Part shown: positions 1 through 57,295 of the stretch, in pieces
How the letters are laid out: the number at the start of each line of letters is the position of its first letter
Position numbering within the stretch: position 1 is the first letter of the stretch
Made by a program: the position numbers and the translations under genes
DNA from: an uncultured Anaerolineaceae bacterium
Lineage (GTDB): Bacteria > Chloroflexota > Anaerolineae > Anaerolineales > E44-bin32
Length of the DNA: 57,295 nucleotides
Direction: 5' to 3'
NCBI GenBank assembly: GCA_964482355.1
Contig: CAYZXF010000335.1
Location: 1-57,295, forward strand
Notes under the pieces: generated by a model
What the model was told of the DNA's origin: nothing
Databases searched by the model: none
The model's input: only the letters and a program-made list of their open reading frames with translations

Positions 1-141
1 AAGTGGAACAGTCCAAAACCCATTGCTTGCTTCACCTAAACCGTATTGCACTGAAACATCAACACTCCCCTCCTCACCTACCATTTTAGAAAGCAAAGCA
101 CCATTGGCGAAAGTGGCATTGGTTACTCTACATTCTATATC
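1..141. repeat. Terminal overlap, copy 1 (identical to 57155-57295)
   Basis: Bases 1-141 match 57155-57295 base for base (compared by eye). This pattern is typical of a circular contig written with an assembler overlap, or of terminal redundancy. Confidence 0.95.
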
Positions 142-912
142 TCCTTCATGTGAACCCCCGTAAGTTCCCACTGTTTCGTTGTGCAGCTTATTCACTCGGA
201 TATACGTCAGAGAGCTTTCAACAGCCGTCGTCCCGTTCATCGAAATTACTTCATCTTGGTCAACACCAGTTGCCGACAGGCCATGTATCTCAACGCTTCT
301 ACAACCCAGGCCTGCTGATGTGTCTGCTGCATTTGAACTTTGTACTTTTATTTTTGCTGCTGTGGTTTGCCAGTTTATATCCCCGCCACCAGGGTATATA
401 TCCTCATAAGCTGTATCAACGTCATCATTGTGTCCAAAAAAGAAGAACGATCTTCCGCCCGGTATATGCTTACGGGCAAAATCCAAGTCAATTTCAGCAA
501 CCTGTCTTGTAGGAGTTGCATCAACTGTAGATTGTGGCTGTCCACCTCTGGTTATAAGAACGGGAGAAGCAGATGGATGGAAAATACACTGTAGTCTGAA
601 TAATGATTGCGCTGCACTACCATTTGTATAAACAACCCTAAAGAATTTAGCGGCTGGTTTTAAGGCGTGAACCTGGAATGTTTTTGCTCCCAAGTCGCCT
701 ACAAGCTGAACGTCCCAATTTGAATTATCTTGTGAAAACTGTATTGAAAGTCCACTTGCTGCGGCAGCGACATCCGATTTATATATTATCGAAACGGAGG
801 CATATTTTGATACGTCCTCTCCAACACCTGTAAAAACAGCATCCCCGGCCAGAGTATCCGTTGTGCTGTTGACGGTGCTGACCACCCCAAGTAATTCAAA
901 TCCTCTGCTCAT
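1..912 (-). CDS. Virion-module protein, 5' part of a ~403-aa ORF that wraps the window ends
   Basis: ATG at 912 (complement of cat 910-912). The frame stays open to base 1 and continues through the overlap into 57154->56855 (912 nt and 300 nt, both divisible by 3). My translation: MSRGFELLGVVSTVNSTTDTLAGDAVF...GLSIQFSQDNSNWDVQLVGD... It is absent from the ORF track because it runs off the edge. The virion role is inferred from position only. Confidence 0.65.
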   Translation of the reverse strand, partial: MSRGFELLGVVSTVNSTTDTLAGDAVFTGVGEDVSKYASVSIIYKSDVAAAASGLSIQFSQDNSNWDVQLVGDLGAKTFQVHALKPAAKFFRVVYTNGSAAQSLFRLQCIFHPSASPVLITRGGQPQSTVDATPTRQVAEIDLDFARKHIPGGRSFFFFGHNDDVDTAYEDIYPGGGDINWQTTAAKIKVQSSNAADTSAGLGCRSVEIHGLSATGVDQDEVISMNGTTAVESSLTYIRVNKLHNETVGTYGGSHEGDIECRVTNATFANGALLSKMVGEEGSVDVSVQYGLGEASNGFWTVPL

Positions 913-950
913 CAGTACCAACCATCTATTTTTGTGCTAGCATAAACCAC

Positions 951-1460
951 ATGAAAAGACACGATATCACTGGGCGTCGATACGGTAGGCTTACCGTCAA
1001 AGAGTTTTCGCATAACGCTACCAAGCGTAATTTTTGGCTCTGTGTTTGTGACTGCGGGAAGGCACATACTGCATGGATTTCTCACCTTAATAACGGCCAT
1101 ATTCAAAGTTGCGGGTGTCTTTCCCGCGAGCGACTTCTTGAAAATGCGACAACGCACGGCATGTACGAATCTGTTGAATACAAAACATGGTCCGGAATGA
1201 AGCAAAGATGCAGCAATCAAAATCAGGCTGGCTTTAAAAATTATGGGGGCAGAGGAATTACAGTATGCAAACGGTGGCTGAACTCGTTTGAGAATTTTTA
1301 TGCCGACATGGGGGATAAACCATCTCCTGAACTCACAATTGAGCGCATTAATAATAACAAGGGGTATTCTCCAAGCAATTGCAAGTGGGCTACCCGTAGC
1401 GAACAAAACAGCAACAGGCGCAAATATAAGAGAAAACGTAAAGCTGTTCTTGTAACCTAA
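951..1460 (+). CDS. Free-standing HNH/AP2-type homing-endonuclease-like protein
   Basis: 169 aa on the opposite strand to all neighbours. GRRYGRLTV...YGGRGITVCKRW...IERINNNKGYSPSNCKWATRSEQNSN fits the common phage HNH-like endonuclease pattern. Its TAA overlaps the fibre-gene TAG (ctaa, 1457-1460). Confidence 0.65.
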   Translation: MKRHDITGRRYGRLTVKEFSHNATKRNFWLCVCDCGKAHTAWISHLNNGHIQSCGCLSRERLLENATTHGMYESVEYKTWSGMKQRCSNQNQAGFKNYGGRGITVCKRWLNSFENFYADMGDKPSPELTIERINNNKGYSPSNCKWATRSEQNSNRRKYKRKRKAVLVT

Positions 1461-2092
1461 TACCATCCGTCAGTTCCTTCGTACTCAATGTCCAGTGTCT
1501 CGCCATCGCGCAACGTGAAATTCGTGTTCGCGCCGATCAGATGCTCCGAACCATCAGGTGCCAGTGTTAAATCATTTCCCGATGAACCCGAATTGATGAT
1601 CTTGAAAGAGCGGCCTTGAACACCCGCAGGGAGTGTTGCAGTGAAAGCACCGCCGTCAGTGTTGCCAAATATGACCTCATCATCGTCGAGAATGGTGTAC
1701 GTCCCGGTGACTCTGGTTGTGTTCTTAGTGCTTGCGGTGAACTCAATGGCGCTTACACCAATCGTAATGGGGTTGGCGCTTGAGACTTGGTAGTACGGAT
1801 TGCTCCCAGCATTCACCGCTGTCACCGTAACTAACGTCCCCCTCGTGACGTCCCGATTGCCGTCGAAGTCAGCGGCTCGACCCCAGGCTGAGGTCTCGAC
1901 ATCGTAGATGCCGTTTTCAATTGGATTGGTCTGATCCTTGACCAGCACACGATCACCAGCGACCACTGCTATGCCATTGACCGTTTGTTGGCCGGACAGC
2001 GTCAGATTGGTGTTGCTAACGGCAATACACGGTGCCTTGATAGCAAGGGCTGCAATAAAGCTATCCACACGATATTTCTTGCTCGCAACCAT
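1457..2092 (-). CDS. Short tail-fibre-like protein (shared anchor and C-terminal modules, no beta-helix)
   Basis: 211 aa. The N-terminal ~125 aa (LAIKAPCIAVSNTNLTLSGQQTVNGIAVVAGDRVLVKDQTNPIENGIYDV..WGRAADFDGNRDVTRGT) are paralogous to the N-terminus of 40761-42773. The last ~55 aa are also alignable to that protein. Confidence 0.7.
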   Translation of the reverse strand: MVASKKYRVDSFIAALAIKAPCIAVSNTNLTLSGQQTVNGIAVVAGDRVLVKDQTNPIENGIYDVETSAWGRAADFDGNRDVTRGTLVTVTAVNAGSNPYYQVSSANPITIGVSAIEFTASTKNTTRVTGTYTILDDDEVIFGNTDGGAFTATLPAGVQGRSFKIINSGSSGNDLTLAPDGSEHLIGANTNFTLRDGETLDIEYEGTDGWY

Positions 2093-2517
2093 CAGGCGCC
2101 CATGCCGGAATAATCCGACACCACCGATGTCACCGCATTGATATAGCTCGCGGTGACGGCCGCCTTGCCTTCTCGTGTGGCCGCTTCAGCACGAAAGATC
2201 AAGCCCTCGGCGTCATTTTGACCCGACCATAGGCGCGACAGGATGCGGTATTCACCCTCGGCGTTAAGGTCACCGAACAATGCCACCAATCCCGCGTCCG
2301 AGGTATTGCCGGTTTGTGCCGCGGCCAAGGCTAGGGCGCGCGAGTACATAAATTCCTTCTTGCGATCTTCTTCGGCCATCTCGCGCGTTGCCGCGGCCAT
2401 GCGACGGTTTTTCGCCTCACGATAGGCCTCGGCCTCACGATCCTTGAGCTTTTTGATCTGCGCGCCCTTGTAGAGCTGGCCTAAGCCCTTGACAGCGATG
2501 ACCGCTAAGTCAGCCAT
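2092..2517 (-). CDS. Hypothetical virion-module protein
   Basis: 141-aa ORF with a 1-nt stop/start overlap with the downstream fibre gene. It has an Ala/Arg/Glu-rich helical N-half. I recognise no motif. Confidence 0.55.
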   Translation of the reverse strand: MADLAVIAVKGLGQLYKGAQIKKLKDREAEAYREAKNRRMAAATREMAEEDRKKEFMYSRALALAAAQTGNTSDAGLVALFGDLNAEGEYRILSRLWSGQNDAEGLIFRAEAATREGKAAVTASYINAVTSVVSDYSGMGA

Positions 2518-2954
2518 GCGTACACATCTCCTTGTAAGTGCGTCCAGCCGAGGCGATGCAACAATCTACAGCCCTCGGCATGCTCGGCAATCGCGACCAC
2601 CGGGCCACGATATTCATCGCAAAAGCGCATGCTTGCCTTGATTACTCGGCAGATTGTGATGGATCGCAGATACGGCTGCAACTTAGGATCGAAATCGCAG
2701 AAAAGTTTACCCACCTCAGATTCGCGAACGACACCGATAAGACCCACCACTTCACCGTCCATTTCGACCGCCATCGCCTTCAGTGTGGTAGCAGATGGCG
2801 CACCGTAAAAGTCAACGATGTCCTGCGCTCTGGCCAGTCGCGTCGTTATCGTTGCTGGAGCTTCTCGAGTGATTCGAACTCCGCAATCGCTGCCAGAACC
2901 GTGGCCGGTCTCGGTGCTGCTGCTTGTATGCATATTCTTGAATCCGTGTCCCAT
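2505..2954 (-). CDS. Hypothetical protein, tentatively GNAT-fold-like
   Basis: 149-aa ORF. The true start is uncertain because the first ~36 codons overlap the end of 2846-5572. The core AVEMDGEVVGLIGVV...VVAIAEHAEGCRLLHRLGWTH resembles the strand/helix order of GNAT acetyltransferases, but no clear Q/RxxGxG/A motif is visible. Confidence 0.4.
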   Translation of the reverse strand: MGHGFKNMHTSSSTETGHGSGSDCGVRITREAPATITTRLARAQDIVDFYGAPSATTLKAMAVEMDGEVVGLIGVVRESEVGKLFCDFDPKLQPYLRSITICRVIKASMRFCDEYRGPVVAIAEHAEGCRLLHRLGWTHLQGDVYAWLT

Positions 2955-5572
2955 TCCCCGCCGAAGGGGAAATTGTCCTCGTGGTAGCTGGCATGAATGG
3001 TATCTGCAGCCGTTACCTGGCTCTCCTCCACTAGCGGCAAATCCGACAGGTTCGAAAAATCAGGACCGTACTGCAACCCCTGATAGTGCAGATTTTCCGC
3101 AATGAAGCCAAGCCGGTTGACCTTCTTACGCTCGAGAAGCCCGATGCCGTTTATCTCGCCGAGCTTGGTGGATTTGAACTGTGCCGTGTAACCCAGCCCG
3201 GCAACCACCTTAGACGCGGCTGTAGCCAAAGGATTTGTCAGTGCACCCGCCGCCGTCACGGTATCCGTGCCCACGTCCTTACCATCAGCCCAAATGACAA
3301 CTGTTTCACCGCGCAGATGAATAAGCTCCGTGGTAAATGGCGTGGTCGTCGCCGTGGAATCGTAGAGCGCAAAGGAATCGGCTATTTTATTGAGCTGGCC
3401 ACCAATGGCCTCAGATTCCAATGCCCACTTGACAATATGCCGCTCGGTGAGCGAGTTGATCGTTCGTTTGACGACGTAATAAACCTGATCCTCGACCACA
3501 CCTGGCAGTATCGCCACGTCCTCAATCAGTCCTGTCGCGCCCGGGCTGGTAATCTCTATCCAGCAAATGACATTTTCCAGACGATCGTATACCAGCATGC
3601 CAAGCGTGCCATCGCTGCGCACACAGTGAATGCGCACATCAGGCTTCATCTGCACCGCAATCTGTACAATGCCTATGGTGTTGAAATCTGGCGCAAAAAT
3701 ACTCAGATCAAGCGACTGGTAATCCTGCTGATCGAGGTTATAGAGCAGCTCGTACAGGCGCTGCTTGCTGCGATCGACGAACACGGCCTTGGAGCTGATC
3801 GTTTTGATATTGAAATTCGTCGGCGAGAGCGGTTCATCGAAGGAATTGGAACGCGCGCCTAATGGACGGTTGCCATCCATTTTTGCGGCAGCGACGTTAG
3901 CTGAATTGTCTGCCGTACCAAACAGTAACCGTCCCATCGATATCAGCCAATGAATAACCCTGATGGGCCCGGAGCCGATAGACCTTGAGATCGGGGCGGC
4001 ATCGCCCACAAAATTATCATCAAAACTCTCATATCGATCCGAGATCGAGCCCCAAATATTGTCTCTGCCAGCCCACCACAAGCGTCCTTCATGAATAGTG
4101 GTCGAAGTAGGCCAGCCGCGGCGATCCGACCACTCACCCTCCCACCAGTCCTTGCTGGCAGTGATGGCACCAAAGTCTTTCAATACCTGAGCGGTGACCA
4201 CCGTTGAACTGGTAAATGCGATAACTCTCGCTACGCCTTGAATCGAACCGCCCGTGTAATTCAGGCCAACGGTCGCTGTGCCGGAGGTGTAATCGCCGGT
4301 TTTAATGCCAATGCGATAAAAGATAATTTGATCGTCTTGGCCATCATTCAGGTTTGTCGACACGGGTGCCGTCCAGGTTAAACCCTGATCATTCCAGGGA
4401 CCATCGTCGGCGAATGCAAACTGCAAGGTGACGGTTGCGACAAAGGTGCCTGAGATAGTGATACCAAAATTGCGCGCATCGCCCTTGCCAATAACGCGAA
4501 TTGCATCGCTAAAGTCATCGGCCCCGGAAATCGCTTTGGTTACAGTCTGGCCTTGGGAGGCAATACGCCAGATCGATCGATTGTCGGCGTGCTCCTGCCT
4601 GAATATGCCCTCGCTGGCCGTCAAGGTAATATCACCGATCAGGGCAGATGGCACCAGCGTTATTCCAGAGACATTTTGCACCCTGAAGGGTCCGTCCTCG
4701 GGCAGGTAGTCGACCACTGACCAGGACGTGCCATCGCCACGACGCTCTACCTTCTGCGTCCTGACACCATCGGCGGCAAAGTACATCACATCGGCCGATT
4801 GATCCCATCGCAAGTTGTCGCGATCGGCTGCCGATGCCCATGGCGTTATCAGTGACAGACTGCTGGTGGCGTTTTGCATGATGCACTGCGTCACGCGCAC
4901 GTTGAATTCACGTTCATTGGCAAACTCAACGGTGAAATTTGCGCCCGGTGTGAAACTTAACGAGTGCTCGCCCCGGTCCAGTCTGACCTCAGCGATATAA
5001 TCGTCATCGCCTGCGGTAGAGCCAACCTTGAATCTGACCGGACCATCGACTACTCGTACTAACACCCGATGTTGCTTGTTCTGATCGCCGCCTGCGACCG
5101 CGACGGTCTGGCGCAAAATGCCAAAATCGGTGCCATCGCCTTTCATGCCGGCATAACCGCCAACCAGCCAGGTAACGGAACCGCCCGTTTGCGAAGCATC
5201 CGTCCAACTGCTGATGTCGGAGCCAAAACCAGTATTGAGGAGCTGTGAGGCCGGCGCATCTGTTGTGGTGACGATATGCAAATCGGTCAACGGATCGATG
5301 ATTAACATAATGCTCGCGGTCAATTCCAGCAAGGCTTGATCATCGACGCCAAAGGTAAACGGCACCAGCCGGCCACGGTTGTTAACGCCATTATTCAGGA
5401 AGTCTACAAATTTGTTGCCAGGCCTGAGCATCATCGAGCCCAACACCCGCGGTATCCAGTTGGTCTGGGTCTCAGCCGACATCGCCATGCGCGCGATATC
5501 GATGCGCGCCAGACCGCGCGAGGAAATTATTCCACGGTTAAAAGCTAAAAGCAGTTTGTTGCCGATGGCCAT
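2846..5572 (-). CDS. Tail tubular protein B / nozzle-like protein (T7 gp12-like by synteny)
   Basis: 908 aa. Its ATG overlaps the TAA of the gp11-like gene at 5572. The N-terminus MAIGNKLLLAFNRGIISSRGLARIDIARMAMSAETQTNWIPRVLGSMMLRPG, the size and the position all fit podovirus tail tube B proteins. Confidence 0.6.
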   Translation of the reverse strand: MAIGNKLLLAFNRGIISSRGLARIDIARMAMSAETQTNWIPRVLGSMMLRPGNKFVDFLNNGVNNRGRLVPFTFGVDDQALLELTASIMLIIDPLTDLHIVTTTDAPASQLLNTGFGSDISSWTDASQTGGSVTWLVGGYAGMKGDGTDFGILRQTVAVAGGDQNKQHRVLVRVVDGPVRFKVGSTAGDDDYIAEVRLDRGEHSLSFTPGANFTVEFANEREFNVRVTQCIMQNATSSLSLITPWASAADRDNLRWDQSADVMYFAADGVRTQKVERRGDGTSWSVVDYLPEDGPFRVQNVSGITLVPSALIGDITLTASEGIFRQEHADNRSIWRIASQGQTVTKAISGADDFSDAIRVIGKGDARNFGITISGTFVATVTLQFAFADDGPWNDQGLTWTAPVSTNLNDGQDDQIIFYRIGIKTGDYTSGTATVGLNYTGGSIQGVARVIAFTSSTVVTAQVLKDFGAITASKDWWEGEWSDRRGWPTSTTIHEGRLWWAGRDNIWGSISDRYESFDDNFVGDAAPISRSIGSGPIRVIHWLISMGRLLFGTADNSANVAAAKMDGNRPLGARSNSFDEPLSPTNFNIKTISSKAVFVDRSKQRLYELLYNLDQQDYQSLDLSIFAPDFNTIGIVQIAVQMKPDVRIHCVRSDGTLGMLVYDRLENVICWIEITSPGATGLIEDVAILPGVVEDQVYYVVKRTINSLTERHIVKWALESEAIGGQLNKIADSFALYDSTATTTPFTTELIHLRGETVVIWADGKDVGTDTVTAAGALTNPLATAASKVVAGLGYTAQFKSTKLGEINGIGLLERKKVNRLGFIAENLHYQGLQYGPDFSNLSDLPLVEESQVTAADTIHASYHEDNFPFGGEWDTDSRICIQAAAPRPATVLAAIAEFESLEKLQQR

Positions 5573-6219
5573 TAGCCGATCAGTTGACTACGATTGCCCC
5601 GATCGCGCCGCCCGGTACGAAATCCGCGCCGCGCCTTTGACCAGCCGCCCTCTGGCGGGAAGGCTGCTGGCGATTCCATGGCATCGGTCGCTTTGGCTTT
5701 CAAGAGCATGCGGTCCATTTTTTTCTCGAGCGAATCGATGCTGATATTAAGCCCCACCAGACGCGGCGCCACTTTATATCCTAAATAGTGCTCCACGTAC
5801 TCAGCGAAATTCGCCGGCCACAACGAGAAATCGCCGCCGAACTGAATGTCATTGGAGACATACTGAAAATAGATGACCTCGGTATCGCAGAACAGCCAGG
5901 CCGACTCATCCGAATACGCGGTAATCGGCACGTTGAAGCGGTCGTCGTAAGCCACTTGCATGGTGCGAATGAAATCGGTCGGTTTATCGAAGGCAAACTG
6001 ATAACCGAAGGATGGCGTGGTGGACGTTGAGGCCTGTAACTCCACCGAGCGTGCCGCGAAATTCCATTGCCCGTGCTGCAACACCCGGTCGATCAGGTTG
6101 TTGTCATAAACGTCATCTAGCTTGAAGCGCGGCTCACGATTTTCCGTGATATTAGCCAACTTGCGCTCGCCAACCACTGTCAAAGCGCCGTTGTAGAGAG
6201 AAAGTTTTGAGACGGACAT
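5572..6219 (-). CDS. Tail tubular protein A / adaptor-like protein (T7 gp11-like)
   Basis: 215 aa. The N-terminal LSLYNGALTVVGERKLANITENREPRFKLDDVY...GQWNFAARS pattern is typical of gp11-type adaptors. The gene immediately precedes the 908-aa gene. Confidence 0.65.
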   Translation of the reverse strand: MSVSKLSLYNGALTVVGERKLANITENREPRFKLDDVYDNNLIDRVLQHGQWNFAARSVELQASTSTTPSFGYQFAFDKPTDFIRTMQVAYDDRFNVPITAYSDESAWLFCDTEVIYFQYVSNDIQFGGDFSLWPANFAEYVEHYLGYKVAPRLVGLNISIDSLEKKMDRMLLKAKATDAMESPAAFPPEGGWSKARRGFRTGRRDRGNRSQLIG

Positions 6220-6284
6220 TATTTTGCTCTCCTTTACTTACTCCAGCCAGCGCGTCCCTGCGCTCGTGTTCAGTCCTTGATCGA

Positions 6285-6800
6285 CTATCGGTTCACTGCT
6301 GCCTGATGATTCTTGGCATAGCGTCGAGCAAGGTCCTCGGTTTCGAATCCGTCCTTGAGCGGAGCACCGTCGCGAAGCACACGCCATTTGTGATGACTGC
6401 CGGCATGCTCAACTTTGTATCGAGAAGGCACAGAAACAGGCGGCGTCGAGGGCTTGAGATCATAGAGCACCTTTTTCACGAGATGCACAAATAAGTGCTC
6501 TGAACCCGTAACGTGCAACACCAGCTCCCAGGCCATGTCATCAGGCCGCACGATAATCTCATCGCCGGGCTTGATCATGCGCGCGACATTGGCCCAGTAG
6601 CCACCATCAAGGATTTGCTCAACTGTCGTGCCCTTCTCGCACGTCACCATCCAGGGATTGCGAACCTCGGCGGCTAACTGAAAGCGCGATTGGGTGATCG
6701 GGTTGGCCTTTACAAAAGGCTTCTCGGGTATTTTTGCAGCATCCGTGCCAGTGTCAGGAGCGTCTTGCTCCTCGGGTAATTTTTCTGCTGCTTCCGACAT
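6285..6800 (-). CDS. Hypothetical protein (first gene after the moron in the late direction)
   Basis: 171-aa ORF with an acidic N-terminus. I recognise no motif. Its position is between the capsid and tail-tube genes. Confidence 0.55.
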   Translation of the reverse strand: MSEAAEKLPEEQDAPDTGTDAAKIPEKPFVKANPITQSRFQLAAEVRNPWMVTCEKGTTVEQILDGGYWANVARMIKPGDEIIVRPDDMAWELVLHVTGSEHLFVHLVKKVLYDLKPSTPPVSVPSRYKVEHAGSHHKWRVLRDGAPLKDGFETEDLARRYAKNHQAAVNR

Positions 6801-7007
6801 TTAGGTTCTCCAAAACAAGAAATGGGCCAGCCCTTATGAACTCGCCCAGCATTGTCGCGCAAAGTGAACCATTACGCCAATATCATATGGCTGTTCGCAA
6901 TTGGACATCTTAGGAAACTCAGTGATTCCTGAATATGATTGCATTCCTTTGCCGTTGCACTAAGCTAATCAGTATAGATTGCATTTTGTCAATCTTGGGA
7001 GAACATC

Positions 7008-7718
7008 ATGAAACACATCCTATGGCTGGCACTCCTACTGCCAAGTATTGCATTCCCCGGACCATTCACAAAAGCCTTCTGCGACGCTAATCCGTCAGAT
7101 GGTATCTGTGTTGGCTTCAATCTGGATCGGGCAGAAGTCGATGCAAATGAGGCTGCTATAGCGGATCACGAAGTTCGTATCGTTACGCTGGAAGATGCAC
7201 CCGAACCTCCAGTTGAGCCATTCGTCGCGAGACTTGGAGCGGCCGATTCCGTTGGCACGGTTTTCAATAGCTTCATTCAAGCCAGCGGCCCAGAGGACGT
7301 TAAAACAGATTTTACTATCTTTGTTCGGCAGCCAGATGGGACATTCGCTACTGTTGGCATTGAGGCCAGTAAGGGCGGTCATTGGGGAACCGGCAATCTT
7401 AGGTATTCAGGATCAGGCTGCACTGGCACGGCATATTACATCGCTGCTTGGAGTTTTAGTTCATTAGGTGGCGATGAAGGCTCGATTGTTATCAGCGCAC
7501 AGGTTGGCTTCGATGGCATTCCTTACGCTTTCAGCATAGGCCCGTTGTTTTCGGCAACTGTGGCCTCTAAGTCGGTGCCTGGACATCCGATAACGGCACC
7601 AGTTTGCAGTGATTTCTCACCTTTTGTGCAAACTGGTTTGAGATTTGCGATACCAGTTCAAGGGCTACCAGCGGTTGTAATGCCGCCTTCGGTTGCTGCG
7701 ATACAGTTGAGTACATAG
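7008..7718 (+). CDS. Secreted protein of unknown function (moron)
   Basis: 236 aa with an ATG preceded by GGGAGA. The N-terminus MKHILWLALLLPSIAFPGP looks like a Sec signal peptide. It is the only plus-strand gene inside the late block, its flanks are visibly AT-richer, and a hairpin follows. Confidence 0.65.
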   Translation: MKHILWLALLLPSIAFPGPFTKAFCDANPSDGICVGFNLDRAEVDANEAAIADHEVRIVTLEDAPEPPVEPFVARLGAADSVGTVFNSFIQASGPEDVKTDFTIFVRQPDGTFATVGIEASKGGHWGTGNLRYSGSGCTGTAYYIAAWSFSSLGGDEGSIVISAQVGFDGIPYAFSIGPLFSATVASKSVPGHPITAPVCSDFSPFVQTGLRFAIPVQGLPAVVMPPSVAAIQLST

Positions 7719-7724
7719 GAAGCG

Positions 7725-7739
7725 TGTGACTTAGTCACA
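7725..7739. repeat. Palindrome TGTGAC-TTA-GTCACA (weak relative of the 19-bp palindrome)
   Basis: Read directly. It has the same GTGAC-N3-GTCAC architecture as the three exact 19-mers and lies just after the moron stop codon. Confidence 0.3.
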
Positions 7740-7746
7740 TAGGAAA

Positions 7747-7773
7747 GGGGCCGACCCAAAATGAGCCGGCCCC
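7747..7773. terminator. Hairpin between convergent genes (candidate bidirectional terminator)
   Basis: GGGGCCG-N13-CGGCCCC. On the minus strand it is followed by CTTTCC, on the plus strand by TGCATTGTT. It sits between the 7008-7718(+) and 7798-8076(-) stops. The U-tracts are weak. Confidence 0.4.
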
Positions 7774-7797
7774 TGCATTGTTACCGAAACGAAACCC

Positions 7798-8076
7798 TTA
7801 TGCCAACTGGATCATCGTAACGTCGCCATTGGCGGCCACTACCGTCACGAGACACAGATCCATCGACGCAAGATCATCAATGACAATGACGGTATCGTTG
7901 AGTTGTAGACCCTTATCGCCTCCATCGTCAATGTAACCGGCAGCGATGATCGTAGCCACAGCATCGGCCGCAGAACGATACGACCACAGAGCTGTAGTCG
8001 CGCCGGCATCAGCAGAATCCTCGCCCGTACCGAGGCGCGGAATCATGACAACTAGATTTTTAGTCAAATATGCCAT
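7798..8076 (-). CDS. Hypothetical small protein downstream of the capsid gene
   Basis: 92-aa ORF lying 11 nt after the capsid stop. A head-associated role is only a positional guess. Confidence 0.55.
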   Translation of the reverse strand: MAYLTKNLVVMIPRLGTGEDSADAGATTALWSYRSAADAVATIIAAGYIDDGGDKGLQLNDTVIVIDDLASMDLCLVTVVAANGDVTMIQLA

Positions 8077-8087
8077 CTCAGACCTCC

Positions 8088-8942
8088 TTATACGCCAACC
8101 AGAGAGCTGCCGTCATGGTTGATAACCACGACACCGCTATTCTGGAGCAGTTGTGAGCCCATGTAAATCGAGCAACGCGCCCAGGAATAATCCTGTTCCT
8201 CATCGTAGCCCGCCCGAGCCTCCAGATCGTCCGCGTTATAGGCATGGCCTATCGAGGATTTGTGGAAGCAAAAACATTTCTCTGCATTGGTGCCAACACC
8301 CGGCAGATTCGGATGCACGACCCACATCATGTTCAGCCACATATACGAAATTGGCTTGTCGCGCCAGGCCGGGTCCGCGTAGCGGGTCGGGCCGCCGTCG
8401 ATGTATTCGCGAGAGCCAAATTCCTTGACCTGCATCATGAACGCCTCATAAGCCGGCGTCACCAACATGCAGATGTTTGAATCCCACGGTACTTCAGCAA
8501 CACCGAGAATGGTTTTGGCGCGCAGGGTAAGACCCAGATCCGCCGTCACCGCTGACGTACCGGCCGTGACTGTGGCCGTGTTCAGTTCGGTGATGATGTC
8601 CTGATCGATCTTACGATTGATGACGCCCATGCAGGTCTGCTGCATGATCGCGCGCTGATTGCCTTGCGAAGCGAAGATGTTGAAATCTGTCTTTCGAACC
8701 AGATCGTGCCACTCGACCAGCGTTGCAACCGGCTGGCTGAGGTTATCGCCGCGTGCCGGAATGAGACCGTTTACGCCACGAGTTTTAGCGGTAGCACCGC
8801 CAGAATCAGCTACCAGAAAGGTCGCCTGATTGCCCTTGATGACCGCTTCTGTGGTCACAAAAGAGCGCAACAGGGACTGGAGCTGCTCGAACCCGGCAAT
8901 GAATTCCTGCCGGTATTGAATTTGGAACGCTGTCTCGGCCAC
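8088..8942 (-). CDS. Major capsid protein (by synteny)
   Basis: 284 aa with a GTG start at 8942 preceded by GGGAGA and a 6-nt spacer. It follows the portal-scaffold order. The N-terminus is MAETAFQIQYRQEFIAGFEQLQS.... The family cannot be named without a search. Confidence 0.7.
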   Translation of the reverse strand: MAETAFQIQYRQEFIAGFEQLQSLLRSFVTTEAVIKGNQATFLVADSGGATAKTRGVNGLIPARGDNLSQPVATLVEWHDLVRKTDFNIFASQGNQRAIMQQTCMGVINRKIDQDIITELNTATVTAGTSAVTADLGLTLRAKTILGVAEVPWDSNICMLVTPAYEAFMMQVKEFGSREYIDGGPTRYADPAWRDKPISYMWLNMMWVVHPNLPGVGTNAEKCFCFHKSSIGHAYNADDLEARAGYDEEQDYSWARCSIYMGSQLLQNSGVVVINHDGSSLVGV

Positions 8943-9115
8943 AATGGCTCTCCCAAAAAAGAATAGGTCCGTTATTCATCATCGGGGTAGCCTGGGGAGC
9001 GGCTGAGGGGTGGCCTTGCGGGGCCTCAGTATCGTCGGCAGGAGCCGGTTTGTCGCTGTCGGGGCCTGAAAGGGGTGTCCGACAATGCGAATATAGCGCA
9101 GGTCACTGGCTTACA

Positions 9116-9247
9116 TCAATAGCTGTGTGCGCTTTTTCGTACCTTTTTGAAGCCGCCCGTGGCTCGGTACATCGCGACTTGTGTTCGCGTGTATTGCCGT
9201 CCTGACGACGATTTGTTGCGTTTTTTGCCAGCTTTTTTGTGCGGCAT
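9116..9247 (-). CDS. Candidate 43-aa Lys/Arg-rich small protein
   Basis: Below the ORF-track cutoff. ATG at 9247 is preceded by AGGAG plus a 6-nt spacer. Translation: MPHKKAGKKRNKSSSGRQYTRTQVAMYRATGGFKKVRKSAHSY. Confidence 0.4.
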   Translation of the reverse strand: MPHKKAGKKRNKSSSGRQYTRTQVAMYRATGGFKKVRKSAHSY

Positions 9248-9256
9248 GTCAATCTC

Positions 9257-9394
9257 CTATCCTTTTTGTTTCGCAGCGCGGGCACGTCGGCGCGTGCCCT
9301 CACTGCGTTGCGGTGCCACAACCGGCCTTACCTCACGAGCAGGCCTGACGCTGGATACTACCTGTCTGCTTGCTTTGCGAAATAAGCTGGCCAT
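9257..9394 (-). CDS. Candidate 45-aa Arg/Lys-rich small protein
   Basis: ATG at 9394, 16 nt downstream (in the transcription direction) of the 19-bp palindrome. The SD is weak (GGA). Translation: MASLFRKASRQVVSSVRPAREVRPVVAPQRSEGTRRRARAAKQKG. Confidence 0.25.
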   Translation of the reverse strand: MASLFRKASRQVVSSVRPAREVRPVVAPQRSEGTRRRARAAKQKG

Positions 9395-9410
9395 AACGAT
9401 TCCGTATTAG

Positions 9411-9429
9411 GGGGTGACATTGTCACCCC
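9411..9429. repeat. 19-bp perfect palindrome GGGGTGACATTGTCACCCC, copy 1
   Basis: Read directly. It overlaps the scaffold-gene stop codon (9423-9425). The same 21-mer GGGGGTGACATTGTCACCCCT occurs at 34191-34211 and, reverse-complemented, at 19790-19810. Confidence 0.9.
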
Positions 9430-10370
9430 TGAGCGACTTTGTGGGTTGCCTCGTGCTGGGTGCGAATCTCATACAGCTCGCGCAAGCGCTTCTGCATGGG
9501 CTCGTCCTTGTTGTACTCGCTGCGCTTGTCACGCATGAACTTCTCGATTTTTGCGATCTCATCGTTGAGCGTTTGCGCCGGATCGCCGGTGGGTGCGGTG
9601 AGCTGCGCTACCGGGTTGAGTTTCCTCGAGATTTCCGCAAGACCCGCCACGATGCCTGGATTGTTCATGATGCCTCGGCCTTCACCATCGCGGGCGTTCA
9701 AAAACGCTTCTTTGCTCTCCGCGTTAAAGGTCGATTCGATCAGGGCGCCGACAAGATTGGTGTTGGCGCGGTAATCCGAGCCCCAGGTCTCGCGCAGCGT
9801 ATCCTCATACTCCTGCTTGTGCGCCGCATCGGTCTCGGCAATATTGTCCTGCTGTTCTTCGGCAAAATTGTTGTACCAGTTGATGACCTCGTGGGCCACT
9901 TCGGGCTTGACGTTGTGTTTGTGCAGTGAGCCCATGAAGTCGGCCATGATCTCCTTGTCACCCTCACCAACGACCATGCCCTCGGGCATATTGTCAAAAT
10001 AACCGGACGATTCCAGCGGCACACCGTTTGCCTCACGATAAGCCTTGACGTCGTCATCGGTGGCATTGTCTGGCAACGGCTTCAGGTAATTGCCGGCCGA
10101 AATGGTAGTGCGTTGCTCACGAAATGCGTTACCGACATCAGCCAGCGTGGAATAACGCTCCAGCGTAGACTTGAACTTGTCGTCATCGCCGGCCAGGCCT
10201 TCGCGAAAGTCAAAATTCAAGGCCTCATTGCCCTTGTCGACAGACTCGAAAAAGGCATCTGCGGATTCAAATTTTCCAAGCTGCTCGGCGCGATCGGTGT
10301 TATCGCCAGCCAGCCCGCCGTACCATTGTTCGTCTTCAGCCATCTTGTTCTCCAGCGGTGCGTACCGCAA
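9423..10370 (-). CDS. Scaffolding protein (by position and composition)
   Basis: 315 aa, acidic and predicted helical, located between the portal and capsid genes. Confidence 0.6.
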   Translation of the reverse strand: MRYAPLENKMAEDEQWYGGLAGDNTDRAEQLGKFESADAFFESVDKGNEALNFDFREGLAGDDDKFKSTLERYSTLADVGNAFREQRTTISAGNYLKPLPDNATDDDVKAYREANGVPLESSGYFDNMPEGMVVGEGDKEIMADFMGSLHKHNVKPEVAHEVINWYNNFAEEQQDNIAETDAAHKQEYEDTLRETWGSDYRANTNLVGALIESTFNAESKEAFLNARDGEGRGIMNNPGIVAGLAEISRKLNPVAQLTAPTGDPAQTLNDEIAKIEKFMRDKRSEYNKDEPMQKRLRELYEIRTQHEATHKVAQG

Positions 10371-10659
10371 TTTTATCAGGATCCGTCCGTGCCTCTGCTG
10401 ACTTTAGCATCCAAATCAAAGTCGTTCCGGCATGACGCCGGCCTTCTGCGAAATCGCTGCTGCGGGCACTGCCCGGGCGAAACGAGGTGTCGTGAGTACC
10501 AAACGCCCAGATCATCCAGTCCAGCGCTCGCCTTTGCTGAGCAGCGCTCGCCTCTCCTCGGTACAAGGCGCGGATCGCTTGCACATCCGCCTCATGATAA
10601 TCCGGTCGCTTCAGCGGGTCTGGATTCGGTACTAACGGATCGTCTGATGGTCTTAACAT
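10336..10659 (-). CDS. Small conserved head-module protein
   Basis: 107 aa. Its ATG overlaps the portal TGA by 1 nt. The motif EADVQAIRALYRGEASAAQQRRALDWMIWAFG...FAEGRRHAG resembles small proteins found between portal and scaffold in BPP-1-like podoviruses. This is from memory and is not verified. Confidence 0.5.
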   Translation of the reverse strand: MLRPSDDPLVPNPDPLKRPDYHEADVQAIRALYRGEASAAQQRRALDWMIWAFGTHDTSFRPGSARSSDFAEGRRHAGTTLIWMLKSAEARTDPDKIAVRTAGEQDG

Positions 10660-12281
10660 CAGGCTGCATCGGCCGCGGCCAGGTCCTTGATGCCGGCACC
10701 GCCCGTTTTAGCCAACTCTGCCATGGCTTGGGCTTCTTGGGCTTCTTTGAGTTCTGCCATGGCGGCCTCCACATCGGCGTCACTATTGAGGCGTTCTTCT
10801 TTAAGGCCGATACCTTGCAGCGCATCGCGCAAGGTCATGCCAACGTCCAGATAGGCAATGGTTGAGGGATCGAGCTGCATCGCACGTTCAATCAAATCCG
10901 CCGATTCTAAGAAAATGGAGGCGTCCTTGCGCTCAATAAGATCGTGCAATGGCGATACAAATTTGAAGTGGATATTACGTCCCTGCAGTTCGCGCGGGAT
11001 ATCCTGAATCGCTCCAAAGTGGCCAGCGCGCAGCAGCGCATCAAAAGTATCTTCACAAAGCTGGCCGTTGTACTCGGTCTCCATGGGCTCGAACAAGGGC
11101 AGTGCGGCGCGGATGTACTCCTGCACGCGCTGACCGACTTCAAACGCCGTCATTTCGGTACCTTTTTCTGGCGCTGGTAAGGTCAGTCTATTGATGTAAA
11201 AGGCTTCGGCGAGCATTTGCATTTGCGTGTCGTGCACGTTGTATCCAATCGGCAAGCCCCTGCGGTCCTGATTGATCGGCCGCAGCACGTCACCCTTGCG
11301 CTCATCGTAGTCCTGGTCTGCCCAGGTCACACCGCCAGAATAGAGCTGCAGATCGCCGCGCACCGCGTCAATAGTGGCAATCATCGGCGGACGCACGCTC
11401 ATCTCACCGGCTTCGAGCAAGGTGAGACTCATCGCCTGCAGAAGACGCGCATCGGGAAGACCGGCAATGGTGGCCGGCGAATAGGCGTATTGGCTTCCCG
11501 AAACCGTCTGCCAGCGCGGCAGAGTGATGCCGTGCGAGAACAGGCCCATTTCTTTCATGATGTGTTTATTGAGCACATCCAGATACACCAGCATCCACGG
11601 ATAGCCTTCGCCCTCGCCATTCTGGCCGCGGTAGATATCGGTCGACACCGCCAGCCGCATGCACTGGTGCGTTTGCAGCGTCTCGGTGCCGGTTTTATTC
11701 GCAATGAGCGTGTGCAGGTCCATGCCCATCTCTTGCAGGACCTTGATGCTCGGCTTCCACTTCAGATAAATTTCACCGACAGAGCCATCCGCCATCTCGG
11801 CCCAGGCGACATCGCGCAAATGCCAGCAGCGGTACAACAGGTGCGGCGAGCGCGCATTCCAGTTAGTTTCGCGTGTAATGCAGCACTGCCCGAAGGCGGC
11901 GTAATCCGCGTCTCCCTCGGAGGTGGCACGAATAAAATACGCTTTGCGGTCATACATCGCAGCCCGCTGGCGCTTGGTCGCCCATTGCAGCCATTCGATG
12001 CCGCCCTTGGACACTTTGTCCATTTCATCCACCTCAGTCTCGAACCAGTCCGAGCTCCTCGGTCTGAGCATGGCCGCAAAGGAGGTTGATAAATCTCGGT
12101 GTACCAGCAGCGGATAGGATGAATACAAGTGATTGGCGAATTCCTCACCAATGTAGCGCGTCAGGGTGAAATCCGCGCGCTGCGGATAGAAGTTCTCGGC
12201 AATTTCCTGCCACAAGGTGGTGGCCGCTTTGCGCTGGGCAAATAATTGGCCGCCCCGCTCAATGAGTTCGTCTGGCTTCAT
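10659..12281 (-). CDS. Portal (head-tail connector) protein
   Basis: 540 aa downstream of terL. The N-terminus ...TLWQEIAENFYPQRADFT... together with size and position fits podovirus (T7 gp8-type) connectors. Confidence 0.8.
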   Translation of the reverse strand: MKPDELIERGGQLFAQRKAATTLWQEIAENFYPQRADFTLTRYIGEEFANHLYSSYPLLVHRDLSTSFAAMLRPRSSDWFETEVDEMDKVSKGGIEWLQWATKRQRAAMYDRKAYFIRATSEGDADYAAFGQCCITRETNWNARSPHLLYRCWHLRDVAWAEMADGSVGEIYLKWKPSIKVLQEMGMDLHTLIANKTGTETLQTHQCMRLAVSTDIYRGQNGEGEGYPWMLVYLDVLNKHIMKEMGLFSHGITLPRWQTVSGSQYAYSPATIAGLPDARLLQAMSLTLLEAGEMSVRPPMIATIDAVRGDLQLYSGGVTWADQDYDERKGDVLRPINQDRRGLPIGYNVHDTQMQMLAEAFYINRLTLPAPEKGTEMTAFEVGQRVQEYIRAALPLFEPMETEYNGQLCEDTFDALLRAGHFGAIQDIPRELQGRNIHFKFVSPLHDLIERKDASIFLESADLIERAMQLDPSTIAYLDVGMTLRDALQGIGLKEERLNSDADVEAAMAELKEAQEAQAMAELAKTGGAGIKDLAAADAA

Positions 12282-12520
12282 CCCAGCGTGTCCTGATCGG
12301 TGAGCTGGGTGCTGGCGCGTGATCCACGACGTTTAGCCGCTTTGCGCCGCTCGTTACGGCGTACCTCCTCCTCATCGGGAATGAGTGCATTGGCGTACAC
12401 AGAATCCAGTGCCGCTTGCTTTTTGTCCGCTTTTTCCTTGCGCCGCTCAGCATTGGTCTTGAAGCCACGACCAAGATGAATATTCACGAGTCGCTTACGG
12501 GTATTTGTAAGGCCTGACAT
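12278..12520 (-). CDS. Small basic protein between terL and portal
   Basis: 80 aa, Lys/Arg-rich. It has a TAATG overlap with terL and an ATGA overlap with the portal gene. Confidence 0.5.
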   Translation of the reverse strand: MSGLTNTRKRLVNIHLGRGFKTNAERRKEKADKKQAALDSVYANALIPDEEEVRRNERRKAAKRRGSRASTQLTDQDTLG

Positions 12521-14154
12521 TATTGTCTCCTCCTTGGTCCCAAATTGACCTGTGGCATGCGCTTACCCATCGATCGCGGAATCTTACCAACACGCTGGTC
12601 CGGGCGCCATTCATTCAAGTGCGTGATTGCCTTCGGCCCCGCCGACCAACTCATGACGACAGCATCACCTTTATCCGTTGATCGCCCAAGTGCGGCAACC
12701 ACGTCTTTTTTCGGCGTCACCTTAATACCATTGGGGGTGACCTCCCAACGCAAGGCCGTCAGATCGGATACCAGCTCGGGATCGTCTGGTAAAGCGATCG
12801 GCGAGCCGCCGTCCTGTCCAGGGTCCAGTGCTTCACGAAAGCCCCAGCAAATTTGCGCGCGCTTGTTGACGAATTTGAGCTGTTTTTCAGCCGTTCTGCG
12901 CACCGATTTATCCATGCCCAGATGCGCGCGTACTTCAATACCGTTTTCTTTCAAGTGCGCATAAGCCTGTGCACCATTGGTCTCACCGCAATCGAGAATG
13001 ATCACCGAGTCATTCCTGCGGTGCTTCATGACCAAAGCTGCAACATCCGAGCCGTGCGGCGTTTCTAACCCAGGCACTGCGATCAGAACAGCAAACCAGC
13101 CGTCGTGACGCGGCGCTAATACCGTTTTGTCCTTTCTGCGCGCGGCGTCCACGCCGATGGCACATTGCGGCACACCATAAGGAGGGTCGGCTTTCCATCT
13201 GGCTTGAGCACGCCGGATCCACTCGGTCGGAATAAGCTGGTCGGCTTCGTCCACTCGAGCCACCATGAAATTGCCATCGCGAATGGCCGAGCGAAATGGC
13301 TCCGGCATCGCATCAAGCACTGCGTCATAGCCGGTATCGGCCAAAAACGGGTTATCGCCCAGATGTGCCGGGATGAAGGTGCGGCTCATCGGTTTCAGGA
13401 ACCGCGGCGTGCCATCATCGTTCATTTTGCCGCTGGGAATCTCCACATCAGGACCGTCTACCCAATGATCCTTGGAATTACCCGCCTCATCGACAAAGGT
13501 CACACACCAGCGCAGCTCGCCGTGTTTGGCCGGGCGTGGATAGCGATCATCCAACCACGGCGCGAACATCGGGATGATCCAGTCACCCCCTGAGTCTGTG
13601 GGCGGATTAGAGCCTAAAATAACTCTTTTGCGCTGATCCGGGTCGGTTGAGCGCACCCAACCCATGAGAAAGCGAATTTGCATCTCCAGGCACTGCACCA
13701 CTTCGTCAATGGCCAGTAAATCGTGTGGATTGCCCTGCCAGTGCTTCTCATCGCCGAGTTTTGCCAACCCGCCAAAATCAATGGTCTTGCCATTCACCGT
13801 TTTCAGGCGCGGCGGCGGCGAGCCGTTATAGCCCTTGTCGGTGCCGTTTATTGCGATGGCACGATCGGTTAATGGGGTCAAATCGACGTAATGCTTGCGA
13901 ATAATGAGCGAGCGGGTGTGATATTCAAAGGCCATACCGAGAATCAGGTCGGTTTTACCACCCCCGCCCTCACCGCCGTAGAGCAACACGTCCGCCAGGC
14001 AGTTCACCGCGTCGAGCTGCGGGCCCACGGTCGGAAACCACATGCGATTTTTGGACTGGTCATCGATGAAGGCATCGAGCTCGGCGCGCTTGTCAGGACT
14101 CAGCGCGCCGTATTTTTCCATCAGGTCATCGATTAACGCGGATTCACGGCTCAC
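12520..14154 (-). CDS. terL: Terminase large subunit
   Basis: 544 aa. Walker A is LLYGGEGGGGKTDL and Walker B is HDLLAIDEV. The C-terminal nuclease-like segment contains AIGVDAARRKDKTVL. The start is GTG at 14154. Confidence 0.9.
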   Translation of the reverse strand: MSRESALIDDLMEKYGALSPDKRAELDAFIDDQSKNRMWFPTVGPQLDAVNCLADVLLYGGEGGGGKTDLILGMAFEYHTRSLIIRKHYVDLTPLTDRAIAINGTDKGYNGSPPPRLKTVNGKTIDFGGLAKLGDEKHWQGNPHDLLAIDEVVQCLEMQIRFLMGWVRSTDPDQRKRVILGSNPPTDSGGDWIIPMFAPWLDDRYPRPAKHGELRWCVTFVDEAGNSKDHWVDGPDVEIPSGKMNDDGTPRFLKPMSRTFIPAHLGDNPFLADTGYDAVLDAMPEPFRSAIRDGNFMVARVDEADQLIPTEWIRRAQARWKADPPYGVPQCAIGVDAARRKDKTVLAPRHDGWFAVLIAVPGLETPHGSDVAALVMKHRRNDSVIILDCGETNGAQAYAHLKENGIEVRAHLGMDKSVRRTAEKQLKFVNKRAQICWGFREALDPGQDGGSPIALPDDPELVSDLTALRWEVTPNGIKVTPKKDVVAALGRSTDKGDAVVMSWSAGPKAITHLNEWRPDQRVGKIPRSMGKRMPQVNLGPRRRQ

Positions 14155-14178
14155 AAATTATCTCGTTTGACCAATCAC

Positions 14179-14221
14179 AAAAAGGCGACTCAGATACCCA
14201 CCAGGATACACCCGAGCCGCC
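14179..14221 (-). terminator. Terminator-like hairpin just upstream of terL
   Basis: On the minus strand: GGCGGCTCGG-N18-CTGAGTCGCC (10 bp including 2 G-U pairs) followed by TTTTT. The loop is long, so confidence is low. Confidence 0.3.
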
Positions 14222-14240
14222 CAAGACGTGCCAGAAGCCG

Positions 14241-14774
14241 TTAAACAGTCAGTGCCGTCAGGTTAACGCGTTCGAAATACACGTCGAAAATGACTGGAGA
14301 ACCGAGCGTGATGTCGGCAACCAGCAATTCGTAATCGATCGCCGTGTTGGCCTGCGCGGTAAAGTCAAAGCCCAACGCCACCGGCAAGTGCCGGGAAATA
14401 CGCATCTCATCCACCGTGGAATCCAAAAAGCCGGTGGTCTCAAGCGAATTCACCACCTGGATGGCGCCACCAGAATAAACGAAGATCATGTCCTCGCCGG
14501 CTGCAATTCCACCAAAGGCCGTACCGGCTGCCTTGGATACATCAATGCGACTGACAATCAGGGCAAAGCCAGCCCCGGGTGCTGCCACCAGTTCAACAGG
14601 GGCTGAGAAACCCGCCAGAACCTGCGCGGCTGTTAAGGAAATTCGGGTGCGGTACTGCGGGATAATGGTCGCATTGACCATCTCCAGATTGGCATCGTTG
14701 AACACCACTTCAGTGTTTTTCGACAAGCCGAAACGCTTGCCATGAATACTCGTTTGAATGGTTGGACCGGGCAT
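14241..14774 (-). CDS. Hypothetical protein
   Basis: 177-aa ORF immediately upstream of terL. I recognise no motif. Confidence 0.55.
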   Translation of the reverse strand: MPGPTIQTSIHGKRFGLSKNTEVVFNDANLEMVNATIIPQYRTRISLTAAQVLAGFSAPVELVAAPGAGFALIVSRIDVSKAAGTAFGGIAAGEDMIFVYSGGAIQVVNSLETTGFLDSTVDEMRISRHLPVALGFDFTAQANTAIDYELLVADITLGSPVIFDVYFERVNLTALTV

Positions 14775-14820
14775 GATCTTCTCCTATTGCTTGCTATCTA
14801 TTATGAGGAACATGCCGATA

Positions 14821-15093
14821 CTACGCCCTAATGCGCCGCGCTGCCTCTCCATCAACCTCGCGATGAATCTGAAACCCACGAATGTCGATGTCAAAATACT
14901 GCGGAATCTCGAAAATCTTGCCGCGACCCATCATCACCATGGGCTTGCCGTCGTCCAGCCACGCCAACGAACCCTCCGGCACAAAAAATCGCTTCGAAGG
15001 AATCGAGATCACCTTTTCACCAGGCATCCACAGACCAGACGCCGTGAGCACACCACCGGCCATGATAGCCGCCATGAATTCCCTGCGATTCAC
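14821..15093 (-). CDS. Small protein with a twin-arginine (Tat)-like signal peptide
   Basis: 90 aa. The N-terminus MNRREFMAAIMAGGVLTASGLW has an RRxF motif followed by a hydrophobic stretch. Confidence 0.5.
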   Translation of the reverse strand: MNRREFMAAIMAGGVLTASGLWMPGEKVISIPSKRFFVPEGSLAWLDDGKPMVMMGRGKIFEIPQYFDIDIRGFQIHREVDGEAARRIRA

Positions 15094-15437
15094 GGCCGCA
15101 ACACACTCGGCGGATCGTAAAAACCCTTCCGTATTGTGATTTGTCGCATACCAATCGCCTCATTACGTCGATAAATGATCTCGTCCTTGCTCATCACCTC
15201 ATCGCGACTGATGATCTGCTCGCAAATGTCATCGCAAAATCGGTCTCGCTTCCGACCTGGGTAATCCGAAAAAAGCTCACTAAACAAAATGCGTGAAACT
15301 ACCACCTGACGCCCCACCCACGCCGCGGCCCTTAAATAATCACCGAACGCTCCAACAGCCACCTTGTCGAAATGAAAGCCACGTAACTCGGCCGTCATAT
15401 ATATCTCATTGCGAACCTGACACTGCATCGCGTTCAT
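15090..15437 (-). CDS. Hypothetical protein
   Basis: The track ORF is 15090-15470. I prefer the ATG at 15437, which forms an ATGA overlap with the upstream stop. Confidence 0.5.
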   Translation of the reverse strand: MNAMQCQVRNEIYMTAELRGFHFDKVAVGAFGDYLRAAAWVGRQVVVSRILFSELFSDYPGRKRDRFCDDICEQIISRDEVMSKDEIIYRRNEAIGMRQITIRKGFYDPPSVLRP

Positions 15438-15799
15438 AAATTGTAAATCCACAGTCTCGCAATCTCGCACAGGGCGACAAAGACAGCATCCTTATCCTGC
15501 TCACGCCGGCCGAGCTGGTCGTAGGGCATAAGATCGGGGTGGACTTTATTGGCTCGATCGTATTGCTCGCCATACCTCCAGCCCATCTTTCGATACGCAA
15601 TCATCCAACTGCCGTGCAGCCCCTCTGGCGAACCAGATCGATGCGGGCCACACTCGGTCTCGATCACCTCAAGAAACTGATCCTTGAATTCCGACTCGCG
15701 CTCGTTCCACGAATCAGGAATAATGGGTGCGTTCGCCGCTATTGCGGCAATCCTCGCGCCCTCATAGATAAACTCAGCTCTGCGTTCAGTTAGTGTCAT
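15434..15799 (-). CDS. RyR-domain protein
   Basis: The start at 15799 follows AGGAGGAGGAAAA and makes an ATGA overlap. GSWMIAYRKMGWRYGEQYDRANKVHPDLMPYDQLGRREQDKD matches the RyR-domain pattern (W..GW.YG....K.HP.L.PY..L). Confidence 0.6.
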   Translation of the reverse strand: MTLTERRAEFIYEGARIAAIAANAPIIPDSWNERESEFKDQFLEVIETECGPHRSGSPEGLHGSWMIAYRKMGWRYGEQYDRANKVHPDLMPYDQLGRREQDKDAVFVALCEIARLWIYNL

Positions 15800-15978
15800 T
15801 TTTCCTCCTCCTCGGGCAACGCTTCCCATTGCCCTTTCGTGAGCCACGTTCGAGCATTACATTCCGAACAAGTGACGCGAACTCGTACCCCGTGCCACAT
15901 TCGTCGATTTTTGCGAAAGGCTAGGCTGCCATCTGGATTTTCATCGGCTACCCAAATATGCGCGCATTCTTCAGTCAC
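15796..15978 (-). CDS. Hypothetical small protein
   Basis: 60-aa ORF within the operon. It contains a CSECN motif. Confidence 0.45.
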   Translation of the reverse strand: MTEECAHIWVADENPDGSLAFRKNRRMWHGVRVRVTCSECNARTWLTKGQWEALPEEEEK

Positions 15979-15981
15979 TTG

Positions 15982-16164
15982 TCAGACCTCCGCTACCGGC
16001 CGCATAAGCTCATAGCGCTCAGGATCATCCCACGCCAACCACATCAGCCAAGCCTCCTGACGACGATAATCCCGCTCAGCACGGGTCATAAACATCGCGT
16101 CCGTTTTCTGCCCCTCCCGCGGCGCCCATAATCCGAGCAACTTCGCCTCGACCAGATCAATCAC
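15982..16164 (-). CDS. Hypothetical small protein
   Basis: 60-aa ORF within the operon. Confidence 0.45.
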   Translation of the reverse strand: MIDLVEAKLLGLWAPREGQKTDAMFMTRAERDYRRQEAWLMWLAWDDPERYELMRPVAEV

Positions 16165-16261
16165 TTGCCATCCTTAGATCAGCCGCTCGATAATCCAAAT
16201 AGATGGGCCTACCGATAACCCGACCAAGAAAAATATGTGCTTTCGTTCAATTTTCACTTTT

Positions 16262-16543
16262 CTACTCCTCAATTACCTCACGAACTTTGATGTGAACGGC
16301 CTCATCAAACCACGGTTCTTCACCATGCTCTACAACGCGCGCTGGACTGCCATCGGTATTCAACTCAAGAATAAACTCCCGCGGCTCGGGCTTGATGCGA
16401 TACTCAAAATCGCACCAGTTAAAACACAGCGGTCGAATGCCAGAATCGTCTCGCCACCGGCCTGGCCCGGCACGGCCGCGAATCTGAATCGTCTTGTGGC
16501 CATAGGCGAGCATGACCTCGACTTGATACTTGATATCAGCCAT
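16262..16543 (-). CDS. Hypothetical protein
   Basis: The track ORF is 16262-16573. The ATG at 16543 overlaps the upstream TGA by 1 nt. Confidence 0.5.
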   Translation of the reverse strand: MADIKYQVEVMLAYGHKTIQIRGRAGPGRWRDDSGIRPLCFNWCDFEYRIKPEPREFILELNTDGSPARVVEHGEEPWFDEAVHIKVREVIEE

Positions 16544-16776
16544 CAGCCTTCCACCACGTAAACCTTCACCCAATGCACCGGCGAAAATCGAACCTGGTCA
16601 TTGTCTATCATCAGCATCGCCGCGCCGGGGCGATTCAGATTCGTGCCAACCTCCTCAGAAACCTTCCAAACCGATAACGAGCCGCCCCGATCAGTGTCAT
16701 ACGTCCAGCGAAAACCCTCACCATCGGTGAACACCGTGTTCTGACTACCGGCAATTTCAACAACCACGCGCCTCAT
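16543..16776 (-). CDS. Hypothetical protein
   Basis: The track ORF is 16543-16806. The ATG at 16776 forms an ATGA overlap with the upstream stop. Confidence 0.5.
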   Translation of the reverse strand: MRRVVVEIAGSQNTVFTDGEGFRWTYDTDRGGSLSVWKVSEEVGTNLNRPGAAMLMIDNDQVRFSPVHWVKVYVVEG

Positions 16777-17084
16777 ACCGGCTCCTCGATCCGCACAGGC
16801 CACCATTCACCACCCGAACTGTAGCGAGTCGCAAACATAGGATGCAGCGAATCCCCAGGCTTTTGCCGCCACCAATACCAGCCTAGCTCGGTCGGCGCAT
16901 CGCCACTCCATTCAGCATCGTTGATGCCAGTAGTGAGCCGCTCAATCTCGGCCAAAGCCCCAGGCAGCTCACCACAGCAACTCGACGGGTCACAACATAG
17001 ACAGCCACACTCATCCATGCCAACCTGCTTGCGCACCGCTGCTACGTCGTAATCACTCACACCGAACCGCCGATCGCCACACAC
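16773..17084 (-). CDS. Hypothetical Cys-rich protein
   Basis: 103-aa ORF. The start is uncertain. It contains CGCLCCDPSSCC. Confidence 0.5.
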   Translation of the reverse strand: MCGDRRFGVSDYDVAAVRKQVGMDECGCLCCDPSSCCGELPGALAEIERLTTGINDAEWSGDAPTELGWYWWRQKPGDSLHPMFATRYSSGGEWWPVRIEEPV

Positions 17085-17265
17085 CAGGCGCGTAATGATT
17101 CTCAGCCACTATCACCGGCATCGGACCACCCTCAACCGGACACTGCAAAATATTCAAATCCCCAGCATCGCCAACCCACATATCCCAGGTACACGTATCC
17201 GTATCCATGAAATTCTTCTCATACGCGGGCGGACCAAAAAACGTCACCACAATCTTGCCAACCAT
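17053..17265 (-). CDS. Hypothetical small protein
   Basis: 70-aa ORF with a 1-nt overlap with the upstream gene. Confidence 0.45.
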   Translation of the reverse strand: MVGKIVVTFFGPPAYEKNFMDTDTCTWDMWVGDAGDLNILQCPVEGGPMPVIVAENHYAPGVWRSAVRCE

Positions 17266-17558
17266 TAACCTTTCTCCTTGGCCCGCTTCCTAGCCATGTA
17301 GTCCTTCATGTACTTTTTGCGCGCCTCGAGCTCCAAAACCCTGGCCTCCAAACTCTCCAAACGAGCCATAATCTCCTCAATCTGCTGCCAGTCAGGAACC
17401 GGATTCTCAACAATAAGCCGACCTTCCTTAGTCAATTTTTTTTTCGGACTGACAGGCTTCTTACTAGACTTGCGGGCTGGCTCGGCAGACTTCGTGCCGC
17501 CCTTGCAGACGTGGCGCCATTCACGCTTGCCGCAAATTTTGCATTCCGTAGGCTCCAT
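17265..17558 (-). CDS. Hypothetical protein (Cys cluster plus coiled coil)
   Basis: 97 aa with CKICGKREWRHVC at the N-terminus and a Lys-rich, coiled-coil C-half. No obvious SD precedes the ATG. Confidence 0.5.
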   Translation of the reverse strand: MEPTECKICGKREWRHVCKGGTKSAEPARKSSKKPVSPKKKLTKEGRLIVENPVPDWQQIEEIMARLESLEARVLELEARKKYMKDYMARKRAKEKG

Positions 17559-17561
17559 GAA

Positions 17562-17624
17562 GTAAGTTTACACTGTGAGCGTAAGTTTACAAGGGTAGGT
17601 TTACACGTACGGAATTTTTTTACA
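17562..17624. repeat. Tandem 11-mers GTA(A/G)GTTTACA x3 plus a partial fourth
   Basis: Copies at 17562-17572, 17581-17591 and 17595-17605, plus TTTACA at 17619-17624. They lie between a sigma70-like promoter and the ATG at 17558, about 100 nt downstream of the terS-like stop. Confidence 0.8.
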
Positions 17625-17664
17625 CAGAGAATGGCGTTGCCACACCTACACACTGATTGATTTC

Positions 17665-17694
17665 TATATAGCCCCCCACCCCTTCGCCAGTCAA
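17665..17694 (-). promoter_or_regulatory. Sigma70-like promoter (minus strand)
   Basis: On the minus strand: TTGACT (17694-17689), an 18-nt spacer, then TATATA (17670-17665). Pattern match only. Confidence 0.4.
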
Positions 17695-17716
17695 AAAGCT
17701 AGGAGTCCCATCTGTG

Positions 17717-18316
17717 CTATTGGTTATCAGGAGCTGCTGCTTGCGGGGTTGCCGTCTCCGTCGCCTTGCCTTCAATCAGAGCTCCGGCCTTCTCGTTCTC
17801 TATCAGCAAACAAGCGAAGCGGCGCATACGTTCACGGTCTGATAGATCAAGCGTGTGATTCACCTCGCCGCTGTGTTTGACCTCCACTGACGGGCCGTAT
17901 AGATGCGGAGCAACAGCAGCCATAAGGCGTAGACGTGTGTCCACCCGCAGTTTGGAGCGCTGCACATGCTCAGTGTCAAGAGCCTCATATTCAACACCAT
18001 TGCGCCCCTTCTTGATGATGTAGTCAGTCGTCCCATCGTCCGCAATCAGCACGCTTTCGTCAGCCCATGTGTGCATCTGATTATGTCGCGCGCGGGTGAA
18101 CCTCTCCTGAAAGGCAGAATTCTCATGCTTCCACCGATAAACCGTTGTTGTTGATGGCATATCGCGCTGCAGGCATATCTGTACCAGTGTTGTGCCGCTT
18201 TCCAGTTGTTCGAAGATGGAACGCGCCAGCGCCTCAGAATAGATCGTCGGACGACCAATAATCGCTTTGTCTTCAGGAGTAGTGTCTGTTGCTTGCAGGG
18301 TATGGGTTTCAGACAT
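17717..18316 (-). CDS. terS: Terminase small subunit-like HTH protein
   Basis: 199 aa. IGRPTIYSEALARSIFEQLESGTTLVQICLQRDMPSTTTVYRWKHENSAFQERFTRAR...RSKLRVDTRL matches the widespread family annotated as phage terminase small subunit. It is separated from terL by about 3.4 kb. Confidence 0.55.
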   Translation of the reverse strand: MSETHTLQATDTTPEDKAIIGRPTIYSEALARSIFEQLESGTTLVQICLQRDMPSTTTVYRWKHENSAFQERFTRARHNQMHTWADESVLIADDGTTDYIIKKGRNGVEYEALDTEHVQRSKLRVDTRLRLMAAVAPHLYGPSVEVKHSGEVNHTLDLSDRERMRRFACLLIENEKAGALIEGKATETATPQAAAPDNQ

Positions 18317-18379
18317 GTTTGCAGATTCCTGGGTTCACTGAGCTGGTGTGTTGCAGTTTAGCAGCTTGTGAAATAGTTG

Positions 18380-18408
18380 TTGACAGCGGAACATTGTTCC
18401 TGTATAGC
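18380..18408 (+). promoter_or_regulatory. Sigma70-like promoter with a palindrome in the spacer
   Basis: TTGACA (18380-18385), a 17-nt spacer, then TATAGC (18403-18408). The spacer contains GGAACATTGTTCC (18388-18400). The promoter lies upstream of the J-domain gene. Confidence 0.5.
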
Positions 18409-18485
18409 TGGGGGTGAGCTGGGAGCAGTCCCAGTTTAGCCGGAGGCAGCTCTGGCACCCTGTAACTAAACGCAAGGAGAACACC

Positions 18486-19016
18486 ATGATCACAAACAAG
18501 CCCACCGCGTTAATTCACGGCGCCGCCAAGGTGCTGGGGATTAGTGGCGAGATTACAGCGGAGATTGTCACAACCGCCTATCGCCGCGCGGCAATGAAGT
18601 ATCACCCAGATCGCAACCCGGCAGGCCTGGTGATGATGAAAGCGGTGAACGCTGCGCGCGACGCACTCAGCGAGTTTCGCGGCAACCTGAACCACAACGA
18701 GACAGCCGCCTGCTACGGCGGAGACCTTAACGACGCCATCAAGCACCTATTGCACAGCGTTGGCCTGAACCTTGAGATATGCGGCGCCTGGTTGTGGGTG
18801 ACCGGCGAGACCAAGGCGCACAAGGATGTCATCAAGGCCTTTGAGTCGGAGACCGGCAACCGCTTCAGGTGGCATTCGAAAAAACTAGCTTGGTACTTCG
18901 CGCCCAATGACTTCAAGGGCCGCCGCCGCTTTCGTGGCACCACGTCAATGGATGATATCCGCGAGACCTATGGCAGCGCATACGTCGCCACCCAAGCACG
19001 GAGCGCAATCGCATGA
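18486..19016 (+). CDS. J-domain (DnaJ-like) protein
   Basis: ATG at 18486 is preceded by AAGGAG. The HPD motif sits in AYRRAAMKYHPDRNP. The C-terminal half contains ICGAWLWVTGETKAHKDVIKAF...FRWHSKKLAWYF. The track ORF starts earlier, at GTG 18414. Confidence 0.75.
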   Translation: MITNKPTALIHGAAKVLGISGEITAEIVTTAYRRAAMKYHPDRNPAGLVMMKAVNAARDALSEFRGNLNHNETAACYGGDLNDAIKHLLHSVGLNLEICGAWLWVTGETKAHKDVIKAFESETGNRFRWHSKKLAWYFAPNDFKGRRRFRGTTSMDDIRETYGSAYVATQARSAIA

Positions 19017-19177
19017 CCGAGGAGCAACTACAAGCAGCCGAAACCTGGCAAACCCCAACCCGTGGCACCAATCAGGCCGAGTTTGATATCTACCTGGCTT
19101 GTGCGGATGACGGTCACGGCAACGACGTTACAACAGGCGGACCACTCAAGACGTTTGACGAGTGGCTCGCGAGCTGA
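19013..19177 (+). CDS. Candidate 54-aa protein
   Basis: Below the track cutoff. It has an ATGA overlap with the J-domain stop. Translation: MTEEQLQAAETWQTPTRGTNQAEFDIYLACADDGHGNDVTTGGPLKTFDEWLAS. Confidence 0.35.
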   Translation: MTEEQLQAAETWQTPTRGTNQAEFDIYLACADDGHGNDVTTGGPLKTFDEWLAS

Positions 19178-19245
19178 GGACTCACTAATAGCCGCGTGAC
19201 AGGCGGCTACAGAGTGGCACTTTTCCACCACACGAGGAGAACAAC

Positions 19246-19521
19246 ATGAGCAAGAAAGACGAGCCGCGCCAGTGCTTCTACATATCGCCGCTTGAATACG
19301 ACGAGGGCCGCGGCTATGTACCTAGCCTTGTTGTCGAGAACGAGCCGGGCCGGAGCCCCATGAGAGGCCGCGGCGAGTTCGCCGAGCCTTGGTATTGGGG
19401 CAAGACCTTGGAACAAGCCGAGCAGACCTGTGAACGCGTGAACAAAGATCGCTACGGCATCAGCCACCAAACGGCAGCCCGCATTGTTGCCAGCAGCATG
19501 GCAGCAGGGAGTATTCACTGA
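19246..19521 (+). CDS. Hypothetical protein
   Basis: 91 aa, with an ATG preceded by GAGGAG. Confidence 0.55.
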   Translation: MSKKDEPRQCFYISPLEYDEGRGYVPSLVVENEPGRSPMRGRGEFAEPWYWGKTLEQAEQTCERVNKDRYGISHQTAARIVASSMAAGSIH

Positions 19522-19735
19522 TGGCAACAACCAAGCAGCAGCCAATCGCGAGGATGGCAGCCTGTACCCGGGAGTCGGTCACGGCGCGCCAGCGTCGCGC
19601 ATGGCACTCAGAAACCGCGGCCTGATCGAGAACAAAGAGCAGCCTTGCAAGGCCTACAAAGGCCTGACCTGGGATGAGGTAATCACCGAGGCAGGCCGCG
19701 AGGCTTTAGCCGAGGCACGAGCTGCGGGCTGGTGA
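19484..19735 (+). CDS. Uncertain ORF (two overlapping frames; see findings)
   Basis: This is the 83-aa track ORF. Only its C-terminal part (MALRNRGLIENKEQPCKAYKGLTWDEVITEAGREALAEARAAGW) looks protein-like. A 34-codon ORF in another frame starts at 19521. Confidence 0.3.
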   Translation: MLPAAWQQGVFTDGNNQAAANREDGSLYPGVGHGAPASRMALRNRGLIENKEQPCKAYKGLTWDEVITEAGREALAEARAAGW

Positions 19736-19790
19736 GTAACCGCGCCAAGTGGCTGGCCCTGGCCGGCTGTTTGGCGGGAGTTATTCCCAA

Positions 19791-19809
19791 GGGGTGACAA
19801 TGTCACCCC
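19791..19809. repeat. 19-bp perfect palindrome GGGGTGACAATGTCACCCC, copy 2 (inverted orientation)
   Basis: Read directly. It is intergenic and lies 22 nt upstream of the ATG at 19832, which has an AGGAG SD. Confidence 0.9.
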
Positions 19810-19831
19810 CCTACAACGCGAGGAGATAGAA

Positions 19832-20053
19832 ATGCACAGAGAAGACCAAACGCGCATTGTTGAGGAAATGTGCAAGGGCTTGCGCGAGACAATGCTCGCC
19901 AAGCTGGACAAAGTCCCGGAGCGCTGGGAGGGCATGGAGTTGCGCGCCCTACTTGCAGACACAGCGCGCGAAAACTTCGTAATTGGCAGGCGAGACAGGC
20001 GGCTCGGCATGTGGAAGGACTACGAAAACGATCGCTTAGTCTTGAATATATAA
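19832..20053 (+). CDS. Hypothetical protein
   Basis: 73 aa with a strong SD (AGGAG). Confidence 0.55.
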   Translation: MHREDQTRIVEEMCKGLRETMLAKLDKVPERWEGMELRALLADTARENFVIGRRDRRLGMWKDYENDRLVLNI

Positions 20054-20254
20054 ATGAAACCAGATGCTTCGACCTACGATCCGCGGCCTGAATACCTGGC
20101 TGAGTTAGTCAAGTCCACCGGGCTAACTCGGCCAGTGCTAGCCAAGCTGCTTGGTGTTGATCAGCGCACGATCCGATACTGGTTGGCCGGCAAGCGCCAG
20201 TTCCCCTACTCGGTGCAATATGCGCTGGAGGTCTTGGTTTTGTCTCCAGATTAG
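20054..20254 (+). CDS. HTH (XRE/Cro-like) DNA-binding protein
   Basis: 66 aa. GLTRPVLAKLLGVDQRTIRYWLAGKR is a typical helix-turn-helix. Confidence 0.6.
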   Translation: MKPDASTYDPRPEYLAELVKSTGLTRPVLAKLLGVDQRTIRYWLAGKRQFPYSVQYALEVLVLSPD

Positions 20255-20278
20255 TGTCTAATTCACTTATGGAGATTA

Positions 20279-20485
20279 GTGAAAAAGATAAAGTCAGGTT
20301 GGCGAGGCAGCGGCAGACGCGGAGAGGATATGCCAACCGCAAAACTATCTACCATCCAAGTTATCGAGATTCGCGAACGCTACGCTATCGGCAAGGTGAT
20401 GCAGAAAGATTTGGCTGCGGAGTACGGCATTAGCAGGGCCCAGATGCACAACATTCTAAACAGAAAGCAATGGACGCACATTTAG
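20279..20485 (+). CDS. Small HTH protein
   Basis: GTG at 20279 is preceded by GGAG. AKLSTIQVIEIRERYAIGKVMQKDLAAEYGISRAQMHNILNRKQWTHI parallels the C-terminal HTH of the HNH protein at 25271-25759. Confidence 0.5.
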   Translation: MKKIKSGWRGSGRRGEDMPTAKLSTIQVIEIRERYAIGKVMQKDLAAEYGISRAQMHNILNRKQWTHI

Positions 20486-20501
20486 TAATTCGACCATACT
20501 G

Positions 20502-20945
20502 CTAGTGTTTTGTATTCAAGCCCGGATCAGCGCCGCTGGTTAGCAACAGCCCCATTTCATAGGCTTCCTTGCACTCGTCGCTGCACACCACCCACACGGT
20601 TGCTGGGTTCTGCAGCACGTCGACGTCGACCTCGATCGGCTTGTCGCACTGCTCACAGCGCACTTCGATGGTCTGTAACTTGACCCGGCGCTTGTCATCC
20701 GGCACCCGCACCGTGCCAAGCCGATCACCGTCGCGCAGAAGACAATCCCCAGGATTGAGGATAATTTCGAGTCCACCTGGACCGCGGATTCTGAGCTGAT
20801 CGCCGCTCACTTCCAAAACGGCCACATGATCCACGAGCAGCGCGTCGATCTCACTGACGTTATCGACTTTCCACTGGACATTGGGTAGCCCTTTTTGTGC
20901 TGCGGAGAGCTGGCTCAAGTACCGCGACCAGACTGCGCCCACCAA
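20502..20945 (-). CDS. Hypothetical protein with a C-terminal Cys motif
   Basis: 147 aa. It contains CEQCDKP...CSDEC. Confidence 0.5.
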   Translation of the reverse strand: MVGAVWSRYLSQLSAAQKGLPNVQWKVDNVSEIDALLVDHVAVLEVSGDQLRIRGPGGLEIILNPGDCLLRDGDRLGTVRVPDDKRRVKLQTIEVRCEQCDKPIEVDVDVLQNPATVWVVCSDECKEAYEMGLLLTSGADPGLNTKH

Positions 20946-21277
20946 GCAACGAAATTAGTGACGTCAGTTGCGCCACTCTGCGCGAAGCGAACCGTCTTGA
21001 AAGTGCCCTCAAGCAAGTAGATCAAATCGGGAAGGGCCACGATGACTCGGGCTGCCGGCGTCAGGGAGTGCAGATCAATGAAAGCCACTTCCTGGGCGAA
21101 GTTAGTTCCATCCTGAGACACATCGACATCAACCGCACCCGCCGATGACATAAAGTAAACGCGATTGTAGCGTTCGGCATTCTCAAGCTCAGCGACTACG
21201 TCCTCATCGTCAGGAGTATCTAGGCCGATGACCTGATGCGTCGGGCCATAAAAGTTATGCGTGCCTACGTTTGCCAT
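20915..21277 (-). CDS. Hypothetical protein
   Basis: 120-aa ORF. I recognise no motif. Confidence 0.5.
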   Translation of the reverse strand: MANVGTHNFYGPTHQVIGLDTPDDEDVVAELENAERYNRVYFMSSAGAVDVDVSQDGTNFAQEVAFIDLHSLTPAARVIVALPDLIYLLEGTFKTVRFAQSGATDVTNFVAWWAQSGRGT

Positions 21278-21414
21278 GATTGCTTCCCTGTTGTTTAGGT
21301 TTCAGCCGCTCTGCGACCTCCGCTGGACCTCGGACGACGACGGTAATCTGGCCACAAACCACACGATACTTCGGCCAAACTGAATGCAGCTTGAAGGAAT
21401 TTAGTGAGCGGCAT

Positions 21415-21942
21415 TCAAATTCCATGTGTGCTGCTAAAACCAAGCCTTATCTCCGCTGACCTACGGCGGCAACAAGCTTCAAAAAAGTCCTTGCCAGCAT
21501 ATAGATAATACCTCTTACCCTGAGAATCTATCGTGGACTGCCATCTTTGTCGAGTTTTCTGCCAATAAACTCCCGTGATGCCGTATGTATTATCGGACCT
21601 CTTGCCTCTGTTCTTACAATTGTCTGAGCGAGTCGCTGGACGTAAGTTTTTCAGTCTATTATCCAGTGAATTACGATTGATGTGGTCAATCTCGTCAACC
21701 AAGACACCATGCACGATCAGCCAAATAATCCGTGCCACGTTATAAACTTTACCATTGATTTTAACGCGGCGAGAAACGTACCCTTGCTTCGTCCTTACTG
21801 TTGATCCAGCTATAGATCCGACCTTGTATTTACTATTACAAGCCGGAGACCGCCTGATTAGATTCTCTCCATCGTACTCAAAGCGCTCGATAGCAACCGC
21901 AAGATTCAGCATTTTTATCAATCCAAAACATCCTGATATCAC
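21415..21942 (-). CDS. HNH homing-type endonuclease
   Basis: VDEIDHINRNSLDNRLKNLRPATRSDN (an HNH motif) is followed by an AP2-like GITGVYWQKTRQRWQSTI. The start is uncertain. Confidence 0.7.
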   Translation of the reverse strand: MISGCFGLIKMLNLAVAIERFEYDGENLIRRSPACNSKYKVGSIAGSTVRTKQGYVSRRVKINGKVYNVARIIWLIVHGVLVDEIDHINRNSLDNRLKNLRPATRSDNCKNRGKRSDNTYGITGVYWQKTRQRWQSTIDSQGKRYYLYAGKDFFEACCRRRSAEIRLGFSSTHGI

Positions 21943-22342
21943 GAGCTATTATACGCGGAACTTCAAACTCCTGCCATGGTTGCTCTGCAAACTTGTCAAG
22001 CATGAAATCCTGAGTAGGGATAAGCACATGCACCTCATCGCCGAAGTGATCCTCGAACATGATTCGACCCCAGATCAGGCTTGGACCGAACTCACCGCTC
22101 ATTTTCTGGCGTGTTGTGTGATTGTGTAGATGCCCAAAATGGTGCCATTTGCACAGACCAATGGTCCAGCGATGCTGCTCAGCCCCCTTACCTACGCGCC
22201 GGCCTCGCTCTGTAACGTGCTCAATTGAGGCGTGCACATCAAGATAGCCCACCAACAAGCAAGGCAGACAACCGCAATACTTGGCTATTGTCTCCATGCG
22301 GTCTCGCTCGTTCTTGCGAGCTCGCGGAGTCGAGCCAACCAT
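21878..22342 (-). CDS. Ref-like HNH-type nuclease (tentative)
   Basis: 154 aa. CGCLPCLL...IEHV...IGLCKWHHFG resembles recombination-enhancement (Ref)-type proteins. Its 3' end overlaps the next HNH ORF by 65 nt. Confidence 0.45.
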   Translation of the reverse strand: MVGSTPRARKNERDRMETIAKYCGCLPCLLVGYLDVHASIEHVTERGRRVGKGAEQHRWTIGLCKWHHFGHLHNHTTRQKMSGEFGPSLIWGRIMFEDHFGDEVHVLIPTQDFMLDKFAEQPWQEFEVPRIIARDIRMFWIDKNAESCGCYRAL

Positions 22343-22617
22343 CAGGCGCCGCGCTCGTCATTGATGAGATAGTGCCTGCCCTTATCGGTAAGGACAAAGT
22401 CTCCACGACAGCCACAACCACATCCTTCCACTAACCCTCGTTTAATTAGCTGTTTCATTTTTGCAAGGACCAGCTTGCCAGCTAGAGCAAATCCGTCTGG
22501 CATTGCATGGCATACACTGTTATCAGCATACGGTAAATTGAACCACGTACACCACTGCCCACCTCTGGAATCAATAAACTCCAAAATTGGTCTGTCTGGG
22601 ATGTCTTTATATTTCAT
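22342..22617 (-). CDS. Hypothetical protein
   Basis: 91-aa ORF with a 1-nt overlap with the downstream gene. Confidence 0.5.
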   Translation of the reverse strand: MKYKDIPDRPILEFIDSRGGQWCTWFNLPYADNSVCHAMPDGFALAGKLVLAKMKQLIKRGLVEGCGCGCRGDFVLTDKGRHYLINDERGA

Positions 22618-22637
22618 GCTTGCTTCAATCCTTGATT

Positions 22638-22820
22638 TTACTCCGTCGTGATCTCAGTCAGTCGCTCACCGCACAGCGGACAAAAATTATATACCTCATC
22701 AAGATATGGCCCAGCGTTTAGCTCGGCCTTGTCATAAATTGGACGCGACTCAATGTCTCCGCTGACGCCATATATATGTCCGCACTCTTGTTTTTTATCC
22801 ATGATCAATCCCCGGCCCAC
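22638..22820 (-). CDS. Hypothetical small Zn-ribbon-like protein
   Basis: 60 aa. It contains CGH...CPLCG. Confidence 0.45.
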   Translation of the reverse strand: MGRGLIMDKKQECGHIYGVSGDIESRPIYDKAELNAGPYLDEVYNFCPLCGERLTEITTE

Positions 22821-23067
22821 GATCGAAGTACGGCATCAGCCTGATCACAGGATTGATCTGCCGACGCTTGCCCACAATGCCCCAGACAATGAACCAATCT
22901 GTGAGCTCCTCGTTCGTGAGTGATTGATGAAAGGGCTTGCCACTTCTAGCCCCGCGATGATCGCGCTCATTCTTTTCTCTGGTATTAGGACCGCCGTAGT
23001 CGCCCCAGTGCACGGTGCTTTCAGCATTCATCAACCGGCTCCTTCCCTTTGGTAATATTGATCTCAA
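22795..23067 (-). CDS. Hypothetical protein
   Basis: 90-aa ORF within the operon. Confidence 0.45.
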   Translation of the reverse strand: MRSILPKGRSRLMNAESTVHWGDYGGPNTREKNERDHRGARSGKPFHQSLTNEELTDWFIVWGIVGKRRQINPVIRLMPYFDRGPGIDHG

Positions 23068-23383
23068 TCCGACCGCCTGCCGTGCGCCCTATGCGATCAG
23101 TCCAAAGAGAAACGACAGCGCTATCGTCTGTGATAGCACCGTACTCAGTCAGCGCGTCAAGCATGGGCTTGAGAATGTTGTCAAGATCACGCTTGCGCCG
23201 ATCCGGCACCCAGACATAAATACGCACCCGAAAATACTCGTATTTAAGCCGCGCCACCTTCTGGCCGGCCATCAGCCAGCCACACTCGGCCTTGTAGGAT
23301 CTACCCCGAGCGCTCAGAATCTTTCGACCCCGAACCACGGTGTAGTAGTGATTGACAGTTGGTGGGTAAGGCAGATTGATCAT
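23021..23383 (-). CDS. rusA: RusA-family Holliday junction resolvase
   Basis: 120 aa. LPYPPTVNHYY...PDRRKRDLDNILKPMLDALTEYGAITDDSAV aligns closely with the E. coli RusA motifs. Confidence 0.85.
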   Translation of the reverse strand: MINLPYPPTVNHYYTVVRGRKILSARGRSYKAECGWLMAGQKVARLKYEYFRVRIYVWVPDRRKRDLDNILKPMLDALTEYGAITDDSAVVSLWTDRIGRTAGGRIEINITKGKEPVDEC

Positions 23384-23562
23384 TTAAGCTCGCCGCGTGC
23401 ACCAAGCGTATAAAACGCCTTCCATATCCGAACCATGTTTTTCCGGCAGGCATCCTTGTGGCAGTATCCCTGGCTGGAGGCAAATATCACGCGGCCGTTA
23501 TCCGCCTTGATCGTTGCCCGCCACTTTTCCCTGCTGTCTTTCTTGTAGGTTAATGTGCTCAT
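23380..23562 (-). CDS. DUF1508 (YegP-like) small protein
   Basis: 60 aa. WRATIKADNGRVIFASSQGYCHKDACRKNM fits the YegP repeat pattern. Confidence 0.55.
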   Translation of the reverse strand: MSTLTYKKDSREKWRATIKADNGRVIFASSQGYCHKDACRKNMVRIWKAFYTLGARGELK

Positions 23563-23785
23563 TGTCGAATTTCCTCAGCATGTTTCGAATAATATCCTTG
23601 GCCGTTGTGTACTCCTGCCACTCCCGTACTTGGACGCCTAAACTCTCGTCCGCGTCATACATGGCGTCGCGGCAAAACGGCGTCCAATCTCCTGTACGTG
23701 ACTTGCAAATGACCAGCAATATGGCCATGCGATCAGCTAGAAACGCTACTCTTGCGGCGTTCAGACTTTTCTCGTCCTTTGGCAT
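23498..23785 (-). CDS. Hypothetical protein
   Basis: 95-aa ORF that overlaps both neighbours. The start is uncertain. Confidence 0.4.
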   Translation of the reverse strand: MPKDEKSLNAARVAFLADRMAILLVICKSRTGDWTPFCRDAMYDADESLGVQVREWQEYTTAKDIIRNMLRKFDNEHINLQERQQGKVAGNDQGG

Positions 23786-25283
23786 ACGCTATATTCCTCG
23801 ACGTTATCCAGTTAAGTACCCTCTTGTCAGGCGGCACAGAGACCATGTTCATCCAGTGCCGCTCTGGCCAGCAGCCACACTTTTCTTTGAATTTCACGGC
23901 CGCCCAGCCGGGCTTGTAGTTGTGCTCGGCGCCGTAGCGCTTCAACATGCAGAAGAGAATCTCGTGCGACACCCATCCCTTTGGCAGCTTCTCCACCAAC
24001 GCTTTGCCGATGCGCACCAGATCAGCTTGAGTGGTGGCGACGTCGCGTTTTGTAAACGGCACCTTCCAGCCACATTCCGGGCATACCCTGGAGCGGCTGA
24101 AAATATAATGGCACTCCTCGCACTCGTGCTGTTTGGCCTCCTCAGCCTCTCCGGATTCTTCGTTGCGCGTCCAGTTCTCGCAGGCCTTCTTGCCCGGATC
24201 TAGGCGCCAACGAAACAGGTCATCTGCCTGCCCAAGTGCTGGCACGTTGCCGGCGTGATCTAGGACCATGGTGGCACCACCATCGATATTCGGACGCATA
24301 CCTCGGCCAAGGGATTGATGATGGAAAACGATGCTTTTGGTCGGCCTAGCTAAGACCACACAATTGATACTTGGAGCATTGTACCCGTAACTCGCGATTC
24401 CAACGTTTACAAGCACTTGAATTATCTGGGATTTGAACTGTTCGTTAAGCTGATCTCGATCGCTATCATCAAGGTGAACGTGCAATGCACCGGCACTAAT
24501 TCCAACCTGCTTAAACCGATCGGCGAGCAGCTCACAATGAGCAATATCAACAGCAAACACTATCGTATGGCAATCAGAGGCCAACCGCAGCCAGTTGTCG
24601 ACGACATCTCCCACTAATTTCACACAGCGATTTGACAGTTTTTTTACCTCATAATCGCCGCGCCGAATCTTAATCCCCTCCATGTCTGGTGTAGCACCCC
24701 CCCAGTATTCCATTTTGCAAAGATGTCCATCTTTGACAAGCCTTCTTATGGTTGTGATGTGCTTTAGAGTCGACCAGAATGTTCCAAGACCCTTACCAGT
24801 CAGTCTGGCTGGCGTTGCTGTATAGCCATCGATAGCAGCCTTGGGTGCATAGTGTTCAAGTATTTCCAGAATCTTAGGGGCGGTTGACAAATGGCACTCA
24901 TCGGTCAACAGACGGTCCACCTTTGGAAACCAAAAGTCAGAGCGCCGAGCACGTGAAATCAGTGTAGGCCACGACACAATATGAATTGGGGATACCGGAT
25001 TCCATCGCTCACCCTCCCTTTTTGCCCTGAGCATGGTGACGTTTTCTGCACCACAAACCTCACTTACAATATTATGAGTCTGACCAAATATCTCATTACG
25101 CGGAGTCAAAATCGCCGTCGAATTGCCGCGCTCCATTTCACGCTTTGCGGTAAATGCCTGCATCAAACTTTTGCCTGATCCGCACGGGGCTATGTGTATT
25201 GGCCGCAATTCTTTACCATGATTCAAAGCATAATTAACGGACTCCTCTTGGTAATCTCGAAGAACGAATGTCATACGTGACAC
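23733..25283 (-). CDS. SF2 (DEAD/DEAH-like) DNA helicase with a C-terminal zinc finger
   Basis: 516 aa. Motif I is APCGSGKS and motif II is LLTDECH. Helicase C motifs are present (QSLGRGMR). It also has CEECHYIFSRSRVCPECG. Confidence 0.8.
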   Translation of the reverse strand: MSRMTFVLRDYQEESVNYALNHGKELRPIHIAPCGSGKSLMQAFTAKREMERGNSTAILTPRNEIFGQTHNIVSEVCGAENVTMLRAKREGERWNPVSPIHIVSWPTLISRARRSDFWFPKVDRLLTDECHLSTAPKILEILEHYAPKAAIDGYTATPARLTGKGLGTFWSTLKHITTIRRLVKDGHLCKMEYWGGATPDMEGIKIRRGDYEVKKLSNRCVKLVGDVVDNWLRLASDCHTIVFAVDIAHCELLADRFKQVGISAGALHVHLDDSDRDQLNEQFKSQIIQVLVNVGIASYGYNAPSINCVVLARPTKSIVFHHQSLGRGMRPNIDGGATMVLDHAGNVPALGQADDLFRWRLDPGKKACENWTRNEESGEAEEAKQHECEECHYIFSRSRVCPECGWKVPFTKRDVATTQADLVRIGKALVEKLPKGWVSHEILFCMLKRYGAEHNYKPGWAAVKFKEKCGCWPERHWMNMVSVPPDKRVLNWITSRNIAYAKGREKSERRKSSVSS

Positions 25284-25759
25284 CAGCTTTTTTTCGCACG
25301 CACCTTGTAGATTGTCCGGCGGGTAACGCCATATTGTTTGGCTAAGATTCTTGGAGCTTTTGTGCTTTGTCTTATTTCCAATACCCCTGCTTCGGTCAAT
25401 TTGGCCTGCGGCTTCTGACTTCCTACCTTATGTAACATTGCCGTGTTATCTCGCCCTCGTTCTATGCAATCCGCCCTATTTGTTTTCGCACTGCCTGCGT
25501 AAAGGTGATCGGGATTAATACAGTCTGTGACATCACAATGGTGGCAAATGTGCACCCCGTCTGGAATTGCGCCATGAGCAATATGATAAGAAACCCTATG
25601 TGCTAAGTATCTCTTATTGTTGATTGTTAGCAGCCCGTAGCCTTGGCGATGCTTCCAGCCCCTCCATCTCCAACACCCAGCAGCGTCTACCACATAGCCA
25701 TTCAGAATCCTTTTCTTAATGGATTCAGTGATCTGGTACTGGCGTTCCTCAATCTCCAC
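25271..25759 (-). CDS. HNH homing-type endonuclease with a C-terminal HTH
   Basis: 162 aa. LAHRVSYHIAHGAIPDGVHICHHCDVTDCINPDHL is an HNH_3-type motif. AKLTEAGVLEIRQS...LAKQYGVTRRTIYKV is an HTH. The gene overlaps the helicase start by 13 nt. Confidence 0.75.
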   Translation of the reverse strand: MEIEERQYQITESIKKRILNGYVVDAAGCWRWRGWKHRQGYGLLTINNKRYLAHRVSYHIAHGAIPDGVHICHHCDVTDCINPDHLYAGSAKTNRADCIERGRDNTAMLHKVGSQKPQAKLTEAGVLEIRQSTKAPRILAKQYGVTRRTIYKVRAKKSWCHV

Positions 25760-25786
25760 TGGTCGTTTGTCCTGTTTGGTCAGTGG

Positions 25787-26191
25787 TCATCTGATCGATT
25801 TCTCTGTGTAATCGACGTGTCGAGATGAGCAATTCTCCATTTCTTTGTAATGAATCGCCCAGCTACAGTGTGGGCAACAAGGCAGGTACTTTCCGCCGCG
25901 CCACATGCTTTCGAGTTTCTTGGCCACCTTCATCCACGGCTTCCATGCCTTCAGTTCGGTGATTTCGCGGCGCATCGACGCTAATCGGATAAAGAACTGA
26001 TTTTCCCGATGGGCCATTTTTTTGAGGAAATAGAACGCGGAAACAATGGCCTCGCAGTCTCGGCATTCGACAGTGCCTTTTGATTCATCAATCCATACCC
26101 GTGGGTGATCGCACGTTGGCGACTTCCGGTTTTTGCGCTTCCACCCTTCAAAAGAAACAACTGCCTCAGTATCTTCAATATCGTGTCTCAT
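25787..26191 (-). CDS. Hypothetical Cys-rich protein
   Basis: 134 aa. It contains CDH...CRDCEA...CCPHC. Confidence 0.5.
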   Translation of the reverse strand: MRHDIEDTEAVVSFEGWKRKNRKSPTCDHPRVWIDESKGTVECRDCEAIVSAFYFLKKMAHRENQFFIRLASMRREITELKAWKPWMKVAKKLESMWRGGKYLPCCPHCSWAIHYKEMENCSSRHVDYTEKSIR

Positions 26192-26553
26192 GGCGCGAGT
26201 CTTCGTGGGACAGAAGTGAGGCGATCAAGCGCTTCGTGAGTGCCAGGAAATATCTCTGGCGCAGTGGCCAATGCATCGCGGGCAATAGTTGAGAGCCTTT
26301 GCGTCGTTTCGTGCGTGTCACCGGGCTGCCAGTTCGGCGTATACATCTCTGCGATCTTCTCAAGTGCCTTGCGCATGACTGTGTTCTCAGCGGCCAGTGC
26401 GCGATGATCTGGCAAACGCAGTGCCCAATACCCATCGTTACGTGCAACCCACTCACCAACCCCAATAGAGTTGCCGCAGTCATCTTCAACCTCAATGAAG
26501 CGCCCAGACTCATGGGCCGGAGGTCCATCAAATACTATGTCTATGGTTCTCAT
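26188..26553 (-). CDS. Hypothetical protein
   Basis: 121 aa with 4-nt overlaps on both sides. Confidence 0.5.
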   Translation of the reverse strand: MRTIDIVFDGPPAHESGRFIEVEDDCGNSIGVGEWVARNDGYWALRLPDHRALAAENTVMRKALEKIAEMYTPNWQPGDTHETTQRLSTIARDALATAPEIFPGTHEALDRLTSVPRRLAP

Positions 26554-26825
26554 TTCGATCCCTGTTGTTGTAGGGCGGACGTCTCATTGAGTTGTCGCTG
26601 TGCGTCCAGCAACGCGACCTTTTCACCCTCCAACACTTTCAGGTCAATCTCGAAGTGTCGAGCCAGAAGGCTTTGGACATTTTCGCTGGTCGGTTGATAT
26701 TGCTGGTAGTCACTTACGAACTCGGAAAGATATAGTCCTTGCTCGCCTGCCCACTCAAGAAACTCGCCGATAGCCTGACTCTGTGGCTGAATATCTTGCA
26801 GTTTTTCGTGCTCTGGTAAGTTCAT
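26550..26825 (-). CDS. Hypothetical protein
   Basis: 91-aa acidic ORF. Confidence 0.5.
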   Translation of the reverse strand: MNLPEHEKLQDIQPQSQAIGEFLEWAGEQGLYLSEFVSDYQQYQPTSENVQSLLARHFEIDLKVLEGEKVALLDAQRQLNETSALQQQGSK

Positions 26826-26837
26826 TTCAGGTTCCTG

Positions 26838-27050
26838 TCAGTTGTAGTCAGTTACCACGATGCAACGAACGCCCATCAATTCACACTTAGTTCCGCGTGG
26901 CGGGACTGGCTGATCGCTCATGGTGACTTCAATGAACTCCCTTGCTTCAGTTCGGGTTATTGCAAATCGGCGAAGATCTCCCAGATTGATTCCGCAACCC
27001 TTCAGTTGCTCGGACAGGTCAACAATTTCTTTCATAAAATTCCCGCTCAT
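26838..27050 (-). CDS. Hypothetical small protein
   Basis: 70-aa ORF with a 4-nt overlap with the upstream gene. Confidence 0.45.
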   Translation of the reverse strand: MSGNFMKEIVDLSEQLKGCGINLGDLRRFAITRTEAREFIEVTMSDQPVPPRGTKCELMGVRCIVVTDYN

Positions 27051-27262
27051 TTCTGCTCCTGTTGTCGTGCGTCACGATCCTGCGTCTGTGGATGACTCCA
27101 TGAAGGGTGCAGGTCAATGGCAACCTCCATCGTTGCGGCGCCTTTCGGCGTATCTGACCAGCCAAATATGCATCGCCCATCGGCATCCGGGTCAAAGTAT
27201 GTGATTTCGTACCGCTGACCGCGATCTCCACCTTCGAGTAGTTTTCCGCAGTTGTCAGTCAT
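27047..27262 (-). CDS. Hypothetical small protein
   Basis: The track ORF is 27047-27352. I prefer the ATG at 27262, which forms an ATGA overlap with the upstream stop. Confidence 0.45.
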   Translation of the reverse strand: MTDNCGKLLEGGDRGQRYEITYFDPDADGRCIFGWSDTPKGAATMEVAIDLHPSWSHPQTQDRDARQQEQK

Positions 27263-27444
27263 TGCCGCTGCCCGTCGTGGTCTGTGTCCGGCTTCTCGGC
27301 ATGTAGGCTCCAATCCAGAGTAATCACCACTTTTTTGTCGCAACTGCCGCACTCGTAGTCGAACTCATCTCGTATGCTCTCGGACTCGACAAAGATTTCT
27401 TCGCCGCAATAGGGACATTCAGGCATCGGATTGCACCTGTTCAT
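27259..27444 (-). CDS. Zn-ribbon small protein
   Basis: 61 aa. It contains CPYCG...CGSCD. Confidence 0.5.
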   Translation of the reverse strand: MNRCNPMPECPYCGEEIFVESESIRDEFDYECGSCDKKVVITLDWSLHAEKPDTDHDGQRQ

Positions 27445-27610
27445 CTGTGACTGTGGCCAGCCTTGCCTGCTCTTGTGCTATCAGACTGCCGAAAATCTCT
27501 CGACCACGGCAATTTTCTGGCGTCAGGTCATTGAACTCGGCGCTCTCATGGCACGGCCACATATTCCTCCGGCGCGTCCACGATGTACCGCAGCAATTGC
27601 AGGCGTTCAT
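27419..27610 (-). CDS. Hypothetical small protein
   Basis: 63-aa ORF with an uncertain start. An alternative 35-codon ORF (27546-27653, another frame) partly overlaps it. Confidence 0.4.
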   Translation of the reverse strand: MNACNCCGTSWTRRRNMWPCHESAEFNDLTPENCRGREIFGSLIAQEQARLATVTDEQVQSDA

Positions 27611-27645
27611 CGCAGTTTCGGAACGGACAGCTCACACACATGGTC

Positions 27646-27852
27646 TCAGCCATTGGAGTCGTGTCCTTTCTCGGCAGGCTCATAGCCCCATTTGTCCTCG
27701 GCCTGTTTCCGAGTGGCAGCGGTGAACTTAGGGCGATTTTCGCAACGCCAGTTAGCACATAGGACCGCCCAAGTGACGTTATCCGTCAGGAAGTCTTCTT
27801 CCTTTATGAGCTTCGGGTGCGCTCCGCAGTTAGGGCATTTTTTGAGGGTCAC
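27646..27852 (-). CDS. Lar-family-like (restriction alleviation) Zn-ribbon protein
   Basis: GTG at 27852 forms a GTGA overlap with the upstream stop. LKKCPNCGAHPKL...WAVLCANWRCENRPKFTAATRKQAEDKWG matches the Lar pattern CP.CG...C..C......A...W. Confidence 0.55.
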   Translation of the reverse strand: MTLKKCPNCGAHPKLIKEEDFLTDNVTWAVLCANWRCENRPKFTAATRKQAEDKWGYEPAEKGHDSNG

Positions 27853-28319
27853 GATCCGTCCCCCGTCTGCTCGCTTTCGGCTATGGCGGTGCCTTCCGGG
27901 CACTTCGCGCAAAATTGACCGAGCGGGGCGCCGTGGTGACACTGCTTTGAGTCAGCAGAAGCGTTGAGTTCAGCGCATTGGTTATCAGCAGCCTGTTTGT
28001 TATCCGACTTGAGGACGATGCGTCCGGTTTGTGTATCCTCGATGCTGAACCAACAGTCACCGCCACCAAAGAAAACCCGATAGCGCTTTTGTCTACCTGA
28101 GACTAGAGTAAATAACAGCTTTCTCGCCGTCATCGGTTGTAGGGGCAACTCCTTAATTGCCGCCTTTATTACTTCAAGTCTGCGCGCGCCTTCAGCAGTC
28201 AGGGATTCGATTTCGACCTTTGCTTTGTCCAGGTCTTCTGTTTGCAGTTGAGCAAAACTTATCCACTCTCGTTTACGCCAATTCGGGCGGCGCTTCTCCA
28301 AACCATCAAAACTACTCAC
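27849..28319 (-). CDS. Hypothetical protein
   Basis: The track ORF is 27849-28460. The GTG at 28319 forms a GTGA overlap with the upstream stop. The C-terminus contains CHHGAPLGQFCAKC. Confidence 0.45.
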   Translation of the reverse strand: MSSFDGLEKRRPNWRKREWISFAQLQTEDLDKAKVEIESLTAEGARRLEVIKAAIKELPLQPMTARKLLFTLVSGRQKRYRVFFGGGDCWFSIEDTQTGRIVLKSDNKQAADNQCAELNASADSKQCHHGAPLGQFCAKCPEGTAIAESEQTGDGS

Positions 28320-28606
28320 TTGTGACTGTCCTCGACTGCGGTAATGTCCGTGATCTGCTGAATGTGTAAATAGCCATCCTCGAAATCGGCGTGAAACGTC
28401 CAATACTCGGCATCGTATTCGTCGATCCAGTTGTCCTTGTCCTGCAACTGGAGCTGCCAATACATCGCTTCATCTGCGGTAGCGTCTTCGACCGACCCAA
28501 ACATGAGTGCCAGAACTTCGAGGTAGACCGCCTTCTGTCCGATAACGATCTTTGACCCGAAGCCATCGCCGCCATGAGTGACCAAATAAGGTATTTCAGG
28601 GTTCAC
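28316..28606 (-). CDS. Hypothetical acidic protein
   Basis: 96-aa ORF. Confidence 0.5.
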   Translation of the reverse strand: MNPEIPYLVTHGGDGFGSKIVIGQKAVYLEVLALMFGSVEDATADEAMYWQLQLQDKDNWIDEYDAEYWTFHADFEDGYLHIQQITDITAVEDSHK

Positions 28607-28764
28607 TGCCTATCTCCTACTAAAGTATTCTGCCAATCAATAACCGGCTGAATCAGCACCATCGTTTCTTCGTGCCAACTATCGATCATGGAAAGATCGC
28701 AGTCATCAACGACAAGATTGCCAACACATAATGGGCAGCAAGTATTTTTAACGGTCACTCGCAC
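28603..28764 (-). CDS. Hypothetical small Cys-containing protein
   Basis: The track ORF is 28603-28845. The GTG at 28764 is preceded by AGGGAG and overlaps the upstream TAG by 1 nt. Confidence 0.4.
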   Translation of the reverse strand: MRVTVKNTCCPLCVGNLVVDDCDLSMIDSWHEETMVLIQPVIDWQNTLVGDRQ

Positions 28765-29303
28765 TACGCTCCCTTCACCAGCGGCGATTGTTCTCTGCAT
28801 CCCCACGGCTCCAGCTTTTCGCATTGTCCAGGTGAACAGGAGCACCAGTTTACCCTTGCACTAAGCATGGTCTGCAGAGCCTTGAGTGCTTCATCATGGC
28901 TGCCCATCTGTAACATTTCGAATACGCCCTTAACCTCGGGCAATATTTCATCATTGATCGATGGCTGGTAAACAATAGCCCCGGGCCTAACATCCAAGTC
29001 GCCAACTGCAACCGCTTCGAGCTGTACAGGAGGCGGATTCGGCACCACCTTGACGTAGTTCTCAAACTCGAACGCATCGACAATGCTCATGCGGCCATCG
29101 CCATGTTTGACAAGCCACGCAAGATCAGGAATCGGCAGCTCCTCGCCGTTAATCGTGATCCAATTTTGGCCATCAATGGTGAGAAACGCTCGACTGTCCA
29201 GCCACTCAGGCCATAGCTTTTCCTGATAGCGAGATGACTCGGTGATCTGATAACCCTCGATCGTTTCATCACCAATGGTGTAGCGAAAATCTTGGTCAGC
29301 CAT
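28764..29303 (-). CDS. Hypothetical protein
   Basis: The track ORF is 28764-29396. I prefer the ATG at 29303 (MADQDFRYTIGDE...), just inside the ParB-like gene's 3' end. Confidence 0.5.
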   Translation of the reverse strand: MADQDFRYTIGDETIEGYQITESSRYQEKLWPEWLDSRAFLTIDGQNWITINGEELPIPDLAWLVKHGDGRMSIVDAFEFENYVKVVPNPPPVQLEAVAVGDLDVRPGAIVYQPSINDEILPEVKGVFEMLQMGSHDEALKALQTMLSARVNWCSCSPGQCEKLEPWGCREQSPLVKGA

Positions 29304-30027
29304 CGAAATCCCTTTTCGTTTGTTCAAGTGATGGAGTACGGTATGCGATGACCGCGTGCGCTGCCCATGTGGACACATACTCCAAATCCGCGACATCCGC
29401 TTGAGTCAGGTCCAGCCTGAGCGCATCGCCACCCGGATACGGGAAAGCCTTATACAGTGCGTTCGCCTGCCGGAGCTCATCGCGTTCGGTCTCCGCTTGT
29501 GTCGGCTCCGGCTTGGCCGCGCGATTATCGTCCGGGCTTGGCTCCTGAGTAGAGTTGGGGGGTGAATCGTTCACCCCTGGTTCTGCCGCTGCCGCCTGGT
29601 TCGCGATTCGTTGCACCGTGCGCTTGGTAACACAGCAAATATCGGCTTGCTCCTGACGGCTCATTTGGGATATCTGCGGGTCCTTCAGGGCGATCTCAAC
29701 GGCGTTTCGCTTGTCAGCGCTAGTGCGACGCAGGCCGTGCTCGCTGTTCCCACCAAGCGCGTGTATGAGCGCCTCGTGCATGCCGCCTTCGTGGACTTCG
29801 CACTCTATTTCGTCCCGCTCAGCATGGACCGCGGCATAAAGACGGTGAAAACCGCGTGAGAGAATCGTTCTCGAGGAGTCCTTCTCACGAAACACATCGA
29901 TCGGCGGCATAATGGCGCCCGCCTTGATGTCCTCGCAATACTCGTCAATGATGTCCTTGTGCAGCCGGGTGCGAACCTGGGTTTTATCTGATGCCTCTAT
30001 GGAATCGCATTTAAGAAACGTCGCCAC
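29296..30027 (-). CDS. ParB N-terminal-domain protein with an HTH
   Basis: 243 aa. MPPIDVFREKDSSRTILSRGFHRLYAAVHAERDEIECEV is a ParB/Srx-like box. ICCVTKRTVQRIANQ is an HTH. Confidence 0.75.
   Translation of the reverse strand: MATFLKCDSIEASDKTQVRTRLHKDIIDEYCEDIKAGAIMPPIDVFREKDSSRTILSRGFHRLYAAVHAERDEIECEVHEGGMHEALIHALGGNSEHGLRRTSADKRNAVEIALKDPQISQMSRQEQADICCVTKRTVQRIANQAAAAEPGVNDSPPNSTQEPSPDDNRAAKPEPTQAETERDELRQANALYKAFPYPGGDALRLDLTQADVADLEYVSTWAAHAVIAYRTPSLEQTKRDFDG
29559..29577. repeat. Palindrome GGGGTGAA-TCG-TTCACCCC (variant, inside the ParB-like CDS)
   Basis: Read directly. It has the same outer GGGGTGA.../...TCACCCC arms as the 19-mer and encodes GVNDSPP. Confidence 0.35.
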
Positions 30028-30316
30028 CGCTACTCTCCTCAGCTTTTAGCGGTAGCTCCTGCTGGCTGTTGTAAATCCGCTCGAGTTCGGCTTCGTGCTC
30101 ATTCGCAAGATCAGTCACTACTCGATAGCGCAGGCTTTTCGTCTGATTGCTGCAGCTTAACCGCATCACATCATAGGGATTGATCTCGGTTTTGCTCTCT
30201 TTGCAGATGCGCTGGCCAGCCTCACGCATCGCAACGATCATCGCACTCAGTCGCTCATCAGACTGCGCCCGCATACGCTGCCGGAACGTTACTCTTTTCG
30301 CTTTGCTTTTCTTCAT
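30011..30316 (-). CDS. Hypothetical basic protein
   Basis: 101-aa ORF. Confidence 0.5.
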   Translation of the reverse strand: MKKSKAKRVTFRQRMRAQSDERLSAMIVAMREAGQRICKESKTEINPYDVMRLSCSNQTKSLRYRVVTDLANEHEAELERIYNSQQELPLKAEESSGGDVS

Positions 30317-30573
30317 GTCGGATCCCTGTTCAGTAGTTCGTCCTCGGCCGCGGATAGGAAGTCACGGTTTTTCGACTCCAGCACCCTGACCTCCTCGACG
30401 GTCATAGCCTTGCCGTCGTCATGAAATCGGTACTTTGGCAACGGCACCGGGTCTATCTTTTCAACGCGCCAGCGCAAATAGCCCGATGGAATGTCCGTGA
30501 TGTCCTGGCCTTTGTGCTTACCGAAATGGCATTTCACTTCACTCTCCTCATCAAAATAGGGTTCCCGCGACAC
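30313..30573 (-). CDS. DUF3820-like small protein
   Basis: GTG at 30573 is preceded by AGGAAA. HFGKHKGQDITDIPSGYLRWRVEK matches the FGK.KG..l.diP..YL.W pattern. Confidence 0.55.
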   Translation of the reverse strand: MSREPYFDEESEVKCHFGKHKGQDITDIPSGYLRWRVEKIDPVPLPKYRFHDDGKAMTVEEVRVLESKNRDFLSAAEDELLNRDPT

Positions 30574-31143
30574 TTGGCCGCTTTCCTTTGCAACCTTGTT
30601 GGGCGACTACCTCCAACGACATAATGGTCTTGTGGATGCTCCGGCGCACGATTTGTTCACACCCACTAACGTGGTTGGTTTCACGCACCATCGGGCAAGG
30701 ACTGTTTGTCGTGCTCATTAAATTCTGTATTACAGATATACCTCCGGCCCTTCCCTTGTCGGAACCCAAGGTCAGTTGATGCCTTCTCTTGTCGTGCCTT
30801 ACAGGGACCAAGATCAACGGACGGCCGGTAGGTCCTTCCTTGGATTTGTCTCGGTTTGAGTTCACAAACTGCTTTGAAGTGGCACCGGACCCAAAGCCGC
30901 GAGCTTCGGAACGTATCCGGTTGATTGGCGTATATCCGGATTGCCAACCTTGACCACCATCAAAACAGCCTGTTACACGGTCAGACCTCTCCAAAACACC
31001 GCTGGAACGCGGGAAGGTCTTGCAGATTGCAGACGGATTCATGCTAGAATGCCTGCATCTGGTCTCCAAGCCGAGCGCATTACCAGATACGAGGCCCCTC
31101 CCTATTCGCAACGGAGGGGCTTCATTCATTGAGAGTATCGAAA
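30574..31143 (-). other. Unassigned 0.57-kb segment (open 198-codon frame with atypical codons, or a structured RNA/DNA element)
   Basis: The track ORF 30551-31147 spans it with a GTGA overlap onto the HNH stop. The product is Gly/Arg/Ser-rich with no hydrophobic core and carries many AGG/AGA/ATA codons. Numerous local hairpins are present, for example GCCCCTCC-N11-GGAGGGGC at 31094-31120. Confidence 0.3.
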
Positions 31144-31644
31144 TCACGCCGTCTCCGCAATAGAGGTTCGTTGCTTTTCGCGGAACAGCACCTTTTCTGC
31201 GATCGATTTATTTTCGACCGATAGATTACAAGGAAAACAGGCCATAACTAAATTAAATGGATGATTATTACCGCCCTTGCTGATCTCAAGTAAGTGCTCC
31301 AGCGTCAGGATTATTTCCAGCCCACAGAACCAACATGCCGGTCCATCTCTAGCAATAATGGTCCGCTCAAGAACTGTCTTACCTTTACCTGGGCGCTTGG
31401 TTTTATCGCCATCAAGGCCAGACCACGATTTTCTATTGATATAGCAGTCATACGCCTCGGCAAGGGCATCGTCCCAAGTCAAGTTGCCCCGCTTATTTTT
31501 GTAGAGAACCGATATTTGACCACGAACATTAACGCGCAAAACCTCCCACTCATTCGTAGGTGACAATAGTGCGGCACCGTTCCTCGATAGATATTCCCGG
31601 AACTTTTTTAGGCGCAACTGGCTATTGTGGACAGGTATTGTCAT
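31144..31644 (-). CDS. HNH nuclease translationally coupled to the HerA-like ATPase
   Basis: 166 aa. The HNH core is CWFCG...LEHLLEISKGGNNHPFNLVMACFPCN. It has an ATGA overlap with the ATPase stop. It is visibly AT-richer, with ATA/CTA/AGA codons. Confidence 0.7.
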   Translation of the reverse strand: MTIPVHNSQLRLKKFREYLSRNGAALLSPTNEWEVLRVNVRGQISVLYKNKRGNLTWDDALAEAYDCYINRKSWSGLDGDKTKRPGKGKTVLERTIIARDGPACWFCGLEIILTLEHLLEISKGGNNHPFNLVMACFPCNLSVENKSIAEKVLFREKQRTSIAETA

Positions 31645-33341
31645 TCGAAAAACACCGACGCGGCCTTTATGCCGCCATCACGAGCGTAACCATCTGCGGC
31701 ACCGATCGAGCGCAATCGACTCAGCACATTTCCGAAATGACTACTGGTTCGGCTGTAACCTGAACTCACGCATATATCATCCTCAGTGACGCGCGCGCCG
31801 TTCGCTAAAATCAGTACGTCGAGGATTTTGTTCGCTGCGCCACCTAGCTTCGGCCGCAACCATTCCCGCAACTCAGGGCCGGTCGGTTTTTCTTCGGCAA
31901 CCGGACTCATGACCGCTTCGCCAGCCTCAGTAATTCGCCAACCGCTCACCAGGCCAGCGGTACGCAAGCTGCTAATAACGTTACCAAGATGGCTGCTTTT
32001 CGACGAGTAACCGGCATAAAATGACAGCTTATTTTTCGTCGCTTCCTCATCGCGTAACCACCAGAACGCTCGCAGGATGGCCACCTGAGCCTTGCCTAGA
32101 CTATCAATCTGTGGAGGTGCGGCAGAAGACGCATTATGTCCCACGAGGACACCTACTGGAGGTGCAGAGGGCCGCTCTGGCTGAGCAAGTTTTTTCTGTG
32201 TCACTTTCAGCAACGGCGGCACTGGCACATCAGAGTCAGGATTTATCATTTCCAGCAGTTCATTGACATAATTAAAAGCCGATTTTTGCGCGCACTGCAG
32301 CGAACTCACCCGATCCTCGAGCTGACTCACGTACTCGACTAGCTTCGAAGTATTCTCACGCAAAACCTCTAACTCACCGTTATCTCTGTCATTTTTTGAT
32401 AGCTTGATTTCCTTTTCCAGCACGCGAATACGCTGTTTCAATAGCTTCGGGTCAATCTCTTGAGCGCGTTTGATCGTACCGGCCATCTGCTCACGCAATC
32501 TCGATACGTCGACATCGGCCAGGCGGGCTGTCTTGCTTTTCACTGCCATTTTCGGCGTCGATCCAGAATCGAACGTATTACGGCGGCGGAACTTTACCTG
32601 TTTTGTGCATTTCAGAAACTGCGGCGACCACACCCACGCCTCGCCGTTAGCGAGCCCAGGCAGCGTCTTGAGTATGTCGCGAGACTGGTCGTTGTACTTA
32701 ACCCATTCCTCAATCGCCTTGCGATCTTGAGGTCCTGTAGTTCGCATGGCGATCAGGGTCTGTACTTGCGTCAGCACGTTTTTGTTTATCGATGCACTGC
32801 GCTGAGTGATCATCGTCATTCCAAGACCCCGGGCCCGGCCGCGCCGAACGATATTCTCCCACGCACGCAATAACTGCCCCTCATCACGCATCGGTCGCTG
32901 CGGAATGTAGTCGTCAGCCTCCTCAAGGAATAGATGCAGCGGTTCCTCGTTGCGCTTATATAGACGCCGCGAAAAATCGAGTAAAAACTGTTTCTTTGCC
33001 GCCTCGCTATCGAAGTCTGTCAAATCCAAGATGCACGACAGACGCTCATCGACAACGATATCGGCAATCAGGCGACCACCAGTGCGCTCCAACGGCACAT
33101 CGCCGCGCTTTCCGCCGAACAGCGGTATATCAAGACCTGCACCGGAGCCAGTTTTCGACGATCGCATACCCCACCACGATCCAACCGGATCAACGACAAC
33201 GAATGGCAGCTCACGGGCGAACATTTCTTCAGCCATAACGGTCGCAGAATTCGACTTCCCGGCGCCGCGAGCCGCAAGAATCCCGAAAGTTTCAGTGATC
33301 GCCTCATCTGGTATCGAGAAGCCTTTACCGAGATTTAGCAT
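31641..33341 (-). CDS. HerA/FtsK-type P-loop ATPase with two C-terminal winged-helix-like repeats
   Basis: 566 aa. Walker A is GILAARGAGKSN at residues ~20-31, Walker B is LHLFLEEADDY, and ITQRSASINKNVLTQVQTLIAMRT follows. Two ~70-aa repeats are present (YAGYSSKSSHLGNVISSLRTAGLVSGW and SSGYSRTSSHFGNVLSRLRSIGAADGY). Confidence 0.75.
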   Translation of the reverse strand: MLNLGKGFSIPDEAITETFGILAARGAGKSNSATVMAEEMFARELPFVVVDPVGSWWGMRSSKTGSGAGLDIPLFGGKRGDVPLERTGGRLIADIVVDERLSCILDLTDFDSEAAKKQFLLDFSRRLYKRNEEPLHLFLEEADDYIPQRPMRDEGQLLRAWENIVRRGRARGLGMTMITQRSASINKNVLTQVQTLIAMRTTGPQDRKAIEEWVKYNDQSRDILKTLPGLANGEAWVWSPQFLKCTKQVKFRRRNTFDSGSTPKMAVKSKTARLADVDVSRLREQMAGTIKRAQEIDPKLLKQRIRVLEKEIKLSKNDRDNGELEVLRENTSKLVEYVSQLEDRVSSLQCAQKSAFNYVNELLEMINPDSDVPVPPLLKVTQKKLAQPERPSAPPVGVLVGHNASSAAPPQIDSLGKAQVAILRAFWWLRDEEATKNKLSFYAGYSSKSSHLGNVISSLRTAGLVSGWRITEAGEAVMSPVAEEKPTGPELREWLRPKLGGAANKILDVLILANGARVTEDDICVSSGYSRTSSHFGNVLSRLRSIGAADGYARDGGIKAASVFFE

Positions 33342-33598
33342 CCACGATCCCCTATAGCATCGTCGATTGCTTTGAGCTGCTCATCGCTGATGCCGCCAAG
33401 CTGTGGGTTATGCAGGTTTGCCGACACCATGCGCAGCAGACCTTTCAATACGACTGCATCCTCATATCGCACCCAATCACCGTTGTACTTCTCGGTGATG
33501 GCAATGCGGGCAATGGCTGTATTGCGCTGCGCTGGTGCCACTCCTGTAACGGACTGCTGGCCGCGCGTGATTTCGGAAGTGATGTTGTAGCGCTTCAT
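33335..33598 (-). CDS. Hypothetical protein
   Basis: The track ORF is 33335-33655. The ATG at 33598 forms an ATGA overlap with the upstream stop. Confidence 0.45.
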   Translation of the reverse strand: MKRYNITSEITRGQQSVTGVAPAQRNTAIARIAITEKYNGDWVRYEDAVVLKGLLRMVSANLHNPQLGGISDEQLKAIDDAIGDRGC

Positions 33599-33807
33599 CT
33601 CGGCAGCCTCGGCGGCAGTTGTTTCGGGCAGTGCCGGCAAACTGGAGCTGCCCATAAAAAGAAATATCCGACCGCATCCTTTTCGATCTCAGCCTTGTCG
33701 GGCTCGCCACCAAGATCAACGCGCGCTACCCAGTCGTGCTGACCAAGCAGGCAGGCAACCCATTGCATTGTGGTAGGTTCCTTGCGAGTGACGGCATCCG
33801 GCATCAT
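33595..33807 (-). CDS. Hypothetical protein
   Basis: The track ORF is 33595-33840 (TTG start). I prefer the ATG at 33807. Confidence 0.4.
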   Translation of the reverse strand: MMPDAVTRKEPTTMQWVACLLGQHDWVARVDLGGEPDKAEIEKDAVGYFFLWAAPVCRHCPKQLPPRLPR

Positions 33808-33824
33808 GTCAGGGATTGCGATAC

Positions 33825-33959
33825 TCACTGCAGCAGCCAATAAATGATTAGACCAACCGCCATGAGAACGAATGGCAGGTCAAAAAACCAGAATTTAATT
33901 GGATTTTCTTCAAATTCATCGATCAGGCGCCGAAATACGCCGCGTTTTTGTTTGGTCAT
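33825..33959 (-). CDS. Candidate 44-aa membrane protein
   Basis: Below the track cutoff. It has an ATGA overlap with the RHH stop. Translation: MTKQKRGVFRRLIDEFEENPIKFWFFDLPFVLMAVGLIIYWLLQ (C-terminal TM segment). Confidence 0.35.
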   Translation of the reverse strand: MTKQKRGVFRRLIDEFEENPIKFWFFDLPFVLMAVGLIIYWLLQ

Positions 33960-34108
33960 ACAGGAATCCCCTTCTTTTCCGCCTGACGATGGATGTGATT
34001 CAACACATAGTTGGCAGCACTGATGCCTTCCTGATTCGCCAGCTTATGTAAGGCTTCACGCTCAAGCTCTTTCAAGCGCATTTGAAACTTCTTGTCTTTT
34101 CTGTCCAT
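33956..34108 (-). CDS. Ribbon-helix-helix (Arc/CopG-like) regulator
   Basis: ATG at 34108 lies within track ORF 33956-34222. MDRKDKKFQMRLKELEREALHKLANQEGISAANYVLNHIHRQ shows a beta-strand followed by two helices. No SD is visible, so the mRNA may be leaderless. Confidence 0.55.
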   Translation of the reverse strand: MDRKDKKFQMRLKELEREALHKLANQEGISAANYVLNHIHRQAEKKGIPV

Positions 34109-34191
34109 ACACGGTAATGTACACACAAACGGCATGACATGCAACATGCACACGCGAGGAAAAAAAATGACGCCGAATAAGCCAATTGAGG

Positions 34192-34210
34192 GGGGTGACA
34201 TTGTCACCCC
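34192..34210. repeat. 19-bp perfect palindrome GGGGTGACATTGTCACCCC, copy 3
   Basis: Read directly. It lies in the divergent region between the RHH gene and the recombination operon, ending 14 nt before the ATG at 34225 and 1 nt before its AGAGGA SD. Confidence 0.9.
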
Positions 34211-34224
34211 TAGAGGAACCAACC

Positions 34225-35283
34225 ATGACTGAAAAGAGCGCCGAAGACTTCATACCTGGGCAGGACGAGCTCGACAGCCCGGGCACGCTGATCAATTTCA
34301 ACATCAACGACGTGCGCATTGCCGAAGCCAAGGAGGAATTCAAAGCAATTGATGCGGCCGTCGACATGGATGCCGCCAAGAAAGCCAAGAAGGTGCTCAC
34401 CAAGATGCGCACCACGCTGGCTGACGCTCACAAGGAGCAAAAAGCGGAGGCCCTAGCCCATGGACAGAAGCTCGACGCCGAGAAGCGCCGCCTGCTGGCG
34501 CTGATCGCAGAGGTAGAGGACCCCATCAGCAAGCAGATCACGACCATAAAGAATGCCATCGAACGCCAAGAAGAAGATCGTATTGGCAAGATACAAGAGG
34601 CCATTCAGGTAATCGCAGACCTCGCCGAGGACCGCCACAGCCTGACCCTCGAGGAGCTGGAAGCACGCTACGGACAAGTCAGTACGATTTCGCTGACCGA
34701 GGAGGTGTATCAGGAGGAAATTGAACGCGCCGGCACCGTCAAGGAAGACGCTGAAATGAAGCTGCGTATCACTATTTCCAACGAAAAGGAGCGACTCGAA
34801 GAAGTGGCCAATCAGGAGGAAATCAGGTCTGAAAATGAACGTCGGCAAAAGGAGCTGGACGAACGCCTGGCCAAGCTGGACGTGGAGGAGGCCGAGCGTA
34901 AGGCTGCACAGAAGAAGACCGATGACGCTGCGGCCGAGAAACTGGCCAAGGAGAACGCTGAAAAGCAGGCCGAACTGGATCGCCAAGCCGAGGAAAACCG
35001 CAAGGCCAAGAAGCTAATCTACGACGAGAATGTGCGCATTGATCAAGAGAGGGCTGACAAGGAGGAGCGTGAGCGCAAGGAGCGGGAGCAACTCGAGGCC
35101 ACTGAGCGGGCTCTCAAGCTGGCTCCTGACACCGAGAAGCTTGAGATATATGCCGAGCAGTTATGCAGTATCCCTGAGCCAGAGCTTGATACCGACGCGG
35201 GCAAACGTGTGCTGGCGCTGACCGTTGAAAAGCTGTTAGTCGCGATCAACTATATCCACGACGAAACGAGGAAAATGAAATGA
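34225..35283 (+). CDS. Coiled-coil protein, first gene of the recombination operon
   Basis: ATG at 34225 (MTEKSAED...) follows AGAGGA. The protein is a long Glu/Lys/Ala-rich coiled coil. Similar proteins often precede Erf/RecT genes, but the family is not verified. Confidence 0.6.
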   Translation: MTEKSAEDFIPGQDELDSPGTLINFNINDVRIAEAKEEFKAIDAAVDMDAAKKAKKVLTKMRTTLADAHKEQKAEALAHGQKLDAEKRRLLALIAEVEDPISKQITTIKNAIERQEEDRIGKIQEAIQVIADLAEDRHSLTLEELEARYGQVSTISLTEEVYQEEIERAGTVKEDAEMKLRITISNEKERLEEVANQEEIRSENERRQKELDERLAKLDVEEAERKAAQKKTDDAAAEKLAKENAEKQAELDRQAEENRKAKKLIYDENVRIDQERADKEERERKEREQLEATERALKLAPDTEKLEIYAEQLCSIPEPELDTDAGKRVLALTVEKLLVAINYIHDETRKMK

Positions 35284-36161
35284 GTGAGTCAACCCCAGCG
35301 GAACAGCAGATTTATAAATGTGTCCACGAAGTCACAGGACCTATCGACGAAAAGCTGAGCCAGTTATCGAAAGACTTTATCGAGTCGCACGATGGCCTAC
35401 AGGACGGCGTATTAAAGTTAAGGCAGCATCTCAATGGCATCGAAGCCATGCTCGAGAACATTGAGAAAGCACCATCAACGCCTAACCGGGCTGAGCTGTA
35501 CGCTGCACTGGCCAAGGCTCAGGGAGAAATGAAGCCTGCCGAGAAAAACAAGACAGCCGAGATTCGCAAGAAAGATGACTACAACATCATCTTGTACACG
35601 TTTAAGTACGCCGATCTTGCGTCTTGCCTCGAGGCAATTCGTAAGCCATTTGCTGATAATGAGCTGTGCCTGATTCAGATACCCTCACTGGGCGAGGGCA
35701 ATGACATACACATGCGCACCGTGATTGGGCACTCGTCAGGGCAGACCGTTTCTTGTGAAATGACCATGAAAGCTGCAAGCGATACTCCGCAAGCAATCGG
35801 CACCGTCATGGCATACCTGCGGCGTTACTCATTGTGCTCAATAACTGGCGTGGCCCAGTTCGACGACGATGGCAGCGGTGGCATCAAGGACGAGAGCGAC
35901 TACCCTCGAATTACAACAGCCGAAGCCGAGCAAATCATCATCAAGGCGGACGAGCTGTGTGGCGCCCGCGCTGACCAGGTTATAGCCAGGATGCTCAAAG
36001 GCGTGTTTGGTGGCATCACCGTGGTAGGCGACATCAAAGCTGGCGAAGCAAAGGTGGCGCTCGTCAACCTGCAAAACGCGGCTGACCTGATCGAGAAGAC
36101 GGCCAAAGCAGCCAAGAAAAAGGACAGGGACGACAGGAAGGCTGCGGAGGATCAGGGCTAG
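35280..36161 (+). CDS. erf: Erf-family single-strand annealing protein
   Basis: 293 aa. YTFKYADLASCLEAIRKPFADNELCL...VIGHSSGQ...PQAIGTVMAYLRRYSLCSITGVAQFDDDGSG parallels the P22 Erf core motifs. Confidence 0.85.
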   Translation: MSESTPAEQQIYKCVHEVTGPIDEKLSQLSKDFIESHDGLQDGVLKLRQHLNGIEAMLENIEKAPSTPNRAELYAALAKAQGEMKPAEKNKTAEIRKKDDYNIILYTFKYADLASCLEAIRKPFADNELCLIQIPSLGEGNDIHMRTVIGHSSGQTVSCEMTMKAASDTPQAIGTVMAYLRRYSLCSITGVAQFDDDGSGGIKDESDYPRITTAEAEQIIIKADELCGARADQVIARMLKGVFGGITVVGDIKAGEAKVALVNLQNAADLIEKTAKAAKKKDRDDRKAAEDQG

Positions 36162-36165
36162 CCGG

Positions 36166-36597
36166 ATGAATGACAATGTAGTTCCACTATTCCCGGATCC
36201 TACCTGCGGAGACCCTGACAATATCACCGGGAAGTATATTCTGGTTGATAAAGTGCCTGTGTCATGCCCGGATTTGATGCGATGGGGCCGGTTCATGCAG
36301 GACGCTGATCGCCACGCTGCGCAAACGATGGTCAAGGGTGTCCGTGTATCCACGGTGTTCCTCGGTCTTGATCATAACTGGGACGGCGGTCCTCCGGTGC
36401 TATTCGAAACCATGATTTTCGGCGGCGAGCACGACGAAGAGTATCAGGAGCGGTGCTGCACATGGGCTGAGGCCGAGGATATGCACAAGGCAGCAGTCAA
36501 AGTTGCCAAAGTTGGCAAGAAAGTTCCGAGCTACAAGTGGGCCTGTAGAATAAAGGCGAAACGATTTCGCAAATTTATGAAGCGCTGGCGGCTCTAA
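36166..36597 (+). CDS. Conserved hypothetical phage protein
   Basis: 143 aa. VSTVFLGLDHNWDGGPPVLFETMIFGG is a motif I recognise from many phage genomes. No function is assigned to it. Confidence 0.6.
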   Translation: MNDNVVPLFPDPTCGDPDNITGKYILVDKVPVSCPDLMRWGRFMQDADRHAAQTMVKGVRVSTVFLGLDHNWDGGPPVLFETMIFGGEHDEEYQERCCTWAEAEDMHKAAVKVAKVGKKVPSYKWACRIKAKRFRKFMKRWRL

Positions 36598-37254
36598 TTG
36601 GACTGCCGCATCATCGCCGTAGAGCAGGGAGATAGTTCTGAGGAGTGGCTTGCCCTGCGGCGTTGCCGGATCACCTGCTCGCGCCTTGCGGATGTTTGCG
36701 CCGGCAAGGACACCAAGCGCTACAAACGATATTTGCAGGAGAAAATCAAGGAACTGTGTGGCCACAAGAGCGTGGAAGAATCCCCAGAATGGGCCTCGCA
36801 TGGAAAGGAGAACGAACCGCGCGCGCTGGCCGGCTACGAATTCAAGTACGGCGTCGACGTCGAGCACAATGTCTTTCTGATTTCCAATAAATATGATTGG
36901 TTGTCCTGTTCACCAGATCTGCTGGAGTTGCCGGGATACCTTGTGGGCGGTGAGATAAAATGCCGCGAATTATTCAAGAATTACCGCAAGTTTCGCAACG
37001 AGGCAGAGGCCCACAAAGGCACCACCCGAGCCTGCCCCGCGAGCGACCGACACCAGGTTCAAGGTGCAATGTGGGTCTCAGGTTTTAGCTACTGGTGGCA
37101 CATCAATTTTTATATTGGCGATGACTTGCAAGGCGGCATGGCACAAAAAATTACCAGAGTTGCCGTACCCAGAGATCAGGCATTGATCGACAAGATGGAG
37201 ATCAGATGTTTGGAGTTTATGCAGGAAGCCTATCAAGGAGCTGGACTGGCATGA
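36598..37254 (+). CDS. YqaJ-type (lambda Exo-like, PD-(D/E)XK) exonuclease
   Basis: TTG start. EEWLALRRCRITCSRLADV...GKENEPRALAGYEF...LSCSPDLL...GGEIKC matches the YqaJ recombinase-exonuclease motifs. It is paired with erf. Confidence 0.8.
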   Translation: MDCRIIAVEQGDSSEEWLALRRCRITCSRLADVCAGKDTKRYKRYLQEKIKELCGHKSVEESPEWASHGKENEPRALAGYEFKYGVDVEHNVFLISNKYDWLSCSPDLLELPGYLVGGEIKCRELFKNYRKFRNEAEAHKGTTRACPASDRHQVQGAMWVSGFSYWWHINFYIGDDLQGGMAQKITRVAVPRDQALIDKMEIRCLEFMQEAYQGAGLA

Positions 37255-37454
37255 AATACGCAGTTGCATTTATGATCTTTTCGCTTGGGATGTTGGCCGG
37301 ATCCGTTATCACAATTTACGAATACGGTCTCGCAAACACGCAGCGAACCTACGACGCCTATCGAGCCTGCATCCAAACATCGCAGTGCCTCATGACGGCA
37401 CAGGACTACATCGATTATTACAATTTGAAGTGGCAGTTAGAGGAAGAACAGTGA
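37251..37454 (+). CDS. Small membrane protein
   Basis: The ATG at 37251 forms an ATGA overlap with the exonuclease stop. MKYAVAFMIFSLGMLAGSVITIY is a TM segment. Confidence 0.45.
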   Translation: MKYAVAFMIFSLGMLAGSVITIYEYGLANTQRTYDAYRACIQTSQCLMTAQDYIDYYNLKWQLEEEQ

Positions 37455-37516
37455 ACCTGCTATGATGCAAATCCTTGCGTTACCCGGGCCTACCCTGGGA
37501 CTGAAAAGAGTGGATC

Positions 37517-37539
37517 AAGGGCGCTTCGGCGCCCTTTTT
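37517..37539 (+). terminator. Rho-independent terminator at the convergence point
   Basis: AAGGGCGC-TTCG-GCGCCCTT followed by TTT. It lies between the plus-strand operon end (37454) and the minus-strand gene end (37545). Confidence 0.7.
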
Positions 37540-37544
37540 AATGC

Positions 37545-37787
37545 CTACTCAATGCCGATGATGGCCTTCAGCGCAGCTTTCACCTCGCCGTCCACCTCCT
37601 TGCGGCGCTCAGCCTCAGCTTCGAAGCGTGTCGCAACGTCGATGATCTCTGCATACTGATCTTCTGATAGTGATCCGCCAGCGATCAGGTTCACGAATAC
37701 ATCAGCGGTCTCGCGCAAGCTTGGCAAAACCATTGATTCACGACAGCCGCCTATGCATTGTGCGGCCTTACATTGCTGTTCACTCAT
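37545..37787 (-). CDS. Hypothetical small protein
   Basis: 80 aa with N-terminal CKAAQCIGGC. Confidence 0.45.
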   Translation of the reverse strand: MSEQQCKAAQCIGGCRESMVLPSLRETADVFVNLIAGGSLSEDQYAEIIDVATRFEAEAERRKEVDGEVKAALKAIIGIE

Positions 37788-38097
37788 TTTCGGGGTCCTC
37801 CAAAGGCGTCAATTCGAATCCATGCGCTTTCATTTCTGCGTGGGTCATGGTTTGCTGGAATCGGTAGGTTGCCACATCATCGCTGAGTTGTTCAAGGTGG
37901 ATGTCCTGCTGGTTAATTTTAGCCGATGCCTGCAGCATAAAGAAAAGGCCCATGAATGCTACTGCGAAACCCATCGCTGCAAGCACCAGGGCGGCGGCTG
38001 ACAGCCCTACAGCAAGGGCTTCATTCGAAAATTTGCGCGCCAGTTTCGCGCCGAGATTAACCTTCTCGTCGAGGTCTTTCGCTTCCGCCATTTGCAT
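37780..38097 (-). CDS. Small membrane protein
   Basis: 105 aa with a central hydrophobic stretch, LAVGLSAAALVLAAMGFAVAFMGLFFML. Confidence 0.5.
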   Translation of the reverse strand: MQMAEAKDLDEKVNLGAKLARKFSNEALAVGLSAAALVLAAMGFAVAFMGLFFMLQASAKINQQDIHLEQLSDDVATYRFQQTMTHAEMKAHGFELTPLEDPENE

Positions 38098-38344
38098 ATC
38101 CCAACAAGGTTCTGACGTCTTCGCGAGTTTCCGCGCTTAGGACTGCGATATTTTCCAACTGAGCGTCGACAACGGCAATTTTGACGTCATGGGTATCGAG
38201 CCGCTGGCCATGGCTTTTGAGTCGCTCACCAATGGAATTAAACCAGTACCTCCAGCCCCATATCAAAAGACCAAACACCAGCGCAACAAAGCTGCCAAGC
38301 AGAAGGCCCAGCAATACATCCACTACATCGAACTCGTGCATCAT
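38057..38344 (-). CDS. Small single-pass membrane protein with a coiled coil
   Basis: 95 aa with an N-terminal TM, VLLGLLLGSFVALVFGLLIWGW. Confidence 0.5.
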   Translation of the reverse strand: MMHEFDVVDVLLGLLLGSFVALVFGLLIWGWRYWFNSIGERLKSHGQRLDTHDVKIAVVDAQLENIAVLSAETREDVRTLLGYANGGSERPRREG

Positions 38345-38402
38345 AAATCATCCGTGAATGGGTTTGGGCTATCTTACATACTTGGGAGTTTATGCCCAAA
38401 TG

Positions 38403-38714
38403 TTATTCGTCATTCTCTGGCGGCGGCAACCCCATCAGCCGGCGCATCGCAAGCTCATCTGCGCGGCGATTCTGCTCAATATCCTCGGCATTCTCCTCGC
38501 CAGTGCGCCTGTTGTGGGCGATGCTAGTGTCCATGTTGACGATCTTCGTTGTGCCAGAGAGGTTTTTGGTAAAGGCGGCATCAACAGCCTTGGTGACGTT
38601 GCTCGAAATCCTCCACTCCATGAGAGCCAGCCCAACGACACTGACCAACGTGAAGGCAGCAACCAGGCTGGCCAGCAATCCCTTGATCTCCTTGAGTTGA
38701 TCCCACTTACTCAT
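38403..38714 (-). CDS. Small single-pass membrane protein
   Basis: ATG at 38714 is preceded by GGGGAGAG. The TM is LLASLVAAFTLVSVVGLALM. The track ORF starts at 38765. Confidence 0.5.
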   Translation of the reverse strand: MSKWDQLKEIKGLLASLVAAFTLVSVVGLALMEWRISSNVTKAVDAAFTKNLSGTTKIVNMDTSIAHNRRTGEENAEDIEQNRRADELAMRRLMGLPPPENDE

Positions 38715-39420
38715 CCTCGCTCTCCCCATCAGCATACAGGCCGAGAATATAGGCCATGTCCTCATCGCTGTATTGTTGCGCTGGCGGGGCTTGCTGTTGC
38801 GCGATTACCGGGGCTGGTTGCGCTCTTGGTGCCTCCAGTTGCGCAGTCAGGGCATCAAGTCGCCCTACTATTGAGGCATTTTCTTCCTGCAGGTACTCGA
38901 TTTCCTGCTCCTGCTGCTGCGAGATTTCGTAGTGTTCATCGAATTGTGCGGCACGATCATACAAGCCGTACAAGTCCTCGCCCTCAATAATGGCTGGCTT
39001 AAAGTCATGATCAATCTCACAGGCCACCTCGGTCCTATACTCCATAAGAATCTCGGGCTGATTGCACAGTGCTTGCGCGGCCAGATCGTAGCGACCCTGC
39101 TTGAGATAGAACTCGGCCATGCAGACTTGGTTGAGCACCAACTTTTGCTTGCCACCAATGAGCAGTGACCACTGCGTCGAGCCAAGGCACTGCGCGATGT
39201 CCACATCCCCGAGCCCAGGTGCCACCACGTTGTAGGCACGGTTGCCTCCGGTGCTCAGGTTCAGCGTGTCACCCGCCACATCGACAGCACCACCAGTGAG
39301 CGACACATCGACATTCTGCTCAACATCAGGGCCGCCTGCCCATGCCGGCGAGACCGCCATCAAAACCACCAGCATTACCAAGGAGATGATGAACAGATCG
39401 ATCTTTGTTTGTGCTTTCAT
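38707..39420 (-). CDS. Secreted/periplasmic protein with a C-terminal coiled coil
   Basis: 237 aa. The signal peptide is MKAQTKIDLFIISLVMLVVLMAVSPAWA. It has four Cys, a Gln/Glu-rich coiled coil and an acidic tail. Confidence 0.6.
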   Translation of the reverse strand: MKAQTKIDLFIISLVMLVVLMAVSPAWAGGPDVEQNVDVSLTGGAVDVAGDTLNLSTGGNRAYNVVAPGLGDVDIAQCLGSTQWSLLIGGKQKLVLNQVCMAEFYLKQGRYDLAAQALCNQPEILMEYRTEVACEIDHDFKPAIIEGEDLYGLYDRAAQFDEHYEISQQQEQEIEYLQEENASIVGRLDALTAQLEAPRAQPAPVIAQQQAPPAQQYSDEDMAYILGLYADGESEDE

Positions 39421-39854
39421 AGTACCACCTTCGCCACAATGCCCAGAGCAATCAAGCCCCTGTGAAACCAGTTGTCAATAAAATGGTTGCGCGTCTCGCG
39501 TTCGAGTTGCTCCTGCACAATCTGCGTGAATGATCGCTGCAGCTTGCCGACATCGATTAGCTGGTTGTACGCCTGGCCCATCGCGTCCACGGCAGCAGCA
39601 TTCTCCTGCGCAATGGTGAAATTGCCCCCTGAAACCGTCATGTAGTCCACTACGGTAGCGAAATCCTCCTTGGTGAACGTGACTGTGTCGTCAGTCGTGG
39701 ACGCAGGCGAGGGGAACTCAGGCAGTCTGAGTGGCTGTTGCGCCTCCTCAGTTACCGGCGTTAGATCCCACTCGGGAATCTCAACTGGACTGCTGGCGCA
39801 CCCGCTCAGACTCAAAAGCAGAGAGCAGATCATCCATGTCAGAATCCTTTTCAC
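39417..39854 (-). CDS. Outer-membrane lipoprotein, candidate o-spanin
   Basis: GTG at 39854 is preceded by GGAGG plus a 6-nt spacer. The lipobox is in (M)KRILTWMICSLLLSLSGCASS. The start lies inside the i-spanin-like gene in another frame. At 145 aa it is long for an o-spanin. Confidence 0.55.
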   Translation of the reverse strand: MKRILTWMICSLLLSLSGCASSPVEIPEWDLTPVTEEAQQPLRLPEFPSPASTTDDTVTFTKEDFATVVDYMTVSGGNFTIAQENAAAVDAMGQAYNQLIDVGKLQRSFTQIVQEQLERETRNHFIDNWFHRGLIALGIVAKVVL

Positions 39855-40086
39855 TTCGCGCCTCCAATATGGCTTTCGTTTTTTCGGCGGCGAGTTTAGC
39901 ATTCGCCTTGTAACCGTCAGATTGTTTCTTGAGTTTCTCGGCCTTGGCCATGCCGGCCTTGGTGTCGGTAGCAATCTCTTTCTTGCGCCGAGTTTCAACC
40001 TTTTCCAGTGCCCGCCCATCGCGACCCAGGATAGCCAGCGCTGCGATCAGCAACAGCCCGCCAAATCCTATGATCCATTTTTTCAT
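39781..40086 (-). CDS. Candidate i-spanin (N-terminal TM plus coiled coil)
   Basis: The ATG at 40086 forms an ATGA overlap with the holin stop. MKKWIIGFGGLLLIAALAILG is followed by a Lys/Glu/Ala-rich helix. The track ORF (to 40254) is an upstream extension. Confidence 0.55.
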   Translation of the reverse strand: MKKWIIGFGGLLLIAALAILGRDGRALEKVETRRKKEIATDTKAGMAKAEKLKKQSDGYKANAKLAAEKTKAILEARSEKDSDMDDLLSAFESERVRQQSS

Positions 40087-40289
40087 GCGATGCGGTCGAC
40101 CATCTTGTACCGTTTCTCTGGGACTAGCTTGCCAACCAAGCCGCTGGCAAAGGCAGTCGATCCTGCAATAAGCCCCGGGCTGGGGCTGAATTCTGTAAAC
40201 GTGCCGACCACCTCCCAGATAATCGCAGCGCCAATGCCGGCCAGAAAGGCCCATGTGATCGTGCTACTCGGTGCTTTCAAAATACCCAT
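40083..40289 (-). CDS. Holin (two TM segments)
   Basis: 68 aa with an AGGGAG SD. The TMs are ITWAFLAGIGAAIIWEVVG and PGLIAGSTAFASGLVG, followed by a charged C-terminus. It is adjacent to the endolysin. Confidence 0.6.
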   Translation of the reverse strand: MGILKAPSSTITWAFLAGIGAAIIWEVVGTFTEFSPSPGLIAGSTAFASGLVGKLVPEKRYKMVDRIA

Positions 40290-40299
40290 GTCGATCTCC

Positions 40300-40755
40300 C
40301 TATGTAAGTCGCCTCACTCCTAACAATCGCGATGCAGAATACCGCGAAATCTTGACCGTGTCAGACTGATTGCCACCGAGAATCTCAATGAGTCCGTCAG
40401 AGCGACCAGCGTAAAATCCCACATGACCCGGAGCATCGGTGACCTCAGGCCCCGGCTGATCTCCCTTTCCGCGCTTGATGATGACGATGTCACCGGCCTC
40501 AGCCTGATCGAGCTGGATGCCCTTGCCGACACGTAGCCATGATCGAGCACGAAGATCCTTGGAGCGAGGATGCCGGCACAGAAAGCAAATGTAGTTCACA
40601 AATGCGCTACACCATGGCACTTCGTCATGGCTTGGCCACTTCATATCGAGTCTGAGCATGGCCATGATCTGAGGATTGTCGACGTTGCCACCGACCTCCT
40701 TGATGCTGGTAAATCGCTGCGCTAAATCAAATGCGTGTTCTTTTGTGAAGTTCAT
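40300..40755 (-). CDS. Endolysin, NlpC/P60-CHAP-like (TIGR02594-type pattern)
   Basis: 151 aa. VPWCSAFVNYI...GHVGFYAGRSDGLIEILGGNQSDTV is the characteristic Cys...His...GGNQ pattern of this phage cell-wall hydrolase family. Confidence 0.8.
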   Translation of the reverse strand: MNFTKEHAFDLAQRFTSIKEVGGNVDNPQIMAMLRLDMKWPSHDEVPWCSAFVNYICFLCRHPRSKDLRARSWLRVGKGIQLDQAEAGDIVIIKRGKGDQPGPEVTDAPGHVGFYAGRSDGLIEILGGNQSDTVKISRYSASRLLGVRRLT

Positions 40756-40760
40756 TAAAC

Positions 40761-42773
40761 CTACATCCAGTTGGTAGAGTCGTAGGACTCATAAGTGATT
40801 TTTACGCCCGCCGCTAAACTGACAGCAGTATTGACACCTGCGCCCAAATTGTCGCCAGTGGCAGGGAACACGTCCGCTGCATTCGCGCCGTTATTTTTGA
40901 TGGTAGCGATTAGGCCGGGCACAGCAGTTCGAAGTTTCACCGAGTCGCCTGTGGTGGCTACTGTGGAGATTTCATTAATACGGGCCGTCAACTCTACAGC
41001 GCTACCTTGCCCGCCTCCCGCAAACGCAGTAATGGCTGCGTCTGCGTTTGTTCTAAAGCCGAGGACAGCATAGATCTGGTCGTCGCTCTGGAGGCGATTT
41101 GCTGCACCCCTGTACAGATTAGTGTCGCTTAACCAACTGTGTAAGCCGTCTGCACGTAGCTCGAAACGCGGCGTTGCGTAACCGTCTCCATCCACATAAG
41201 TTCTTAACACCGGCTCTGTCGTTGCAGACCTGAAGTGCTGAGAATAGGTATCGGTATATAACCTACGGAGGGTTTGTGCCTCTACCGCACCGGACGCGCC
41301 GGTCCACCACGTACCACCGGATGAATCAATGATTTTATTTATATCAACCGCAACGCCCGTGCCAGAAACACTGAAAACTTTGGTGTGATTTTCTAAAAAG
41401 TTTGTTCCTGTCAAGTTCAGACCCACGACATCAGCCAAATCAAACACAGTTGACCAAGCCGCTGTTCCGTGAAATCTGCAATTATGAAAGAAGAATAAAT
41501 TTGATGCGCCCGAACCGTCCTTGCGCATTTTAACCATCGACATAGCGGAAGGCAGGCCGGTTGCAGACAAATCCGCATTGTCGATATAATTCTCTCGCCC
41601 GGCACCGTGATAGATAGTGCCTAGCGCGGTGAGTGTGCCGCCGCCGTCTTGATCTTCCCATCGCTCAATCATGGGTGCGATGAGACCGTTACCCGTAGGA
41701 ACGGAGTGCGCACCAGATGGGCTAGTGCCGGACTGAATATACTTAATATTGTATGCGCCGGGGCGGTTTATCTCTGATCCATACAATCGATTTTTACCGG
41801 CGCCATAGTCGAAAACTATATTAGAACCAGACCCGGATGTATTTCCATTGTGCTGAGAATCAACTGCATCTAAATTACAGTTTTGCGAGGCCTCGAATAA
41901 TATTCCGTCGCCCGGACAATCGAAAACATTGATGTCTCGAAAACCCCTCTCAACGACAAAACCAATATGCAGGCCCAAGAGAGATAGCCCATTGCCGTCT
42001 ATTGAGAAGCCACTGGACTCGCCACCGCGCTCCGCAGCCCCAAATGCTCCCGACTTAGTGCCAAACCTGATCGTAGCGGCAGCATTGAGGCATTTGAATA
42101 CGGTTAATCCCTTGCCAGCGCATAACAAATTAACCCACTCTGGAACAACGAACTCGTCTGTAAACCCCAGAACTCCAGCAGGGAAAACGGCCTGAATACC
42201 GCCAGCAGAATCAAACACGCCGCTGCTCGTTGGCGTTGCAACCAATACAGTCGTGTTCATCCCAGCAATTAAATCGGTTGTTCCAGGCGTGGTGTTCGTG
42301 ATGTATCGGTAAAGGTGGCCAACATCAAATGAATCGTTGATATCGCTGGTGGTCAGTCCATCGTCAATCTCTTTTTGCACAAGCGCAAACGAGACATTCG
42401 GCCCATCAGCGAGCGTAAAATTAACTGCCGTGGTACCGATCGTAATCGGATTGGCGGTCGTAACTTGATATAAGGGATTTCGTCCGACCGTTGCTGTGGC
42501 TACCGTGGCCAAAGTGCCACTGACAACATCCCGGTTACCGTCCCAATCTGCCGCACGCGCCCAGGCAGAGGAGCTGGCATCGTAAATGCCATTCTCGCTC
42601 GCTTCTGTCTGGCCGATAACAAGAACGCGATCACCGGCCACCACAGCCACACCGTTGACCGTCTGTTCACCAGAGAGCGTGAGATTGGCAATTGCGACCG
42701 CCACGCAGGGCGCCTTGATCGCCAGGCTTGCGATAACACCGTTGAAGCGATCCGTCGAGTTAGAGACTGGCAT
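40761..42773 (-). CDS. Tailspike with a right-handed beta-helix (pectate-lyase-like) centre
   Basis: 670 aa. The N-terminal anchor module is shared with 1457-2092. The centre has repetitive G/N/D-rich strands (GFSIDGNGLSLLGLHIG...INVFDCPGDGILFEASQNCNLDAVDSQHNG). The C-terminal ~55 aa are shared with the short fibre. Confidence 0.8.
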   Translation of the reverse strand: MPVSNSTDRFNGVIASLAIKAPCVAVAIANLTLSGEQTVNGVAVVAGDRVLVIGQTEASENGIYDASSSAWARAADWDGNRDVVSGTLATVATATVGRNPLYQVTTANPITIGTTAVNFTLADGPNVSFALVQKEIDDGLTTSDINDSFDVGHLYRYITNTTPGTTDLIAGMNTTVLVATPTSSGVFDSAGGIQAVFPAGVLGFTDEFVVPEWVNLLCAGKGLTVFKCLNAAATIRFGTKSGAFGAAERGGESSGFSIDGNGLSLLGLHIGFVVERGFRDINVFDCPGDGILFEASQNCNLDAVDSQHNGNTSGSGSNIVFDYGAGKNRLYGSEINRPGAYNIKYIQSGTSPSGAHSVPTGNGLIAPMIERWEDQDGGGTLTALGTIYHGAGRENYIDNADLSATGLPSAMSMVKMRKDGSGASNLFFFHNCRFHGTAAWSTVFDLADVVGLNLTGTNFLENHTKVFSVSGTGVAVDINKIIDSSGGTWWTGASGAVEAQTLRRLYTDTYSQHFRSATTEPVLRTYVDGDGYATPRFELRADGLHSWLSDTNLYRGAANRLQSDDQIYAVLGFRTNADAAITAFAGGGQGSAVELTARINEISTVATTGDSVKLRTAVPGLIATIKNNGANAADVFPATGDNLGAGVNTAVSLAAGVKITYESYDSTNWM

Positions 42774-43093
42774 TAGCCACTCTCCCTGACGACAAATCCG
42801 TCATCCGTAACCTCAACATAGCGCTGATTCCACACCTTGATGCCCACCGCATTTCTCGCCATTCTTTGTGCGCGATCTTCTACCCGATCCACCAAAAACC
42901 CCTGCGGCTGTGAATAGATAGCTCCACCAGGATGGATGTCGAAGCGATGCGTACCCGCGGCTACCTTTTCTTTGACATCATCGCGACTTAATGGCTCACG
43001 CTGATACAGTTCACCACAAACGGCCTGACGTACCTGGGACACAAGCGGCTGAATCTCTTTTTTTGCCTTTGGAAACGGCAGTACTTTGCCCAT
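42773..43093 (-). CDS. Hypothetical protein
   Basis: 106 aa with a 1-nt overlap with the tailspike gene. Confidence 0.5.
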   Translation of the reverse strand: MGKVLPFPKAKKEIQPLVSQVRQAVCGELYQREPLSRDDVKEKVAAGTHRFDIHPGGAIYSQPQGFLVDRVEDRAQRMARNAVGIKVWNQRYVEVTDDGFVVRESG

Positions 43094-43095
43094 CG

Positions 43096-46000
43096 CTAGT
43101 CTCGCTCACCCAGTAGCCATTCGTAAACTTCGGTGTCGTCCTCGGACCATACTACATCGATAAAGCGATTCGTTTGTGATGCCGGCAAATGTAAGCCCGT
43201 TCCAATCACGTTCACCGCGACTCGCCGGAACTGCTCATCGGCCTCACCTTGCGCCGCCTGCTGCACCAATTTGTACAAATCATTGGAGAATGAGCCTATC
43301 GGCGTATTGCCACCACCGTACTTGGCCGCCGCAATCTCGCGCACGAACGGTACGCCTGAGAACGCTGAGTCCACCGTCGCCTTAGCGAGCCACCAGCCCC
43401 ACGGCTCATCATCGTCATCATCCGGTAGCCTGCCGTAGAGCCAAGCCGAAGCCACCGCCTCAACCGTGAATAGCAAGAACAGGTCAAAGGTGTAGGCCGC
43501 TACCTGCCCCGGCTTCGTGAAATCAGTTGTCTTGGTTTTCTCGTAGGCAATATTGCCCTTGGCCAGCATGTAAGAAAGCAGCACGGTCCAGATACGGATA
43601 AATTGCGACTGCCGATTCTTTTTCGTACCGAGCGTGCCGCGCTCAAGGCCGGAGCGATCTGAAAAGAAACCTGACGTCTGCGCATTCTCAACCTGCACAT
43701 CGGCGTACTGAATAGCCTCTTTCTGGTTCAGGCCCTCAATGTTCTGCGCTTTCCAGTACGCGCCCAGCCAGGTCGACACATCCACTACTGACTGAGCCGC
43801 CATGATGGGCAGAAAATACGTCGCTGACAGTGCATTCATTGACCGTTTCAACCCTGTTGGCGCGGGTCCAAACATGGATTCAAGATGTGCCCGGGTGTCG
43901 GACACATCCTTGTTCCAGGTATTGTCCACGTAGCGCGTTTTCATGAAGGAACTCATCGACATGACATCGATGTACGCCTGCTTCGGATTTTTCATCATGC
44001 GACCGACACCATGGCCATAGGCCTGTGAACCGATCACCGCAATCGTCTGAAGAATGCCAGTGTATTGCAGCAACATCACCACCATGTTGAATGCCAGTTT
44101 GGATTTTGTGAATCCAGTTCGAATCCAGGCAGCACTTTGTTCCACCACGCCCTCGGCCGCGAGTTCTCCAATCGCAGAATCAGTGAGCCATAGATTAAAC
44201 GCTTCCAGCGCCTTTTCATTGCCAGTGTTAGTGAACGAATCGCGCACGTCGTCATGGTCCAGCAAGCGCTTCACGTAGTTGATCTCATCACCAATGGCAA
44301 TATCGCGAATGATCTCGCGTAGATGAAAATTGATCGTGTCGAGCCCCAACCGTATGACATTGCCATGATTTTTGACGCGCTCGTAGGTAGAGCCAGCGCG
44401 AGTCGACGCAAAAATAGAGGTGCTCGCGGTCATGCGCTGCATCAGGTCTTCCAGCTCCTGATTCTTTTGTGCAGCGCGTCCGCCCTTGCGCGTGTGACGC
44501 CGATCGTATCTCAGTGGGTAATAGCCACCCTTGACCAGAATCTCGGCACCGTCCGATGTGCGGATGCTAAATGGCAGTGCCTCGACCTTCTGTGGCGCGA
44601 TGCCGCGGCGCCGTTTGGCCGCATCCGACAGGTCATCCCAGTAAGTATCGAGGTAATCCCACATATCCTGCACGAACGCCCAGTCACGCTGATCCAGGGT
44701 AGCGAGAGCCGCCACCACGCCCTGCTCACTGTAGGCCGCGCCGCCGCGGTTCTTGATGCCGCCCAATAATGCCTTGCGATTGCCTTCATTGCCCCAGTTG
44801 AGCGCGATCGAGAGAATGTCAGACTTGGATAATTTGCCCAGTCCCGGTATGACGTCGCCGCGTTGATAAAGATCACCCAGCTCAGCCAACGAATAATGCC
44901 GCTGGTAGATTTGTGATACATCGTCCTCCATCTTTCGAAAGCCTGGCAGCAGGCGCTTCGCATAGGCTTCGCGAATGGGCACGACAATCAACCGCGTCAA
45001 GGCTCCAAAGCCTGATTTGTCCAGCATTCGAGCCAATGATCCTGGCCGCAGCCATGCCGCAATGCCTTCACTGACGGACAGTTTTGCGCTCTCGCCGACC
45101 GTGGGTCTGGCCACACCAATATCGATCTCGGCATTATTTTCGTACATGCTCGAGGCAATCTCATCGGCGCGCTGCTGCAGGTCGACCCTTTCACCATCGA
45201 CAATCACCTGATACTTGGCACTGGCTTCCTTTTCGAGCTGCATCACCAGGTCTCGGATACCGTCAAACTCCTCGGAGGTGAGATTTTGCCAATTGGTGCC
45301 GGTGTCCTGCAGTGCCGCTATCAGACTCGGCGGCGCCATCAGCCGACCATCATCAATGGCCGCTATTATTTCCGCCATAGCCTCCTCGCGATCGATCTGG
45401 GAGCCAGAGATTTTGCGTAAGTTGATGCCCTCAAGAACAGCATCGATTTTCTCCAGCATGCCGGCCTTGCCCAAGCGCTGACGCACCTTGATCTTGTCGA
45501 ACTTCTTGAGGTAAGCCTGTGTGCGCGCATGCCGATCCTTAGCCCGCACGGCGGCACGATAGAGCTCGTGTGACTCGACCTGCTTGCGCTTTTGATCGTA
45601 AGCCTTTTGATAGTCCTTGGTCTCCATGGCACCAAACGCGGCACGACCAGCCTTGCGCTCAGCGATCAGGTATTTATGCGGATTGATATCGCGAATCTTT
45701 TTCGCATCGATGAACCTTCTTGCGGCCTGTTTGATCAGAGCCAGCTCACCGCGGCGAGGGAGCTGACCCTTATTGGCTTCGCGTGCCTGACGCTCCTCAC
45801 GCTTAGTCTGGCGTTTGGTGGCGCCGATGATCTTGCGGTCCTCACGCAGCCGCCTGCGCAAAGCGCGCATCTCAGCAGCGAGAATCTGCGCCCGCTTCTC
45901 GTTGTGCACCACTCGCACAGCCTCATTGGCAATGCTGCCATCGACAAGAGGATCAGGAAACATCGACGCCATACGCGCCTCAGTCTCAGCGGCAATCCAG

Positions 46001-47517
46001 GCCTCCATTTTCGGTGCTTTGATGAGCGCCTCTACGAGTTCCACCGCGCCATCGAAAGCGAAGACTTGTGCCGCCACATCGACGTCGACGCCCCCCTTGA
46101 CCGAGTACACCCACGGCCGCGGCAAGCGAGCAACGAACGCCTTACCAAAGCGCTTCACCAGATCGTCACGGCTGAGTTTGAATTTCACCTGATCCGGTGC
46201 TGTGGTGCCGTCTGGATTAGTGCCACGCTGTAGCATGGCCAGCGCCCGATAGACCGGCATGGCTTCAGCCTCAGTTCTGACCTGGGCGGACATTTTTTTC
46301 TTCTCATCGGCCCACCACTGCTGCGACTGGCGTTGCATATAGCGCATGGCCTGAGCGGAGGCGTCATCCACGGCCTGTTGATGCGCAGCAATGATGTTCT
46401 GCTTGTAAGCGTCGTACACCTCCTGTGATACGCCCATGTCCTCAGCGGTAGCAAACAGTGCGGCATACTCCTGCACCCGCGCAGCTTCTGCGACCTGCGC
46501 ATCGGTGGCGATAATGCGATCGAACACACCCCGCACCTCATCGTTGAGGCCGCCAAAATTCTTAAGCTTCGCCAGTGAGCGATAAATGCTCAGCAACCAG
46601 GCGCGAAACGACTGGAACACACTCTCCAGGCCCAGCGTCGGTGCCTTGCCTTCGCGCAAATAAACCTCAAAGGATTCTGCCCACCGCTCATGATGTGCAG
46701 AGGTAATCTCACTGCGATCCTTTACTCCGAGGAATTCCAATGCCTTAGCAAAATCCTCGCGCGTCTGCTGGGGTGACCCGGTCATCTCAGATAGGTCGCC
46801 CAACAACTCCAGATACAAGTGAGCGCTTTCATGCAAAAAGGTCGACAGGTTCCGCGCCTTGGTCATGCGGATGATGGCCTTGTTGTTCTTATCGAAGGTG
46901 ATCGAGCCGCGCTTGGTCTGATAGAGCGTCTTTGTAGGACTAAAAACCTGCTCGGACTCAGCCTCAATCTGCTCCAAGCGAGTCGCAATCTCAGCCAGGC
47001 GCTGCTGTATTTCGCCTTGGCGCTGCTGCAATTTCTTGTAGCTGGCCAGTAGCTCCAGCGGGGTGCCACCCTTGAGCCCAAACACAGCCTTCTGTTTGAG
47101 GTTTTTATTACCGAACAAAATCGCCGTCAGACCATTGAGTATCTGCTCGTCGGTCTCGGTTCCGCCCAGCTCCGCAACCCGATCGTTGACAATACCGATA
47201 TCGCTCAGCTCGCCGGTCAGATCCGCGGCTTCCGACGCTAATTGTGTTCTTTCAGCCGCCAGCTTACCCAGTGCGCGGCCCTGCCGCTCCTCACGGAACT
47301 GCGCAACCTTGGCCAGTGGAGTGGTGACGTCAGTGAGTTTGGCGCCTTCAGTGCGCGCGCGGGCCGCGAGTTGAATCACATTTTGTGAGGCACCGATCAA
47401 GAGCTTACGGACTGCCTGCTCATCGCTGAGTCCGTCCTCGATGTATTGCTCAAGCGTTGTGACATCCTCAGCAGACACCAGCCGTTTCATTTTCTTGATG
47501 CAGTCTTTGAGCGCCAT
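43096..47517 (-). CDS. Giant internal/ejection protein with an HExxH motif and C-terminal TM helices
   Basis: 1473 aa. TFLHESAHLYLELLGD occurs at about residues 227-242. The middle is long and helical. The C-terminal third has several hydrophobic segments (LAFNMVVMLLQYTGILQTIAVIG, ATYFLPIMAAQSVV, FIRIWTVLLSYML, AAYTFDLFLLFTVEAVASAWLYG). Confidence 0.7.
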   Translation of the reverse strand: MALKDCIKKMKRLVSAEDVTTLEQYIEDGLSDEQAVRKLLIGASQNVIQLAARARTEGAKLTDVTTPLAKVAQFREERQGRALGKLAAERTQLASEAADLTGELSDIGIVNDRVAELGGTETDEQILNGLTAILFGNKNLKQKAVFGLKGGTPLELLASYKKLQQRQGEIQQRLAEIATRLEQIEAESEQVFSPTKTLYQTKRGSITFDKNNKAIIRMTKARNLSTFLHESAHLYLELLGDLSEMTGSPQQTREDFAKALEFLGVKDRSEITSAHHERWAESFEVYLREGKAPTLGLESVFQSFRAWLLSIYRSLAKLKNFGGLNDEVRGVFDRIIATDAQVAEAARVQEYAALFATAEDMGVSQEVYDAYKQNIIAAHQQAVDDASAQAMRYMQRQSQQWWADEKKKMSAQVRTEAEAMPVYRALAMLQRGTNPDGTTAPDQVKFKLSRDDLVKRFGKAFVARLPRPWVYSVKGGVDVDVAAQVFAFDGAVELVEALIKAPKMEAWIAAETEARMASMFPDPLVDGSIANEAVRVVHNEKRAQILAAEMRALRRRLREDRKIIGATKRQTKREERQAREANKGQLPRRGELALIKQAARRFIDAKKIRDINPHKYLIAERKAGRAAFGAMETKDYQKAYDQKRKQVESHELYRAAVRAKDRHARTQAYLKKFDKIKVRQRLGKAGMLEKIDAVLEGINLRKISGSQIDREEAMAEIIAAIDDGRLMAPPSLIAALQDTGTNWQNLTSEEFDGIRDLVMQLEKEASAKYQVIVDGERVDLQQRADEIASSMYENNAEIDIGVARPTVGESAKLSVSEGIAAWLRPGSLARMLDKSGFGALTRLIVVPIREAYAKRLLPGFRKMEDDVSQIYQRHYSLAELGDLYQRGDVIPGLGKLSKSDILSIALNWGNEGNRKALLGGIKNRGGAAYSEQGVVAALATLDQRDWAFVQDMWDYLDTYWDDLSDAAKRRRGIAPQKVEALPFSIRTSDGAEILVKGGYYPLRYDRRHTRKGGRAAQKNQELEDLMQRMTASTSIFASTRAGSTYERVKNHGNVIRLGLDTINFHLREIIRDIAIGDEINYVKRLLDHDDVRDSFTNTGNEKALEAFNLWLTDSAIGELAAEGVVEQSAAWIRTGFTKSKLAFNMVVMLLQYTGILQTIAVIGSQAYGHGVGRMMKNPKQAYIDVMSMSSFMKTRYVDNTWNKDVSDTRAHLESMFGPAPTGLKRSMNALSATYFLPIMAAQSVVDVSTWLGAYWKAQNIEGLNQKEAIQYADVQVENAQTSGFFSDRSGLERGTLGTKKNRQSQFIRIWTVLLSYMLAKGNIAYEKTKTTDFTKPGQVAAYTFDLFLLFTVEAVASAWLYGRLPDDDDDEPWGWWLAKATVDSAFSGVPFVREIAAAKYGGGNTPIGSFSNDLYKLVQQAAQGEADEQFRRVAVNVIGTGLHLPASQTNRFIDVVWSEDDTEVYEWLLGERD

Positions 47518-48164
47518 CAGTCCTTGACTTCCATGAAGGCAGAGATCACTGCAATCAGTATCTCCTCCTCCTCGATGATAAACCGATATAAACCCTTTTC
47601 GCGACGCTCACCCTGGCCGTAGGAAAATACCGTCGAGCCGCGCTCATCAACTACCACCGTCTCAACCAGTGCCAGTGACTTGCCAATCTGCAGCGCCGGT
47701 TGAGTAATCGCGATAAGGGGATTCGGCCAGTCATGCTGCACAAACGGATCGCCGACGACTGGCGGTAGCAGCGCAATCGACTTACCAACCTGTTCCGGCT
47801 GCTTGATAAATATCGGTTCAGGATTGGGCCAGTCGCTCTGCACAAACGGCTTGTCGCCCGCATGCTCCAGAATCGTCAGTGGCATGCCGACCTGGAATGG
47901 TGTCTGAATCTCAACGGTCAGCGTCGGGTTTGGCCAGTCTATCGGCACAAACGGCTTTTCAACTGCTGGTTCAATTAGCGCGAGCGGGCTGCCAAGCTGC
48001 AGTGGCTGTTGTGTTTCTTGGGTTTGTGGAACGGTTTGTTCGTTAGCAACAAACGGTACAGCGACAACAACGGCCAGCGTCGTGACGAGTAGATTGGGAA
48101 CCGGGGCCGGTTGCTGTGTCGGGCGCTCCCGCCTTGGACTAAAATGCGGTGCGCGAATGGTCAT
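47517..48164 (-). CDS. Protein with ~35-aa tandem DWPNP repeats
   Basis: 215 aa with an N-terminal hydrophobic segment. Four repeats follow, of the form PFV..DWPNP......P.Q(V/I)G..(L/I)AL (the first is degenerate). Confidence 0.6.
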   Translation of the reverse strand: MTIRAPHFSPRRERPTQQPAPVPNLLVTTLAVVVAVPFVANEQTVPQTQETQQPLQLGSPLALIEPAVEKPFVPIDWPNPTLTVEIQTPFQVGMPLTILEHAGDKPFVQSDWPNPEPIFIKQPEQVGKSIALLPPVVGDPFVQHDWPNPLIAITQPALQIGKSLALVETVVVDERGSTVFSYGQGERREKGLYRFIIEEEEILIAVISAFMEVKD

Positions 48165-48177
48165 GCGAGTTTACCCG

Positions 48178-48351
48178 CTAATCGGAATCTGACTTGGAGA
48201 GGTTTTTTAACGTCGCTTTGTAGCCGTCGAGTTCACTCTCTAGCCAATCAACATCTTCGCCCGTGACTTCCGCGCTTTTTAGGCGCAACTCAAGCGATTC
48301 GATCCGCTTTTCGCAATGAGCGGTGTTTTTATCTATATACGCCTGGTCCAT
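48178..48351 (-). CDS. Candidate 57-aa coiled-coil protein
   Basis: Below the track cutoff. It fills an otherwise empty 186-nt gap, and its ATG overlaps the upstream TAA by 1 nt. Translation: MDQAYIDKNTAHCEKRIESLELRLKSAEVTGEDVDWLESELDGYKATLKNLSKSDSD. Confidence 0.45.
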   Translation of the reverse strand: MDQAYIDKNTAHCEKRIESLELRLKSAEVTGEDVDWLESELDGYKATLKNLSKSDSD

Positions 48352-48854
48352 TACAAACTCTCATAATGGATATGGCTGCTCATCAGGCCCGGTGTGCCGC
48401 CCGTGAACGCTGACAACGAAAATGATCCAGTATTGGTAATCAAGCCAACGATAGCAATGGGCTTGTTCGGGGCTGCCAGCCAGCGCACGATACCGCCAAA
48501 CGCATTGAATGACAATTGCAGTACGTGGCCAAGCGTAGCCGAACGCTGCGGCAGAATCGTTGCCGATACACCGACTGCTGCCGGCGCTGATAATGCGCCT
48601 GTCGCACCGTCGAGCGGTGCATCCTCGGAAATACCGAGTACAACGGAGGTTCCAACCGTGGAGTTCATGCCCCCAACGATAATCATAGGAGCGCTCGTGA
48701 GGGACTGTCCGCCCAACATAATCTCAGTAATTTCATTACGTTGTAGGGCGCCACCACCCTGTATGAGCCCAAGATAAGTATCGTTGGTAAGGTTAGTGGC
48801 GTCAGCGAATACTGTCGGTGTTAATGTTCGTACTGCTAATGATCGTACCGCCAT
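48351..48854 (-). CDS. Hypothetical virion-module protein
   Basis: 167 aa, Gly/Ala/Thr/Ser-rich. I recognise no motif. Confidence 0.55.
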   Translation of the reverse strand: MAVRSLAVRTLTPTVFADATNLTNDTYLGLIQGGGALQRNEITEIMLGGQSLTSAPMIIVGGMNSTVGTSVVLGISEDAPLDGATGALSAPAAVGVSATILPQRSATLGHVLQLSFNAFGGIVRWLAAPNKPIAIVGLITNTGSFSLSAFTGGTPGLMSSHIHYESL

Positions 48855-49182
48855 AATCCTGTTCCTTTAGTCCCTGTTCCTGTAGCTCATCAAGCACCTG
48901 TTCATAGGGCTTGCATTCCCTGGTCGCCGCAAGTATGCCATTACAGCGATCACAAATATAGCTGTCGCACTTTCGGCAGTAACCGCGAGGCCGGCGACGC
49001 AGCGGATTCATCACCACAACCTGCGGACAATGATTGCAAGTGTATGTTGGTACTTCAAATAATCCCTGCCCAGATCGAGGCGGCATATCCTTGGCATTGG
49101 GCATCCAGTCGTCCGGTACACCTGGCGACGCACGATGGTCAATAATAAGCAGCCCCTCATCGCTGCGTTTTGATCTAGTCAT
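48802..49182 (-). CDS. Cys-rich (putative Zn-binding) protein
   Basis: 126 aa. It contains CNHCPQ...CRKCDSYICDRCN...C. Confidence 0.5.
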   Translation of the reverse strand: MTRSKRSDEGLLIIDHRASPGVPDDWMPNAKDMPPRSGQGLFEVPTYTCNHCPQVVVMNPLRRRPRGYCRKCDSYICDRCNGILAATRECKPYEQVLDELQEQGLKEQDYGGTIISSTNINTDSIR

Positions 49183-49678
49183 TGTGGGCTTCCTTAATCA
49201 ATACAATTAGGTGCGTTCTGTCGGTTTCACCGTTATTAAACGATTCATGCTCGATGGATCGATCGACGCTATAAATCTTGCCAACTTCAAGATGCTGCTC
49301 CTTTCGGACGCCATTCTCATAAGACAGCGATATGCAATGTTCATTGGTTTCTACTGGTACGAGGAAGCCAAAGCCGTCATCGTGGTGACGATACAGTTTG
49401 CCTTCGGGCTTGAGTCTCAAAAACGATAGGTTCCGCCATGTATCGACCGGCCAGCGATCGGCAATTTCTGACACGGCTATTAAGGGTTCGTCGCAGGGCG
49501 CGGCTTGGTGGTCGGTTACCTCGCTGACATGATGTTCCCATCGCTTCCACCACGTCATCTCAAGCAATATATTGCGCAGTTCAGAAATGGTCGACTGAGA
49601 GACTGTGCCGACCTCCGTGTACATTACATCCACGCCTGTCCCATTAAAACATCGGCTGCGGCTACTTCTGGTACCCAA
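49175..49678 (-). CDS. Cupin/2OG-Fe(II) oxygenase, Asp/Asn beta-hydroxylase-like
   Basis: 167 aa. KLYRHHDDGFGFLVPVETNEHC...GKIYSVDRSIEHESFNNGETDRTHLIV fits the H.D...H...R pattern of aspartyl/asparaginyl beta-hydroxylase-type cupins. Confidence 0.55.
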   Translation of the reverse strand: MGTRSSRSRCFNGTGVDVMYTEVGTVSQSTISELRNILLEMTWWKRWEHHVSEVTDHQAAPCDEPLIAVSEIADRWPVDTWRNLSFLRLKPEGKLYRHHDDGFGFLVPVETNEHCISLSYENGVRKEQHLEVGKIYSVDRSIEHESFNNGETDRTHLIVLIKEAHND

Positions 49679-50415
49679 ACCCGTATGATCTCTGGCTCAA
49701 AAACCTGAAAATGATCCGCATGCAGAGAAATGTGCTCGGCATCAGTAAAGGGTTCGGCGGCCATATAAAGAACAGCACAATCACCATTCCAATGTCTATT
49801 AGCGCCATTGTCCGGACGTTGAAATAACGTCACTGAATTATCAGTGGCTGTATTCCGCGGATCACTCAAACTGCTAGAAGCAAAGAATCTGCCATTCTTG
49901 TAGATTCGGATGGCCGTACCATCAAGATGGCCGCTATAAATCCCCCGAGTACCGTTATCCCAAAACCCCGCACCAAACACAGAAGATTTGAATCCTTCCG
50001 CTGTTCCAATACCAATATTGCAGTTCTCGTCGGAACCGTTGGAAACTAAAAACCCGCCAGCACTGCCAAGAAAGTTCGCTCCGTAGTGTATAAGTCGTCG
50101 GCCAGAGCTTTGTCCATCGGATGCCCTGGCAATGGTGAAAAACGAAAATGAGCCATCACCACCTTCATAGGCACTGCCAGTATCTCCCCCAGTAAAGTCA
50201 TCGGCCTGTGCGTCTGATGTGACAAAATATGGGTCGCGCCCATGATGGAACGTTATTCCACTATTGGCATAAATATCATTATTAATTAAGTCTTTGGCTT
50301 GATTTTGAAATAGAAAAACCTGAACCAGTTTTTTCGCTATGGGGTTCGTTAAGTCTAACGGCGTGCCCGGTGGAGGTTGCCGATTCCACGGACGCTGATA
50401 ATTGATATAAGGCAT
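49624..50415 (-). CDS. LamG/concanavalin-like lectin-fold protein (tentative)
   Basis: 263 aa. SFFTIARA...GFLVSNG...LDGTAIRIYKNGRFFASSSL resembles LamG-type jelly rolls found in phage fibre accessory proteins. Confidence 0.5.
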   Translation of the reverse strand: MPYINYQRPWNRQPPPGTPLDLTNPIAKKLVQVFLFQNQAKDLINNDIYANSGITFHHGRDPYFVTSDAQADDFTGGDTGSAYEGGDGSFSFFTIARASDGQSSGRRLIHYGANFLGSAGGFLVSNGSDENCNIGIGTAEGFKSSVFGAGFWDNGTRGIYSGHLDGTAIRIYKNGRFFASSSLSDPRNTATDNSVTLFQRPDNGANRHWNGDCAVLYMAAEPFTDAEHISLHADHFQVFEPEIIRVWVPEVAAADVLMGQAWM

Positions 50416-50883
50416 TTAAGCGTGAGGTCCAACCGTTGTAGGTGTCACCCAAAGATTCCAGTCCTGCCCAATGGTTTGCCCTGTTGCGTTGTTGTGAAAA
50501 TAAAACTCATAAATCTGTGAAATAATATTGTTTGGAAGTCTTGCGCCGTAGAGATGCGAGAAGTAATTAGTATCAGCGGCTACTCCAAAATCAATGGGGA
50601 AAAACCCTAAGAAATGCGTCAGGTTATTCGCGTCTGGAACACCCGGATCGCTTGTCGATACAATATTTAGCGGCCTGCAATATAAATCAATAGACCCGAG
50701 AGTAGGAAATGTGGTATCGAATTGGCATTCAAGAACAGCATTGACAAAAGGCGCATCATCATCATTCGTCAATTCACTTGATGCCTCAGAAAATGCCGTG
50801 GTTGCGACAGTTGCAGTAGTTCCGTCATCTACCTGATCTTGAGTACCAAAGAAATCAATCAGGCTATCTGTTCCGATAGCCAT
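50416..50883 (-). CDS. Hypothetical virion-module protein
   Basis: 155-aa ORF abutting both neighbours. Confidence 0.55.
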   Translation of the reverse strand: MAIGTDSLIDFFGTQDQVDDGTTATVATTAFSEASSELTNDDDAPFVNAVLECQFDTTFPTLGSIDLYCRPLNIVSTSDPGVPDANNLTHFLGFFPIDFGVAADTNYFSHLYGARLPNNIISQIYEFYFHNNATGQTIGQDWNLWVTPTTVGPHA

Positions 50884-51206
50884 TACTGTTTACCTCGGTA
50901 ATACGCCAACAACTTACGCACAGCCTCAAATGTTTCTTTGCTTTCTCCGGTAAGTTCTTCATCTGGCGTTGTATAAGAGGTTGAGCCAGCCTTGGTAGGC
51001 ACATAGACGACCTTCAAGCCACTGTGAATCTGAGCGTCTAAATACCCGTGCTCTCTAAGCATGTGACCGGAAAGGCCGACTATAGTTTGGTTACAGACTT
51101 CACATTGATATCCTTTTTCGACCTGACGCTTTATCACGCCAATCGGTGTGCCCAAATATGAAACAATTGAAACCCCATTTTTATCTGGTTTTTGAATGGT
51201 GCTCAT
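50883..51206 (-). CDS. Hypothetical protein with a C2H2-like motif
   Basis: 107 aa. It contains CEVCNQTIVGLSGHMLREHG. Confidence 0.5.
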   Translation of the reverse strand: MSTIQKPDKNGVSIVSYLGTPIGVIKRQVEKGYQCEVCNQTIVGLSGHMLREHGYLDAQIHSGLKVVYVPTKAGSTSYTTPDEELTGESKETFEAVRKLLAYYRGKQ

Positions 51207-51508
51207 ACACCGGCGTCCGCATCAATAAATAAGGTGATGGCAGCATCCACATTCGCTTGTACGGCAGCGTCAGCAGCGCCCTGAATTTGTTCCACGGTTG
51301 CGCCGATATTTGCCGCCAATACCGCCATAAAAACGCGCCGAGCTTCATTCTCTGGGTTCTGAAAAGCCTTGTTGGCCCATGATTTTTGCTGGGCCGTAGC
51401 TGCCGCATCAAGCAATATTGCATTTGCCGCAACAATCACCGCTGTTGCTACCCGGTTTTTCAAGCCGCTGTCATTGAATAAGGTCCGTATTTCTGCATAT
51501 GATGCCAT
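51203..51508 (-). CDS. Hypothetical Ala-rich helical protein
   Basis: 101-aa ORF with a 4-nt overlap with the downstream gene. Confidence 0.5.
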   Translation of the reverse strand: MASYAEIRTLFNDSGLKNRVATAVIVAANAILLDAAATAQQKSWANKAFQNPENEARRVFMAVLAANIGATVEQIQGAADAAVQANVDAAITLFIDADAGV

Positions 51509-51582
51509 TATTTATCCTTACTTGTGTCGTCACAGGGCGGGCGATCAAAATATCCTTCTTAGCCATCGCCTGATCCAGTTGA

Positions 51583-51900
51583 TCAGCCTGCGCCAAAGTC
51601 CAAAGGGGGTTCTGGATTAGTGACTCCCATGATGATGTCCATTGCGTTGCTTGGTTTTGAAACAAGGCTGGGTGCGCTGAGATAAAACGCTTTCAATGCA
51701 ACAGTCGAAGCGCCATCAGGTAGGTTCATATTTGCCGTGGACTCGAAGAACTTGCCGTCAGGATTGAGTGTTCCGGGGAAACTGAGGAAGTCTGCTTCGT
51801 CCACCGTCAGCGTGTAGGATAAGTCGCCTTCAACATCGGAGCCGTCCGTGTTCTTCGTCGGCGCAGTCCATTTGAATTCTTTCGGGTTAATCTTTGCCAT
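51583..51900 (-). CDS. FN3/Ig-like single-domain protein
   Basis: 105 aa. FKWTAPTKNTDGSDVEGDLSYTLTV resembles phage fibronectin-type-III-like domains. Confidence 0.5.
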   Translation of the reverse strand: MAKINPKEFKWTAPTKNTDGSDVEGDLSYTLTVDEADFLSFPGTLNPDGKFFESTANMNLPDGASTVALKAFYLSAPSLVSKPSNAMDIIMGVTNPEPPLDFGAG

Positions 51901-51927
51901 AATTTAGCCTTTTACTTGTGTCGTTTA

Positions 51928-52326
51928 CTATGCGGCCTGTTGAGGAATCGCGATAATCTTCTCGATGAATCCTTGATTGGTGCGCTCAACGTTGAAGACA
52001 TAGCCGGTACGCTCCGCTGGACGAGAGTTTTTCTGAATCTCAGCGAGCACTGATTTCAGCGGTGTTAAATCGAACGTCTGTGACTTACTCACATTTTGCG
52101 ACTTAATGAGCGCCTGTAAGCTCGCAATCACCTCTAGTTGAACCTGATTGCGCGCTCCTTCCGCCTCGGCTCTCGCGCGATTGGACGCATTGAGTTCACT
52201 GATAGCTTTCACCAGGTCATCGAATCCGGCGATACGCTGCGCCGGCCTGTCAATTTTGATCTTGGCGCCGCCTTTGAGCAGTTCAACCAAGTCGGCCAGG
52301 TTTAATTCATCTGAATATTCAGCCAC
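51928..52326 (-). CDS. Hypothetical protein
   Basis: 132 aa, helical. It has an 8-nt overlap with the upstream 860-aa gene. Confidence 0.5.
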   Translation of the reverse strand: MAEYSDELNLADLVELLKGGAKIKIDRPAQRIAGFDDLVKAISELNASNRARAEAEGARNQVQLEVIASLQALIKSQNVSKSQTFDLTPLKSVLAEIQKNSRPAERTGYVFNVERTNQGFIEKIIAIPQQAA

Positions 52327-54901
52327 TTACACAGTCCAGTAATTTCTGAATGACACCGCGCCGCTTCACAGCCCGGTTGAAAATCTTTTGCGCCGGCTGC
52401 TCAATCTCAACGCCCTTATCGAGTCCCTTGACGCGCACTCTATCAACAAACGAGACTTTCTGAAAATCCTGCTGCGCCGCAACCTCCGGCAGCATCGCTG
52501 AGGCCTCGGCCAACAGGGTGCCTATTTCATTGGCAGCACCACCAACCAGCTCCTCGGCAGAAACCATTGCCTCAATCGTTTCCATCAGTTCTTTGAGCTC
52601 CGTGGCATCAAGTTGCGCCAGCGTCTGTTGCCCCGCACCGAGCGCCTTGCGCACCTCCTCATTGGTCATTGTCTCAAGATCAATGCCGGCTTCAGTAATA
52701 AAGCGTTGCAGCTCATCGAGCGTAGCCGCAGTCTCCTGCAGTCCGATATCCGTGGTGCGGCCAGTAAAGACAGCCTCGCCAGCCAGTTCCCGCTCAATGG
52801 CTTCGAGCAGCAAATTAGGATCCCGGGCCGGAATGAAGTTCGCCTCATACGCCGACTCAGCCAGCCCATCCAATGTCGCGCCCTCGATATTTACCGCACC
52901 AATTTTACCCAGTGCTTGCGTTTCTTTCAGAAAATCACGCGCCTCAAGCTCAGGGTCTGGCACCAGGCCACCGCTGCTGACGATGAAATCCAGCAAGGAC
53001 TCGCCGAATATCTCGCCTTGAGTTGGGATGTCGTTCATGCGCAGACGATCGATGTAGGGGTCAATGGTCGCGTCGACGTTTTCTGGCTGTGTAATGGCAG
53101 GCCCCTCGCCTTCAATGCGCTCGATACGGGACTGAAACAGTTGCCAGGCATCCATGCCGGCCTGCGGGTTGCGCTCAGCCATGGTGGAAAACACGAATTC
53201 GTTGAAGGTGGCTTGCTTTTCGGCCGCCTCAGCACTGAATCCACGCGCTAACAGGGCGCCAGTCACATACTCGTAAATCTCCGGCACGGCCGCGTACTCG
53301 GCACTGTCGGGCACCTCACCCTCTTGCAGCGCCTTCATGAGCTCAGGCGCCTCTTTTTGCCACTGCTCAGCCTCACGCATCGACATATCATCAGCGTGAA
53401 ATTTAAGGTCTGGCAACAAGCCAGCATGATGCTTGGAGCCCGCGATGTATTCTGCGTAGTTGGCCATTGGAATTTCCAGATCCACACCACCAGCCTCGTC
53501 CATATTGGCGATACCGAGTTGCTGCGCCATCTCATCAGGGTCCATACCAATCTCTTGAAAATACTCACGAAACTGCTCGCGATCAATGTGCACAAACTCA
53601 CCGCCGCCCTTCTCAATGACGCGCTCAGTGAAGGCCTTGAATTGTTCCGGCGTATCCGCCTTGGTTGTTGAGCCACTGGCCGCCTCATCGAGCGCTTGAA
53701 ACATGAGCTTGTTTTTGCGCGCCTGACGAACTTTTAAGCTGTCGGTCATGAACGAGCCGCTGGGCCCTATCGCTGACATTAGCCCGGCGCCCCACAGCGT
53801 CTGCACGGCGATACTGGTGACCCGCTCGATGTAGTCCTGTTCGCCCTCCTGATCCATGATGCCTTGGGCTGACTTTTGCCACTCACCGAGTCCCATCGTC
53901 ACCGATTCCTGCAAAACCTCAGTGACCACCTCTACACCCAGCACTTCGCCATAGCGCAGCACGTAATTACGCGCCGCACGTTTGAAGGTGAGGTCCTTGA
54001 ACACCTTGCCGGCCACCACCGAGCCAGTCATTTTACTGACTCCGGGGATGTATTTGACGCCAGTGCGAATCGAAAAGGCTTCCAATGCGGCATTCACGCC
54101 ACCGGCCGCGTTCGATGCCAGCAACGCGGTCTCAGTATCAAGCCCCATCTCAATGTACTCGCCATAGGCAAAACCACGCTCGAGTCGAAACGCCGCCTCC
54201 ACGGTGCCGGCTGTAAAGCCATATTTGAGTCCAGCCAAGGTCGCTGCTGGTACGGTAATGGCCTCCTCCGGCAAGGCTACTTGTGGACCCAATTGCCCCA
54301 GGGCCAGCGCGGTACCGCCTGCAGCGATTGCCGTTAGCGCCCCCATCTCAAAACCATGGCCGACCGCATAAAACGTGGTAGGCGCTTCCTTAGCCCCCCT
54401 GACAATCAATTTGCCCCAGAATCCAGAGGCGCCGAAGTCATGCGGCTGCATCATCTCGGTGAGTTCTGTGAGTCGCTCCTCATCTTCGGGTAAAACATTG
54501 CCGGCAACATGACGATCGTAAATGCGGCCCATCTCGACCTTTGCCCAACCGCTCTGCCAACCGAGCTCGCGCGCCCGACTGGTGCGCTCCCACCAACCGA
54601 GGTTTTTCTGATCGCGCTTCAGTACCGCCAGATGATAGGGGTTTTCAGCGGCAAAGCTCGCAAACCCAGGCGTCTCATCGATCCAGCGCTCGGCATCGAA
54701 ATCCTCTCGCAAGTGCTTTTTCTCAAGCTCATCGAGGTTCGACTCAATCAGCTCCATCGGCAATCCGGTAGAACCGGCGACATTCAACACTCGGGCTGCA
54801 ATCTCAGGATCGCGGTCGACGTTATTGGAAATATCGAGTCGCAGTTCCTCCTCAGCGTCAATTGCCCACTGTTCTTCTCTGCTGATACCAAGGTCTGCCA
54901 T
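52319..54901 (-). CDS. Internal virion/ejection protein (860 aa)
   Basis: A large ORF in the post-tail-tube position. A Gly/Ala-rich hydrophobic region (TAIAAGGTALALGQLGP...AAGGVNAALEAF) suggests membrane insertion. The role is inferred from T7-like gene order. Confidence 0.6.
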   Translation of the reverse strand: MADLGISREEQWAIDAEEELRLDISNNVDRDPEIAARVLNVAGSTGLPMELIESNLDELEKKHLREDFDAERWIDETPGFASFAAENPYHLAVLKRDQKNLGWWERTSRARELGWQSGWAKVEMGRIYDRHVAGNVLPEDEERLTELTEMMQPHDFGASGFWGKLIVRGAKEAPTTFYAVGHGFEMGALTAIAAGGTALALGQLGPQVALPEEAITVPAATLAGLKYGFTAGTVEAAFRLERGFAYGEYIEMGLDTETALLASNAAGGVNAALEAFSIRTGVKYIPGVSKMTGSVVAGKVFKDLTFKRAARNYVLRYGEVLGVEVVTEVLQESVTMGLGEWQKSAQGIMDQEGEQDYIERVTSIAVQTLWGAGLMSAIGPSGSFMTDSLKVRQARKNKLMFQALDEAASGSTTKADTPEQFKAFTERVIEKGGGEFVHIDREQFREYFQEIGMDPDEMAQQLGIANMDEAGGVDLEIPMANYAEYIAGSKHHAGLLPDLKFHADDMSMREAEQWQKEAPELMKALQEGEVPDSAEYAAVPEIYEYVTGALLARGFSAEAAEKQATFNEFVFSTMAERNPQAGMDAWQLFQSRIERIEGEGPAITQPENVDATIDPYIDRLRMNDIPTQGEIFGESLLDFIVSSGGLVPDPELEARDFLKETQALGKIGAVNIEGATLDGLAESAYEANFIPARDPNLLLEAIERELAGEAVFTGRTTDIGLQETAATLDELQRFITEAGIDLETMTNEEVRKALGAGQQTLAQLDATELKELMETIEAMVSAEELVGGAANEIGTLLAEASAMLPEVAAQQDFQKVSFVDRVRVKGLDKGVEIEQPAQKIFNRAVKRRGVIQKLLDCVSG

Positions 54902-56811
54902 TAGAAGCCGGGTGTCCCAGTCACCCTACCCAGCGCGTATTCAACGCCGTGCGTGTAGTAGTAGTAGATCGCCTCCTCCAGGTCCTTGTTCTCCGGCTCC
55001 GCACCATAGCTTTTCGCCATGTTGCTGAGCCATTCTCGGAGCGGCAATTTCTTGCCTGGCGGCAATACCACCGTCTTTCTACCCTGCGGCGTCATGAAGG
55101 TAATTTCACCGACCGGCTTGATGATCTGATTGGCGCGCGGGTCGGTCAGAGATATATAGGCACTCTTGCGGTCCTCCTCACTGAGCCCTTGCGCGAGTCG
55201 CTCTTTATCAAAGCCCACAGTGCGCGTGTACACCGTGTTTTCCATGAATCGCGCCATGAGCTGATTGAGTTCTGAGCCGCGCAGCCGGGCGCCTTTCTCC
55301 TCGGAGGCCGATATCACCACCTTATTCCACTCGGTCTCAATCCGCGCCCAGCGATCTTTGAGTTCTTTATTGTCCGTCTTGGTCGGCTTGTGCGGGAAAA
55401 ACTCCGACTGCACCAGATAATGCTGCAGTAGCTCCCCGGGATTCAAGCCACGCTCGGTTGTCGGCTCCTTGGCACCGGCATCCTGATACTGCTGCTGCTG
55501 TGTCTGCCACTGGCGCGCCTGCTCCAGCGTGATTTGCGTCGACCACGGCAGGTTGTCGTCATCGCCTCGCAGTTTTGGCATGTAGTCGGCTTTCAGATCA
55601 ATCTTGACTTTCTCATCCGCGGGTAAATTGCGCCAGATCTCCAGCGCATCCCACTCATTGACGTCATTCCAGCCATTGCGCTCGCGAATGTTTTGCGATT
55701 CCTTGCGCAGTGCCTGTTCCTCACCATTGCTAAGCCGTGCAATTTGGCTGGAGGGAAGCTGATTGAAACTCATGCCCTCGACGTAGCCAACCCCCTCCTC
55801 CTCGCCACCACGCAACAAGTCGCGCATGGACTCGTACACAGCCAGCCGTGACTGACCATCAATAGCCGCCTCGCTCGAGCGGCGCAGCCTGTCCTCGAGC
55901 AGAGCCTCTTTTAGGGCTTCGGGATTGTCTTTCAGATCCTTGCGCAGATACTCCTGACGCTCACGCGCATCCTTGTAATCCGGGTACAGCTCCCAGGCTT
56001 CATTACTGGACTCAAACGCCGCGCCCAGCGTGTTCTCGCGCTCATCCTGTGCCTTGAAGGTATTGAGGAGCTTTTGTTTTTCAGCGTCCGGCAGAAAATC
56101 AGCCAGCGAGCCCGTGCCGGCGCCGATCTCATCCTGCGGAAGGTTCGCCGCTATCGATTTCTCCAACGCCTCAATGGCGTCCTTGACGTCCATGGTAATC
56201 AGTTCAGCCGCGGCCACCGAGCGCACCAGTGCCTGTTGCCGGTCAATGCCATCCTGTGCGCTGATATTGCCCGTTTCTACGCTCGACTGAATCAGCTCAC
56301 CGCCGGTCATGAGCATGTCGTTGCGGGTTGAGGGATCCGCATTCAGCATGTCATCCGGCAGACGATTGAGCGACTCGTCCAGGTCCGCCACTTCCGCATC
56401 GATACGCCGTACCCGCGTGGCCTCGGCCATGGCGCTAAAGCCGCGCTCCACGGTCAAATCGCTGTCGGCGGCAAAGATCGCGGCATCGTTTGCATTGCTG
56501 ATCGAGGGTGTAATGCGGTCCCGATGCACACCCATTTTATTGCGGTAGTCCTCGGCGTAAGACTCCCACTTACCGTCTTCTTCAAGCTCACGGCGCGTCT
56601 GAATGTCGGCCTGCAGCAAGCGGGATTTAGCCGTGGCATAAGCAAGATGATCTTCTTTGCCCTTGCGCTCAGAGATGACTCTAACCAGCGTGTCCGCCGC
56701 CGTGCCCAGCGCATCGGCAACCGCCAGCTCACCGGAGCCCGGCACATCCAATCGATTCGATCGCAAGGAGGGGCGAGCACCGTAGTCAACTGATTGTGGG
56801 ATTTCAGCCAT
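54901..56811 (-). CDS. Internal virion protein (636 aa)
   Basis: A large helical ORF with a 1-nt overlap with the next gene. The role is inferred from position only. Confidence 0.6.
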   Translation of the reverse strand: MAEIPQSVDYGARPSLRSNRLDVPGSGELAVADALGTAADTLVRVISERKGKEDHLAYATAKSRLLQADIQTRRELEEDGKWESYAEDYRNKMGVHRDRITPSISNANDAAIFAADSDLTVERGFSAMAEATRVRRIDAEVADLDESLNRLPDDMLNADPSTRNDMLMTGGELIQSSVETGNISAQDGIDRQQALVRSVAAAELITMDVKDAIEALEKSIAANLPQDEIGAGTGSLADFLPDAEKQKLLNTFKAQDERENTLGAAFESSNEAWELYPDYKDARERQEYLRKDLKDNPEALKEALLEDRLRRSSEAAIDGQSRLAVYESMRDLLRGGEEEGVGYVEGMSFNQLPSSQIARLSNGEEQALRKESQNIRERNGWNDVNEWDALEIWRNLPADEKVKIDLKADYMPKLRGDDDNLPWSTQITLEQARQWQTQQQQYQDAGAKEPTTERGLNPGELLQHYLVQSEFFPHKPTKTDNKELKDRWARIETEWNKVVISASEEKGARLRGSELNQLMARFMENTVYTRTVGFDKERLAQGLSEEDRKSAYISLTDPRANQIIKPVGEITFMTPQGRKTVVLPPGKKLPLREWLSNMAKSYGAEPENKDLEEAIYYYYTHGVEYALGRVTGTPGF

Positions 56812-56854
56812 TATGGCTCTACGAGATCGTCGATGAGTGTTCGTTTCATATCAG

Positions 56855-57295
56855 CTATGCTCCGGCAGCGTCGGCATCGACCAGATAGAAATGTAACTTA
56901 ACGTCAACTCTTGTTCCATTTGCCTCTGCTTTTGCTCTAAACCAAATATCTGTTAATGCTTTAATCTTGATGTGAGACTTAAATTCTTCATCGTGAACAC
57001 CCTCGACACCAAAGGCATTCCAGAGAATTCTGCGTGGGTCCATGGGTGCTGATGTGTCTAAAATCCCTTCTCGTTCATACAATATGATATCAACCGTCTT
57101 ATTAGTTCCGATCTGAACATTGACAGTCAGGTGCGATATATACATTACCTTGCCAAGTGGAACAGTCCAAAACCCATTGCTTGCTTCACCTAAACCGTAT
57201 TGCACTGAAACATCAACACTCCCCTCCTCACCTACCATTTTAGAAAGCAAAGCACCATTGGCGAAAGTGGCATTGGTTACTCTACATTCTATATC
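56855..57295 (-). CDS. 3' part of the wrapping ~403-aa virion-module gene
   Basis: Track ORF 56855-57250 is the C-terminal portion. The frame is open upstream to the window end and joins 1-912 through the overlap. Confidence 0.65.
   Translation of the reverse strand, partial: DIECRVTNATFANGALLSKMVGEEGSVDVSVQYGLGEASNGFWTVPLGKVMYISHLTVNVQIGTNKTVDIILYEREGILDTSAPMDPRRILWNAFGVEGVHDEEFKSHIKIKALTDIWFRAKAEANGTRVDVKLHFYLVDADAAGA
57155..57295. repeat. Terminal overlap, copy 2 (identical to 1-141)
   Basis: See copy 1. Confidence 0.95.

Follow-up and report, generated by a model that had tools for sequence, protein, structure and literature searches.

Dispersed palindromes in an uncultivated phage genome as candidate sites for a phage-encoded ParB/KorB-like protein

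The palindromes and their genomic setting

The window (the whole stretch of DNA analysed here, 57,295 nt) is the genome of an uncultivated phage of about 57 kb, in which the packaging, head and tail genes, a replication module, a recombination operon and a short module with two HTH genes are arranged as listed in Table 1. The ATPase encoded next to the ParB-like gene of the replication module is HerA-like. No cultured close relative was found, the best matches being at 41% identity for TerL and 26% for the capsid protein, and a megablast search of the copy-1 region against phages gave no match; IMG/VR, however, contains 319 contigs with a related capsid gene. A tRNA scan of the window found none. 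The phage also encodes a 1473-aa protein that belongs to phrog_9880 (unknown function) and is kin to the giant proteins of Xanthomonas CP2 and BPP-1-type phages. An N4-type hairpin promoter for a virion RNA polymerase was considered and rejected, since the 1473-aa protein has neither a sequence match in the PDB nor other evidence of being a polymerase.

Table 1. Palindromes, genes and segments of the window
Feature	Position	Strand	Description
Lone palindrome of the sister-lineage type, TGTGACTTAGTCACA	7725..7739		Adjoins a terminator-like hairpin (7747-7773), downstream of head genes
Capsid gene	8088-8942	minus
Small basic gene	9257-9394	minus	ATG at 9394
Copy 1, class 1 type A	9411..9429		16 nt before ATG 9394
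Scaffold gene	ending 9423	minus
TerL, portal and tail genes		minus
TerS	17717-18316	minus
Short module	18.4-20.5 kb	plus	Two small HTH proteins (20054-20485)
Copy 2, class 1 type A	19791..19809		22 nt before ATG 19832 of the module with the two HTH proteins
Replication module	34.1 to 20.5 kb	minus	Begins with the RHH gene, includes the ParB-like gene
ParB/KorB/Noc-like protein, 243 aa	29296..30027	minus	Recognition helix TKRTVQRIANQ, aa 134-144
Fourth, variant copy, class 1 type B, GGGGTGAA-tcg-TTCACCCC	29559..29577		Inside the ParB-like gene
RHH protein, 50 aa	33956-34108	minus	First gene of the replication module
Segment of 58 nt, absent in relatives	34172..34229	plus	Contains copy 3 and a new SD (AGAGGA)
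Copy 3, class 1 type A	34192..34210		14 nt before ATG 34225; divergent region between RHH/ParB (replication) and the recombination operon
Recombination operon (g1, ERF, YqaJ)	from 34225	plus

An earlier sequence-only reading of this DNA had drawn attention to three identical 19-bp palindromes, each just ahead of an open reading frame. In an exact scan, GGGGTGACAWTGTCACCCC is indeed present three times with no mismatch, in the palindromic form GGGGTGACA(T/A)TGTCACCCC, and the distances to the three start codons are those reported. The 21-mer GGGGGTGACATTGTCACCCCT is common to all three sites, that at 19790-19810 being inverted, as also claimed, and beyond about 21-23 nt the surroundings of the copies share no sequence. 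No additional copy of the 19-mer was found in the window, even when up to three mismatches were allowed. The expected number by chance is 0.03, and none of 100 shuffled sequences had three copies, which bears out the view that the repetition is not accidental.

Copy 1 overlaps the TGA stop codon (9423-9425) of the scaffold gene and thus lies within the late operon. The 'tiny basic ORF' that follows it, before the capsid gene, was correctly placed, and it can be added that this is a real gene, conserved in relatives, including those without the palindrome. For the same reason, a Lambda-N-like antiterminator, suggested by the arginine-rich tail of its product, was rejected as a candidate. Copy 2 is preceded by GGGAGTTATTCCC (19776-19788), and the same tandem, GGGGAATCATTCCC followed by a type A palindrome, is found at the related locus L107.

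A scan for perfect inverted repeats revealed a fourth copy, GGGGTGAAtcgTTCACCCC, with the same G...T flanks as the others; this copy (GGGGTGAATCGTTCACCCC) had been overlooked because five central positions differ. It codes for G-V-N-D-S-P in the disordered linker of the ParB-like protein. Type A (copies 1 to 3) and type B (the fourth copy) differ at the closing pair, where C:G in the one is replaced by A:T in the other, a compensatory change. Over the related sites as a whole, complementarity of the arms usually stops only at a single central base (9+1+9), which may be A, T, C or G; at corresponding positions of the loci L249 and L251, with a shared 3' flank (tgccg), the sites differ only in having C or G at the centre. 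A free, flipping centre between arms that are complementary to within one base fits a dyad site in duplex DNA. The type of sequence found at 7725-7739 was seen elsewhere only in loci whose ParB-like protein has the helix TRETVNRISRR (see below), and it is uncertain whether this lone palindrome is part of the same system.

A ParB-like protein with GFHR in place of the GERR motif

The product of the gene that houses the fourth copy matches PHROG 1033, 'ParB-like partition protein' (E=3e-9), and, weakly, Pfam ParB_N (17.5 bits, below the family cut-off). In an AF2 model built from 34 homologues (pLDDT 88.7), the ParB domain at the N-terminus is followed by helices 123-130 and 134-147, which form the HTH, by a linker predicted to be disordered (residues 148-175 or so, pLDDT 51-62) and by a helical domain at the C-terminus. 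In Foldseek searches the model matched ParB, Noc and KorB structures (E 5e-7 to 6e-5) over about 145 columns spanning the N-terminal domain and the HTH; among the matches were ParB 7bnk, Noc 7ol9 and KorB 8qa8 (E 5e-7 to 3e-5), as well as KorB 8qa9. Thus, the sulfiredoxin-like N-terminal domain of the ParB family appears to be present, and both the model helices and the structural alignments place an HTH after it. The CTP-binding arginine motif GERRxRA (box II) was not found; the corresponding segment reads S-R-G-F-H-R-L-Y-A, with the family consensus DGFHRL. Moreover, when 30 ORFs of the window (some small ORFs lying outside this set) were scanned against Pfam, none matched a Walker-type ParA family. 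Membership of the ParB family is therefore supported by fold and domain order, and not by a CTP motif or a ParA partner; with GFHR in place of GERR and no ParA found, neither a classical ParABS nor a KorB-CTP mechanism is established for this protein.

ParB, Noc and KorB each bind 13-16-bp palindromes that are dispersed on a replicon. A comparable arrangement, i.e., a matching palindrome in the protein's own gene and others elsewhere on the replicon, occurs in the window and at three related loci (L093, L451 and L452).

The recognition helix and the type of palindrome vary together

We collected 118 homologues of the ParB-like protein and, for 33 loci, the surrounding DNA; a search based on the helicase gave only four loci, including the useful L446. 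Where the recognition helix reads [TS]KR[TS]VQ[RT][IV]AN, the locus has GGGTGA-N5-TCACCC (class 1) in seven of nine cases, namely the window (four sites), L093, L121, L246, L247, L249 (two sites) and L251. The other two loci with this helix, L245 and L248, have no perfect site within the 10 kb and 4 kb, respectively, of those stretches, and the linker of L245 retains a relic of the site with one mismatch. Where the helix reads TRETVNRISR[RK], a different palindrome, (T)GTGAC-TNA-GTCAC(A) (class 2), is present in all four loci (L446, L450, L451 and L452), with two to five copies each, and none of the four has a class-1 site. Neither type was found in 17 loci with other helices, and the locus DNA of a QKIAN sub-class (L250 and L252) has no perfect site. 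Identity of the ParB-like protein to that of the window is alike in carriers (about 48-64%) and non-carriers (about 45-56%), and even the carrier farthest from the window (P0099, about 50% identity) has kept both helix and site; hence the palindrome is tied to the helix and not to general relatedness.

The class-2 helix has precomputed Pfam matches to Crp and HTH_Crp_2, and the class-2 site includes the CRP half-site TGTGA/TCACA. We take the RETVNRI of this helix to resemble the RETVGRI of CRP, with the same R-E-x-x-x-R pattern.

The two classes of palindrome also recur at the same places. A class-matched palindrome is found in the part of the ParB-like gene that codes for the linker in the window (29559), L093, L451 (9553) and L452 (2821), and just upstream of g1 in the window (copy 3), L247, L446 (4768), L450 (7073) and L451 (5234). 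The linker palindrome is read in different frames, giving GVNDSP in the window and GDNVTP in L093, where it is of the canonical type A, which indicates that it is kept at the level of the nucleic acid. Because relatives with another DNA-reading helix have another palindrome at the same places, we regard the palindromes as putative sites of the ParB-like protein, and consider it probable, from sequence comparison, that this protein is their binder. The association of helix and site could instead ride on another early-region protein that is inherited together with the ParB-like gene.

The interpretation offered in the sequence-only reading is thus partly supported. Its proposal of operators for a dimeric phage regulator was right in kind and is favoured by the covariation of helix and palindrome, and among the regulator candidates that it listed, the comparative evidence singles out the ParB/KorB-like protein. 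Another of those candidates, the RHH protein, has its gene start 84 nt from copy 3, and a palindrome 19-21 bp long would fit a pair of RHH dimers (Arc/Mnt-like); similarly, copy 2 precedes the module with the two HTH proteins, and L107 combines an orthologue of an HTH protein with two copies of the palindrome. However, the DNA-facing residues of the RHH beta-strand, K-Q-R in the window, are H-D-R in L093 and L121, which have the identical 19-mer, and a non-carrier (L124/125) has the window-type strand KKFQMRM, so that the RHH protein is disfavoured. In addition, the RHH control region of relatives has two copies of GTACAGAC, which resembles an RHH operator, and neither the RHH nor the HTH proteins account for a class-matched site in the ParB-like gene. 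That the palindromes are operators of one of these small regulators is, in our view, very unlikely.

Distribution and turnover of the sites

The exact 19-mer was found in only three viral contigs, two of which are the same phage, and in 29 metagenome contigs, about a dozen of which are relatives of the window, with 30-93% amino-acid identity in the flanking genes. Among 185,579 reference genomes there were nine exact matches, none of them related to this phage and, by our own estimate, at about the level of chance; the motif is therefore neither a REP element of a host nor a common host operator. The related carriers form a few lineages with several copies each, most of which do not occupy homologous places. 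Such copies follow TerS, a lysozyme-like gene or the RHH region, lie in the scaffold-capsid gap or at a convergent junction or, in L093, are found inside the ParB-like gene at the exact position of the fourth copy of the window. The motif is absent from the relatives that are closest by capsid (90-93% identity). A search of viral contigs with the pattern GGGGTGA-N5-TCACCCC returned mostly noise and, among the matches listed, one extra related site (L196). For the 14-mer GTGATCGGATCACA, the matches listed included further copies in viral contigs of the L006 lineage, the closest relatives by capsid, which have many TGTGATCSGATCACA palindromes; a ParB-like gene of this lineage was not recovered among the same matches.

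Comparison with relatives shows that the sites come and go as units. Copy 1 sits in about 36 nt that are extra relative to the related genomes, where the scaffold gene ends with TAA, followed by GGAG and then by the ATG of the small gene; in the window, the TGA of the palindrome now serves as the scaffold stop. At copy 3, L093 and L121 read GAGGAAAAA..ATGACCGAAAAT without interruption, and the window reads GAGGAAAAAAAATGAC-(58 nt)-TGAAAAG; the inserted segment follows the ancestral ATGAC and includes a second one, so that it is bounded by a direct repeat. As a result of the insertion, the ancestral start codon, ATG 34167, now opens a 21-codon uORF (34167-34232) that overlaps ATG 34225. Conversely, in the intergenic region after the lysozyme-like gene, L094 aligns with the window except for a clean 20-nt insertion, the palindrome, in L094. 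The units gained or lost are discrete and measure about 20 to 58 bp. This suggests that regulatory sites of about 20 bp can spread by insertion and not by point mutation.

The copies are also biased in orientation. In type A, the sense strand has A at the centre in 10 of 10 unambiguous related sites, a count that leaves out copy 3, in a divergent region, and two sites at convergent junctions, for which the direction is ambiguous; the sense strand is not rich in A (A/(A+T) = 0.515). The C and G centres at the corresponding sites of L249 and L251 speak against a strict strand rule. Replication-strand bias was rejected as the cause, as copies 1 and 2 are oriented alike with respect to transcription, whereas a replication fork arriving from the 34-kb region would meet them in opposite orientations. 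The gain and loss of units and the A bias, like the matS identity described below, fall outside the reading of the palindromes as ParB sites; a symmetric operator leaves both the bias on the sense strand and the discrete indels unexplained.

Some of these features would be expected if the palindrome were a miniature mobile element of the REP/MITE kind, selfish and of little or no use to the phage. Presence and absence as a discrete unit (the 20-nt, about 36-nt and 58-nt segments), the ATGAC direct repeat that bounds the copy-3 insertion, the turnover of positions between lineages while the sequence stays identical, and the biased orientation all point in that direction. Nevertheless, the ORFs scanned include no transposase or RAYT-like gene, the flanks that accompany the copies are not conserved, and the element is not repeated in any of the 185,579 reference genomes. 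Moreover, palindromes recur at the same functional places, the ParB linker and the region upstream of g1, with a lineage-specific sequence, which argues for selection on function. We therefore regard a purely selfish element as decidedly unlikely; mobile palindromes could, on the other hand, be protein-binding sites at the same time, and the two ideas are compatible.

The palindromes as RNA hairpins

The sequence-only reading had also proposed hairpins in 5'-untranslated regions that mark or stabilize the 5'-ends of operons. A role as 5'-end markers is contradicted by copy 1, which is internal to the late operon, by copy 3, which arrived with the 58-nt insertion downstream of the ancestral SD and ATG, and by the copies of relatives, which lie after TerS, after the lysozyme-like gene, at convergent junctions and in coding sequence.

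More generally, a transcribed copy could form a hairpin with an 8-bp stem and a 3-nt loop that acts in mRNA stability, processing, attenuation or control of translation near the ribosome-binding site. The predicted folding energy is -14.4 kcal/mol, with a z score of about -3.9; most copies lie in gaps between genes of the same direction, 12-22 nt ahead of a start codon; and the sense-strand A at the centre and the compensatory change between types A and B are both consistent with an RNA structure. One copy of L249, at a convergent junction, is followed by T5. As noted in the sequence-only reading, however, no U-tract directly follows any of the copies in the window, and indeed, with the stem-loop present, no T-run was found after any of them on either strand, as an intrinsic terminator would have, whereas relatives possess canonical U-tract terminators. 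Some copies are in coding sequence (the ParB linker); positions 9 and 11 of the palindrome remain complementary although they are unable to pair in the hairpin; and the positional equivalents in the sister lineage (TGTGACTNAGTCACA) are richer in AT and are not stable GC hairpins. Furthermore, the RNA would be nearly identical from either orientation, and no Rfam family was found in the whole window at the gathering thresholds. A hairpin in the 5'-untranslated region is thus a weaker explanation than an operator of the ParB-like protein, and we consider it unlikely.

Identity of the core to matS

A full-text search with the core sequence of the palindrome gave one biologically relevant match. 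In its 13-bp core, GTGACATTGTCAC, the palindrome agrees at every letter with the consensus matS of E. coli, the site of MatP in the terminus macrodomain (PMC8669397; PMC3603311). The published matS pattern is GTGAC[AG]N[TC]GTCAC (PMC3603311); all three type A copies fit GTGACRNYGTCAC, as type B and the 7725 site do not, and the variants of L249 and L251 with C or G at the centre are still within the consensus. It could thus be imagined that the phage mimics matS, i.e., that the MatP of the host reads the sites and that the phage bears a signature of the chromosome terminus, for example, for the unloading of MukBEF or the positioning of its DNA.

Striking as this identity is, the strictly conserved GGG/CCC flanks of the palindrome lie outside matS, and both type B (GTGAA...TTCAC) and the sister sites (GTGAC-TNA-GTCAC) break the matS consensus at the same genomic places; the type of site follows a phage protein and not a host factor such as MatP, an RHH/four-helix-bundle protein of the chromosome terminus. 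The phage has no similarity to E. coli genomes, and no homologue of MatP was found among the ORFs of the window by phmmer. In addition, matS is absent from 500 E. coli and Salmonella prophages (PMC3603311); this avoidance makes a reading by MatP interesting and lends it no support. Mimicry of matS is accordingly given very little probability here, and slightly less is given to the more specific proposal that MatP of the host holds the GGG-flanked sites, instead of or alongside the ParB-like protein, and evicts MukBEF or tethers the DNA at the division site. If true, a virus would have copied the signature of a bacterial chromosome terminus.

A model for the ParB-like protein and its sites

The most likely explanation of the palindromes, judged from the sequences, is that they are dispersed candidate sites, of the KorB-OB or parS kind, for the ParB/KorB-type protein of the phage itself. 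We infer binding, its polarity and its effect as follows. A dimer of the ParB-like protein would sit on dyad-symmetric sites in double-stranded DNA, with the HTH of each monomer reading one GGGGTGA(C/A) half-site, the GTGA core of which would be contacted as by CRP-type helices, and with the centre of the site left uncontacted by the protein. The site inside its own gene would represent a parS-in-parB arrangement; the remaining sites would bring the protein to the DNA that controls the recombination operon, to the front of the small HTH module and to the boundary of scaffold and head genes. On the model of KorB (RK2) and SopB (N15), occupied sites would be expected to dampen or block transcription that passes through them or runs nearby, that of the protein's own gene included, and might also seed a larger nucleoprotein assembly on the phage DNA. 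Repression or a roadblock, autoregulation and DNA organization are thus all conceivable outcomes of binding.

To our knowledge, ParB-like genes are very common in phages, and it is hardly ever known which DNA their products target or what they do. The two helix classes, the two palindrome classes and their shared genomic positions amount to a ready-made specificity code. Since the family apparently lacks both ParA and the canonical CTP motif, it may reveal a role for a ParB-type protein in a phage with no sign of a plasmid prophage stage.

Comparison with known systems

The closest working analogues appear to be KorB/OB and SopB/N15 and, in behaviour, the stoperators of mycobacteriophages. KorB of the IncP plasmid RK2 likewise combines a ParB-family N-terminal domain with an HTH, and its sites are odd palindromes whose central base is free; they are spread over the replicon, at promoters and far from them, in a system of global transcription control. 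The OB core, TTTAGCGGCTAAA, is a 13-bp odd palindrome (PMC11790492); the site of the phage has 19 bp and a different sequence. KorB is a CTP-dependent sliding clamp with KorA as its partner, whereas the phage protein reads GFHR for GERR, and RK2 is a plasmid, whereas the replicon here is that of a phage in which no partition ATPase was detected. We therefore suggest, by analogy, that the phage protein may work like KorB on OB, with no claim to a CTP clamp or a partition system.

In phage N15, four inverted repeats are dispersed across the linear genome. These repeats, IR1-IR4, are the sites of SopB and have the form GTGCGACC-nn-GGTCGCAC (PMC7205306). A phage-encoded ParB-type protein and four copies of a perfect inverted repeat are thus common to N15 and the window; N15 differs in having SopA and in using the system for partition of the plasmid prophage, and, in contrast, no ParA, integrase or plasmid-maintenance genes were found among the window ORFs tested.

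Stoperators typically occupy short intergenic gaps in a fixed orientation relative to transcription. In Cluster A mycobacteriophages, they block elongation (PMC9283540). They are similar to the palindromes in that one short site is repeated across a phage genome, but they are asymmetric, 13-14 bp long, bound by a monomeric immunity repressor and present at 20-35 per genome, whereas the phage described here has four or five near-symmetric sites and a putative binder that is ParB-like.

Finally, the operators of CRP/FNR proteins (TGTGA-N6-TCACA) share with the palindromes a GTGA/TCAC core in dyad symmetry; their spacer is 6 bp, as against 5 bp here, and the HTH here is part of a ParB-type protein and not of a cNMP-binding regulator.

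Further palindromes in the window and its relatives

A strong, σ70-like promoter (TTGACA, 17 nt, TATAGC) lies in the divergent region between TerS and DnaJ and is oriented toward the DnaJ-domain gene. Its spacer is filled by a 13-bp odd palindrome, GGAACATTGTTCC, which has the ACAWTGT centre in common with the 19-bp type A palindrome. A second palindrome, GGGAATSATTCCC, with one mismatch in the window, is found immediately ahead of copy 2 of the type A motif. At the related locus L122, GGGAATSATTCCC heads each of four cassette repeats, which are about 60 nt long and consist of a small hairpin, the palindrome, SD and ATG, and every cassette precedes a small gene; the repeats resemble recurrent promoter or operator cassettes of the early module.

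In the relatives that are nearest by capsid, a different palindrome, TGTGATCSGATCACA, occurs many times; it has the geometry GTGA-N5-TCAC, as in type A, and contains two GATC (Dam) sites; the ParB-like gene was not recovered in these TGTGATCSGATCACA-bearing relatives. A second short palindrome-like element, TG(G/A)CCACTGGCCCGG, borders the type A palindrome in one lineage, on a side that varies from site to site. Canonical parS is TGTTTCAC-GTGAAACA. Its hexamers GTGAAA and TTTCAC recur, in everted order, in the site GGGGTGAAA-C-TTTCACCCC at the related locus L247, and the likeness is possibly a coincidence.

Past the gene that lies downstream of capsid, a terminator-like hairpin (GGGGCCG...CGGCCCC) is followed by TTTCC on the minus strand, and a lone TGTGACTTAGTCACA palindrome comes directly after it.

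Other genes of the window

Both tiny ORFs between scaffold and capsid are kept in the relatives L005, L006 and L007 and are therefore real genes, whose small products may bind DNA or belong to the interior of the head. In the relatives L246, L252, L451 and L452, HNH genes directly adjoin the ParB-like gene. The two large ORFs match successive parts of phrog_9880, a PHROG family of 2231 positions and unknown function with kin among the giant proteins of Xanthomonas CP2 and BPP-1-type podophages; the window's protein of this type appears to be split in two, the parts lying about 5 kb apart.

Features of the window and related loci
Feature	Position	Strand	Remarks
σ70-like promoter	window 18380-18408		
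GGAACATTGTTCC	window 18388-18400		
GGGAATSATTCCC	window 19776-19788; L122 18251, 19034, 19630, 20209; L107 about 1877-1890		
TGTGATCSGATCACA	L006 703, 3416, 16385 (also 9206, 20582); L356 950, 3210, 4513, 6744; L009, L010, L021, L050		
TG(G/A)CCACTGGCCCGG	L100 (=L003) about 1237-1251; L101, L112		L101, L112: just 3' of type A motif
GGGGTGAAA-C-TTTCACCCC	L247 5290-5308		
Hairpin	window 7747-7773		
TGTGACTTAGTCACA	window 7725-7739		
Tiny, very basic ORF	window 9257-9394	-	MASLFRK...EGTRRRARAAKQKG; scaffold-capsid gap
Tiny, very basic ORF	window 9116-9247	-	MPHKK...GRQYTRTQVAMYRATGGFKK; scaffold-capsid gap
HNH-type homing endonuclease genes (three)	window 31144-31644, 25271-25759, 21415-21942	all -	replication module
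Large ORF, 860 aa	window 52319-54901	-	phrog_9880 positions 266-743
Large ORF, 1473 aa	window 43096-47517	-	phrog_9880 positions 887-2202

Follow-up and report, generated by a model that had tools for sequence, protein, structure and literature searches.

The window (the whole stretch of DNA analysed, 57,295 nt) comes from an assembly of an uncultured Anaerolineaceae bacterium (GCA_964482355.1, contig CAYZXF010000335.1). On its minus strand, a gene for an HNH endonuclease is followed by an element of about 610 nt and then by a gene for a protein of 74 amino acids (Table 1). A single frame, ORF198, runs open through the element for 198 codons. It starts at a GTG that overlaps the stop codon of the HNH gene as GTGA, just as a preliminary description of this DNA had reported. 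Annotation of the stretch varies by gene caller, between a hypothetical protein and a gap. The preliminary description put nearly all other gaps below about 200 nt; in a crude map of the window that uses open reading frames of at least 80 amino acids, several gaps of 330-490 nt are left.

The extent first proposed for the element, 30574-31143, can be corrected to about 30538-31147. The frame had been described as running 23 nt into the next gene, which assumes that this gene begins at the first in-frame GTG (30573). Homologues and a Shine-Dalgarno (SD) sequence, GAGGAG at 30544-30549, favour GTG 30537 as the probable start; with it, ORF198 stops 13 nt ahead of the next gene. Nucleotide conservation with three relatives (L037, L038 and L048) is block-wise. 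It opens at (G)UGAUUUCG and closes at the SD sequence and start of the next gene, and the DNA alignment with relatives holds identical blocks of up to 37 bases between diverged stretches. The window copy consists of a family core of about 300 nt, an inserted domain of 110 nt and a 3' domain of about 200 nt.

Table 1. Features of the element and its flanking genes in the window.
Feature	Position	Strand	Remarks
HNH endonuclease gene, upstream	31144..31644	minus	Outside the conserved context of the RNA family
ORF198 (run-through frame, 198 codons)	30551..31147	minus	Not conserved as a protein
Whole element	30538..31147	minus	From the GTG overlapping the HNH stop to just short of the next gene's start
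Core matched by model R1	30732..31149	minus	130.7 bits, E 2.7e-48; model positions 1-307 spanned fully
5' tail RUGAUUUCG-N-UACUCUC	31124..31147	minus	Conserved; carries the start codon of the run-through frame
P2 hairpin GAAGCCCCUCC / GGAGGGGCCUC	31091..31123	minus	First hairpin of the preliminary description
P3 UCUGGU/ACCAGA	31058-31087	minus	Length varies among members
P4 UGCAG/CUGCA	31028-31057	minus	Loop bears the AUUAU-like motif of the family
P5 hairpin CCGC-loop-GCGG	30997..31012	minus	Helix 5
Inserted three-way hairpin domain, ~110 nt	30864..30973	minus	Between GACCG and AACUC
P6 CCAAGG/CUUGG around P7 GGAC/GUCC	30808..30843	minus	Conserved GUUGAUC directly after P7
Pseudoknot 5' strand CCGGCC	30823-30828	minus	In the P7 loop
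P8 UCC/GGA	30751..30807	minus	Closes the domain that ends in P9; 98.5% paired
P9 hairpin CCUUG/CAAGG	30754-30771	minus	Stem different in nearly every member
Pseudoknot 3' strand GGCCGG (30744-30749)	30741..30749	minus	Continues into GGAGG
3' extension domain	30550..30740	minus	Common to L037, L038, L048 and the P0119 locus
Next gene, 74 aa	30313..30537	minus	Weak match to the ExoX C-terminal-like QSregVF_b domain

The frame as a protein-coding gene

The 198-codon frame encodes no conserved protein. Its codon usage is unusual: the rare codons counted earlier are all there (AGG 6 and AGA 2, hence 8; ATA 5). The portal gene (540 aa), cited for comparison, indeed has no ATA codon, and its AGR codons number four instead of about three. 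The codon log-odds of ORF198 is -0.12, as against +0.09 to +0.36 in neighbouring genes, and its GC content is flat over the three codon positions (0.50/0.52/0.55).

Comparison with relatives gives a similar picture. Mismatches at codon positions 1/2/3 amount to 44/47/57 and 46/46/46, without the third-position excess seen in two control genes (27/23/89 in the ParB-like neighbour and 19/11/36 in p86). Summed over 17 pairs they are 414/355/400. Indels of 1, 2, 4 and 7 nt occur within the frame, and the register in which it lies on homologous nucleotides varies between members at every anchor column.

Protein searches found only two ORFs among 5.8 billion proteins and four matches among 1.84 billion representatives. 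Three of the four overlie the same DNA; the fourth, P0120 (684 aa), is spurious, an unrelated repeat protein with chance similarity. ORF198 has no match in Pfam, and AlphaFold2 models it with a pLDDT of 36.

ORF198 might still be genuine and encode a small, basic, disordered protein, with the RNA pairing described below being secondary. The frame is open in most members of the family, there are coupling signals at both ends, and the peptides are rich in Arg, Ser, Gly and Pro whatever the register. Set against this are the missing third-position excess, the shifting register, the negative codon score, the low pLDDT, the lack of any protein family or Pfam match, and two to four members with stops throughout. 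This reading is extremely improbable and close to refuted, and the preliminary suggestion of a disordered basic protein as the conserved product falls on the same grounds: no codon periodicity, a register that shifts, and two members with stops in every frame.

A conserved RNA fold

Very probably, a conserved structured RNA is encoded here, on one strand only. A covariance model, R1, finds 27 distinct copies of it; 24 matches are in ParB-family loci and six more were obtained by a DNA pattern search. The fold has nine nested helices and one pseudoknot. The core, about 300 nt long, consists of a 5' tail, hairpins P2-P5, a conserved junction (GACCG-N-AACUC...AAAUC), P6/P7 and P8/P9; its pseudoknot joins the P7 loop to the 3' tail.

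Because stems slide in the alignment and so defeat a column-pair scan, the helices were set by hand and then checked through the model alignment. RNAalifold alone recovered just 26 pairs (first eight sequences). Covariation was counted on the alignment fitted to the model, where P3, P4 and P9 are poorly aligned (51-79% paired); for P3 and P4 this understates the pairing, since the lengths of these helices vary.

In this alignment 80.8% of cells are paired, compared to 65.9 ± 0.8% in shuffles and 34-47% when the partners are slid. Changes on both sides are found at 37 of the 52 pairs, and in 215 cells as opposed to 87 ± 7 in shuffles. None of 500 shuffles reached the observed values of pairing or covariation. 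Against shuffles, the folding z-score is -3.1 for the minus strand and -0.74 for the plus strand. G-U pairs are frequent in the helices and, together with the z-scores, mark the minus strand as the structured one. The structured-RNA option of the preliminary description is thus strongly supported, both by covariation in 27 homologues and by strand-specific folding.

The family has no entry in Rfam. A scan against Rfam 15, a check proposed at the outset, returned no match for the whole window at gathering thresholds or for 30200-31500 at E <= 10; with the members L072 and L077 it gave only chance matches of 10-16 bits on the opposite strand.

Helices of the core. The core is 283-315 nt long in most members and 418 nt in the window copy, owing to the insert. 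P2 is the sole strong inverted repeat in a repeat scan of the element; both sides change in six of its seven outer pairs and all four inner pairs, and the outer cells are 92.6% paired. It corresponds to the hairpin GCCCCTCC/GGAGGGGC of the preliminary description, whose named hairpins are all present and lie on helices conserved in relatives. For instance, CCTTG/CAAGG is P9, and CCGAAGC/GCTTTGG falls within the inserted domain. P6 is 98.5% paired, with three pairs changed on both sides in 10-15 sequences, and P7 is 99% paired. P8 alternates between UGG/CCA and UCC/GGA among members.

Pseudoknot. Pairing in the pseudoknot reaches 91.4%, and GC<->CG swaps occur in eight and six sequences. Slid controls gave 24-55% at slides of 2-3 columns and at -1, and 73.5% at +1.

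Inserted and 3' domains. The inserted domain is present only in the window copy and L038; it is missing from L037 as a clean 114-nt block, and from all other members. Compared with L038, it shows compensatory changes at four pairs (244/273, 245/272, 252/270 and 255/267). The 3' extension combines invariant blocks with variable hairpins (UCUG/CAGA, GCACGA/UCGUGC and UGCCC/GGGUG), and seven of its pairs are changed on both sides in an alignment of four sequences only. Within it, CGGCC (30576-30580) is a potential rival for pairing with the pseudoknot's 3' strand.

Partners of the 5' tail. The UACUCUC of the 5' tail has two alternative potential partners, the internal UUUUGGAGAGG (30986-30996) and GAGAGUG in the SD region (30538-30544; alignment columns 17-23 with 621-627). 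Pairing of this kind is found in a subset of members only, with slight covariation; for the extended members, just four sequences show the pairing between SD region and 5' tail, and covariation there is almost nil. A long-range helix that joins the 5' tail to the variable region occurs in five members only and was rejected as a family feature.

Genomic setting and distribution

The element lies near the head of an early operon in a family of phages of about 55 kb, which also carry Erf, YqaJ, a ParB-like protein and a DEAD-type helicase. Members of the RNA family are present in the IMG/VR collection. Relatives of the ParB-like protein fall into 115 clusters, of which about 30 loci were covered; the relatives stem from many different metagenome samples. 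Among relatives with gene tables the upstream genes are variable, and the HNH gene is not upstream of the RNA. The genes downstream belong to at least eight unrelated families, so the element is not the leader of one particular gene. Where a member has the core alone, the next start is 4-21 nt past the 3' strand of the pseudoknot, and GGAG(G) adjoins that strand. No promoter or terminator of the element's own was found beyond chance.

A non-coding RNA linked to the HNH/ATPase pair had been suggested as well. This link is not supported: the pair is missing from those RNA-bearing relatives that have gene tables, and 35 IMG/VR loci that encode the ATPase, used as controls, share the ATPase alone with the window; R1 has no match in any of them.

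Among GenBank phages and PLSDB plasmids no DNA match was found, and a DNA search of 40 relatives of the binned genome did not find the segment. Across 150 genomes of the same order, the RNA model matched the window's own contig alone. Viral and metagenome contigs scanned with the HNH protein gave nothing, and neither did metagenome contigs scanned with a pattern back-translated from the ORF alignment, or viral and genome contigs searched for exact 20-23-nt blocks of the 3' domain. A looser pattern for the 3' domain gave nine matches, which are due to chance and were rejected by an HMM.

Several known types of element were considered and rejected. A group I intron does not fit, since the genes on either side are intact and vary from member to member, and no Rfam intron model matches. 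ARAGORN finds no tRNA or tmRNA genes in the window. A small RNA capped by a terminator was set aside, there being no terminator beyond chance.

The position in the operon can also be read in terms of transcription. The element may fold on the nascent early transcript and act in cis on RNA polymerase, causing antitermination in the manner of the put RNAs of phage HK022. It is the second to sixth item behind a divergent early promoter region, after a small gene of RHH/Cro size, which would suit such a role. However, put RNAs are much shorter, about 70 nt, and untranslated, and polymerase binding would face competition from the ribosomes that apparently cross the present element. Neither downstream terminators nor any similarity to an Rfam antitermination family could be seen. 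An antitermination element is therefore improbable.

A role in replication would make use of the same neighbourhood, since genes for the ParB-like protein and the helicase are just downstream. The RNA could be a primer or form an R-loop, like RNA II of ColE1, or the DNA could fold into a single-stranded origin; origins within open frames have precedent, lambda ori lying in gene O. What argues against both is the composition and fold of the element. Its direct repeats are two-copy only, of 10-13 nt, which also led to the rejection of an iteron origin; its GC content of 0.52-0.53 is that of the flanks; and it has no AT-rich unwinding region. The pseudoknot, the conserved single-stranded junctions and the many G-U pairs typify a folded RNA and not an origin. 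A replication element is accordingly very unlikely. The preliminary idea of a replication origin or a recognition locus for wHTH repeats has no support, as iterons are absent and the pairing is strand-specific and rich in G-U; the direct repeat TATCCGG(N)TTG on which attention had been drawn is at chance level.

An open frame through the RNA

When frame 0 is counted from the RTG of the 5' RTGA, the stops in frames 0/+1/+2 number 14/63/73 in 16 members. In most members the RTG frame is thus about five-fold poorer in stops than the other two. In 15 of 21 members this frame stays open along 96% or more of the element, and in a later test set it is open in two of six, with two more open to 70-76%. 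The frame ends at or beside the start of the next gene, in UGAUG or UGAAUG junctions.

In L071, L074, L075, L077, L084 and L094 the frame stops at 70-76%, within the conserved GUUGAUC. In four members (L068, L076, L089 and L090) it is not open at all; two of these, L089 and L090, carry the RNA in full, with three to six stops in each of the three frames. With six to eight members lacking a full-length open frame, run-through is not essential to the RNA. Furthermore, some conserved blocks lack stops in two of the three frames, so that open frames arise by chance more easily than a naive estimate would suggest.

In most members, then, the frame is kept free of stops as if ribosomes must traverse the fold. 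What selection keeps is the RNA pairing and the open frame, not the peptide. The preliminary argument that the coupling signals speak for translation seems right in that most members keep the frame open.

Another reading is that the RNA works on its own. It may be a free-standing, stable, trans-acting RNA cut from the early transcript, with some factor of host or phage as its target; it might serve, for instance, as a decoy for host defence or to sponge up a host protein. On this view the open frame would be a mere by-product of a tightly coupled operon. The plain intergenic copies in L089 and L090, with their stops in all frames, fit this, as does a fold that is kept while both flanking genes vary (at least eight downstream families). 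Anti-defence genes (Tad2-like and Tad5) are found in the same operon of relatives, and ROOL and GOLLD, other large phage RNAs of unknown function, provide a precedent. A trans-acting RNA is nevertheless unlikely, if far from negligible: a promoter or terminator of its own is not evident beyond chance, no processing signals were identified, and neither the five-fold depletion of stops in the RTGA frame nor the SD sequence adjoining the pseudoknot is explained.

A proposed translation-coupled gate

Taken as a whole, the explanation proposed here is a conserved folded RNA with translation-operated gating of the next gene, and its chances of being right are about even. The gating step itself, in which the fold gates downstream translation and ribosomes open it, is a tentative suggestion that draws on the positions of the signals.

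The folded RNA would conceal the ribosome-binding site of whichever gene comes next. In core-only members the concealed site would be the one that adjoins the pseudoknot's 3' strand or overlaps with it, and in extended members the one able to pair with the 5' tail. Ribosomes finishing the upstream gene could reinitiate at the RTG, traverse and melt the fold, and then pass to the next gene. Regardless of which gene follows, the element would thereby gate the early operon in a translation-coupled manner.

A conserved, knotted core of 300 nt is more than simple coupling requires, so the gate is not the whole function. In addition, the conserved core probably serves to bind some factor or plays another role when folded.

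A further, rather doubtful possibility is that the element represents a new class of "ORF-shaped" RNA gene. In such a gene the fold would be the conserved product and would be kept translatable in any register, with the passage of ribosomes toggling it between two forms, one folded and functional, the other unfolded and handing translation on to the next early gene. If true, this would be a translation-operated timer or switch in early phage development.

Significance

A well-supported RNA family (27 distinct copies, nine helices and a pseudoknot) is added to the few large phage RNAs of unknown function. The pattern of conserved RNA pairing combined with an open frame is beyond what standard annotation can represent. 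It also serves as a warning: phage ORFs described as "orphan, disordered, basic" may be RNA genes. If the frame stays open for ribosomes to unfold the RNA, the element would offer a direct and testable case of a translation-operated RNA switch within an operon.

Comparison with known systems

Large phage RNAs. ROOL (RF03087) and GOLLD (RF01998) are likewise large and intricate, are borne by phages or prophages, and were seen by covariation alone. The present core is smaller (about 300 nt), has no match to any Rfam 15 model at E <= 10, and sits inside an operon and mostly inside an open frame. Fremin, Bhatt and Kyrpides (2023) screened more than 5 million viral sequences for covarying RNAs and reported 10,006 candidates (PMC10690425); the main text of that paper names no such element.

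HK022 put RNAs. These are folded RNAs at a similar spot in a phage early operon. The present RNA is four to eight times larger, is apparently translated through, and shows no similarity to them in sequence or by model.

Pseudoknots that hide SD sequences. Examples can be found in the SAM-II and preQ1-II/III riboswitches and in the autoregulation of T4 gene 32, rpsO and the L20 operon, where, as here, the 3' strand of a pseudoknot lies against the next ribosome-binding site. Those are short leaders that serve one gene or ligand. The present element is 300-600 nt long, precedes unrelated genes, is read by an open frame and has no known partner or ligand.

Translational coupling. On the proposed reading, the mechanism would resemble the long-range coat-replicase pairing of MS2 and the icd-ant coupling of P1 (controlled by c4 RNA), where upstream translation opens a structure that blocks the next start. 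The RTGA and UGAUG junctions found here are in keeping with such coupling. In MS2 and P1, however, the upstream frame encodes a real protein, whereas here it is the fold that is conserved and not the peptide.

The open frame and its coding potential

ORF198, the minus-strand frame of 198 codons that runs across the flagged stretch, is not a conserved protein. The frame itself is present, and its GTG overlaps the HNH stop codon as GTGA. The rare-codon counts of the preliminary description are also correct (AGG 6, AGA 2 and ATA 5); the portal gene has 4 AGR codons and no ATA. A log-odds score based on codon usage in 14 long genes of the contig puts ORF198 at -0.12 and its neighbours at +0.09 to +0.36. 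Its GC content by codon position is flat (0.50/0.52/0.55), whereas the neighbours have the usual high-low-high pattern.

A search of 5.8 billion predicted proteins found only two relatives of ORF198. When HMMER was run in full against 1.84 billion representatives, the additional matches were one more such ORF and a repeat protein that is a spurious hit. Mismatches to the two relatives are distributed over the codon positions as 44/47/57 and 46/46/46; for comparison, the adjacent ParB-like gene gives 27/23/89, and p86, the next gene downstream, gives 11/8/20 and 19/11/36. Across 17 member pairs of 70-97% identity, the counts are 414/355/400. Indels in the element are of 1, 2, 4 and 7 nt. The homologous ORF P0002 follows the ORF198 register over its first half and that of an 88-aa alternative ORF of the window over its second. 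Judged from the sequences, this register switch and the pattern of substitutions and indels are not those of protein-gene evolution. AlphaFold2 gave ORF198 alone a pLDDT of 36, which is weak evidence because the run was made without an alignment.

The 88-aa ORF is in the register used by L048, L049 and P0119 (two related loci and a homologous ORF) on the same conserved nucleotides. Two of the three frames are free of stops in this conserved block.

Homologues of the element

The contigs behind the first two ORF198 matches (L037 and L038) are syntenic with the window, carrying the element, p86, p101 (the gene after it) and the ParB-like gene. Protein identity of the syntenic genes to those of the window is 55-81% and 35-62%. 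DNA alignment of the element shows identical runs of up to 37 bases between stretches diverged past recognition, and L037 has a clean 114-nt deletion in it.

No further homologues came from searching directly with the segment, with the HNH protein or with exact conserved blocks. The ParB-like protein has 115 relatives at E <= 1e-20, many of them on contigs of 54-60 kb. Wherever the region was present on the contig in ten look-ups, an uncalled gap of 290-790 nt was found two to four genes upstream of the ParB-like gene, and an HMM of the first three sequences matched inside these gaps. The element is present in 13 of 15 IMG/VR loci fetched by alignment of the ParB-like protein. A degenerate pattern from a conserved junction found 15 IMG/VR loci, and all six new ones were confirmed by the model.

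The common core of the family is 283-315 nt long. An extra domain of about 110 nt occurs in the window and L038, and the window, L037, L038, L048 and the locus behind P0119 have a further domain of about 200 nt at the 3' end. More distant members with full-length RNA are found in L090 (5943-6242) and L089 (2350-2662), with a GC content of 0.47 and 0.51. L090 has no ParB-like gene within the locus, and a RecA-dependent nuclease and a wHTH gene lie downstream.

Structure of the RNA

The stretch belongs to a new strand-specific, pseudoknotted RNA family, of which the window's copy is an enlarged member. A structured RNA was one of the identities proposed in the preliminary description, and it is borne out by a strand-specific fold and by covariation above shuffled and slid controls in 27 sequences. 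Covarying pairs are seen in the homologues, and a third-position excess is absent. Compared with shuffles, the fold has z = -3.1 on the minus strand and -0.74 on the plus strand; these scores, together with the common G-U pairs in the helices, fix the strand. Rfam 15 gave no match at gathering thresholds over the whole window or at E <= 10 over the region.

RNAalifold recovered only 26 pairs from eight sequences, so the helices were set by eye from alignments and single-sequence folds. The resulting covariance model, R1, has a 17-sequence seed, 307 positions and 46 pairs. Its 24 matches in ParB-family loci, 21 of them distinct, score 55-275 bits, that in the window 130.7 bits (E 2.7e-48).

In an alignment fitted to the model, with 27 distinct but related sequences, standard pairs fill 80.8% of cells; shuffles give 65.9 +/- 0.8, and sliding the 3' partners by 1-3 columns gives 34-47%. 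Both sides have changed in 37 of 52 pairs, and cells with such changes number 215 versus 87 +/- 7 in shuffles. None of 500 shuffles matches any observed measure. Both the slid controls and the diversity of pair types speak for a genuine signal.

Helix P2 is 92.6% paired, with covariation in six of its seven pairs. P6 is 98.5% paired and has three pairs changed on both sides in 10-15 sequences; P7 is 99% paired; P8 is 98.5% paired and alternates between UGG/CCA and UCC/GGA. The pseudoknot, which joins the P7 loop with the 3' tail, is 89-91% paired, with GC to CG swaps in 8 and 6 sequences. Its versions are CCGGCC:GGCCGG, CGGGC:GCCCG, CCCGC:GCGGG and CCCUCC:GGGGGG. P3, P4 and P9 are of variable length, and R1 aligns them poorly (51-79% paired); set by eye, their stems differ in sequence in almost every member and keep their complementarity.

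A stretch of about 13 nt after P5 (alignment A11, between P5 and AAAUC) occurs in four sequence types. Each occurs together with its own version of a stretch of about 10 nt before AAAUC (e.g. GGUUC with GAACC and GGUCU with AGACU). This association suggests a further helix or tertiary contact.

Genomic context

The window is a contig of a binned genome, taken in full (57.3 kb), and has the appearance of a complete phage. Features around the element are listed in the table.

Features of the element and its surroundings in the window
Feature	Coordinates	Strand	Place in gene order
HerA/FtsK-like ATPase	31641-33341	minus	first
HNH endonuclease	31144-31644	minus	after ATPase
Flagged stretch		minus	between HNH endonuclease and 74-86-aa gene
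ORF198	30551-31147	minus	across flagged stretch
R1 match	30732-31149	minus	
88-aa alternative ORF	30681-30947	minus	
74-86-aa gene, weak ExoX-C-like match	30313-30537/30573	minus	after flagged stretch
101-aa gene		minus	between 74-86-aa gene and ParB-like gene
ParB-like protein	29296-30027	minus	after 101-aa gene

For the next gene, GTG 30537 is the most likely start codon; it is preceded by the putative Shine-Dalgarno sequence GAGGAG (30544-30549), and the first in-frame GTG (30573) is disfavoured. The equivalent site is used by the homologues in L038, L048 and L049.

Neighbours on both sides of the element vary among members. The gene downstream belongs to at least eight unrelated families, none of known function, and in L076 the ParB-like gene follows directly. 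The position of the element is constant: it is always close to the head of the rightward early operon and follows the divergent region between this operon and the Erf/YqaJ genes. At L049 (6709-6984) and L054 (8605-9120), Tad2-like and Tad5 (anti-Thoeris) genes lie beside ParB-like and helicase genes, so the operon is also an anti-defence region.

Promoter-like or terminator-like sites around the element do not exceed chance, and no iterons were found in it. ARAGORN found no tRNA or tmRNA in the window, and R1 found no second copy of the RNA there. Gaps of 330-490 nt occur elsewhere in the window (e.g. 20010-20502 and 15847-16235) on a crude map of ORFs of at least 80 aa.

A link between the RNA and the HNH/ATPase pair, also proposed in the preliminary description, is unsupported because, among the window and the RNA-bearing relatives with gene tables, the pair occurs only in the window. 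R1 has no match in 35 loci sharing the ATPase alone. The pair (31144-33341) looks like a module inserted into the early operon of this phage. Relatives of the ATPase lie on 35 IMG/VR contigs with unrelated neighbours, and its weak PHROG matches include a large-terminase family.

The open frame as an accompaniment of the RNA

The open frame is a frequent accompaniment of the RNA and looks selected. In 16 members with the RTGA motif at the 5' end of the element (5,002 nt), the frame set by RTG has 14 stops, versus 63 and 73 in the other two frames. In 15 of 21 members, 96% or more of the element is covered by one frame, which stops at or next to the start of the following gene, in many cases as UGAUG or UGAAUG.

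The depletion of stops in the RTGA frame holds independent of register, and all three registers of the open frame on conserved columns are represented among the members. The block GACCG-N-AACUC...AAAUCC, for instance, gives DRNSNRDKSKEG in the window and NRPKLRGRQI in L048 and L049, and it is read in another way in L054.

The six members recovered later by the pattern search were used as a test set. The frame is open to 96-99% in two of them. In another two it ends at 70-76%, within the conserved GUUGAUC that directly follows P7, as it does in the L071/L074/L075/L077 clade. The last two, the lower-GC L089 and L090, have 3-6 stops in every frame, and their RNA is a plain intergenic element. Since L089, L090, L068 and L076 lack an open frame, the RNA does not need one.

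A possible role in translation

Among core-only members, 4-21 nt separate the pseudoknot's 3' strand from the start codon downstream of it, and the GGAG(G) ribosome-binding site lies directly against this strand or overlaps it. In extended members (four sequences), the ribosome-binding region of the next gene contains GAGAGUG, to which a conserved 5' UACUCUC is complementary, and CGGCC in the 3' domain is a possible competitor for the pseudoknot 3' strand. Two segments could pair with the 5' tail UACUCUC(AA): an internal UUUUGGAGAGG (30986-30996), found in five members only, and GAGAGUG of the Shine-Dalgarno region (30538-30544). On complementarity, a tail with two candidate partners is the layout of a two-state switch.

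The RNA fold would mask the ribosome-binding site of the next gene. Ribosomes restarting at RTG could then melt the fold and hand translation on downstream. Because plain coupling needs no conserved core of 300 nt, a further function of the folded state is probable; it might, for instance, bind a factor, act in trans once processed, or act on RNA polymerase.

Comparison with known systems

No Rfam family matches the RNA. A 2023 catalogue contains 10,006 candidate phage RNAs (PMC10690425), and the family may be among them. By position, the put RNAs of HK022 are close. The closest kinds include ROOL and GOLLD, which are large phage RNAs of unknown function, and the known pseudoknots that hide a ribosome-binding site. 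Another is structure-mediated translational coupling, as found in MS2 and P1 icd-ant.

Follow-up and report, generated by a model that had tools for sequence, protein, structure and literature searches.

Within the window, i.e., the whole analysed stretch of 57,295 nucleotides, two genes of a phage genome lie end to end on the minus strand. The first encodes an ATPase of 566 amino acids (31641..33341), which its open reading frame together with the Pfam families DUF87 and HerA_C identifies as a P-loop ATPase of the HerA clade with a C-terminal tandem winged helix. The second is a free-standing HNH endonuclease gene of 166 amino acids (31144..31644), matching Pfam HNH and HNH_5 as well as PHROG 7785. 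As read directly from the sequence, the stop codon of the ATPase gene overlaps the start codon of the HNH gene in an ATGA (31641..31644, minus strand), and the HNH stop codon overlaps the start of the next open reading frame in a GTGA, both as originally described. On the other side, an open reading frame of 106 amino acids (33335..33655, minus strand) shares 7 nt (ATGCTAA) with the start of the ATPase gene. No family is matched by this reading frame, nor does it recur in front of the ATPase homologues, where the largest cluster among 100 loci has 2 members. A 41-aa open reading frame at 33956-34081, called an RHH regulator earlier, has no PHROG match and none in the Pfam record.

The core of the ATPase comprises residues 1-262 (32556..33341, minus strand). 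Here, the RecA-like signature is complete, consisting of the Walker A motif AARGAGKS (residues 23-30; 33252-33275, minus strand), the Walker B motif HLFLEEADD (residues 136-144; 32910-32936, minus strand), an arginine finger motif and (S/T)QR(P/S)...MR. The core could be aligned at residue level to the solved HerA structures 9x1l and 8xau, and the Arg-rich motif VRRGRARGLG (32820-32849, minus strand) as well as ITQRSA...LIAMRT correspond to REGRKFG and SQRPS...IIMR of solved HerA; an MR(L/T)xxPxD motif is also common to both. The invariant columns of a 39-sequence alignment include R25, G26, G28, K29, H136, E141, D143, R166, R167, R169, R171, Q180 and R181. DUF87 and HerA_C score above their cut-offs (HerA_C with 23.4 bits vs. 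22), and no Pfam FtsK_SpoIIIE match is present at E≤0.1. The AF2 model, with a mean pLDDT of 86, has HerA 4d2i and 9x1m as its best Foldseek matches (E of about 3e-13; for 4d2i a probability of 1.00 and E 2.8e-13), and a profile search against the PDB finds HerA 9x1l at E 2.8e-18. Sequence and fold both place the ATPase with HerA, in line with the HerA/FtsK-superfamily motor proposed before. Since Walker A, Walker B and the arginine motifs are intact, homology argues for an ATP-driven oligomeric ring acting on DNA, as in HerA. For all members of the family, the assembly into a ring, the translocation of DNA and its binding by the winged helices are predicted properties.

Nevertheless, the ATPase differs from HerA in several respects. 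The HAS barrel, the partner-docking element in HerA-NurA, is absent from the N-terminus, as the original prediction had recognized. The AF2 model opens directly with the core strands E2-5, E8-10 and E18-22, alignments to solved HerA begin only at HerA chain residues of about 170-420, and since Walker A already lies at residues 23-30 (with the lysine being residue 29), there is no space for such a barrel. Furthermore, the usual C-terminal helical bundle of HerA is missing, and instead of a NurA, Sir2 or DUF4297 partner the protein carries a coiled-coil stalk and two winged helices. It is found in phages and plasmids, within replication/recombination modules. Of the HerA family models tested (NCBIfam NF040819/NF040937), the equivalogs remain far under their cut-off (63.7 bits vs. 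970 for NF040819), and the anti-phage HerA models reach 45 bits vs. cut-offs of 800-850. Another family of the HerA_C group, YjgR/DUF853, resembles the ATPase in that HerA_C passes its cut-off and that the solved YjgR structure 11kk is a weak profile match (E 6e-5). In contrast to the ATPase, it has a different architecture and does not share the location within a mobile element, and the match spans just about 80 residues.

The barrel-less core and the similar size are shared with the viral packaging NTPases, namely STIV2 B204, the PRD1 P9-like and the A32-like enzymes. One may therefore consider the ATPase as a genome-packaging enzyme, following the label "terminase large subunit" of PHROG 2666, which it matches at E 4e-17 over the P-loop region only. 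The fold is like that of STIV2 B204 and the PRD1-type packaging NTPases at a target-normalised TM-score of 0.76 (0.73-0.78 for B204), and PH1 and corticovirus ATPases are among the BFVD matches. However, the packaging NTPases act at capsid vertices of membrane-containing viruses and possess neither stalk nor winged helices, whereas this tailed phage has its own canonical TerL at 12520-14154, with TerL and adaptor/portal located within 10659-14154. In addition, the ATPase gene lies in an early operon, relatives are found on plasmids and a nuclease domain is absent. A role in packaging is thus extremely improbable, and it is effectively refuted because the canonical terminase is present.

C-terminal of the core follows a long helical, coiled-coil-like stalk of residues 279-366 (32244..32507, minus strand), modelled as helices H279-296, H298-317 and H323-366, and then a disordered hypervariable linker of residues 367-409 (32115..32243, minus strand) with a pLDDT below 50 at 368-405. 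The last 157 or so residues consist of two tandem repeats, which are 37% identical over 54 amino acids (E 9e-11; BLASTP of one half vs. the other). In the AF2 model each repeat displays three helices followed by strands, i.e., two winged helices with a pLDDT of 92.5. Winged helix 1 comprises residues 410-486 (31884..32114, minus strand), with the putative recognition helix GYSSKSSHLGNVISSLRTAGLV at 31947-32012, and winged helix 2 comprises residues 487-566 (31644..31883, minus strand), with the putative recognition helix GYSRTSSHFGNVLSRLRSIGAA at 31695-31760, both likewise on the minus strand. The two winged-helix-like repeats anticipated from the sequence are therefore found, although their length is about 80 and not about 70 amino acids. 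A Pfam search with this C-terminus alone gave no match, yet MarR_2 is matched by the C-termini of 10 out of 32 homologues, others matching HTH_Crp_2, TrmB or IclR, and the family profile matches the MarR-type regulator HosA at E 8.5e-4. Structurally, the single domains superpose on MarR regulators with 2.1-2.6 Å over 71-74 residues; Foldseek E-values are weak (>0.05) when the two-domain pair is used as the query. Taken as a model, these domains are MarR-like winged helices and putatively bind DNA.

The arrangement of motor, flexible linker and C-terminal winged-helix sequence reader is known from FtsK and TraB. FtsK gamma, which reads KOPS, and Streptomyces TraB, which reads the clt/TRS repeats, belong to the same superfamily of ring pumps and follow the same design. 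The likeness to both that had been pointed out before holds as an analogy of architecture only, since no Ftsk_gamma match was obtained by Pfam among the 32 C-termini and no specific fold match was found. In contrast to FtsK and TraB, the motor is of the HerA clade, each chain carries two winged helices instead of one and the membrane domain is absent; a transmembrane-like N-terminal segment or membrane anchor is not present in the AF2 model.

Within the family, conservation is distributed unevenly, with a mean pairwise identity of 0.70 for the motor vs. 0.33 for the winged-helix pair, 0.31 for the stalk and 0.17 for the linker. Between the recognition-helix segments of repeat 1 and repeat 2, the identity is 0.69 when both belong to one protein and 0.35 when they belong to different proteins, a result reached by 0 of 10000 permutations, while the N-terminal portions of the repeats share just 0.35 within one protein. 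At the DNA level, 47 of 101 ATPase genes contain an in-frame direct repeat at their 3'-end (at least 20 nt, at least 85% identity, spacing 252-273 nt). Judged by these comparisons, the two recognition helices of each ATPase evolve in concert, which strengthens the earlier notion that the winged helices are sequence readers. The combination of a conserved motor, a variable winged-helix pair and concerted recognition helices points to a ring-shaped DNA motor that would be docked on a repeated, element-specific site. Against such docking it has to be kept in mind that neutral processes may in part make tandem repeats alike. Searches in and around the ATPase gene turned up no repeated candidate binding site, and none was found in common between loci with similar recognition helices.

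The HNH motif of the second gene, CxxC...EH...NNH...N...CxxCN, lies at about 31207-31335 (minus strand) and reads CWFCG...LEHLLEISKGGNNHPFNLVMACFPCN in the translation. Pfam HNH PF01844 is matched with 23.0 bits vs. a cut-off of 21.4, PHROG 7785 ("HNH endonuclease") at E 2e-17, and 16 PHROG HNH families match, while for the N-terminal part of about 90 amino acids the matches are to PHROGs of unknown function only. Here, the foreign codon usage noticed at first sight was borne out. The GC content is 0.468 vs. 0.535 for the ATPase gene, and the codons ATA, CTA, AGA, AGG and TTA together account for 72 per 1000 vs. 27 in ten large phage genes (2.7-fold). Two other open reading frames of this genome, both HNH_3, deviate in GC and codons in the same way.

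The original prediction had combined both proteins into a translocase/nuclease module. This would be a dedicated machine feeding DNA to the HNH protein during origin processing, host-DNA degradation or counter-defence, similar to the archaeal end-resection helicase HerA-NurA or the bacterial anti-phage systems Sir2-HerA and DUF4297-HerA. The intact active-site motif, the ATGA overlap, which implies co-transcription and coupled translation, and the fact that solved HerA relatives act with nuclease or effector partners, as judged by their PDB titles, would all fit. However, the HNH gene adjoins the ATPase gene in only one of 110 homologous loci, namely in this genome, and it is missing beside the ATPase relatives of 67, 59 and 48% identity, in whose phages the ATPase gene alone is conserved in comparison to this one. 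Among the 93 open reading frames immediately downstream of ATPase homologues, no nuclease or other family recurs. About two of them are His-Me nucleases, one HNH_3 and one HNH/HNH_5 and thus of different subfamilies. Furthermore, NurA, Sir2 and DUF4297 do not occur as conserved neighbours of the family, and the partner-docking barrel is lacking.

Homologues of the HNH protein are rare as well, with only three among 5.8 billion proteins (54-58% identity). The two that could be placed, in loci L128 and L130, each stand behind a phage gene for PolA (DNA polymerase I) with the same ATGA junction, and these PolA genes share 79% identity. Since the adjacency is confined to one of 110 loci, the nearest ATPase relatives lack the gene, its homologues are linked to PolA and its GC content and codons deviate, it is best described as a free-standing homing-type endonuclease gene. 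As is the case for homing genes, it is sporadic among homologous loci, abuts a conserved gene and has a composition unlike that of the host genome. In phages, free-standing HNH homing endonucleases are represented by the mob genes of T4 and comparable intergenic HNH open reading frames. With these it shares a small reading frame wedged behind a conserved DNA-metabolism gene, a sporadic distribution, a deviant composition and relatives on another conserved gene (PolA). On sequence grounds, the HNH gene looks like a putative mobile insertion of the homing type and not like a working partner of the ATPase. The original prediction had stated beforehand that it should be abandoned if the HNH gene occurred independently of the ATPase. 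This is what the survey found, and a joint module, largely refuted by the distribution data, has therefore become very improbable. A secondary co-option of the HNH protein in this one phage could have taken place.

The ATPase itself belongs to a family of 6226 clusters at 50% identity (E≤1e-30), and a word-index search yielded 2005 matches. The 150 best matches share one architecture and mostly have a length of 530-620 amino acids. Carriers are phages, prophages and actinobacterial plasmids, with full-length members on plasmids of Mycobacterium, Clavibacter and Tsukamurella. The family is very widespread but unstudied and has so far been labelled merely "DUF87/HerA-like". One source names a member "predicted transcriptional regulator". 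The ATPase fits none of the known replication-initiator or packaging families. One member, P0224, contains a LAGLIDADG intein within its P-loop, which makes the ATPase gene a recurrent target of homing elements.

In the loci inspected, the ATPase genes are always co-directional with and inside DNA replication/recombination modules. These contain Erf/YqaJ/SSB, PDDEXK and AAA_24, an SNF2 helicase, a ParB-like protein, DnaB with a DnaA_C-like protein, or PolA. A conserved upstream or downstream partner was not found, the largest neighbour cluster being 2 among about 100 loci. In this genome and in locus L118, the ATPase is the first large gene after a cro-like regulator, the slot of O/P in lambda. 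Polymerase, primase and DnaB-type helicase were not detected in this genome, in agreement with the original prediction, and MW202482 has no other annotated initiator, DnaB, primase or polymerase.

This position would suit an origin-binding initiator or initiator-helicase, whose winged helices would bind iterons, while the ring would open the origin by melting or unwinding and bring in replication proteins of the host. A conserved motor joined to a fast-evolving DNA reader is a pattern known from the lambdoid O proteins, and essential replication proteins are typical hosts of P-loop inteins. In locus L124 the ATPase gene even lies directly beside a DnaA_C-like protein with DnaB near. On the other hand, L124 and also L122, where the ATPase occurs alongside a Prim-Pol helicase and PolA, possess full replication sets. 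The ATPase therefore cannot be a universal replicative helicase or initiator. Large actinobacterial plasmids, which should own replication systems, carry it as well. A search for repeat families of at least three copies detected no iterons in or near the ATPase gene of this genome, L118 and L119. In L001 it found weak three-copy families of 14-22 nt that are not iteron-like, bearing in mind that such a search could miss short, degenerate or distant sites. AT-rich repeats were not found in or beside the gene in these four phages. An origin initiator, which is a specific version of the explanation we prefer, is thus possible but rather unlikely.

A motor for segregation, positioning or transfer, acting with nearby ParB-like proteins and corresponding, in phages and plasmids, to FtsK/KOPS or Streptomyces TraB/clt, would agree with the architecture described above. 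Of 115 loci, 24 encode ParB_N plus HTH_ParB within 10 kb of the ATPase, in every case on its strand and several times immediately beside it; in this genome a ParB-like gene lies 1.6 kb downstream. The presence on actinobacterial plasmids would fit too, with an FtsK/SpoIIIE gene near the ATPase gene in both plasmids examined, although this also means that the carrier plasmids encode a separate FtsK/SpoIIIE protein. Yet about 80% of the loci are without a nearby ParB, many of the carriers are integrase-encoding temperate phages, which integrate and have no need of partition, and neither a membrane anchor nor an Ftsk_gamma-type match supports the analogy. We regard this function as distinctly improbable.

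Other neighbours of the family are methyltransferases, an Acb2/Tad1-like open reading frame, ASCH and DUF4326, as typically seen among early conflict genes. This company, the regulator label of one member and the matches of PADLOC HerA models to the core (best E 1.6e-20) might indicate a counter-defence or regulatory protein, either a decoy or poison subunit for host HerA immunity or an ATP-dependent transcription factor at promoters. However, the PADLOC matches are limited to the shared RecA-like core (residues of about 120-250), and mixed rings with host HerA require the HAS barrel, which this protein lacks. An arms-race protein would not be expected to have a motor so extremely conserved across phyla, and the genes are located in replication/recombination modules and not in anti-defence islands. 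Such a function appears highly improbable.

The explanation that we prefer, and consider probable though by no means assured, is that the two genes are neighbouring but unrelated genetic elements, a HerA-clade motor of a mobile element and a homing-type endonuclease gene. Mechanistically, the ATPase would be a stand-alone HerA-clade P-loop ATPase encoded by the mobile element, in which the coiled-coil stalk and the flexible linker would replace the HAS barrel and the nuclease partner of HerA. The winged-helix pair, with recognition helices held alike through gene conversion or selection, would anchor the motor at a phage-specific DNA site that is present as a direct repeat. The docked ring would then translocate or open the DNA early in the replication or recombination of the phage genome, serving as initiator, loader or remodeller and working without a dedicated phage-encoded partner. 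The HNH gene would have inserted exactly at the stop codon of this conserved DNA-metabolism gene, borrowing its transcription and translation via the ATGA overlap and playing no part in the ATPase mechanism.

Going further, the family might represent an unrecognised class of sequence-addressed HerA-type motors, spread over thousands of phages, prophages and actinobacterial plasmids, in which gene-converted winged helices bring the ring to a direct repeat specific to the element, where it melts or pumps DNA. This more general idea is speculative, and we consider it unlikely at present. If true, the HerA/FtsK fold would underlie an origin-specific initiator-helicase or a motor of DNA establishment, in place of the AAA+, SF3 or DnaB folds of the known initiators.

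If the ATPase acts as proposed, a very common phage and plasmid gene (>6,000 clusters at 50% identity) gains a testable function. It would be a ring motor complete in itself, with two co-evolving winged helices as an address label that is readable from the sequence, and it would add a HerA fold to the sequence-directed DNA motors FtsK/KOPS and TraB/clt. Furthermore, it might explain how replication or recombination starts in phages without a recognisable initiator, like this one, and the two reader domains, evolving in concert, would offer a clean natural experiment in specificity switching. The negative result for the HNH gene is instructive as well, since it implies that a stop/start overlap with an HNH gene should not be taken as functional coupling. 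The ATPase gene appears as a landing pad for homing elements, with HNH_5 here, HNH_3 and HNH at other loci and, within the P-loop of the member P0224, the LAGLIDADG intein.

Downstream of the HNH gene lies an odd segment of 0.57 kb, formally a GTG-initiated open reading frame of 198 amino acids (30551..31147, minus strand). It has no Pfam, PHROG or Rfam match and no similarity in any fetched locus. Arginine, serine, glycine, proline and cysteine make up 42% of its residues, vs. 25-29% in the neighbouring open reading frames. The segment is unlikely to be a normal protein-coding gene. The RNA fold z-score of this segment is -3.1.

The ATPase gene (31641-33341, 566 aa) and the HNH gene (31144-31644, 166 aa) are both present as open reading frames on the minus strand, as described in the original prediction. 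The predicted overlaps were likewise read in the sequence: ATGA is common to the stop of the ATPase gene and the start of the HNH gene, and GTGA is common to the HNH stop and a formal 198-aa GTG reading frame, which spans an odd segment of 0.57 kb. Upstream, a 106-aa reading frame overlaps the ATPase start by 7 nt. Both genes sit in the rightward early operon of the window, and an Erf/YqaJ operon runs leftward. An exact terminal direct repeat of 141 nt (1-141 equals 57155-57295) shows that the window is a genome of about 57,154 bp that is either terminally redundant or assembled as a closed circle. This complete podovirus-like phage genome, assembled as a circle, has tail genes and codes for a head-tail adaptor and a canonical large terminase, and neither a polymerase nor a primase nor a DnaB-type helicase could be detected in it. 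Since the canonical TerL is present, a role of the ATPase as packaging ATPase was ruled out.

For the ATPase, the Pfam families DUF87 and HerA_C were matched above their thresholds. The closest solved relatives are HerA proteins, found by a single-sequence search (9x1l, E 8e-13), by a profile search against solved structures (best match, E 2.8e-18) and by a fold search (4d2i, E 2.8e-13). These matches are limited to the RecA-like core, the scores with the NCBIfam HerA models do not come near the respective cut-offs, and the HAS barrel, which defines HerA, is absent because the Walker A lysine is already residue 29. The AlphaFold model (mean pLDDT 86) displays four parts: the core (residues 1-262), an elongated helical stalk (279-366), a disordered linker (368-405) and two compact helical domains (410-566). 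Modeled alone, the C-terminal pair reaches a pLDDT of 92.5 and consists of a helix-helix-helix-hairpin unit present twice, and the two halves of this C-terminus align with an E-value of 9e-11. Among 32 homologous C-termini, 10 match Pfam MarR_2 and others match HTH_Crp_2, IclR, TrmB or HrcA. Furthermore, the family profile matches the MarR regulator HosA, and single winged-helix domains superpose on MarR regulators at 2.1-2.6 Å. The searches, models and repeat alignment thereby bear out the earlier description of a HerA-type core without HAS barrel followed by two winged-helix repeats. Using both domains as a Foldseek query, only generic winged-helix matches were obtained, all weak (E above 0.05), and nothing specific to the winged helices of FtsK gamma, TraB, Rep or Orc was found. 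Since the fold matches are generic, no specific link to any of these can be claimed.

A word-index search with the ATPase returned 2005 matches, and the best 120 of these are nearly all full length with 43-72% identity. An exhaustive profile search yielded 6226 clusters (clustered at 50% identity, E≤1e-30). The architecture is nearly constant at 530-620 aa, and members are found in IMG/VR viral contigs as well as in genomes of Planctomycetota, Acidobacteriota, Actinomycetota, Chloroflexota, Leptospira and others. Plasmids of Mycobacterium, Clavibacter, Tsukamurella and Gordonia carry full-length members with about 35% identity. Two of these plasmids were examined, pCSL1 of Clavibacter sepedonicus (locus L131) and a plasmid of M. 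intracellulare (L132). Both hold a full-length member with a separate FtsK/SpoIIIE-domain gene nearby, and a cytosine methyltransferase and DUF4326 are also close to it. In the source databases, family members are labeled only as "DUF87 domain-containing" or "helicase HerA-like", and no paper describing the family was found in the literature. We regard this large family as an uncharacterised variation on a known type of machine, and it merits experimental follow-up. On the DNA level, the region of the window has no match among cultured phages, and on the protein level a single metagenomic phage was found; the conserved 5' part of the ATPase gene has no match in E. coli genomes.

Across 39 members, the mean identity is 0.70 in the core, 0.31 in the stalk, 0.17 in the linker and 0.33 in the winged-helix pair. 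The first approximately 313 residues are even about 85% identical among three phages, whose sequences in this region are otherwise without detectable similarity, both as DNA and as protein. Within the winged helices, the third helix (GYSxxSSHxGNVxSxLR) is nearly the same in repeats 1 and 2 of each protein and varies widely between proteins, as illustrated by STRNAYLQRLQ, GGAWNNPRGALR and SGGYFNNLGALR. The identity between repeat 1 and repeat 2 in this segment is 0.69 within the same protein and 0.35 between proteins; the observed value was reached in 0 of 10000 permutations. For the N-terminal parts of the two repeats, identity within a protein is only 0.35. This is also visible on the DNA level, where 47 of 101 ATPase genes have an in-frame direct repeat at their 3' end (at least 20 nt with at least 85% identity), spaced by 252-273 nt; among the longer examples are repeats of 52 nt (96%) and 66 nt (89%). 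For five loci (L001, L007, L022, L018 and L059), the recognition-helix DNA copies are 30-66 nt long, 89-100% identical and spaced by about 258-267 nt, for example 21460-21503 and 21724-21767 at the 3' end of the ATPase gene in L001, and the sequence around the copies has diverged. Such near-identical helix DNA amid diverged surroundings indicates recent intragenic gene conversion. Judged from the sequences, this is concerted evolution centered on the putative recognition helices of the winged-helix pair. The simplest reading would be that one short sequence, present as a direct repeat, has to be recognised by both domains and that specificity varies among elements. When the ATPase genes of four phages and their flanks were searched for iterons or an origin, nothing but the coding repeats of the two helices emerged, and no k-mer with k≥9 was both repeated in and common to four loci with similar recognition helices.

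The original prediction had suggested that the ATPase and the HNH protein may form a translocase-nuclease pair, and had named independence of the HNH gene from the ATPase beforehand as speaking against it. Exactly this independence was what the survey found. In a jackhmmer survey seeded with the HNH protein, it lies beside the ATPase in one of 110 loci, which is the window itself; one weak HNH match is located 54 bp downstream of the ATPase in L036, and in 12 of the 110 loci HNH reading frames lie 1.7-9 kb away. The near relatives of the ATPase in L118 (67% identity), L119 and L120 (59%) and phage MW202482 (48%) are followed by unrelated small reading frames. A Pfam tally of the 93 reading frames immediately downstream of ATPase homologues revealed no recurrent nuclease: one HNH_3 and one HNH/HNH_5 were present next to SNF2 helicases, DnaB, a DnaA_C-like protein, ParB and DUF5131, and many had no Pfam match. 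The HNH protein itself has only three homologues in 5.8 billion proteins (54-58% identity). The two with a readable upstream gene both stand behind phage DNA polymerase I genes, which are 79% identical to each other and share the same ATGA overlap with the HNH homologue. The single adjacency, the HNH-less relatives and the HNH homologues behind PolA thus leave the pair largely refuted.

The composition of the HNH gene differs as well (GC 0.468 vs. 0.535 in the ATPase gene, a 2.7-fold excess of rare codons). Two free-standing HNH_3 reading frames on the minus strand of the window, one overlapping the start of a SNF2-type helicase gene (25271-25759; helicase 23733-25283) and one adjoining a RecA-dependent nuclease gene (21415-21942), are likewise GC-poor (0.475 and 0.44) and rich in rare codons, so that this genome contains at least three homing-type endonuclease genes. 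Furthermore, the family protein P0224 (966 aa) harbors an intein in the Walker A loop, directly after the P-loop lysine between GAGK and SN, with an insert of about 350 aa containing LAGLIDADG/Hom_end domains. Taken together, the HNH distribution, the PolA linkage, the composition and this intein indicate that the ATPase gene, like PolA, is a conserved place where homing elements insert. The HNH gene is probably one such insertion and an ordinary HNH; its NCBIfam IscB match spans only the HNH motif.

The odd segment behind it (30551-31147, minus strand) has an un-protein-like translation (R+S+G+P+C = 42%) without any family match, and no homologue was present in any fetched locus. The minus-strand RNA has a folding z-score of -3.1, with a strong GC hairpin at about 31091-31123. 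Since neither the whole window nor the segment has an Rfam match, a group I/II intron or a HEARO/omega-RNA comprising the HNH gene and the segment is unsupported. In L118, a stretch of about 0.8 kb (8063-8880) downstream of the ATPase has no called gene. It is separated from the ATPase gene by two small reading frames, has no similarity to the odd segment and might represent a non-coding element, for example an origin.

The ATPase gene invariably runs in the same direction as a DNA-metabolism operon, and its neighbors vary: Erf, YqaJ and SSB in some loci, PDDEXK_1 with AAA_24 or a SNF2 helicase in others, DUF5131, methyltransferases, ASCH and DUF4326 in further ones, with tyrosine or serine integrases farther along in some. 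A conserved small partner up- or downstream was ruled out, as phmmer clusters contained at most two members in about 100 loci. Established for the ATPase are a HerA-type catalytic core with all motifs, the stalk, linker and two winged-helix domains, the matched recognition helices, the lack of a dedicated partner and the residence in replication/recombination modules. By homology to HerA, the ATPase would assemble into a ring and act on DNA driven by ATP. In the proposed mechanism, the winged-helix pair would dock on a directly repeated, element-specific site, and local translocation or opening of the DNA would help to start replication or recombination of the phage or plasmid. This generic model of a site-docked HerA-type motor is the reading we slightly favor. 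The sequence-addressed motor of the original prediction has become better supported and is plausible; its coupling to a nuclease has no such support.

A more specific version of this motor model, in which the ATPase is an initiator-helicase, appears rather unlikely. In the window and L118, the ATPase is the first large gene after a cro-like regulator, the place taken by O/P in lambda. In L124, a DnaA_C-like protein is encoded immediately after it and DnaB two genes beyond that, and in L122 the ATPase gene lies behind PolA in a phage also encoding a Prim-Pol helicase. These co-occurring replication genes argue that the ATPase is not simply "the" replicative helicase.

Still less probable is a ParB-linked role in segregation or transfer. 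Among same-strand neighbors with a functional annotation, ParB-like genes are found most often, and 24 of 115 loci encode ParB_N+HTH_ParB proteins near the ATPase, without exception on its strand. The window encodes a ParB-like protein (29296-30027, minus strand; PHROG 1033, E 3e-9; weak Pfam ParB_N) on the same strand, 1.1 kb downstream of the HNH gene and about 1.6 kb from the ATPase stop. In L027 (8258-13041), the open frame of a ParB gene continues into an ATPase gene that has two frameshifts within about 60 nt and a long C-terminal extension. The apparent fusion is probably an assembly error, as GC-rich sequence alone keeps the frame open and the frameshifts lie inside the ATPase.

The window contains a perfect palindrome of approximately 21-23 bp, (A)GGGGGTGACATTGTCACCCC(T), in three copies (9410-9430, 19790-19812 and 34189-34211) and a degenerate copy at 29558-29578. 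One copy precedes the first ATG of the leftward operon by 14 bp, within the divergent early control region, and the palindrome may serve as operator or form a bidirectional hairpin.
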